This document shows, piece by piece, positions 1-64,000 of a stretch of DNA of 64,000 bases. Numbering within the stretch: position 1 is the first letter of the stretch; each line of letters begins with the position of its first letter. The notes under the pieces are model-generated. The model was not told the DNA's origin. It worked only from the letters and a program-made list of their open reading frames with translations, and did no database searches. Made by a program: the position numbers and the translations under genes. Source of the DNA: Macrostomum lignano. Its lineage: Eukaryota. The stretch spans positions 248,001-312,000 of the forward strand of contig NIVC01000475.1 of the NCBI GenBank assembly GCA_002269645.1. The letters are read 5' to 3'.

Positions 1-909
1 ATAAGTGCACCTGCACATATGTATATTTGCCTATACCTGCCAAATTTTCCTAGGTTATACTAGATGCTAGATAGAAAATAGGAACTTCTTCTATTGGGGC
101 TCCATAGTGAGAAATGCCCATTCTGGCTCTAATATCAAGAATATCAAGTACTTTATCTATGAAAGCCCCCCCCCCTACTATAGTCAGGATAGACATATCT
201 ACCTTGGCCTAAACCTAGAACTTACTAACACTTTTAGGCTTAAGAATATTTACTACCTTATTTGCTATCAAAGAGCTAATAGGCCAATGACCATCTATCT
301 CTTGGCCTCTAGATAAAGCTAATAAACCATAGTACATAATATGGACATTGGTATCACTAGATCTTGTACAATATCATAGCATTAACTACTTGTGGTTACC
401 ATACATGCGCAACCTCCAAAATTTGGTTGGCCGTGCAACTTAGTTTTAACAAAAATGCAATATAGTTTTTGGCCAAAAATGCAACTTACATGTAAAAACA
501 CCTTAAAGCAAAATAACCACAACTTTGGGCAAATGGCAGGAGTAACTATGACTGTCTTATTAAGCCAAAATGCCTGGTCAGCTACTTAGTACTACTACTT
601 TTGTGTTTTTTTGGGTGGGCATTTTTGCAACTTCCTTGGTTGGCCGCCAAATCAGTCAGCTGGATTGGCCGACTCGGCCGACTGTTGCGCATGTATGGTG
701 GTTACCACTGATTAATAGAATTGGTGGCAATACTTTCTTACTATATCTAGTCCATTACAATTGTTATAGATAATATAATTAATATTATCAACATAATTAT
801 TTTTTATTAGGCCTATAATTATTAAAATAGGTATAGTCAATAAAAAGGGATTCTATAGATTTATTTAAGGCCTAAACATAAATATTGTTTATTAGACCAC
901 CTATAGAAT

Positions 910-1390
910 AGCATAACAATTGCATACATACAATTGCCTATACAACAACTGACTACATAACAACTGCCTAGCCCTAGGCAACAACTGCTTTTGTTCAAGT
1001 TAATAAAATATGTGAACCAATGTACTATAGCAGTAACAAATAGTTTCTATTAATTTAGAATTTTGCACATATAATATAGTTGTTAAATAAAAAATATAAT
1101 TTATTTTTGCTTTTTGAATTTATTATAGGTCTACTAAAACCTGTTTTTTTCTTTGTTATTATATATTTTATATTTTCTTCTAATTATTAGGCCTAATATT
1201 AATAATAACTAGGCCTATAATGTTATGTTCTGAGTTGTTAAACAAGCTCAGCTAGGCCCCCTGATAGTCAATTGTCTCTATAATTAGCTATTGCTACAAG
1301 CAGTTATTATGTAGGCAGTTTTTTTGCAGGCAGTTGTCATGCAAGCAGTTGTTGCATAGGCAGTTATGTATAGTCAATTGTTGCAGAACC
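910..1390. mobile_element. Foldback/MITE-like element with subrepeated inverted termini
   Basis: Arrays of ACAACTGCCTA-like units at ~915-990 are the reverse complement of GCAGTTGT-like units at ~1295-1385, flanking an AT-rich core. Confidence 0.55.
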
Positions 1391-1448
1391 ATCTATAGGC
1401 CTATATATTATAACTTAAATGAGTACTTATAGAAATGATGGCTATATA

Positions 1449-2609
1449 CAAGGGATATCCCAAAAATTGGTGCACTTTCTTCACTACAGCCTTTTCTGAC
1501 CGATCAGAAATATTAAGTCTATTGCAGTTGAAAAGAGAATTATCTGCCCATTAAAATGACATTCTATTTATTTCTGTATCTGCTAGCATTCTTGAGAAAT
1601 GAGCACTTTTCTACCTCACCCCCTGTGCTACTTCTACAAATTGCCATAGACTAAAGCCTTGTACCTAATGCACAAAACAATGAAATATTCAATGAATCAA
1701 CAAAACATCTGCAACATGAAAGCTGAGGAAAGAACAGTCAAAAGTTAATCATCAACATTGTCGTGAGGCTTCTTGACATAGTCATCACTGTGCTGCACAC
1801 TTTTGCCATTAGCTGTGCATGTCATCAATGGCATCAGCAATAGCATAGGCAAATCCAAGCATTGCTTGACACTGATGCCAGACTGACAGTTTGTGAGATT
1901 GTAGACATGCTTGGCAATCCAAAGTCCACTGTTCTACTGCACGATAACTGAGGAGTTGGAACTGTGAAAGATCTTAGCCCACTAAGTACCGCAGCTTTGT
2001 ACTTTCTGCCCCATGACAATGCATGTCCCACATAGCCAAGAAAACAGAGAAGACAAATTTTGTGTTGCTCTCAGTGTCACCCTATTCTCCAGATTTGTTA
2101 ACTACTGACTTTGCCTTCTTTCCAAAGAGGAAGCTGCTACATGGACAAATCTTTGCTTATTGTGGGAGCCTGAAGCATTGAATTGCCAAGTCCTCCTTCA
2201 TGAGATGCCACACTCAGATCTTGCTAATTGACAAAATTGAAAATATGCATAGCCAATGTCAGAAGTGTGCAGCACAGTGATGACTAGCTATATAGAGAAG
2301 CCTCAGGACAATGTTGATGATTAACTTTTGACTGTTCTTTCCTCAGCTTTTATGTTGCGGATGTTTTGTTTATTTGTTGAATATTTTGTTGTTTTGTACA
2401 TCAGGTAACACAAAAACATTTGTAGAAGTAGCACAGGGATAGGGCAGAAAAGCACTCATATCTCAAGAATGCTAGCAGATATAGAAATAAATAGAATATC
2501 ATTTTAACTGGTAGATAATTCTCTTTTCAATTGCAATAGACTTAATATTTCTAATCAGTCAGAAGAGGCTATGGTGAAGAAAGTGCACCAATTTTTGGGA
2601 CATCCCTTG
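1449..2609 (+). mobile_element. Decayed Tc1/mariner DNA transposon with 162-bp TIRs and TA target-site duplication
   Basis: TIRs 1449-1610 and 2448-2609 (15 mismatches); TA at 1447-48 and 2610-11; relic transposase motifs HDNACPH (~2011) and PYSPDL..DF.FFPK (~2081). Confidence 0.92.
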
Positions 2610-4289
2610 TATTTAATATTGGTCATTGGAGCTTATAGTTGATAGGCACATCTGCCATATATATATATAAGTACACATAGTAAGCCTAGGCCTACTGTTG
2701 CTTTTTAATTTTGGCAATAAAAAATCATTGTCATCTCCAATGTTGAACAGTTAAATAGATTATATACTAGGGACATGGCTAGGCTACCCTTTGTATGTTT
2801 AACCTTAAGATTTAAAGTTTAAGTAGGCCTAGGCCCTATAAACTCATTCAATATTAACAACATGGCCTTGGCGCTATGCAGACTTCATTGATGGCCCTAT
2901 AGCTACTGTCTCTGGTGGACTAGTGGGAGACAGGGGCCTAATATTAGACCTATAGACACTAGACACAGTAGCCTAGTCAAATCTTATAAGTATAGACCTA
3001 ATCACTACTAGAGGTAGGGCCATTGTTTTTATAAGTTTTTGGATTATAGACATGGGCCTGGCTGCCATTCTCTATCTAAGTGTGGCATAGGCCCTAACTT
3101 AAACTTATAGGCCTATTATAGCCTAGCCTTGTTGTAGGCCCTAGGCCTACATACAAATGTTTTACTGCCTAATTTGTCTATTCATTTTTAGTTCTATATA
3201 ATATGAGCATATAGACAAATCCATGCAAGGCAATGGCATGTGGGTGGCTATGGGCTGGGCCTTCAGTTCAGGCAGAGGCAGCAAGAGAGAGATTAGGCCC
3301 CTAGTCTAGAAACTTTCCTGAGATATCTAGGCCAATCGGCAATCGCTAAAGCAATTAAGATATAAGATATATAAGATATATATAAGATATATTCTAGACT
3401 AAGAAGGATTCGAAAGTCGTGATTGGTATTGTTTCGTTAGATAGAACGTAAGCCGTGCAAGTCCATATGCTGTAAACATAGACTAGTCATATATGCTAAA
3501 TAACGTTACGACCCACTCAACATGACTGAGTATTTTTTGCCGCCATTTTCACACGTGCGAATTAACGACAATTTTAGAACAACATAACGAATTTTCAGAT
3601 CCACATTCCACAGCGCAGCTTTGATGTATAATCTCGACAAAAATGATTAGGAGTAGGGACTCTAATGCTCCTACATCAAATATCTAATGCTCAACTGCAA
3701 TTGGGGACACCACAGACTATATAAAAGGAACTTGAATTATCTTGCATGATAATTCAAGAGAATGGTTAATCTTCACTGCCTTCAAATTGGCCTTCAAAAA
3801 ATTTCATGATCCTTGAGTTTTACGTCCTGTACGTAAACATCCAACGTAGAACATCCAATATATCCAACATCTCGTATATACTCGTATGTATAAAACAGTG
3901 GTCCTAATTGTGTCTGCTGATGCTGGCTGACTTTTGCGCCCTGGACTCGATTTTTAGTGGTGCTGTCAAAGTTTGCTTGGCCGCGAGGCATGCCCTACAT
4001 GTAGCTGCGGTGACGCTACTTCATTACCAATGCAATGTGCATCCAAATGTAGTTTTATCGCTATTGTTTCTGCATGTACATGTATATTTTTCACGAGCGT
4101 ACAATCTACTCGTTTTTGTTCCTTCAGCGTATTCAATCGTAATGCCTTATAACACTTATTTATATTAGAGATATTTTTTTGTGTGCTTCTATCACTAGGG
4201 GCGTCGCGCGCCATGGATTTTATGGTGGGGGGGGACAAAGCCAAGAATTCAACATGTACATGTACATGACTAAATTTTGGCACTACTTT

Positions 4290-4395
4290 TGGCGCTGCAG
4301 GCACTCATTTTAGCACCGCAGAAATTCCTTTTAGAGCGCCGCAGGCACTCATTTTACCGCCGCAGGCACTCACTTTGGCGCCGCAGGCACTCATG
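4290..4395. repeat. Four short direct repeats CGCCGCAGGCACTCA, probably internal to a non-autonomous DNA element
   Basis: Copies at ~4293, 4336, 4358, 4379. Confidence 0.55.
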
Positions 4396-5099
4396 AAGAT
4401 TTTATGAGCTTTCTTAGTAGCAAACTTTCTAAAAAATAAAACCTTCTCAAAAGTATAATTGTAATACCCCTGCAACAAGTACCAAATTTAATTTTTAGTG
4501 TCGGGATCGATCACTTTCTCGTAATTTTTACTGATACCGGTAGTAGGCATAACTCGCATTGGGTTAAACGTTGTTACAGGTAATATCATTTGTGCTATTG
4601 CTTTAGTATTATTGTCAAAGTCATCTTCATTAAGTAAAGAGTACAGCTACAACTGCTACATCTGGAGTGTATATAGAGAGTAGTATTCCGGTGAGCAATC
4701 ATCTGTGCCTTACTCGATCCTATCCGATGTGACAGTGGCGCTATTGTTGTGATCAGTTCGTGCGTGATGAGCCCTATATATCCTATCCGGCTCGTGTGCC
4801 CTTCCCCAGCCGGAGACATCGCTTCCATACGTCACGAATTCTGCTGGGAGCTGCAGACATGCGGATGCTCCCCCCCAACTATATCTGTTGTGATTTTTTC
4901 CCGATGCTTTCGACAGAGGCAGACTCCGTGAGCCGGCGGTGACTGTCAAGCCGCGCGGCATGCAGCTTGACTAAAATATCGCAGACTTTAACCCTGCTCT
5001 CCTGGCTTCTATATTGTTTTTTGACGTTTTGCTTAAACGAAGCTTTCTAAAACAGTAGCAACACCAGACTGACCCAATTACAGAAATTAAACTTTCACG

Positions 5100-5312
5100 A
5101 CAGAAAGGTCGGGGGTTCGATTCTTGACCCACTCGGAGCAATTTATTGTACCTTTGAGCAAGACACTTTATTCTGCATTGCTTCAGCTCAACCCAGCTGT
5201 AAAATGGGTGCCAGCATTAGCTGGGGTACTGAACAGCCGTACGCAGCCTTCAGATGCGCCGCGCAATAGCTGCGGCTGAGCTGTGCACATCTGGCCATTA
5301 GGGCAGGTGTGA
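5100..5312 (+). mobile_element. tRNA-derived CORE-like SINE (family A)
   Basis: B-box GGTTCGATTC followed by CCTTTGAGCAAGACACTT...CAGCTGTAAAATGGG; paralogues at 29205 and 52490. Confidence 0.8.
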
Positions 5313-5449
5313 TAAATTAATAAATTATAAATTAATTATTATATTAATATATTATTATTATCATTAATATTATTAATAATTATCCTGATATGTACTACTC
5401 GCCTTATAGACTCAGAGGCAGAAGTTAAGGCTGAAGTACTCACATGATT

Positions 5450-6120
5450 TATTCCTAAGCGAGTCTACACAAGTTTACAAATCTACGATCGTATCGAATA
5501 CGAGACAGACATACTTGACTTAGCTGTAGGGGGCACCGAGCAGCGGATGCAGCAAAGAGGCGGAGGAGACCACTCATTCCGCTAGCCCCAGCTGGGCGAC
5601 CAAAGACTTCCAACGAAGTGATTTCGCTCAGGGGGACCCGTGCGGTCTCGCCTGCAGCGCGGTCCTTCTCACCGGCGGTGGGGAAGAACTCAACTCGTCC
5701 TGTGTCCCCTGAGGTACCGGGCGAGCAGCGGGATGCTCTCGGGCTTGGAAACGTCGAAGAGAACCGGGTTTGGCCCGAGGTGAGTGAAAACCGGGTAGTG
5801 ACAGATAAAGTTCTCAGCAGTGGCACTGAAGGAAGTGGTGGCAAGAGAAGCAGCCGTGCCTGGAGAGGGCCTTGCTGACTGCTCTAAGATCCAGGAGATC
5901 CAGCAGGAGAGAGGAGGGGCAGGGAACGGCAGCACGGGATTGCCTGAAATTCCGAGTGTCGTGCCATCTGCGCAGATGCTGCATGGGAGTCTGCCCAGCG
6001 CTTGACGTGGGAGTTGATCACCGAGACGGGGATGGGGCCCCTGGGCCCGGAACCAAAAGCGCGCCAGACTTGGCCAGCAGGTCAGCGCACTCGTTGCCGA
6101 GGAAACCAGCGTGCCCTGGG
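5450..6120 (-). mobile_element. 5'-truncated, decayed non-LTR retrotransposon 3' end (RNase H C-terminus plus Cys/His region)
   Basis: Minus strand 6119-6060 reads PGHAGFLGNECADLLAKSGA (RNase H WxPGHxGxxGNExADxLAK motif); frameshifted downstream GHGCFSCHHFLQC..H.P. Confidence 0.7.
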
Positions 6121-6221
6121 AGACAGACGGAGATACGAGATAGACAGACTTATAAATGTCCAGTATAGTCCTTGCGTTCTTTGTTAGGTTGTTTTTGCAC
6201 TTCGATATCTCTGGGAGGCTG

Positions 6222-6546
6222 TGTGCACTTTAAGCGACATGGTCGAACAACCGGCGAGAGGCAGTGCTCCCCATTCCGCCGACTCCCCTGAGCAGGCACG
6301 CAAGCGCGAGGATACGTACGCAGGCACACACTCACACAGGAGTGTACAGCGGCCCTAACTTTATTTATCGTTAGGCATGTACACTTCACTGTGCCTTGTG
6401 GATTGTCTCTCAAGGGGCGTTAATTGCATGAGCAGAGCCAAGCCGAGACTCCAATTCAGCCCCAAATTAATGTGACTGCACTTGGAATCGAGCCTGGGCC
6501 GCTGGCACACCAGAGCCTGCGCTAGACTACTGGGCTACGGTCCCCT
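6222..6546 (-). mobile_element. tRNA-derived SINE (family B)
   Basis: Reverse complement of the copies at 34497 and 50628; A-box/B-box-like head (GCTCGATTCC). Confidence 0.85.
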
Positions 6547-7200
6547 CTGTACGCATACGCAGAGTTTTCTAAGACTGCTAATTAGTGTCGATTTTTCAAA
6601 GACGAGACAAAAGATTGAAAAACTATATGACGAAAACAAATTTATAGATTTGCTGTCAATCTTTCGTATTCATTAGTGATACGTGAGAGAAACAACTGAT
6701 AGTTCAATCATGCTAACGTTCATAAAATTCAGCATGTTTCAGCATGACTCAGAAACATCTAGACCCCCCCCCCAATTGAACAAGGTCTTTAATGCCAGTT
6801 TCAGTATCGTGTGTAGGAACCACGAGCATGCAAAAGTGCCGTCACTCGGATCGTGGCACCCCGGATCACCAGCCCGTTGATGAACTCTTGGAGCAGCTGG
6901 TGCCAGGCATTTTATCCCGTTGCAACTCTTCACAGTTGGCCTCTTTAAAACTGTTCTGCCTTTTGAAAATCGGCTGTCTGCCGCATCTGTTTGTGTGTTT
7001 TTATGCGGTTGGCATTGGAGAGAACAGCGCCGTTGGCTTGCCTAGCTTCAGTCTGTCTACAAAAAAATATGAGAGGACAGGAAAACGGCAGGCCCAGCGG
7101 TGGGGGGCATTGGGAAGAAGTGTCGAGGGCATGGGATGAAAATGGGAATTGAAGGTTTTAGTTCGCGCAGATATCTGTTAGCTGGGATTGGCTGAACGCT

Positions 7201-7630
7201 GTGAGCCTTGTTGAAGACCGACCTCTGTGCCTTTCCTCTCCACCCCTCCCTCTGTCTCTCTTTCTCTTGTTCTCAGCCTTGGCTTAAAATGCGGAAGCAA
7301 AAAATGCTACTCACCCTGCCCTCAGTGCTCCGGTTGTGGAAGAAGCTGGCCCAAGGAGGAGGCGCTCCCCGCCGTGTGTCTCCCCGCTTCCAGCGCTCAA
7401 CGCTGCCTCGCTGTGCACTCACTTTCTCTCTCCTCCTCATGCAGGCGCAAACACAGCAGTACCCCCCGCTGTGAGCAGCATCCAATACCAAGCCTGCAGC
7501 TGCAGCCCTTCCCTCATTACAATTTTCACTGGAATCGGCCGCACACCAACCCAAACCCGCCAACCCAAACCGAAAAATATTTTTTTTATTCGTCCCACCT
7601 GTCTTCCTTCCAACCCGCTCTCTTATTTAG
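7201..7630 (+). other. Putative 5'UTR intron of Cav3
   Basis: GTGAGC at 7201; long pyrimidine tract plus TTTAG ending at 7630, 201 nt before the ATG. Confidence 0.4.
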
Positions 7631-7831
7631 CCCAGCAATTAGAGATTCAATTGGAAGCGCTCTCCCAACTCCTATCGAAATTTAATTGGCGCCAGAACCA
7701 GCCAGTTGAAACAATCGAACGCATTACGGCAGCGACATGCTGAATCACGGCAGCTGGCCTCGACGCTTTTGCCAACGCGAAGCGAGCGCAGCCAAGCGAA
7801 ACTATTGATAGCTCTGAAAGAAAGAACAGCG

Positions 7832-8013
7832 ATGAGCGAGACAGCAGAAGGCCAGCAGCAGCGTCAGTCAAAGACGCCTGACAAGCATCCACCGGAAGTC
7901 GAAGTGACAGCCGAAGGGGAGCTGCTGTACCAGGGCTTCTATCCGGTGGTCTTGAGATTCCTGCACCAGCGACATCCGGTCAGATCGTGGTGCCTTCGAG
8001 CCATCACATGGCC
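7832..8013 (+). CDS. Cav3: Cav3 exon 1 (MSETAEG...[14 protein letters not shown])
   Basis: RSWCL..P motif precedes DI-S1; ends at ATATCCTTTC U12 donor, phase 2. Confidence 0.88.
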
Positions 8014-11000
8014 ATATCCTTTCTGTCTTGTTTTTTTAGCTTGTTTGATTGCATTTTTGTTACAAATAGGGCTATTTGGCTATTTGGTAGGTAGATATGA
8101 TTTTAGGCCATTCATGTTGGTTTGCCATCTCAAAGAGATTAAGGCAGCTTAGTTCAGTCGGTGAGCAAGTTTGACTGTAAAGTTTGTATGGGCTTTAAGC
8201 ACTGCCGCAAATCCAAGACCACAGTGGACCCGCACGGAATCGAATTTGGGTACGGTGTCGCAAGAGTCGGGTGCGTTATCCGCTGAACTGATCTGCCTCC
8301 TGCCTGATGGGTCAAGTGTTTTGTGATTAAGGAAGCGAGGGCATTGTTTTGCGGCAGCAGCCCAAATAATTTTTCATCGTTTTCAACCGCGCAGAGAACT
8401 GGACAAAAATCCCAATTCAATTAAGAGCTGCCCGGCGCTGCTCATCTATCTACCCCTTCCCCTGCACCACTCTCCGAGTTCTTTCCTCGATGCACTTTTC
8501 AATTAAAATCCTTCCTCATAGCAGGGAACGGCAGAAAAGTTCGTTTGGGATTTTGCGGGAAAAAAAGTGATTATTCTTGGAATGATCACTGGGGCACTGG
8601 GGTCAAATGCCAAAGCATTGGTCAAGCAGTGAGTGCTGGAGGCATTCAAATTTTAGCAAACCGCATGGCACACGGCTGGGAGGGTGAGACTGAGAGAGGT
8701 GGCACGAGACGCAGTGTGGGTCGGTTGTCCCAATTTGACTTATTGGTTGGCGAGAACCGCTGCCATAGAGCAATAGTGCAGGAGCAGCAACAGCAGAACG
8801 CATCCGCCTGAGAGAGGCTGAGCTGAGGCCTTTGTCTTCGCCTCATGGAGTCGGGCTGAGCCCAAGGGGATGGGGGAGCAGGGAGGGACGAGGCAAAAGG
8901 ATGCTCTCTAACCCAGAGCTGCAGCGAGCAGGTTTGGGACTGGTGGCTGACTGTCACATCGAATTCCACTCCATTACCGTGGGGTCGTGAGGTCTGAGTT
9001 GGCTTGGGAAAAATGCCCAGTTTTTATTCCTCTGAGTTCCCTTCGTGTTCTCGCAACTGTTTTATGTCTTAAAAATACGTTCTTCTACATGCCGACCTTG
9101 TCCACTTGTCAACTTGTGATTCCACTTGTGCCTTCCGTTTGAGAAATGAGGGGGGGGACCTTGCATCCCGATAGCCTCCCTGTGCGTGTTGTTCTGACTG
9201 TTATCCTATGTGAGTTTTCCTCCCAATACAATCCGCTCAACCAAGTGGGCAGCAGCTTCTGCAATTAACCATTAGAAGGTTGTCAGCAGTCGGACAGGCA
9301 AACCTCGAGATTTGAAGGAAATGAAAATTCTGCAAAGCTTTCGTTCAATTCCAATTTCGTAGCTTCTGAATGGGGTTGATTGGGAATTTCAATTTTCTTT
9401 CATTTCTGCGGCAATCTCTCCATGCAGAAGGAGTCTGCAAGAATGGATTTAATTTCATAATTTTTCGCTTCTACGTAGTCCTCAGTCGGCGATATATATA
9501 GGAAGGCTTTGGGATAGGACGTCTTATCATATTCTTGATTTCCGGGATCAAACCTCTACGTTAGCTGAGTGTTATATGAGGGGGGGGGGTTCACTACTGG
9601 GCCTCTTTCAGTTCAGAACCAGGCACTTGGAAAGAGGCCAGACAGGCTGGGAGAAGGGATCAGTCCCTACTGTACTTCCTCATTTGCCCACAACGGGGCA
9701 ACTGCTTTTAATTGATTTGAAAAATCGTTCTGCACATGGAATTGAGCCCATCGTGAGAGATTGAGGAATTCGGGGGGGGGGGGTATTAGACCGAGGATAA
9801 GGAAGCTGAGAGGCTGAGTGGCTGCTTCAGCAGTGTTGTTGCGACGCCCTACCTGTACTTGGCAACAAAATTGGCAACCCGACTGAACTCGCATTCGAGA
9901 GTCTATCTCGGTTCCGCTTCGCTAATTTCCTTCTCTGAGGGGCCCAAGGTTATGAAGAGGAAACTGGCAACAAAGTCAAGTCTAGACTTTGGGCTGCAGC
10001 TTAGCGTTAAGCATCATCATTTAATGAATAGGGATATGGAATGAGAGAGGCTGAGAGATTAGGAAGGATAGAAGATAAGAGATGGGTGGATTGGGGTGAG
10101 AGATGGGATGGTAGAGGGTGAGAGATGAGAGGGTAGAAGGTGAGAGATGGGAGGGTAGAGGTGAGAGATGGGATGGTAGAGGGTGAGAGATGGGATGGTA
10201 GAGGGTGAGAGATGGGATGGTAGAGGGTGAGAGATGAGAGGGTAGAGGGTAGAGGGTGAGAGATGGGAGGGTAGAGGGTGAGAGATGGGAGGGTAGAGGG
10301 TGAGAGATGGGATGGTAGAGGGTGAGAGATGGGAGGGTAGAGGGTGAGAGATGGGAGGGTAGAGGGTGAGAGATGGGATGGTAGAGGGTGAGAGATGGGA
10401 GGGTAGAGGGTGAGAGATGGGAAGGTAGAGGGTGAGAGATGGGAGGGTAGAGGGTGAGAGATTGAAGGCAGACAGAAGAGGTTGTGTCAGAAGGCCAGAA
10501 GTCTCCTGCATTCTCGTGAACTCAAAGCTCCGCTGTGATGATGTCACCACTGAAATAATAGGGAGCAAGAGGATGAGCTCGCGCCGATGTAATCAAGGTG
10601 GGTGAAGATGGGATAGAATTTAAAGGAGAAAAATGTGCAATAGTGCAGCAGTCCCAGCTAGAAGCCTGTTCCGGACAACCTGAGGCGGGTGGCTGCTCAG
10701 CGCTCTCTTATGCAGCCTGAGCTGAAGCCCCTCGTTTGGCCTTTTTGCCACCTCCGTGCCTCACGTTTGCCTCCTTCCTCCCCTCCCTACCCTTCTGCTC
10801 TGGGCAACTAATGGCTTGATGCTGCTGCTGCAGTTCCTCCCCCCTAGCCTTCGTCTCTCAGCCTCCTCCTTTTGCGCTTCATCTGTAGTCTGTCGGGCAG
10901 ATCGTGTTGCAGACTCTCTCTTGCTAAATAGCTTGCATGTTTCAAAATTTTTTTGCAAAAGCAAATGTTCCTTAACGCGTATTAAGGGCCCAGGTGTGAT

Positions 11001-14000
11001 GATTGGTAAAAATGGTTAAATAGCAGATTCAGCAAAGGCAAGCACAGGCACCGGCACAACCACCGGGTTGGCCGCAAAATGCCAAGCTATAAGATTGCTT
11101 AGACAACAAGCCAGTGAGTGAGAATAGAAGAACGTTGAGTCAGCCTCCCTTAGTACCTCATCCGAACTGGTATGGGAGCTGGCATTGGGATACAGACAGC
11201 AGCGAGGATGAGGGACTGAGGGGAAGCCGAGAGGCGAGGGGAGAAACGGCTAGGAAGATAACTATAGAGAATTGGGGCTGGCAGTCAGTCACACAGTGGC
11301 AGACTGAAGGCTGAGAACAGGAGGGGGAGATGAGGTCGGGGGAAACTGCTGCTGCCAACTGCATCACGGTAGACTTCAGGAGTTCTGGGCATTGTCCCCA
11401 GAGTCGGTGACAAAGGCAAACAGGCATATGGGAGAAAACTGAGAGAGGATTCAGCAAAGGAAAAATATGTTTACTTGAATATACATTTATGCCATCAAAT
11501 GAAATTTCAGTCAGATATCACATCACATATCACCTCATGTTGGTTTAGATGGAATCAGCGGGTGAGAAATTAATGGGGAAGGTGAGGGACACAGGGAAAA
11601 TAGAGGATGAGAGTCACTCAGAGAACGGCAGGCAGATGAGGTGAGAGTCACTCAGAGAACGGCAGGCAGATGAGGTGAGAGTCACTCAGAAAACGGCAGG
11701 CAGATGAGGTGAGAGTCACTCCAAGAACGGCAGGCAGATGAGGTGAGAGTCACTCAGAGAACGGCAGGCAGATGAGGTGAGAGTCACTCCAAGAACGGCA
11801 GGCAGATGAGGTGAGAGTCACTCCAAGAACGGCAGGCAGAGGAGGTGAGAGTCACTCAGAGAACGGCAGGCAGATGAGGTGAGACTGAGAGTCACTCCAA
11901 GAACGGCAGGCAGATGAGGTGAGAGTCACTCAGAGAACGGCAGGCAGATGAGGTGAGACTGAGAGTCACTCCAAGAACGGCAGGCAGAGGAGGTGAGAGT
12001 CACTCCGAGAACGGCAGGCAGATGAGGTGAGAGTCACTCCAAGAACGGCAGGCACACACAGTGGCAGACTGAAGGCTGAGAACAGGAGGGGGAGATGAGG
12101 TCGGGGGAAACTGCTGCTGCCAACTGCATCACGGTAGACTTCAGGAGTTCTGGGCATTGTCCCCCAGAGTCGGTGACAAAGGCAAACAGGCATATGGGAG
12201 AAAACTGAGAGAGGATTCAGCAAAGGAAAAATATGTTTACTTGAATATACATTTATGCCATCAAATGAAATTTCAGTCAGATATCACATCACATATCACC
12301 TCATGTTGGTTTAGATGGAATCAGCGGGTGAGAAATTAATGGGGAAGGTGAGGGACACAGGGAAAATAGAGGATGAGAGTCACTCAGAGAACGGCAGGCA
12401 GATGAGGTGAGAGTCACTCAGAGAACGGCAGGCAGATGAGGTGAGAGTCACTCAGAAAACGGCAGGCAGATGAGGTGAGAGTCACTCCAAGAACGGCAGG
12501 CAGATGAGGTGAGAGTCACTCAGAGAACGGCAGGCAGATGAGGTGAGAGTCACTCCAAGAACGGCAGGCAGATGAGGTGAGAGTCACTCCAAGAACGGCA
12601 GGCAGAGGAGGTGAGAGTCACTCAGAGAACGGCAGGCAGATGAGGTGAGACTGAGAGTCACTCCAAGAACGGCAGGCAGATGAGGTGAGAGTCACTCAGA
12701 GAACGGCAGGCAGATGAGGTGAGACTGAGAGTCACTCCAAGAACGGCAGGCAGAGGAGGTGAGAGTCACTCCGAGAACGGCAGGCAGATGAGGTGAGAGT
12801 CACTCCAAGAACGGCAGGCAGAGGAGGTCAGAGCACTCCAAGAACGGCAGGCAGAGGAGGTGAGAGTCACTCCAAGAACGGCAGGCAGAGGAGGTGAGAG
12901 TCACTCCAAGAACGGCAGGCAGAGGAGGTGAGAGTCACTCCAAGAACGGCAGGCAGATGAGGTGAGAGCACTCCAAGAACGGCAGGCAGAGGAGGTGAGA
13001 GTCACTCCAAGAACGGCAGGCAGAGGAGGTCAGAGTCACTCCAAGAACGGCAGGCAGATGAGGTGAGAGTCACTCCGAGAACGCCAGGCAGAGGAGGTGA
13101 GAGTCACTCCGAGAACGGCAGGCAGAGGTGAGAGTCACTCCGAGAACGGCAGGCAGAGGTGAGAGTCACTCCGAGAACGGCAGGCAGAGGAGGTGAGAGT
13201 CACTCCGAGAACGGCAGGCAGATGAGGTGAGAGTCACTCCAAGAACGGCAGGCAGATGAGGTGAGACTGAGAGTCACTCCAAGAACGGCAGGCAGAGGAG
13301 GTGAGAGTCACTCCGAGAATAGCAGGCAGATGAGGTGAGAGTCACTCCGAGAACGGCAGGCAGATGAGGTGAGAGTCACTCCGAGAACGGCAGGCAGATG
13401 AAGTGAGAGTCACTCAGAGAACGGCAGGCAGATGAGGTGAGAGTCACTCAGAGAACGGCAGGCAGAGGAGGTGAGAGTCACTCCGAGAACGGCAGGCAGA
13501 TGAGGTGAGAGTCACTCCGAGAACGGCAGGCAGAGGAGGTGAGAGTCACTCCGAGAACGGCAGGCAGATGAAGTGAGAGTCACTCAGAGAACGGCAGGCA
13601 GAGGTGAGAGTCACTCCGAGAACGGCAGGCAGAGGAGGTGAGAGTCACTCCAAGAACGGCAGGCAGAGGAGGTGAGAGTCACTCCAAGAACGGCAGGCAG
13701 AGGAGGTGAGAGTCACTCCAAGAACGGCAGGCAGAGGAGGTGAGAGTCACTCCGAGAACGGCAGGCAGATGAGGTGAGAGTCACTCCGAGAACGGCAGGC
13801 AGATGAGGTGAGAGTCACTCCGAGAACGGCAGGCAGATGAGGTGAGAGTCACTCCGAGAACGGCAGGCAGATGAGGTGAGAGTCACTCCGAGAACGGCAG
13901 GCAGATCTGGTAGCGGGCACAGCAGCAGTGAAAGTTGCTAACAGGACAAGCGGAAGACACACGGCAGGACCAAAATTAGCATAAGTATCAGGCGGCAAAA

Positions 14001-17000
14001 TGCCCCGAGGGGGGGGAGGCTCGTCCCGGTTGCAGCCAAGGCTCCCCCGGTCTTGCCACTGCTTTGGGAATCAAATAAGTCCTGCTGCTCCTGACTGCGG
14101 TGCTTTTTCATTCCTTGTTTTTTTATTTTTTAGCCTCAGCCTTCCGTCACGAAAAGCCCGCGGCAGTTCGAGGCGTGCGGAGGAAAAAAGTCGCAGTGCA
14201 AAGCAGCAGAGTTTGCGCTTTTTATTTTCAGCCTGCTTCCCCTGTTTGCATTGTTGTGGAAGTCTGGCACGCATTTTTGGTGGGTGGAATTGTTTATTAT
14301 CGGCACCGGGTCACTCTGCGGACCGTCACTGGCTTTGAGAACTTTTATCGCTCGTTGGATCGCTGAAAAACTTTAATACCGCATGAGTTTTGCAATTTGG
14401 TTTGGTAATTATTGATGAAACAATTCAAGCTAACAATTAATGATGCCGTTACCTTTCTTCTACTGACTGACTCATTTTCTCATCACACCCATTTGTCTCT
14501 TATCTCACGTTCCTGTAACTCATCTCACCCTCCAGTCTCTAATCTCACGCTTCAGTCTCTAATCTCACCCTCTAGTCTCTAATCTCACACTCCAGTCTTT
14601 AAACTCACGCTCCAGTCTCTAATCTCACCCTCCAGTCTCTAATCTCACCCTCCAGTCTCTAATCTCACCCTCCAGTCTCTAATCTCACCCTCCAGTCTTT
14701 AAACTCACGCTCCAGTCTCTAATCTCACCCTCCAGTCTCTAATCTCACGCTCCAGTCTCTAATCTCACGCTCCAGTCTCTAATCTCACGCTCCAGTCTCT
14801 AATCTCACCATTCAGTCTCTAATCACACCCATTTGTCTCTTATCTCACGTTCCTGTAACTCATCTCACCCTCCAGTCTCTAATATAACGCTCCAGTCTCT
14901 AATCTCACCATCCAGTCTCTAATCTCACCATCCAGTCTCTAATCATACCCATTTGTCTCTTATCTCACGTTCCTGTAACTCATCTCACCCTTCAGTCTCT
15001 AATCTCACGCTTCAGTCTCTAATCTCACACTCCAGTCTCTAATCTCACTCTCCAGTCTCTAATCTCACCCCCTGTCTCTAATCTCACACTCCAGTCTCCT
15101 ATCTCACACTACAGTCTTTAATCTCACTCTCCAGTCTCTAATCTCACTCTCCAGTCTCTAATCTCACCCTCCTGTCTCCAATCTCACACTCCAGTCTCTA
15201 ATCTCACCCTCCTGTCTCTAATCTCACACTCAAGTCTTTAATCTCACACTCCAGTCTCTAATCTCACCCTCCAGTCTCTAATCTCACCCTCTAGTCTCTA
15301 ATCTCACCCTCCAGACTCTAATCTCACCCTCCAGTCTCTAATCTCACACTACAGTCTCCAATCTCACACTCCAGTCTCCAATCTCACACTCCAGTCTCTA
15401 ATCTCACTCTCCAGTCTCTAATCTCACCCTCCTGTCTCTAATCTCACACTCCAGTCTCTAATCTCACACTACAGTCTTTAATCTCACCCTCCAGTCTGTA
15501 ATTTTTTTCCAATCTCTTATCTCATCCGATTGTCTGATCTGACCAATCTCATGCTTACGAAATTCATCTCAACATCAGTCTCTCATCTCACCTAGGAAAG
15601 AACAGATATCAAAGAGATATAACTTTGAAACTTTTCAAAATGTCAGTAAAATAGTGACAGAAACGAAGCATTTGATTTCACTTAAAAAAATTTTCCTTAA
15701 CCAACAAAACTTCGAAAAATGCATCTGGCTGCACTTGGTTCGAGCGAGTCAGCATCTGCGTAATCCTCATCAACTGCATCACTCTGGGCATGTACCGACC
15801 CTGCGAGGATGAGCAGTGCTCAATGACCCGCTGTCAGATCCTGTCCGGATTCGACCACGCCGTTTTTGCCTTCTTCGCAATCGAAATGCTTGTCAAAGTC
15901 GTTGCCATGGGCTTTCTTGGAAAGCTGGGCTATCTGGGAGATTCTTGGAATCGACTGGACTGCTTCATCGTATTGGCTGGGTGAGTTGTGTTTTGAAAGC
16001 CTGTCACCCTTCACTGTTTTGAAGGCCTATCACCATTCAGTGTTTTGAAGGCCTGTCACCATTCAGTGTTTTGAAGGCCTGTCACCCTTCACTGTTTTGA
16101 AGGCCTGTTACCCTTCACTGTTTTGAAGGCCTGTCACCCTTCACTGTTTTGAAGGCCTGTCACCCTTCACTGTTTTGAAGGCCTATCACCATTCACTGTT
16201 TTGAAGGCCTGTCACCCTTCATTGTTTTGAAGGCCTGTCACTTTACACTGTTTTGAAGGCCTGTCACCTTACACTGTTTTGAAGGCCTATCACCATTCAC
16301 TGTTTTGAAGGCCTGTCACCCTTCATTGTTTTGAAGGCCTGTCACTTTACACTGTTTTGAAGGCCTGTCACCTTACACTGTTTTGAAGGCCTGTCAACTC
16401 GCCCCGCTTGATACCCGAAATTGCATCGATTCCACCCAAGCCGACTCAAACAAGAATCTACTCAGACTTAGGCTAGCAGATTCTCGGCTCCAGATGCCGC
16501 AGTCTTGAATAGATCAGGCAGAGCTGGAACCGGTTGTTAGGCCGAGCTCATGACTAAGGGATAAGATCCTGGACTTGGATTCTGGTCCCCAGGGGGCTGC
16601 AAGATGAAGGTGGGGAGAGGGAGAAGGAGGCCGTTCGAGCTCGTCGGCTCATTGATAATTCAAAGAATTGTCGCTTTTCGGCGTTACTCAAATGTCTTCG
16701 TCTCGGAGACCGTCTCAGTTCCTTCTCTTTTCCTGGCCAGCGGCTGCCCTGGCCAGCTTTGCTGAACTGGGCTCAGGCACTTCACCTACACATTTTTAGC
16801 TCCTTATTCTGACCCTTCATTCCTCCCTTCATCTGACCCCTCATGCCCTTCATTCCTCCCTTCATCTGAACCTTCATGCCCTTCATTCCTCCCTTCATCT
16901 GAACCTTCATGCCCTTCATTCCTCCATTCATCTGAACCTTCATGCCCTTCATTCCTCCCTTCATCTGAACCTTCATTCCCTTCATTCCTCCCTTCATCTG

Positions 17001-20000
17001 ACCCTTCATTCCCTCCATTTCTCCCTTCATCTGACCCTTCATTCCCTTCATTTTTCCCTTCACCTGACCCTTCATTCCCTCCATTCCTCCCTTCATCTGA
17101 CCCTTCATGCCCTTCATTTCTCCCTTCATCTGACCCTTCATTTGATCCATTCCTCCCTTCATCTGATCCTTCATTTGATCCATTTCTTCCTTTATATGAC
17201 CCTTCCTTCCTTATTTGACCCTTCATTTCCTTAATCTGACCCTTCATTCCCTTCATCTGACCCTTCATTCCCTTTTCCAACCCTTCATTCCCTTCATCTG
17301 ACCTTTCCTTTTTCTGCTTTTCTTCTCTTATTTTTTATCCCTACGTCTCTCCCCCTTTTGATTTCCCTACATTTCAATGCATAGAGTTATATTCTTATTA
17401 GCTTTCCTAACACGCATCAATAGTTGAGTAATTTTATCCTGTCACTCCCCTGAACAGAACCTTGGAGTACCTGCCGCAGACCAAGGACCTGAGTCTAACA
17501 GCCATTCGAACCATTCGCGTACTGAGGCCTCTCCGAGCCATTAACCGCATTCCAAGTGAGCTTTCTTCTATAGAAATTTACTAGTTTATACCTATCTGAC
17601 TGAATACCTGCCTAAATACCTGTCTCAGTACCTGTTTAAATATCTGTCTGAATACCTTTTTGAACACCTGTGTGAATACCTGTTTAAATACCTGTCTGAA
17701 TACGTGTCCAAACAAATGTTTAAATAATTGTCTCAATACCTTTTTGATTACCTGTCTGAATATCGTCTAAATACCTGTTCTGAATACCTTTTTAAATACC
17801 TGACTGAATACCTTTTTAAATACCTGACTGAATACCTTTTTAAATACCTGACTGAATACCTTTTTAAATACCTGACTGAATACCTTTTTAAATACCTGAC
17901 TGAATACCTGCTTGAATACCTGTGTGAATACCTCTGAGAATACCTGTTTATATACCTGTTTAAATAACTGTTTAAAATATGCCTGAATGCCTGTCTGAAT
18001 ACCTGTTTAAATACCTGTCGGAATACCTTTCTGAATACCCATTTAAATACCTGTCTGAACCTTTTTAAATACCCATATTTAACAATTTGCATTCACCAAC
18101 ACGCAGGCATGCGGATCCTGGTGATGCTGCTGCTGGACACCCTGCCAATGCTTGGCAACGTGCTGCTGCTCTGCTTTTTCGTGTTCTTCATCTTCGGCAT
18201 TATCGGGGTGCAGCTGTGGAAGGGCCTCCTGCGCCACCGGTGCTACTTGGAGTCCAACTTCACCTACCCGCATCCGGGGTGAGACTGAGACTGCGTCCCA
18301 ACCAAAATTCCCAACTAAATTAGAAACTTCCATAGCTGCCTCTCCTGACTCTCAAAGCTGCCTCTCCTGACTCTCATAGCTGTCTCTCCTGACTCTCATA
18401 CGCTCGTAGCTGTCTCTCCTGACTCTCATACGCTCGTAGCTGTCTCTCCTGACTCTCATAGCTGTCTCTCCTGACTCTCAAAGCTGCCTCTCCTGACTCT
18501 CATAGCTGTCTCTCCTGACTCTCATACGCTCGTAGCTGTCTCTCCTGACTCTCATAGCTGTCTCTCCTGACTCTCATACGCTCGTAGCTGTCTCTCCTGA
18601 CTCTCATAGCTGTCTCTTCTGACTCTCATACGCTCGTAGCTGTCTCTCCTGACTCTCATAGCTGTCTCTCCTGACTCTCATAGCTGCCTCTCCTGACTCT
18701 CATAGCTGCCTCTCCTGACTCTCATAGCTGCCTCTCCTGACTCTCATAGCTGCCTCTCCTGACTCTCATAGCTGCCTCTCCTGACTCTCATAGCTGCCTC
18801 TCCTGACTCTCATAGCTGCCTCTCCTGACTCTCATAGCTGCCTCTCCTGACTCTCATAGCTGCCTCTCCTGACTCTCATAGCTGCCTCTCCTGACTCTCA
18901 TAGCTGCCTCTCCTGACTCTCATAGCTGCCTCTCCTGACTCTCATAGCTGCCTCTCCTGACTCTCATAGCTGCCTCTCCTGACTCTCATAGCTGCCTCTC
19001 CTGACTCATTTAGCGGCCTTTCCTGACTCATAGCTGTCCCTGCTGACTCTAAATAGCCCATTTATGGAGAACTTAAGTACAAAGACGGTTTCATTAAACC
19101 TAGTACCCAAGAAGCAATGTACCAACTCAGAACATGATAATCTGTTTATTAAACTTCTGATAAACTGATAAAACCGGCTTCCAGTGAAGCGCGTCTTGGC
19201 AAGGACTAATTAAGAAGATGACGGACACTCAAGCCGTCCTACTAGAGATCTCCTTGATAAACCAGCCTCCCCCCATATACCTTCCAGCATGAACCTGAGC
19301 GAGTACTACAAGCCGAACACCAGCGTTGACACCCCGGTTGCTGCCAAAGATTTCATCTGCGCCCTGGAGGACTCCAGCGGCATCCAGACCTGCAAGAACA
19401 TCAAACCCACCGTGCTCTGGCCCGACGATGGCCGCAAATATCTCAGCTGCAACCGGTCCGCTAATATGCGCGGTGACAACAAGCCTACTAATAGTAGCTG
19501 CGTTAACTGGAATCAGTACTACACTCAGTGCAGGCCCGGGTTCAGTAATCCCTACATGGGATCCATCAACTTTGACAACATCGGATTCGCCTGGGTGGCC
19601 ATCTTTCAGGTTCGTCAGGATTTTTTTAAATATAGTCGATTCAAACTAGACTGTTTGGCAACCAATCAGACTCGAGGAGGGGTTCAGAGAGTCGCAGGGA
19701 ATGAAGAATGTACAGCAATCTGAAGGCGAAACTTCTTCAACCAATCAGACTCGAGGAGGGGGCAGAGAGACGCGGGGAAGGAAGAATGTAGAGCAATCTG
19801 AAGGCGAAACTTCTTCAACCAATCAGACTCGAGGAGGGGGGCAGAGAGTCGCGGGGAAGGAAGAGTGTACAGCAATCTGAATGGTGAAACTTCTTTAACC
19901 AATCAGACTCGAGGAGGGGATCAGAGAGTCGCGGGGAAGGAAGAGTGTACAGCAATCTGAATGGTGAAACTTCTTCAACCAATCAGACTCGAGGAGGGGG

Positions 20001-23000
20001 TCAGAGAGTCGCGGGGAAGGAAGAGTGTACAGCAATCTGAATGGTGAAACTTCTTCAACCAATCAGACTCGAGGAGGGGGTCAGAGAGTCGCGGGGAAGG
20101 AAGAGTGTACAGCAATCTGAAGGCGAAACTTCTTCAACCAATCAGACTCGAGGAGGGGTCAGAGAGTCGCGGGGAATGAAGAATGCACAGCAATCTGAAG
20201 GCGAAACTTCTTCAACCAATCAGACTCGAGGAGGAGTCAGAGAGTCGCGGGGAATGAAGAATGCACAGCAATCTGAAGGCGAAACTTCTTCAACCAATCA
20301 GACTCGAGGAGGGAGGCAGAGAGTCGCGGGGAAGGAAGAGTGTACAGCAATCTGAATGGCGAAACTTCTTCAACCAATCAGACTCGAGGAGGGAGGCAGA
20401 GAGTCGCGGGGAAGGAAGAGTGTACAGCAATCTGAATGGCGAAACTTCTTCAACCAATCAGACTCGAGGAGGGGGGCAGAGAGTCGCGGGGAAGGAAGAG
20501 TGTACAACAGACTGAAGGAGAAGCTTTGCAACAAAATCAGTAAAAACAAAAAATTCAAAAGCGAGAAAAACCATTTAAAATGAGCAAATAAAAAGCTTTT
20601 CATGCCAAAGCAATTAATTTTTTGTTAAACGTCTTCTAAAAACGTCTTCCACAAGCAGTGACTGGTTGTTCTTTTTGACTCTCTGTTTGGATAAGGAAAA
20701 GAGATTTTTATTGCAAGAAAGATTTCGTGCAGAGAAATCTCTGGCCAGACTCCCGTCAGACATTGCGGCTTAATGAGATTTTTGGAGTCGTTGCAGAGCC
20801 AGCCGCGTGTCTGACTCAAAATCCGAGGCTACCCAGGCATTAATTTGAATAATTGCCACAACCCAGAATCATCCCCTAAGCTGAGGCGTCCGCCCGTTTT
20901 GTGTTGGAGATTTTTACTCTCAATGCTGATTAGATTAACGTTGCTGATTAGAAATAGGCATTTGTGAGCCGGAATTCGAGTCATGCTACAAAAAAAAGCG
21001 ATTTTATTTCAAATGATTTTGCACAAAATTGAATTCGCATATAAAAGTGCAAGATCTGTCTGTGTTTGTTTTTTACTTTGAACAATTCAAACAAAATAGC
21101 GCGCCAATTTAATTTGTAAAATTCGTATCAGGTGATCAGTCTGGAGAGCTGGGTGGACATCATGTACTATGTGCAGGACGCACACTCGTTCTGGGACTGG
21201 ATGTACTTTGTGGCTCTGATTGTGGTAAGTTCAGTGATCTGTTTGAACCCGAAGTTTAGGGTTGAAATCTTGCAGATTGAGCTGTCAGTGTGAGGTTGAG
21301 CGGGCGTTCACTGGGTAGATAGCGGGAGCTCACTGGGTAGATAGCGGGAGTTCACTGGTTAGATAGTGGGAGTTCACTGGGTAGATAGCGGGAGTTCACT
21401 GGTTAGATAGTGGGAGCTCACTGGGTAGATAGCGGGAGTTCACTGGGTAGATAGCGGGAGTTCACTGGTTAGATAGTGGGAGCTCACTGGGTAGATAGCG
21501 GGAGTTCACTGGGTAGATAGCGGGAGTTCACTGGTTAGATAGCGGGAGTTCACTGGGTAGATAGCGGGAGTTCACTGGTTAGATAGTGGGAGCTCACTGG
21601 GTAGATAGCGGGAGTTCACTGGGTAGATAGTGGGAGTTCACTGGGTAGATAGTGGGAGTTCACTGGGTAGATAGCGGGAGTTCACTGGTTAGATAGTGGG
21701 AGCTCACTGGGTAGATAGCGAGAGTCACTGGGTAGATAGCGGGAGTCACTGGGTAGATAGCGGGAGTCACTGAGTAGATAGCGGGAGTCACTGGGTAGAT
21801 AGCGGGAGTTCACTGGGTAGATAGCGGGAGTCACTGAGTAGATAGCGGGAGTTCACAGCCAAAAGCCCGCAACTCTCCAGATCGGCTCGTTCTTCATGAT
21901 CAACCTGTGCCTGGTTGTCATAGCAACCCAGTTCTCGGAGACCAAGCGCCGCGAAGTGGAAAAGATGATGCTGGAGCGGCAGCGCTACCAGTCCAGCTCG
22001 AGTCTGGAGAGCAGCAGGCAGCCTGGCAGCTGCTACAGTCAGATTGTCCGCCTCATCATTCGAGTCTGCAAGCGGGGCTGCCGCAGACTCTGGCATCGGT
22101 GGCGCCAGATGAGCCGCTCGAATCTGGCCAGTTCGACCTGTCACGAGCCGGCGGCTGGGCTTCCGTTCCAGCAACAGCGACGAGTTGCTGGTTCGGCGTC
22201 CCTGGCTCCGCCGCCCATGGCCACGCCGGAGCTGTCAGATGTCGATTCGCAGAATTCGCCTCGGCTACTGGGAGGTCGCGGTGGCGGCGGAGTGGTGAAC
22301 CTCCGAGTGCTTCTGACTGCTCCATCGGGACTCGGCGAGTGTGCAGCTGGCAGCGGAAATGGCGGCGGCGTCAGCAGTCGTCGTTCGTCGTTGAACAGCT
22401 CGACGGCCGCTTGGTCGATTGCTCGAGGCTACACGGAGCGGGACCTGTTCGCCACAGGACTGTCCGGTGGTGAGTGAGCGGGACTGCTTGAGAGTGAGCG
22501 GGACTGTTTGAGAGTGAGCGGGACTGTTTGAGAGTGAGCGGGACTGCTTGAGAGTGAGCGGGACTGTTTGAGAGTGAGCGGGACTGTTTGAGAGTGAGCG
22601 GGACTGTTTGAGAGTGAGCGGGACTGCTTGAGAGTGAGCGGGACTGCTTGAGAGTGAGCGGGACTGCTTGAGAGTGAGCGGGACTGCTTGAGAGTGAGCG
22701 GGACTGCTTGAGAGTGAGCGGGACTGCTTGAGAGTGAGCGGGACTGCTTGAGAGTGAACGGGACTGCTTGAGAGTGAGCGGGACTGCTTGAGAGTGAGCG
22801 GGACTGCTTGAGAGTGAGCGGGACTGCTTGAGAGTGAGCGGGACTGCTTGAGAGTGAGCGGGACTGCTTGAGAGTGAGCGGGACTGCTTGAGAGTGAGCG
22901 GGACTGCTTGAGAGTGAGCGGGACTGCTTGAGAGTGAGCGGGACTGCTTGAGAGTGAGCGGGACTGCTTGAGAGTGAACGGGACTGCTTGAGAGTGAGCG

Positions 23001-26000
23001 GGACTGTTTGAGAGTGAGCGGGACTGCTTGAGAGTGAGCGGGACTGCTTGAGAGTGAGCGGGACTGCTTGAGAGTGAGCGGGACTGCTTGAGAGTGAGCG
23101 GGACTGCTTGAGAGTGAGCGGGACTGCTTGAGAGTGAACGGGACTGCTTGAGAGTGAGCGGGACTGCTTGAGAGTGAGCGGGACTGCTTGAGAGTGAACG
23201 GGACTGCTTTGATTTTGCGTGCTAAAATTGAGCAAATCCTCCGGAAAGAATGAGTTTTACAACTTACTATTGTGTGTCTCACGGTTGTTTTACGGTCAGC
23301 AAAAAGCATGGAATCATCTCACAAGTTGGAAACCCAGTGATCGGGCACTGTATGAAAGGCGGCAATCGTTGATATGAAGAGCGGACTGACACAGTGTCTG
23401 AACTGAGATATGACCGGTAGGCAGGGGAGCCATCAGCTGAAGGTCTCGTAAGTCAATCATCCTGGCAGCTCAGTACGGTCCCGCTGTCTTAGGCTAAGAG
23501 CTGGTGAATATTTCATGCGGCTATAGGGCCGCACGCCATCTCTTACTGAGTCCATCCCAGCCTCCGCTCATCATCCTTTTCTCTCCTCGCAGCGCGAGTG
23601 AAAGAAAATAAGGCGAAGGCTGGGCTGGCTGCAACAAGCTGCTGAGCCACCCTCAGTGAGATCGATTTACAAATAAACACCTCAGCGGCTCTGGGCTCTT
23701 TGGTCGCAAATGTGCTCAACCTGCTCTGGTCTCGGGCTTCTTTGAGCTGTTTAATTTCTGGGGCGGCTTTCGCCCACTTTCCAGCGCGTCATTCTTTAAC
23801 GATCGTTCTTTCACTCAGGGTAAACGGTTTGTTTGAAGGACCGGCCTACTGCACTGGTGCCGTGAGAAAGTTCAAAGCCACCTGTGCCAATATTCCAGTT
23901 CCTACATTCAAAGTGTGGCCTGACCACAGATACTGAGTAGTATATTTGGCCTGACCGCTGTGTCCTTTGTGTTGCTTAATTAATTCTAATTTATAATTTT
24001 AATTCACAAATAGTGAACGCAATGCTTTAGTTGTAATTACATAAAACATAATATTGAACTACATAATATAGAGCTACATAGAAGTAGAAGGATCACTAAC
24101 CAAGTAAGTATAAGTGCATTTGCATTAATAAAAGAAGCTTCATGTCGAAGTTAAGAGATTCATTTGGGAATCCCTACGATGTCGAGGCTTGCAGGGAATC
24201 GCTATAATGCTGTAGTGCTATAATGACTCTTGGAGAGAATTAATGAAATGTCAATGCATTAGGGTTAGGGCTAGGGTTAGGGTTAGGGTTTGGGTTAGGG
24301 TTAGGCTAGGGTTAGGGTTAGGGTTAGGGTTAGGGTTCGGCTAAAGTTAGGGTTATTGTTAGGGTTAGATTTTTTTAGATTTCAAGGCTTATGGGGGCAT
24401 CGCTGAGATGTCAAGGGGGGAATTTGATATGTTGAAGCTTGTGGGGGGGGGATTACTGACATGTCAAGGCTTTTAAGGGACTGCTGAGGTATATTGCAAT
24501 GCAAAGAGATGCTACATGTAGTTTATTACAAAACTTGTACTGCATTTTTGGCTCCCCAACGCTAAGATACTAAGCTAAAAAATACTACTAGCGCTTCACA
24601 AACTTAAGCAGATGTCAGGCTGTAGGGTTTGTGTTAGGGTTGGTATTAGGGTTTGGGTTTAGGGTTAGGTTCATGGTTACATCTTTAAGATTCAGGTTAG
24701 GGCTAGGGTTAGGGTAGCTTATAACTTAGCTCATGTAGCTTATTAAAAATGTTTATCATTGAAGCGTCATGCAATAATAATGGAAGCGTCATATGAAAAA
24801 TCATGGAAGCGTCATGTGAAAAATAATGGAAGCGTCATGCAAAAAATAATGGAAGCGTCATACAAAAAATAATGGAAGCGTCATACAAAAAATAATGGAA
24901 GCGTCATACAAAAAATAATGGAAGCGTCATGCAAAAAATAATATACAAATATTAAATTTAGGGTTATGCTGAGGGTTAGGGTTAGGGTTAGAAGTTTAAC
25001 AGGATATTTTTTTAAGATTTCAAGGCTACATGTAGCTTATTAAAAAACGTGTATTGCATTTCTTTGGCCCCCCAACGGGGGGCGTAGATTGCTAGTACAA
25101 TGCTAAAACATTAGATGGGTCGGCAGGGGGGTTGTGTGCACCCTGGCGCACTTCAAGCGACATTGTCACACAACCTGTGAGAGGCATTACTGCCCATTCC
25201 GCCGACTCCCCTGAGCAGGCACACAAGCGCGCGGATACGTACGCAGTCATACGCACAGGCACACACTCACACAGGAGTGTACAGCGGCCCTAACTTTATT
25301 TATCGTTAGGCATGTACACTTCACTGTGCTTTGGGGTTGGCCCTCAAGGGCATTAACTGCACGATCAAAGCCAAGCCGAGATTCCAAATTAGCCCCAAAT
25401 TAATGTGACTGCACTGGGAATCGAGCCTGGGACGATGGAACATCGGAGCACCGCACAGGACCACTTAGGCTAAGCCCTTTGAAAATAAGCACAAATAAGC
25501 TCTGCACACAGATTGATGATGACCATTGGACAGCGTTTTCCATATCGGATTATGCCCGTTTCTTTCTAAAGCAACTTCTAAGTTTCAAGGGCTGCTAGCG
25601 TGCTATATGTTGGTTTATCGCATGAGAAAAGAAGACGTTGTATAACTTTACTCATTGCTGGATGATGAACTTGCTGTCATGCAGAAGAGCAGCAAGCTGA
25701 CGACGACTGGCTGAGGTCGGGAACGCCCGGCTCCAACAAACCGGCCGCTCCATCGAGATGGTCCTGCTGGTCAGTTTCAGGTTAGTCCGATCGCCCAGTT
25801 CTTATATCGCGGATATTGTTCTGATAATCTACATTTCCAACCCTAAAAAATCAACCAGCTGTGACCGATGTCTTCCACCGAATCCGAGACTCAATTCAGA
25901 GACTTGTTGAGCACAGATTTTTCCAACGTGGCATCCTGTTGGCCATTCTAATCAATACATTTAGTATGGGCATCGAGTACCACGACCAGGTATTGTTGAA

Positions 26001-29000
26001 CCTATAAACCTTCCTAAATAGTAAATTTACGTGAGGAAAAAACGTAAGTTACACAACCTCAAATTCTGGATTTATTTCAGCCCAAGCAGCTGACTGAGTT
26101 CATTGAGTACAGCAATTTGGTGTTTTGCGTTGTGTTCGCGCTTGAAATGCTGCTTAAGCTGGTTGGTGAAGGATTCTTCAATTACATCAGCAGCGGCTTC
26201 AACGTTTTCGATGCCAGCATCGTCATTCTAAGGTAACGTATAGTATATGTGTGCTTATGCTTGGCGTTTCCCTCTCATTTCACAACCTAAAAATGTCATT
26301 CCAAATTGGGTGCTGTGAAATTTGGTAAGAGACTTAGAGATTTTGGTTAGTCCGACGATGCAAAAGTCAGGGGCAGATACTGGCACCCTGGCTTGTTTTC
26401 GAGTGTGACCAGACTGATTCACATTAAAACTGAGCGATTACTCAATCTGAAAGTCCCTCATCATTGCAGCATTTTCGAGCTCATCCAAGACGGCAACAGC
26501 GGATTATCTGTGCTGCGCACATTCCGCCTGCTCCGCATACTCAAACTAGTCAGGTTCCTGCCAGCGCTCCGCCAGCAGCTGTTCGTCATGATCAAGACCA
26601 TGGACAACGTGGCCACATTCTTCGCTCTGTTGGTGCTCTTCATCTTCATTTTTAGGTAGGCCTTCTTTGCGGTCAGGGAAGCTGATCGAATGGTCCTTGA
26701 CCTAAAAAGTCACTGGTCCAGGCTGCTCATTAATCAAAAACGGCGAAAAACTATACGACTCAAAACTTCCTGTAGACTTAACTGAACAGTTTCTCATGAT
26801 TAGTCGTCGGGAATCGAGTATATTTAACTTCAAACTGTATAGGATTCAAACTTCAATCAAGTTAATCAATTTACGACCCAAAAAGCAAAGCTGTCTTTAT
26901 TCCAAATTAAACCGTCGATGAGTTACTGAAGTACACTGCATGTAGGCTATCGATGACTCATTAAGTTATCAAAGATCCACGCTAAGCTTTTGACGACTCA
27001 CACCAATGGTCGCATCCAATCCAGTAGCTCTAATCCGATAGCGATGATAGCGTTGCCAGTACATGCAGGAACGGTCGGTCGGGTGATTCCAAAAGTTCAA
27101 ACTCGCATGTATGGTCCAAACAACTGTCTCCAATGACTCTAAACCCTCCTTGAAAAATGTGCCCGACCCGCAGCGTGCTGGGCATGACTCTTTTCGGCGG
27201 CAAATTCTGCTGGCACCCAGACGGCAGCACCTGCAGCTGCAGCGAGCGAGCCGATCCCAACAGCGACTGCACCTGCGACCGGGCCAACTTTGACACCATC
27301 ATGTGGTCTCTGGTCACCGTGTTTCAGGTGAGCAACGACGGCTTTTCATTTAACGCGATCAAACTAAAAGACGTTCTTTAAGTAGAGAACGTTACTAGAG
27401 CATAGAGAACACACTGGATTTAGTACATCTTCAGTTCGCTATCAAAACCAGTGCCTTGAGACCAAAATTTCGCGTACCCGACTTTATTGCAAAGCATTGC
27501 AACCTCCTAGCTTAGCTACTATTAGTAAGGGGTTCCTCCAATCTGATCCTTCATTGAAAGATTTATTGAAACCTTAACAAATGCAGGTTCTGACCCAGGA
27601 GGACTGGAACATTGTGCTCTACAACGGCATGGCCAGAACTTCGTCTTGGGCAGCTTTGTACTTCATCGCCCTCATGACGTTCGGAAACTACGTGCTGTTT
27701 AATCTGCTGGTTGCCATCCTTGTGGAGGGATTTTCTAGCGAGGTGAGTCCAGGAGAATTTCTGCAGGATTTGAGTGCATCCACTAGGCAGACTGCAATGG
27801 CGTGCATCACTGAGCTACTCTCTAGTAGAATTATTTATAGTTAGCCTCTGTTGATATCGTTTGCCTTTTGTTGCATTTTTAACAAAACTCGTCTGCTGCT
27901 AGCGGAGAAAGTCGCTATTATTTTTATTTCAATTCAATCCGGGGAATCGTCGTTTCCTTTGTTTGATCTACTGGTAGATTTTGTCTTTTTTGCGAGAGCA
28001 CTCTAGAGTGAAAACAAGGACTGCTCAAGTAACATATATATAGGACGCAACACTCTAAATCTATGGTAAATGTTTTGAAGGCAACTTTTCGCCGAAAAAT
28101 ACACTACAGAGATAGGAGGTTTTAAATTTTTCAGCACAAAAATTGTTATTGCTTTTGATAGGAGGCAGATTCAGTGTTTAGCTCATTGCTTTGAAATTCT
28201 TCCAGTACCTAAAGATAAATAGTTTGTCAAGAAAATATTTTAAATAAATAATTCCACCCAAAATTCGAAACGTGACTTTGCGCAGAGAAAGTACTATATT
28301 ATGGAAAAATACCGGCTTCGCCAGGTAAAACGATCATATTTTTGGCTTCAGTCTGTAGATCCCTGATCGTAGATTTCGTTAGTTCTGCCGCTTAAATTTT
28401 GCCTTGTCGTAGCTGCTGTTTTGGTTTTTGTTGACAATTTTGCAGGTGTAAAATGCAGACTTATTAAGTCGCGCATTGACACTTGTAGCAGCGTTTCTGA
28501 GTCAAGTCCCGAGCTGTCAATCAACCAATGCTTTGGACAAAAGAGTATTCTAATGCCTCACTGAAGCACGTTATAGACTGTAGTTGCGACCTCGTCCTTG
28601 TCTATATTCCTATTGTCTGCATTCCCTTACTTTTAGTTTAACCTGGAGTGATCATTTGAGTTTTATTTGAGCATAACACGCATAATAAAAATTAACAATG
28701 CAAGCAACTGTTTAGAAAAGTCAGACGTTCATTACCATTGTAGAGAACTTAGTCCAGCGCACTCTCGCTGCACCAATCCAGTTTTACTACGGTAGATTTC
28801 AAAATCATCCATTCTGCACAGTTTTATCTGGAAATAAAACTCAGGAAAATTTTCCTGAGTTCACCGGAAATTGACAGGGTCATCTCAATTAAGCTTTGAT
28901 ATACTGTCTGAGTGCGTGAGCAGCATTGGGCAATTCAGCATAGAAAGCGCGCCTCACTTCCAGAAGGGCGGCTCAATCAAGGGATCTCAGAAAGAGTCCA

Positions 29001-32000
29001 CGGAGTTCGACACCGACGACAGCTGCAAGACTTCGAACGACGGCGGCGCCGGCCTGGCGTCAATATCGACGTCGGCGCTGGGAAAAATCCCCGGCTTTGG
29101 AACGCGACGAGCGACGGATCCGAAGGCGAGCGGGAATAATCCACCTGGGAAAGGTGATCTCGACCTTTCATAACTTTCTTCTATTATACCTTATTCCTAA
29201 CTGTGAAGGTCGGGGGTTCGATTCCCGATCCCACTGGAACAATTTGTGTCCTTGAGCAAGACACTTAACTCTGAATTGCTTCAGTCCACCCAGCTGTAAA
29301 ATGGGTGCCAGCATTAGCTGGGGTAATTGAGGGTGTGCATGGCGACCCCCAGTCCTTAGACTGAACAGCCGTAAGCAGCCTTCAGATGCGCCGCGCAATA
29401 GCTGCGGCTGAGCTGTCGGTTGCACACCTGGCCATTACGGCAGGTGTATTCAAATATTAGTATTATCGTATTATGATTACGACGTAGTAACTAGGAAAAA
29501 TCACCACTTTGAGCAGCTTTTATTGAGTTTAGAGAAAAGCTTTAAAAGCGCATTTGGATTTCTTTTCCTTAATTCAATAAGCCATTAAAAAGGAAAATGT
29601 TAAATTAATTCGCAAATCGAAAGAAAAATGCCAGAACTTACTCCGCAATCCGTGATCAATTTCCCAGGTGGGAAGTCGCCAGTCGGAGCACCTCGCAGTC
29701 TGCATCTTCAACCGAGTCCCCACCTGCAGCAGCAGCAGCAGCAGCACTGTCTCTACCTGGATTGCGCGAGAGGCCTGGTGCCGCCGATCATCACGCACAC
29801 GGCGGCGACTCCTCAGACGACGCCGCAAGGCAGCCCGGCAGCCAACGAGCTGCCAATGCAACCGCAGCCGCAGCAGCAGCCTCTGTGCGATCCGAGACCG
29901 TTCCAGTGCAGCTCATCCAGCATCGAGACAATCGACAGATCGCTGACTGTAAGCCGCAGGCGGTGTTCTCTGAAATAACTTCAAATAAAAATCGCAACAA
30001 CACATCTGTCAGTAATCGTATCTGCAAACTCCAACACTCTCCCAGAATGAAAGGTCGAGCCTGCAGTCTACGCGAGCCAATCAGAGAGCTCAGACAGGCA
30101 TTGCGGATGCTGGACATTGCGCATTCCCAACTAGCGCCATCTGCAACGGATCCGCCATCGCGGCGACGGCGGGGGCGGCCCACCACGGCGCCAGGAACAT
30201 CAACGGCCGGATCTTCCGCGCGCCAACGCCGCCAAACCCGACCGGGCCAGCCGGTCCGCCGACGGCAGCCGGCAGCTTCAGCAGCAACCGGTCGCAGCCC
30301 GGCAGCCGGCGGTCGCATCGAAGCTGTGCGGCGATCCGGCCGCAGACTGTCCATGAGGTGGCAGCAAAGGAAGCCAAGTCGAGCTGCTGCAGCTCGGACG
30401 AGCTGGCTCTTGTGAGCTGGAAAATCTCTGACTATATTTGTGAAAATGCGCACAAATTATTACTTAAACTCTTTAATGCCCTTCTTTCAGAAATCGTATT
30501 GGTTTGAAAAATTTTTCTTCTCTCGAGAAAACTACGCGCTGTACGTCTTTGCACCGGACAATCCGTGAGTCCGTTTTACCCGCGGAGAACTTTGTAATGA
30601 TGTAATACTATCCAGGAGAGGTTGGAGTGAGGTGGGTGTTTCATGAGAGGTTGGAGTGAGGTGGGTGTTTCATGAGAGATTGGAGTGAGGTGGGTGTTTC
30701 ATGAGAGGTTGGAGTGAAGTGGGTGTTTCATGAAAGGTTGGAGTGAAGTGGGTGTTTCATGAGAGATTGGAGTGAGGTGGGTGTTTCATGAGAGATTGGA
30801 GTGAGGTGGGTGTTTCATGAGAGATTGGAGTGAGGTGGGGGAGGAGTTGGCCTCTGCTTTATTGCACATGACCGCTTCAACTCAGTCATAAGTTATTTTA
30901 CCAGAATCGAGTAAGATACGAGAGCCAGGTGTCTTATCGTCCTTAATTCTTCAGATTTCGCCTTGTTTGCTTGGCCATCACGTCGCAGAAGTGGTTCGAC
31001 TGCACCGTATTGTTTTTCATCGCTCTCAACTGCATCACTCTGGCGATGGAGCGGCCTTCGATTCCGCCAGACAGCATTGTGAGACCGCTTTGAACTGACA
31101 AGCCACCTGTCAGATTGAGGGTCGGGAATCTCTCAGATTGAGGGTCGGGGATCTCTCAGATTGAGGGTCGGGGATCTCTCAGATTGAGGGTCGGGAATCT
31201 CTCAGATTGAGGGTCGGGGATCTCTCAGATTGAGGATCGGGGATCTCTCAGATTGAGGGTCGGGGATCTCTCAGATTGAGGGTCGGGATTTCTCAGACTT
31301 CCCCAATTGGGCCATCGCCATCCCATTCCAGGAGCGGCAGTTCCTAAGCGTGAGCAACAACGCCTTTACCTTCATATTCACGCTGGAGATGCTGATCAAG
31401 GTGCTGTCCAAAGGCCTGGTGTTCGGGCAGCACACCTACCTGCGAAGCGGCTGGAACGTGATGGACGGCCTCCTTGTTGCCGTGTCCCTAGTCGATATTC
31501 TCATTACACTACTAGTTGGCAGTAGCAGTCGAATTTTCGGCATTCTTCGAGTATTCCGCCTGCTGAGAACGCTGCGACCCTTGCGGGTGATCAGCCGAGC
31601 TCCGGGCCTGAAGTTGGTGGTGCAGACTCTGCTGTCCTCGCTGCGACCCATCGGCAACATCGTGCTCATCTGCTGCACATTCTTCATCATTTTCGGCATT
31701 CTGGGGGTGCAGCTGTTCAAGGGAAAATTCTTCTACTGTGAAGGGCCCGACGTGAAGCACGTCGTGAACAAGTCAGACTGCCTGGCTGACAAGAGGAACC
31801 ACTGGAAACGGCACCTGTACAACTTTGACAATCTGGGACAGGTAAGGTCGCATTTTAAGGCGTTGCATTCCTTTTGCTTTTGCTGAAAGCTAATTGGTGC
31901 CTTGTTCGAAAGCGTGGCGTTTGCATTTTAGCCATTTTCAAGGCTAACATAAACATAACATAACATAATTTAACATAAATCAAGATTATCAATTCAATCA

Positions 32001-35000
32001 ACCAACTCAACCAACTCAACCAACTCAACCAACTCAACCAACTCAACCAACTCAACCAACTCAACCAGCTCAACCAACTCAACCAACTCAACCAACTCAA
32101 CCAACTCAACCAGCTCAATTCAAACAACTCAAACCAACTCAACTCAACCAACTCAACCAACTCAACCAACTCAACCAACTCAACCAACTCAACCAACTCA
32201 ACCAACTCAACCAACTCAACCAACTCAACCAACTCAACCAGCTCAATTCAAACAACTCAAACCAACTCAACTCAACCAACTCAACTCAACCAACTCAACT
32301 CAACCAACTCAAACCAAACTCAAACTCAACCACTCAAGGCTCTGATGACCCTGTTCGTGTTGTCCTCAAAAGACGGCTGGGTGCAGATCATGTACACCGG
32401 GCTGGACGCTGTCGGAGTCAACATGCAGCCAAAGGAGAATCACAACGAGTGGCTGCTACTGTACTTCATCTCCTTCCTGCTGCTTGTGGGCTTCTTCGTG
32501 CTCAACATGTTCGTCGGGGTGGTGGTTGAGAACTTTCACAAGTGCCGCGCCAGCCAGGAGAAGGAGGAGAAGGCGCGCCGGGCGGCCAAGCGAGCCAGGC
32601 GGATGGAGAAGAAGAAGAGGCGTGAGCAGTTTTTTCTGCTTTTCATGGGGGTCACTGTAGAACACTGAGACAAATGACTGGCTTTGTCTCTCAATTTTGT
32701 ATCCCGGAATTGGGGGCTTTCAGGAATTTTACAACTAAAGGATTTCCGATTCCGCAGCATTCAGGAATCCCTATCTGAACCATAAACCAAAGAATGCAAA
32801 AGCAACAGAACTCAGGGATCCCAAGTCGTAAAATTAAGGATCCCAAAGCCCCAGCATTCAAATCCCAAACCATAGTCCTAAGGATCCCAAAGCCCCAGCA
32901 TTCAAATCCCAAACGATAGTCCTAAGGATCCCAAAGCCCCAGCATTCAAATCCCAAACCATAGTCCTAAGGGTCCCAAAGCCCCATCAAATCCCAAACGA
33001 TAGTCCTAAGGATCCCAAAGCCTTAGCATTCAAATCCCAAACGATAGTCCTAAGGATCCCAAAGCCTTAGCATTCAAATCCCAAATGATAGTCCTAAGGA
33101 TCCCAAATCCCCAGCATTCAAATCCCAAACCATAGTCCTAAGGGTCCCAAAGCCCCAACATTCAGGAGTCGCAAAACCAAACACTTCGGGGTTCTCAAAA
33201 CGGAAACTCCAAAGCCGCAACCCAACTGACCCACCGTGCAGGCATCCGGGCGGTGCCCTACTGGGCAAATTACTCCCGATGGCGCACCACGGTGCACAGA
33301 TTCGTGGACAGCAAGTACTTTGATTTGGTCATCGCCACAATAATCGGCGTCAACGTGATCACCATGGCGATGGAGTTCTACATGATGCCGCCGGTGCGTG
33401 CCGGGGTGTGGCTGGGTGGGCAAGGACTTCTAATTTAGAAACTGGATTGGAAAGCCAAGTAGTTTTATTATTTAAAAATCTGGAGGCTTCCTATCTCGCT
33501 AATGCAAATCGGCTTCCAGTGAAAGTTCATTAGCGTCCTTCAGCTTTAGTGCACTTGTACATTTGTACATTTGTACTTTATTACGTGTACTTTTGTGCAT
33601 TTTCAATTCTGCATTTTTACCTTAGTATATTTGTACTTTAATACATTTGTTTTTTAGTAAATTTGTAATTCAGTGCATTTGCACTTTAACATATTTGTAC
33701 TTTTATACATTTGCACTTTTGTACATTTGTACCTTATTACATTTGTACTTTATTACATTTGTACTTTATTACATGTGTACTTTTGTACATTTGATTCCTC
33801 GGTTCAACCTGATTAAAACTCGGATATTAATCATCGTCATTCGGTCATTTCAGGAGCTGGACACGGGCTTAAAAATTACCAACTACGTTTTCACCTCAGT
33901 GTTCGTAGTTGAGGCCATATTCAAGGTATTCGCGCTGGGACTGGCCAGGTACATGAAGGACAAGTGGAACCAGCTGGATGTCCTGATTGTGATTCTGTCC
34001 ATTGCCGGCATAATCCTGGAGGAGATGCAATCGAAGGTCATCCCGATTAATCCGACCATCATTCGAGTGATGCGAGTGCTGAGGATTGCAAGAGGTGAGC
34101 TGGAAACAGGTGGGAAGCCAGCTCTAGATGAGTTGAACTAAAACTGGGCCTTAACCGCCAGCAGTCTGATGGTAAGCAGTGCTTACCACGCTGACACTCT
34201 AATCCAAGCCTAAACTTTCGCGAGTGAGGAAAGTCTCTATAAGTCTATGGCTGGCCACAGGCCGTTCCGGTCGGCTATGGTAAGCAGAGCTTGCCATAGA
34301 ATTGAAGTTAGGAAAATCAGATTGAGCAGCTCTTCAAAACTGTCTGTCTGTCTGTCTGTCTGACTGTCCATGCCTACATAAGCGCCATCTCAAAACGAGG
34401 CCATCTCAAAACGAGGCCATCCCAAAACGGCGCCATCCCAAAACGGTGCCATCCCAAAACGGCGCCATCCCAAAACGGCGCCATCTCTAAAACGGCGGGG
34501 GCCGTAACCCAGTGGTCTGATTTGCCAGCGGCCCAGGCTCGATTCCAAGTGCAGTCACATTAATTTGGGGTCAAAATTGAAATCTCGGCTTGGCTCTGCT
34601 CGTGCAATTAACGCCCCTTGAGAGACAATCCGCAAGGCGCAGTGAAGTGTACATGCCCAACGATAAATAAAGTTAGGGCCGCTGTACCCTCCTGTGTGAG
34701 AGTGTGCCTGTGCGTATGACTGCGTACGTATCCGCGCGCTTGTGTGCCTGCTCAGGGGAGTCGGCGGAATGGGCAGTAATGCCTCTCGCCCGGCTGTGTG
34801 ACAATGTCGCCAGGGTGCACACAGCACTATACTCTGATAGAAATTTTCAAGTTTTGGGTAGCCACTGCAAGCCCTACAGAAGCCGCGCCCCCGTCCCATA
34901 CCGCACTGCAGTGCTGAAGCTGCTGAAGATGGCCAAAGGCATTCGCGCACTGCTGGACACGGTGATTCAGGCGCTGCCCCAGGTCGGCAATCTGGGCCTG

Positions 35001-38000
35001 CTGTTCTTCCTGCTGTTCTTCATCTTTGCCGCGCTGGGAGTCGAACTGTTCGGCCGGCTGGGTGAGTGAGGACAACTGGAGGTCAATGAGGGCAATGAAT
35101 TAGCCGAACAACTCATCCTGCAGGTCCTCTAATCCCAATAACTAATCCCCTGGCAGAGTGCTCACTGGACAACCCGTGCGTCGGTCTCAGTCGTCACGCG
35201 CACTTCGAGAATTTCGGCATGGCCTTCCTGACCCTGTTCCGCATAGCAACCGGGGACAACTGGAACGGGATCATGAAGGACACCCTGCGCGGCAAGTGCG
35301 ACTCCAGCGACAGCTGCGTGAAGAACTGCTGCGTGTCGGGCTTTTTTGCGCCAATCTACTTTGTGGTGTTCGTGCTCATGGCCCAGTTCGTGCTGGTCAA
35401 CGTTGTAGTGGCCGTGCTCATGAAGCACCTGGAGGTCTGCGGCCGGGGTTGCCGGGTTGCTGGGTAGGGTAGGGTGTTGTAGGGTAGAGTGGGGTGTTGT
35501 AGGGTAGAGTGGGGTGCTGTAGGGTAGAATGGTTGTTGTAGAGTAGTGTGGGGTGTTGTAGGGTAGAATGGTTGTTGTAGGGTAGTTTGGGGTGTTGTAG
35601 GGTAGTGTGGGGTGTTGTAGGGTAGTGTGGGGTGTTGTAGGGTAGAATGGTTGTTGTAGGGTAGTATGGGGTGTTGTAGGATAGAATGGTTGTTGTAGAG
35701 TAGTGTGGGGTGTTGTAGGATAGAATGGTTGTTGTAGGGTAGTGTGGGGTGTTGTAGGATAGAATGGTTGTTGTAGGGTAGTGTGGGGTGTTGTAGGATA
35801 GAATGGTTGTTGTAGAGTAGTGTGGGGTGTTGTAGGGTAGTGTGGGGTGTTGTAGGGTAGTGTGGGGTGTTGTAGGGTAGTGTGGGGTGTTGTAGGGTAG
35901 TGTGGGGTGTTGTAGGGTAGTGTGGGGTGTTGTAGGGTAGTATGGGGTGTTGTAGGGTAGTGTGGGGTGTTTTAGGGTAGTGTGGGGTGGTGTTGTAGGA
36001 TAGAGTTAGGTGTTGTAGGGTGTAGTGGGGTGTTGTTGGGTAGGGTATAGTGCATCTGGGCAGAGCGGTCTATCCCAAATGCAGTAGCTTGCTTTCCTAC
36101 CAACGGCAGGAGTCGCACAAGATGATGTCAGACGATGACGAGCTGGAAAAAGAAATTCGTCGAGAACTTGAAGAGGAGAATCGAGAAAGTCAACGGCAAC
36201 GGGAAAGACGTCAAAGGGAGGTGAAGGAGGTGAGTGAGAATTGGCATCAAGGTTATTTCCAGCAACACTATTATCGACCCTCCTCCGACACTATTAAACG
36301 ACACTATTACCGACACTATTAACCAACACTATTACCGACACTATTATCCGACACTATTAGCCGACACTATTACCGACACTATTAGCCGACACTATTACCG
36401 ACACTATTAACCGACACTATTATCGACACTATTAGCCGACACTATTACCGACACTATTAGCCGACACTATTAACCGACACTATTACCGACACTATTAACC
36501 GACACTATTACCGACACTATTAACCGACACTATTACCGACACTATTACCGACACTATTACCGACACTATTAACCGACACTATTACCGACACTATTAACCG
36601 ACACTATTACCGACACTATTAACCGACACTATTACCGACACTATTAACCGACACTATTACCGACACTATTAGCCGACACTATTAGCCGACACTATTAACC
36701 GACACTATTAACCGACACTATTACAGGACACTACTAACCGACACTATTAGCCGACACTATTAACCGACACTATTAACCGACACTATTAGCCGACACTATT
36801 AACCGACACTATTAACCGACACTATTAACCGACACTATTAACCGACACTATTAACCGACACTATTAACCGACACTATTAACCGACACTATTAGCCGACAC
36901 TATTAACCGACACTATTAACCGACACTATTAGCCGACACTATTAACCGACACTATTAACCGACACTATTAACCGACACTATTAACCGACACTATTAACCG
37001 ACACTATTAACCGACACTATTAACCGACACTATTAACCGACACTATTAACCGACACTATTAACCGACACTATTAACCGACACTATTAACCGACACTATTA
37101 GCCGACACTATTAGCCGACACTATTAACCGACACTATTAACCGACACTATTAACCGACACTATTAACCGACACTATTAACCGACACTACTAACCGACACT
37201 ATTAGCCGACACTATTAACCGACACTATTAACCGACACTATTAACCGACACTATTAACCGACACTATTAGCCGACACTATTAACCGACACTATTAACCGA
37301 CACTATTAACCGACACTATTAACCGACACTACTAACCGACACTATTAGCCGACACTATTAACCGACACTATTAACCGACACTATTAACCGACACTATTAG
37401 CCGACACTATTAGCCGACACTATTACAGGACACTATTAGCCGACACTATTAACCGACACTATTAGCCGACACTATCAGCCGACACTATTAACCGAAACTA
37501 TTACAGGACACTATTAGCCGACACTATTAACCGACACTATTAGCCGACACTATTAGCCGACACTATTAACCGACACTATAACCGACACTATTAGCCGACA
37601 CTATTAACCGACACTATTAGCCGACACTATAACCGACACTATTAACCGACACTATTAGCCGACACTATTAGCCGACACTATTAACCGACACTATTAGCCG
37701 ACACTATAACCGACACTATTACCGATACTAAAATCGACAGGTCCGTTAGTAACAACACAATTACCGACACTACTCTAATAATATTACCGGCACTATTTCC
37801 GACATTAGTACCGACAAAATTATAACACTTCCAACATTAATACCGACTTTATTACCGACACTACTGTCGACACGATTACCGAGACGATTACCGACACTAT
37901 TCCGGGAAACTTCAATCCTCACCTGTTTCAGTCCGAGGACTCCACAAGCGAGGACGCCATGCAGAATCTGTCGGATACCCAGGCGGATGTCGGCGGCCCC

Positions 38001-38039
38001 AGCGGCTCCCAGGAGCTGCGGCTCTCGGCGAACAACTAG
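7832..38039 (+). CDS. Cav3: T-type voltage-gated calcium channel alpha1 subunit (Cav3; CACNA1G/H/I family), 26 coding exons, ~1817 aa
   Basis: Hand-spliced join(7832-8013,15735-15980,17458-17555,18107-18278,19288-19609,21132-21224,21881-22469,25685-25780,25859-25989,26081-26232,26470-26655,27174-27327,27587-27742,28964-29153,29668-29948,30046-30411,30491-30564,30955-31078,31332-31841,32339-32621,33242-33393,33854-34094,34912-35061,35157-35434,36110-36229,37932-38039) = 5454 nt; all phases compatible, no internal stop. Four S4 segments; pore motifs ISLESW / LTQEDW / SSKDGW / ATGDNW give EEDD; gating-brake PGSCY; [12 protein letters not shown] linker motif. Confidence 0.97.
10075..10461. repeat. 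22-bp purine-rich minisatellite (GGTAGAGGGTGAGAGATGGGAG)
   Basis: Visible period of 22. Confidence 0.9.
11291..12820. repeat. 765-bp tandem duplication (unique ~320 bp plus 34-bp array)
   Basis: ACACAGTGGCAGACTGAAGG at 11291 and 12056; near-identical copies. Confidence 0.9.
11607..13906. repeat. 34-bp minisatellite (GAGTCACTCCAAGAACGGCAGGCAGATGAGGTGA) in two blocks, 11607-12052 and 12372-13906
   Basis: Visible period of 34. Confidence 0.95.
14505..15500. repeat. 20-bp minisatellite (TCCAGTCTCTAATCTCACCC)
   Basis: Visible period of 20. Confidence 0.95.
15735..15980 (+). CDS. Cav3: Cav3 exon 2 (DI S1-S3)
   Basis: [25 protein letters not shown]...[12 protein letters not shown]; GTGAGT donor. 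Confidence 0.93.
15990..16397. repeat. 26-bp minisatellite (TTGAAGGCCTGTCACCCTTCACTGTT)
   Basis: Visible period of 26; starts ~10 nt after the exon 2 donor. Confidence 0.93.
16803..17310. repeat. Pyrimidine-rich composite repeat (CCCTTCATT / CCCTTCATCTGA)
   Basis: Source of the artefactual MKGQMKG ORFs. Confidence 0.9.
17458..17555 (+). CDS. Cav3: Cav3 exon 3 (DI S4)
   Basis: [32 protein letters not shown]; AG/GT bounded. Confidence 0.95.
17598..18075. repeat. 12/24-bp minisatellite (GAATACCTTTTTAAATACCTGACT)
   Basis: Visible period of 24. Confidence 0.9.
18107..18278 (+). CDS. Cav3: Cav3 exon 4 (DI S5)
   Basis: [45 protein letters not shown]. Confidence 0.96.
18335..19010. repeat. 22-bp minisatellite (ATAGCTGCCTCTCCTGACTCTC)
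   Basis: Visible period of 22. Confidence 0.95.
19288..19609 (+). CDS. Cav3: Cav3 exon 5 (DI turret)
   Basis: [37 protein letters not shown]. Confidence 0.96.
19661..20515. repeat. 80-bp minisatellite, ~10 copies
   Basis: TCAGAGAGTC recurs at 19921, 20001 and 20081. Confidence 0.95.
21132..21224 (+). CDS. Cav3: Cav3 exon 6 (DI pore, filter E)
   Basis: [31 protein letters not shown]. Confidence 0.96.
21300..21857. repeat. 22-bp minisatellite (CTGGGTAGATAGCGGGAGTTCA)
   Basis: Visible period of 22; ends ~23 nt before the exon 7 acceptor. Confidence 0.95.
21881..22469 (+). CDS. Cav3: Cav3 exon 7 (DI S6, gating brake, I-II linker)
   Basis: [25 protein letters not shown]...PGSCY. Confidence 0.95.
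22470..23208. repeat. 20-bp minisatellite (GTGAGCGGGACTGCTTGAGA) starting at the exon 7 donor
   Basis: Visible period of 20, ~37 copies. Confidence 0.95.
24258..25080 (+). repeat. Composite element with interstitial TTAGGG blocks (24258-24369, 24633-24713, 24958-24991) and a ~22-bp AATAATGGAAGCGTCAT array (24762-24940)
   Basis: Degenerate telomeric hexamers; internally duplicated GCTACATGTAG...CCCCAACG segments at ~24510 and ~25025. Confidence 0.8.
25135..25460 (-). mobile_element. SINE family B copy
   Basis: Near-identical to 6222-6546. Confidence 0.85.
25685..25780 (+). CDS. Cav3: Cav3 exon 8 (I-II linker, low conservation)
   Basis: Open, phase 1 to phase 1, AG/GT bounded; [18 protein letters not shown]. 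Confidence 0.7.
25859..25989 (+). CDS. Cav3: Cav3 exon 9 (DII S1)
   Basis: [30 protein letters not shown]. Confidence 0.93.
26081..26232 (+). CDS. Cav3: Cav3 exon 10 (DII S2-S3)
   Basis: [27 protein letters not shown]...[12 protein letters not shown]. Confidence 0.95.
26470..26655 (+). CDS. Cav3: Cav3 exon 11 (DII S4-S5)
   Basis: [40 protein letters not shown]. Confidence 0.96.
27174..27327 (+). CDS. Cav3: Cav3 exon 12 (DII turret, five-cysteine 12b-like)
   Basis: [51 protein letters not shown]. Confidence 0.96.
27587..27742 (+). CDS. Cav3: Cav3 exon 13 (DII pore E, S6)
   Basis: [15 protein letters not shown]...[21 protein letters not shown]. Confidence 0.96.
28964..29153 (+). CDS. Cav3: Cav3 exon 14 (II-III linker)
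   Basis: Open GC-rich segment, phase 0 to phase 1, pyrimidine-CAG acceptor; exact start less certain. Confidence 0.7.
29205..29450 (+). mobile_element. CORE-like SINE family A copy
   Basis: GGTTCGATTCC...TGTGTCCTTGAGCAAGACACTTAAC...CAGCTGTAAAATGGG. Confidence 0.85.
29668..29948 (+). CDS. Cav3: Cav3 exon 15 (II-III linker)
   Basis: Contains the invertebrate Cav3 motif [12 protein letters not shown]; GTAAGC donor. Confidence 0.88.
30046..30411 (+). CDS. Cav3: Cav3 exon 16 (II-III linker)
   Basis: 122 open codons between CCCAG and GTGAGC, phase 0/0. Confidence 0.72.
30491..30564 (+). CDS. Cav3: Cav3 exon 17
   Basis: [25 protein letters not shown], matching the pre-DIII R.xxxYxFxP motif; supplies the required phase 0 to phase 2 switch. 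Confidence 0.9.
30613..30840. repeat. 29-bp minisatellite
   Basis: GGAGTGAGGTGGGTGTTTCATGAGAGATT. Confidence 0.9.
30955..31078 (+). CDS. Cav3: Cav3 exon 18 (DIII S1)
   Basis: [41 protein letters not shown]. Confidence 0.95.
31110..31298. repeat. 23-bp minisatellite filling most of intron 18
   Basis: TCTCAGATTGAGGGTCGGGGATC. Confidence 0.92.
31332..31841 (+). CDS. Cav3: Cav3 exon 19 (DIII S2-S5, turret)
   Basis: [41 protein letters not shown]...YNFDNLGQ. Confidence 0.97.
31990..32337. repeat. 9-bp AACCAACTC array abutting the exon 20 acceptor
   Basis: Visible period of 9. Confidence 0.93.
32339..32621 (+). CDS. Cav3: Cav3 exon 20 (DIII pore D, S6)
   Basis: [19 protein letters not shown]...[15 protein letters not shown]. 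Confidence 0.96.
32830..33165. repeat. 44-bp minisatellite
   Basis: AGGATC at 32881 and 32925, and onward. Confidence 0.9.
33242..33393 (+). CDS. Cav3: Cav3 exon 21 (III-IV linker, DIV S1)
   Basis: [10 protein letters not shown]...[24 protein letters not shown]. Confidence 0.95.
33553..33790. repeat. AT-rich degenerate TTTGTACA/TTTGTACT repeat
   Basis: Visible short-period repeat. Confidence 0.8.
33854..34094 (+). CDS. Cav3: Cav3 exon 22 (DIV S2-S4)
   Basis: [16 protein letters not shown]...[16 protein letters not shown]. Confidence 0.96.
34383..34495. repeat. 16-bp array CCATCCCAAAACGGCG
   Basis: Visible period of 16. Confidence 0.85.
34497..34830 (+). mobile_element. SINE family B copy
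   Basis: GGGGCCGTAACCCAGTGG head, GCTCGATTCC B-box, shared body. Confidence 0.85.
34912..35061 (+). CDS. Cav3: Cav3 exon 23 (DIV S4-S5)
   Basis: [50 protein letters not shown]. Confidence 0.96.
35157..35434 (+). CDS. Cav3: Cav3 exon 24 (DIV pore D, S6)
   Basis: [32 protein letters not shown]...[13 protein letters not shown]. Confidence 0.96.
35463..36050. repeat. 20-bp G-rich minisatellite (GTGTTGTAGGGTAGTGTGGG)
   Basis: Visible period of 20. Confidence 0.93.
36110..36229 (+). CDS. Cav3: Cav3 exon 25 (proximal C-terminus)
   Basis: [23 protein letters not shown], the typical post-S6 acidic helix. Confidence 0.92.
36262..37730. repeat. 13/14-bp minisatellite (ACCGACACTATTA)
   Basis: ~100 copies. 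Confidence 0.95.
37932..38039 (+). CDS. Cav3: Cav3 putative terminal exon 26
   Basis: TTTCAG acceptor, phase 0, [15 protein letters not shown]...LSANN then TAG at 38037-39; no homology support. Confidence 0.7.
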   Translation, partial: SEDSTSEDAMQNLSDTQADVGGPSGSQELRLSANN

Positions 38040-38794
38040 CCAGGGTGTGACTCAAAGACGAGCAGCTTTATCACAAATAGGGTTTCTAGAATTCCAAAAA
38101 TTGCGAGAAGTTTTCCACATTCCACGGATCGGCGCCAGGTTTACCCCATACTATGCTACTGAAAGTAGGCCAGCAAAAATATCAATTCACAATTTGCCAT
38201 CAATGATTCTGTACAGTTGCTGCGTTTTTCTATTGAAATTTTCTTATTTTAATTTTTGTTTGTTTATTCGTTGTGATTCATTGGAAACTGCTCGCGAAAA
38301 TGACCGAAACTCGACCGCATTTAGGATTGTGTGATAAACTGAAATTTAAACTGCCGTCTTGACCTGTCCGTCTCTGTCTGTTTTTTGCAACTTTAAACAA
38401 ATTTTCTAATCTTTCTAATCTTGTGTTTTCTTGCTAGCAGCGTTAAATTCTGTTTGTTTTACATGCTCGTAAGCGTGAGTTTATCTTCGAAATATTGTGA
38501 TACATTAAACTGCCGCCAAACACGGTTGCAGCACGGAGTTCAACAAAAACTTGAGGTTCTTTTTATTTATTTTAGTTCTCCAAGTCCGGTAAAATATTGG
38601 ACTAAAGTTGCATGTACAAATTCTTCTGAGGGTCAAGGAGATCAGGGACGGCGGGGGCGCGGGCGAACCTGCAAGTGAAGCACTGATTCACAGATGGGTG
38701 ATGCCAAATAAATAATTTTATCAACTGACAAAACAGTGCAAAAAATTTCACCTAGGAGATTGTTTGATAGGCGCTAGTTTCAATAGACTGAACA

Positions 38795-38833
38795 GTCAAC
38801 CGATCAATCAATCAGTCGATCAATCAATCAACA

Positions 38834-38864
<31 letters not shown>

Positions 38865-38865
38865 T

Positions 38866-38901
<36 letters not shown>

Positions 38902-39231
38902 CATAAATCAGTCAATCAATCAAAACATAAATCAGTCAATCAATCAATCAGTCAGTCAATCAGTCAATCAATCAATCAATCAACCAACCAATCAATCAGT
39001 CAATCAATCAATCAATCAATCAATCAGTCAATCAGTCAATCAATCAATCAATCAATCAATCAGTCAATCAATCAATCAATCAATCAGTCAGTCAATCAGT
39101 CAATCAATCAATCAATCAATAAATCAGTCAATCAGTCAATCAATCAATCAATCAATCAGTCAATCAATCAATCAACCAATCAATGAGTCAATCAGGCAAT
39201 CAATCAATCAGTCAATCAATCAATCAATCAG

Positions 39232-39283
<52 letters not shown>

Positions 39284-39313
39284 CCAATCAATCAATCAGT
39301 CAAGATCAGTCAG

Positions 39314-39316
<3 letters not shown>
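38795..39316. repeat. (TCAA)n microsatellite between the convergent genes
   Basis: Source of the SINQ ORF artefact. Confidence 0.95.
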
Positions 39317-61283
<21,967 letters not shown>

Positions 61284-61469
61284 CTATGATAACTTCGGAG
61301 CGGGGGTTGGGCTTCTTTTCGATCGATGCGCTTCTTTTGCTTACTCAAATATCAGCAGCATGGACTACTGCCACGGACTACTAGATGTTAGAATATCTGG
61401 ATTGGCAACAGCACCGTAGAAATCCCTAACTGTATACCTTATAAACTTTTATATTTACAATTGAACTTA

Positions 61470-61705
61470 CGATTTCCACAAGAAGTAGCTGCTGACACAA
61501 AAATACTCGTAAGGAGATACTGAAATAATAGTAAGTAGCTCCTGACACAATACTAAGTAGCTGCTGACACAATACTAAGTAGCTCCTGACACAATAGTAA
61601 GTAGCTCTTGACACAATACTAAGTAGCTCCTGACACAATACTAAGTAGCTCCTGACACAGTTCTAAGTAGCTGCTGACACAATACTAAGTAGCTCCTGAC
61701 ACATT
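61470..61705. repeat. 22-bp minisatellite (AGTAGCTCCTGACACAATACTA)
   Basis: Visible period of 22. Confidence 0.9.
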
Positions 61706-62182
61706 TTCTTATATGCTGTGTGTCTAAATAAGACTAGCACAAATGTAGCCTTCCAATCCAGATTTTCTGTGTTCAGTTTTAGAAATCCATGACTTTGGAC
61801 TGCCATTGGCTGGCTAGCTGGGGTGGAGCAGCCCCGCCCCTGCACTTCGGCACTGCATTTCCGCATTTCATGCTCAGCTCTCGGCTCCCCTCAGCCGCTT
61901 TCGTCTGACAAGCTTCAATCGATCCATCCGTCCACCACCGATGACATGATAGAGTTCGATTCTGTAGAGTTTGTCGCCTAAAAATGCTGAACTGTTTATT
62001 GAAAGTAGGACAGCAAGGGTGTTGCTATCGGTTTTGGATGAATTAAAAATGTTTTTTTATAGCAGCTGGTCTCTCTTGCAATAATACTGGATTCTTATAT
62101 TGTCGGTAAATGGTCGTCGCTGTCACAGTGAAAAAATAACAGTTTTCACTGCTTCAGTGGATTTAACTGTCAGCTAGCTACA

Positions 62183-62670
62183 ACACTCACAGTGAATGGT
62201 CATCAGGCTCACGGTGAATGGTCATCAAGCTCACAGTGAAAGGTCATCACACTCACAGTGAATAGTCATCACACTCACAGTGAATAGGCATCACGCTCAC
62301 AGTGAATGGTCATCAGGCTCACAGTGAATAGTCATCATCACGCTCACAGTGAATGAATGGTCATCAGGCTCACAGTGAATGGTCATCATCACGCTCACAG
62401 TGAATGAAAGGTCATCAGGCTCACAGTGATTAGTCATCAGGCTCACAGTGAATGGTCATCAGGCTCACAGTGAATGGTCATCAGGCTCACAGTGAATGGT
62501 CATCAGGCTCACAGTGAATGGTCATCAGGCTCACAGTGAATGGTCATCAGGCTCACAGTGAATGGTCATCAGGCTCACAGTGAAAGGTCATCAGGCTCAC
62601 AGTGAATGGTCATCAGGCTCACAGTGAATGGTCATCAGGCTCACAGTGAAAAGTCATCACAGTCACAGTC
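62183..62670. repeat. 22-bp minisatellite (CACAGTGAATGGTCATCAGGCT)
   Basis: Visible period of 22. Confidence 0.93.
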
Positions 62671-63227
62671 GCAGTGACCTCAGGCAGCTGAGATAGCGGA
62701 TCTGTGGCACTTGGCCAATATTCGCTGAGCACGTGAGCGAGAGGCAGATGATGATGGAATCCCCATCAGATCAGTCAGTTGCTGAGCAGCCAGGAGAACT
62801 CAGAAGAATTAATCCCTCCTCCCAAGTTCCCTGGCCAATCTCCCATTCACTTTATTGGCCTTTTTCTCGAGTAGAATTCTTTCACGCAAGCTTGGCAGTC
62901 GGCCGATCAGCCAGTCGCGACCGAGTCGCCAATGCCATCAATAAATGAGCCCCCTTATAGCGAGCAAGAATGAGCTGGCTTAGTCTCAAGTCTGGCAGTT
63001 GGAATCCCCAATGGAGGAGTATGGGAGAAGTCGGATGGTTTTCAATCCTTTTAAACTGGATTGCACTTTTGCTTCTGAGGCTGAGTGAAGTGTGGGACGG
63101 AGTTCTGTGCTTCGAATTAGCTGTCAATCTATTAGCAATTAGCCAACAATAATGAAGCTTTTATGCTGCTTTCAAATGAAATACTGAAGTGTCAGCAGTC
63201 GCTGACGAGTCGGTCACCAAAGTGTCA

Positions 63228-64000
63228 GTCACTAAATTGTCAGTTACTAAAGTGTCAGTCACTAAGGTGTCAGTCACTTAAGTTTCAGTCACTCAGAGTG
63301 TCAGTCACTAAGGCGTCAATCACTAAAGTGTCAGTCACTAAGGTGTCAGTCACTAAAGTGTCAGTCACTAAAGTGTCAGTCACTAAGGTGTCAGTCACTC
63401 AAAGTGTCAGTCACTAAGGTGTCAGTCACTAAAGTGTCAGTCACTAAAGTGTCAGTCACTAAGGCGTCAATCACTAAAGTGTCAGTCACTAAGGTGTCAG
63501 TCACTAAAGTGTCAGTCACTAAAGTGTCAGTCACTAAGGTGTCAGTCACTCAAAGTGTCAGTCACTCAAAGTGTCAGTCACTAAGTTGTCAGTCACTCAA
63601 ATTGTCAGTCATCAAACTGTCGGTTACTAAAGTGTCAGTCACTAAAATTGTCAGTCACTCAAACTGTCAGTCACTAAAGTGTCAGTCACTAAAGTGTCAG
63701 TCACTAAAGTGTCAGTCACTCAAAGTGTCAGTCACTCAAAGTGTCAGTCACTCAAACTGTCAGTCACTAAAGTGTCAGTCACTAAAGTGTCAGTCACTAA
63801 AGTGTCAGTCACTCAAATTGTCAGTCATCAAAGTGTCGGTTACTACTCATAAAGTGTCAGTCACTCAAATTGTCAGTCACTCAAATTGTCAGTCACTCAA
63901 ACTGTCAGTCACTAAAGTGTCAGTCACTAAAGTGTCAGTCACTAAAGTTTCAGTCACCAAAGTGTCAGTCACTAAAGTGTCAGTCACTAAAGTGTCAGTC
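63228..64000. repeat. 15-bp minisatellite (ACTAAAGTGTCAGTC), runs off the window end
   Basis: Visible period of 15/16. Confidence 0.95.

Follow-up and report, generated by a model that had tools for sequence, protein, structure and literature searches.

The D1S1 intron, a U12-type intron of Ca2+/Na+ channel genes (Wu & Krainer 1999; Spafford et al. 1999; Fux et al. 2018, PMC6259924), is described as an AT-AC site shared by nearly all Cav and Nav channels (Cav1/2/3 and Nav1/2; PMC6259924). In Drosophila, intron 1 of Ca-alphaT is also a U12 AT-AC intron, with a U12-type human orthologue (Lin et al., 2010, PMC2831892). The locus described here lies in a 64-kb window, by which we mean the whole stretch of DNA that was analysed, and contains a Cav3 gene with an intron at the same position between its first two coding exons. 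Judged by its sequence, this is very probably the ancient D1S1 U12-type AT-AC intron of a four-domain voltage-gated channel gene, in this case one for a Cav3 (T-type) calcium channel; this judgement leaves the choice of the 3´ splice site aside. The intron is therefore a fresh instance of an already well-known feature. The original prediction of a U12-type AT-AC intron at the ancient position before DI-S1 is borne out by the 5´ and branch sites, the orthologues and the literature.

The Cav3 gene and its first intron

The gene was originally assigned to Cav3, in agreement with the T-type names of its hits, the exons of domains I to IV and the pore. Exons of domains DI to DIV were mapped between 15735 and 35437 by tblastn and open-frame mapping. 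Four homologous 6-TM domains are present, and the database hits of the gene carry PF00520. An EEDD selectivity filter, with E, E, D and D in the four pore loops (domains I–IV), is the Cav3 motif, and the translations of the gene contain LESW (DI), TQEDW (DII), SKDGW (DIII) and TGDNW (DIV). The named hits are T-type alpha-1G/H/I channels, Cav3 proteins being the nearest relatives; the best hits reach 58% (N-terminus plus exon 2) and 70% (domain III; Helobdella robusta). Over 17 exons further downstream are both open and conserved, and the remaining junctions of the gene, as far as they were read, are all GT-AG. With its EEDD pore and open exons, the channel looks functional. The elements around the first intron are as follows.

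7832–8013, + strand: Cav3 coding exon 1, from ATG to ...ITW, then CC as bases 1 and 2 of a Pro codon (intron phase 2)
8014–8022, + strand: U12-type AT-AC 5´ splice site ATATCCTTT, 9/9 to consensus
8014–15734, + strand: intron as originally drawn, ending at a distal AC, 7721 nt
8014–15710, + strand: intron if it ends at a proximal AC instead, 7697 nt
15693–15701, + strand: U12 branch-point sequence TTCCTTAAC, 9/9 to consensus and 8/8 to TCCTTRAY
15735–15981, + strand: Cav3 exon 2 (DI S1-S2-S3 start), T TGG TTC GAG ... GCT GG, with a GTGAGT donor after it

The translation of exon 1 begins with MSETAEG at ATG 7832, the earliest in-frame ATG past a stop at 7640–7642, and ends with ...ITW followed by CC. 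The exon aligns with the Cav3 N-terminal motif L(P/Y)xPGF...RSWCLxxIT, and homology stops exactly at the splice site. Joining 8013 to 15735 reads ...ITW-P-WFERVS. Eighteen aligned Cav3 homologues all keep P-W-F-E-R without change or insertion, and rotifer-like homologues in this alignment carry exactly LITWPWFER. If the proximal AC is the cut, exon 2 starts at 15711.

The exon 1 end, 5´ site, branch consensus and 3´ AC of the original prediction were all found at their coordinates. The extended 5´ splice site /ATATCCTT(T) is matched 9/9 by ATATCCTTT at 8014–8022, and 8014–8023 reads ATATCCTTTC (consensus from PMC6259924 and PMC2831892). The branch adenosine was set at 15700 (or 15699), and within the final 60 nt of the intron nothing but the branch-point sequence matches TCCTTRAY at 6/8 or better. 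By direct reading, 15702–15734 is A-rich with about 47% pyrimidine, and a polypyrimidine tract is absent. Under the standard mechanism, which is established knowledge, the U11 snRNP would pair with ATATCCTTT at 8014 and the U12 snRNP with TTCCTTAAC at 15693–15701, bulging the adenosine at 15700 or 15699; U4atac/U6atac.U5 would then carry out catalysis, forming the lariat and joining the exons at a downstream AC.

The U2-type AT-AC ('type II') class was also considered and ruled out by the 5´ site, which is ATATCCTTT. Introns of that class share the AT-AC termini and differ in having an ATAAGT-like 5´ site (GTRAGT save for the first base), in lacking an TCCTTAAC branch site and in being removed by the major spliceosome.

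Three minisatellites and a 765-bp duplication had been reported within the intron, and all of them are present:

10046–10462, unstranded: minisatellite, 22-nt unit, 18.6 copies (TRF)
11285–12828, unstranded: tandem duplication of two units of about 765–766 nt, overlapping the 34-mer array (11285–12062 matches at +765/766)
11603–13906, unstranded: minisatellite, 34-nt unit, about 67 copies (TRF)
14495–15502, unstranded: minisatellite, 20-nt unit, 50.5 copies (TRF)

This load is a property of the window rather than of this intron, as tandem repeats make up 31% of the window and nearly all large introns have one.

GT-AG alternatives and consequences for annotation

An enumeration of in-frame GT/GC-AG pairs agrees with the original prediction that no GT-AG solution exists at the conserved position. 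No AG occurs between the in-frame stop at 15673–15675 and 15742. As there is no AG from 15676 to 15742, every in-frame GT/GC-AG pair uses an acceptor at 15745, 15749 or 15753 and thus deletes W-F-E. One such pair starts from a cryptic donor.

8087–8092, + strand: cryptic U2-type donor GTAGGT, 73 nt into the intron; with the AG at 15743–15744 it gives an open frame without PWFE

Removal of the intron by the major spliceosome, for example from TTG|GTAGGT (8086/8087) to AG|15745 with the AT-AC signals as relics, would leave an in-frame, stop-free product from a donor similar to GTRAGT. Such a product, however, lacks the invariant P-W-F-E and gains 24 unconserved residues, and its acceptor has no polypyrimidine tract. 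Moreover, relic signals would not remain perfect at 18 of 18 positions, and U12 signals are kept in all orthologues that have an intron here. Splicing by GT-AG is thus highly improbable. The motifs might instead have arisen by chance, or the locus might be a pseudogene with exons 1 and 2 unjoined or the gene unexpressed. RTATCCTT is not rare by itself (two found in the window, four expected), and the 64 kb contain one further chance copy of it, at 44020, and one of TTCCTTAAC, at 10968; the signals therefore owe their significance to position. By our own arithmetic, the exact 8-mer would fall at the homologous codon phase with a chance of about 1.5e-5 and TCCTTAAC no more than 60 nt from the homologous acceptor with a chance of about 8e-4, which gives a joint chance of about 1e-8 for the 5´ and branch motifs. 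This value, the conserved downstream exons with their intact pore, and the precise end of exon 1 homology at the splice site leave chance or a pseudogene with a very low probability.

Since the gene is otherwise intact and so are the splice signals, it is reasonable to infer that the organism retains a working minor spliceosome. Neither snRNAs of any kind (by Rfam) nor minor-specific protein genes were found in the 64-kb window, which is expected at this size and says nothing of the genome. Perfect U12 signals in an intact channel gene are a cheap marker of retained minor splicing, and the sequences compared show deletion of this intron in many small invertebrates with compact genomes. No fewer than 12 sequences, rotifer-like or from other compact genomes, lack it.

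A predictor limited to GT-AG introns may truncate the gene at a Met in exon 2, split it, or pick the spurious 8086/15745 pair, which deletes PWFE. The expected truncation is found in two annotated spider proteins (P0054 and P0055), both of which begin at a Met within exon 2, a short way past the spider AT-AC acceptor. A correct first junction needs to be set manually or from RNA-seq.

Choice between two 3´ AC dinucleotides

Two in-frame AC dinucleotides follow the branch point, and both provide the terminal AC of a 3´ splice site.

15709–15710, + strand: proximal candidate 3´ splice site AC, 10 nt past the branch A; in frame and stop-free, adding eight residues (SKNASGCT), with the exon from 15711
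15733–15734, + strand: distal candidate 3´ splice site AC, 34 nt past the branch A; restores canonical ...ITW-P-WFER

The original prediction placed the junction at 8013/15735. The AC at 15733–15734 indeed restores P-W-F-E; the 3´ boundary itself is insecure, as the branch A lies 34 nt upstream compared with 10–19 nt in 30 of 31 orthologous introns. The same prediction had hinted at a second site by writing '15735/15711'. Published spacings between the branch and the 3´ site have an optimum of 11–13 nt and a usual range of 10–20 nt (PMC3584512, PMC8199999); the distal AC lies outside this range and the proximal AC inside it. We judge the proximal AC at 15709–15710 to be a somewhat likelier site for the machinery to reach. 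The trinucleotide AAC| forms the 3´ end in several orthologues (L057, L062–L065), which counts toward this site, and an AC here would be in frame without a stop with a probability of about 0.23 by chance (our estimate). Three observations count against it: no residues are inserted between P and WFER in any of about 60 homologues, the distal AC|N-TGG is kept exactly at the splice position of every orthologue, and a spacing of 10 nt is the lower limit of known spacings.

That the distal AC serves as the only or main junction (8013 to 15735) is nested in the U12 explanation and alters the 3´ cut alone; its probability falls a little short of even. This reading would require a relaxed spacing tolerance or an unrecognised weak branch point in the A-rich 15715–15719. 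It restores the invariant ITxPWFER without insertion, places AC|N-TGG at the exact orthologous nucleotide of 31 other sequences and finds a second long-spacing case (39 nt) at the conserved junction of one orthologue (L008). The U12 call would stand at this distance, since the branch-site search of intronIC-type classifiers covers -55 to -5 (PMC7367187), and a good branch site at 10–20 nt is 'not always necessary' according to SpliceRack (PMC1557818). Its 34 nt nevertheless exceed not only the published range and that of nearly all orthologues but also the 8–30 nt window of SpliceRack for a good branch site (PMC1557818). A competing in-frame AC is present at 10 nt, no significant RNA structure shortens the gap (z = -0.12), and the 10–20 nt upstream of the distal AC contain no other branch-like motif that matches at 5/8 or better. 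In the work of Dietrich et al. (2001, Mol Cell Biol 21:1942), spacings above 20 nt reportedly activated alternative sites and the U12 spliceosome reportedly did not scan for a distal site, which also speaks against the distal AC.

Both ACs could also be used, giving isoforms 24 nt apart. We raise only tentatively, and with more doubt than belief, that the distal AC is truly joined at 34 nt, with the L008 animal independently joining at 39 nt, or that switching between the two ACs yields Cav3 isoforms with and without eight residues just before DI-S1. If true, either would be a natural exception to a strict U12 spacing rule that 30 of the 31 orthologues obey. Knowledge of U12 introns or Cav3 channels is unchanged by these results; the sole new question is which in-frame AC is cut, and hence whether this intron departs from the U12 spacing rule or the channel gains eight residues.

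Comparison with D1S1 introns elsewhere

The intron shares with the D1S1 system its position just before DI-S1, its AT-AC termini, ATATCCTTT, TTCCTTAAC and the lack of a polypyrimidine tract, and with the fetched orthologues its phase within the Pro codon of xPWFER. Both intron ends are seen in the scorpion Centruroides sculpturatus (L001), in Logan ERR6928992 (L006) and in ERZ1740059 (L078), where ...IT[N/S]-CC|ATATCCTTT has the identical 5´ motif at the same position and in phase 2; the 3´ end alone is seen in a spider and about 27 further contigs. About 30 contigs other than L001, L006 and L078 have TCCTTRAY and then AC ahead of N-TGG-TTY-GAR. Counted as distinct orthologous sequences, those with this arrangement immediately before N-TGG-TTY-GAR number 31, one of them having AA in place of AC (AC in 30). 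As here, TTCCTTAAC, a spacer and then N-TGG-TTY-GAR are found in L001, Trichonephila (L005), L006 and L078, with short spacings of 12, 13, 19 and 13 nt, respectively. The scorpion intron ends in AA (AT-AA), unlike the AC at this locus.

L008 (JAOQID010108696.1, GCA_025491035.1) is the only other spacing outlier among the orthologues. Like the present intron, it has a perfect branch site, TTCCTTGAC, far (39 nt) from the conserved AC|G-TGG, and an in-frame proximal AC, at 15 nt, that would add eight residues. It differs in having another branch-like motif of poorer match, CCCTGGAC (6/8), which lies 16 nt ahead of the distal AC and has no counterpart in the window, and in an extra intron after ...KILQ within the equivalent of exon 2; this extra intron indicates that L008 is not a close relative.

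Orthologous introns measure about 0.54 kb in L078, 2.5 kb in L006 and about 25 kb in L001. Compared with the D1S1 system, the present intron is long, at 7.7 kb, tandem repeats account for 48% of it, and it combines the 34-nt distance from the branch to the homology-defined 3´ site with a second in-frame AC at 10 nt.

Exon 1, intron signals and the Cav3 gene

Exon 1 of the Cav3 (T-type calcium channel) gene opens at the first in-frame ATG downstream of the stop codon at 7640-7642 and is directly followed by an AT-AC intron. The elements of the junction are as follows (a slash in motifs marks the splice junction here and below).

7832-8013, + strand: Cav3 exon 1, with its ATG at 7832, translating as MSETAEG... 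and ending with CC
8014-8023, + strand: U12-type 5´ splice site ATATCCTTTC, directly 3´ of exon 1
15693-15701, + strand: branch-site sequence TTCCTTAAC
15733-15734, + strand: distal candidate 3´ splice site AC, then T TGG TTC GAG CGA GTC; joining 8013 to 15735 yields ...ITW-P-WFERVS

In an alignment with 18 homologues from the protein collection, P-W-F-E-R at this junction is invariant and interrupted by an insertion in none; LITWPWFER is the exact reading in rotifer-like homologues. The original prediction had placed the end of exon 1, the two intron termini and the branch site at these positions, and sequence, translation and homologue alignment show these coordinates to be correct; the observation is confirmed and the U12-type AT-AC reading supported. 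A second TTCCTTAAC copy at 10968 lies deep within intron 1 and was dismissed for its position.

The exons of domains I-IV lie between 15735 and 35437, as placed by open-frame inspection and by tblastn with segments of compact homologues as queries. The pore loops read from the translations (LESW, TQEDW, SKDGW and TGDNW) form the EEDD filter that is typical of Cav3, and the named database matches are T-type alpha-1G/H/I. The best identities reach 58% for the N-terminus together with exon 2, and for domain III 70% (Helobdella robusta). None of the protein matches from two query searches exceeds 71% identity, and for exon 2 the nearest matches (63-70%) come from host-like contigs of JGI metagenomes. 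The exon 2 donor GG/GTGAGT (15981/15982) and some 16 further junctions that were read all follow the ordinary GT-AG rule, which leaves intron 1 with the sole AT-AC junction among those read.

All 18 of the 18 signal positions in the 5´ site and branch site are intact in a channel gene that is otherwise intact; on these sound grounds we infer that the animal retains minor splicing. Rfam detected no snRNA or other ncRNA in the whole window at the gathering threshold or in 7000-17000 at E<=1, a null result to be expected from 64 kb and uninformative about the genome. Besides that of intron 1, RTATCCTT occurs just once more in the window, as GTATCCTT at 44020-44027. This copy was rejected as a second U12 intron; it is a chance match within a 14-nt tandem repeat (gtacatcctgatat) and does not lie at an exon edge.

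GT-AG alternatives and gene annotation

Upstream of exon 2, its frame ends at a TGA (15673-15675), and no AG occurs between 15676 and 15742. Every GT or GC donor in 7900-8400 was paired with every AG acceptor in 15500-15790. The in-frame pairings use only the acceptors at 15745, 15749 or 15753 and all lose W-F-E; a GT-AG solution for exon 1/exon 2 was therefore rejected, and the claim that none exists in frame at the conserved position holds under this full enumeration. One pairing, TTG/GTAGGT (8086/8087) with the acceptor at 15745 (AG/CGA), is in frame and open and has a decent donor, so that a GT-AG-only predictor could choose it. Its product is without PWFE and carries 24 spurious residues, and 8086-8092 with 15743-15745 is likely a trap for such predictors. 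Direct evidence for the suggestion that standard predictors would split or truncate such a gene comes from the spider Trichonephila (locus L005, ~9980): its deposited Cav3 models P0054 and P0055 take an internal Met of exon 2 as their first residue, just 3´ of an unannotated AT-AC acceptor. In practice, Cav3 annotation needs fixing by hand.

Repeats in and around the gene

Intron 1 had been said to tolerate three minisatellites and a 765-bp duplication. These repeats are real, and the duplication is a tandem one of ~765-766 nt, but they are not specific to this intron. Tandem repeats occupy 48% of Cav3 intron 1, 29% of the remainder and 31% of the window. Nearly every large Cav3 intron has a minisatellite of its own, with units of 13-80 nt, so minisatellite tolerance describes the genome and not intron 1. 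Several of these intronic arrays are 1-2 kb long and 90-98% regular.

Tandem arrays, examples: 15989-16396, 18331-19050, 19659-20526, 22472-23209
Tandem arrays, further examples: 36285-37730, 40182-42325, 45986-47180, 54032-54932
Interspersed repeat of ~330 bp, four copies, 86-93% identical: 6218-6558 (+), 25122-25451 (+), 34501-34825 (-), 50612-50982 (-)

The ~330-bp repeat, probably a SINE-like element, has two of its copies within Cav3 introns and one on either side of the gene, upstream and downstream. A (GTA)n microsatellite at 49558-50267 is nearly perfect (~237 copies, 99% identity). The segment 8140-8300 appears tRNA-like by eye (…gcttagttcagtcggt…; opposite strand …ttcagcggataacgc…ttcgattcc). 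Neither ARAGORN nor Rfam found a tRNA there, and the segment may be a degenerate SINE head of tRNA origin.

Orthologous introns and the two AC sites

Metagenome contigs were scanned with the alignment, which returned 80 loci, and duplicates were then removed. The 3´ intron ends were taken as those that match TCCTTRAY at 7 or more of its 8 positions before N-TGG-TTY-GAR. These comprise 31 distinct orthologous ends, with AC in 30 and AA in one. Counted from the branch A, the final intron base lies at 10 nt (2 ends), 11 (1), 12 (6), 13 (5), 15 (4), 16 (5), 17 (7), 19 (1) or 39 (1), the single outlier at 39 nt being locus L008 (contig JAOQID010108696.1).

Orthologous Cav3 introns; the distance is from the branch A to the 3´ end.
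L001, Centruroides: 5´ ...KLITN-CC/ATATCCTTT; 3´ TTCCTTAAC ... ataa/A TGG TTT GAA (AT-AA variant); 12 nt
L005, Trichonephila: no exon 1 in the 10 kb before exon 2; 3´ TTCCTTAAC tcgctgtcgcAC/G TGG; 13 nt
L006, Logan assembly: 5´ ...LITN-CC/ATATCCTTT; 3´ TCCTTAAC, then AC/A TGG; intron 2.5 kb; 19 nt
L078: 5´ ...LITS-CC/ATATCCTTT; 3´ TTCCTTAAC, then AC; intron ~0.54 kb; 13 nt

Distant animals thus share the intron in position, phase and type, and some lineages have lost it. At least 12 distinct sequences have xPWFER contiguous and lack the intron at this position before DI-S1 (D1S1); the fetched loci include L002 10142, L003 10151, L004 10142, L010-L024 and L069. They are rotifer-like and other compact-gene contigs with short introns, and its absence from them indicates that small invertebrates lost the D1S1 U12 intron repeatedly or long ago. 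In the scorpion contig KZ494113.1 (L001), a 12-kb stretch holds two to three copies of the exon 2/exon 3 block (32714-33114, 35121-35632 and 44147-44661) with identical flanking intron ends; the repetition stems either from misassembly or from a recent duplication at the locus.

This intron has two candidate AC sites for the 3´ cut. The original prediction had mentioned in passing a junction at 15711 as an alternative to 15735; the second AC is real, at 15709-15710, and in frame. From A15700, the distal AC lies at 34 nt and the proximal AC at 10 nt. Reviews put the optimum at 11-13 nt, with 10-20 nt as the usual range, and describe U12 3´ site choice as error-prone (PMC3584512, PMC8199999); SpliceRack allowed 8-30 nt between a good branch site and the 3´ splice site (PMC1557818). 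We lean towards the proximal AC as the main 3´ site. It follows the spacing rule, which is obeyed by 30 of the 31 orthologues, and the exon beginning at 15711 would be in frame and stop-free, with eight extra residues (SKNASGCT). By our own estimate this has a chance of ~0.23, and it is as expected had a spacer insertion survived only via a reachable site that kept the frame.

Use of the distal AC as the main site, a credible but less favoured reading, yields the invariant protein and places the junction at precisely the orthologous nucleotide. A pyrimidine at -3 (YAC) had seemed to favour distal CAC over proximal AAC; this argument was dropped because AAC/ is the spliced 3´ end in several orthologues (L057, L062-L065). 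No second branch-like motif (>=5/8) lies 10-20 nt from the distal AC in the window. No RNA structure that would bring this AC nearer the branch point was found, the fold of 15690-15745 being no better than shuffles (z = -0.12), as is that of the L008 equivalent (z = +0.61). Both AC sites may be used.

The proximal AC is further favoured by L008, the sole other outlier, which has the same layout. At 2082-2130 of this locus (assembly GCA_025491035.1), a perfect TTCCTTGAC lies 39 nt before the conserved AC/G-TGG, and a proximal AC at 15 nt would again add exactly eight residues in frame (PWTIAIYT). Unlike the window, L008 has a weaker branch-like CCCTGGAC (6/8) 16 nt before its distal AC and an extra intron after KILQ, and the animal is not closely related. 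Fux et al. (PMC6259924) describe the D1S1 U12 AT-AC site as conserved in nearly all Cav and Nav channels, with Nav2, Nav1, Cav1, Cav2 and Cav3 examples that range from choanoflagellates to human, and intron 1 of Drosophila Ca-alphaT is likewise an AT-AC U12 intron with a U12-type human orthologue (Lin et al., 2010, PMC2831892). Because the D1S1 intron is so well described, that of the window is a fresh instance of a known feature.
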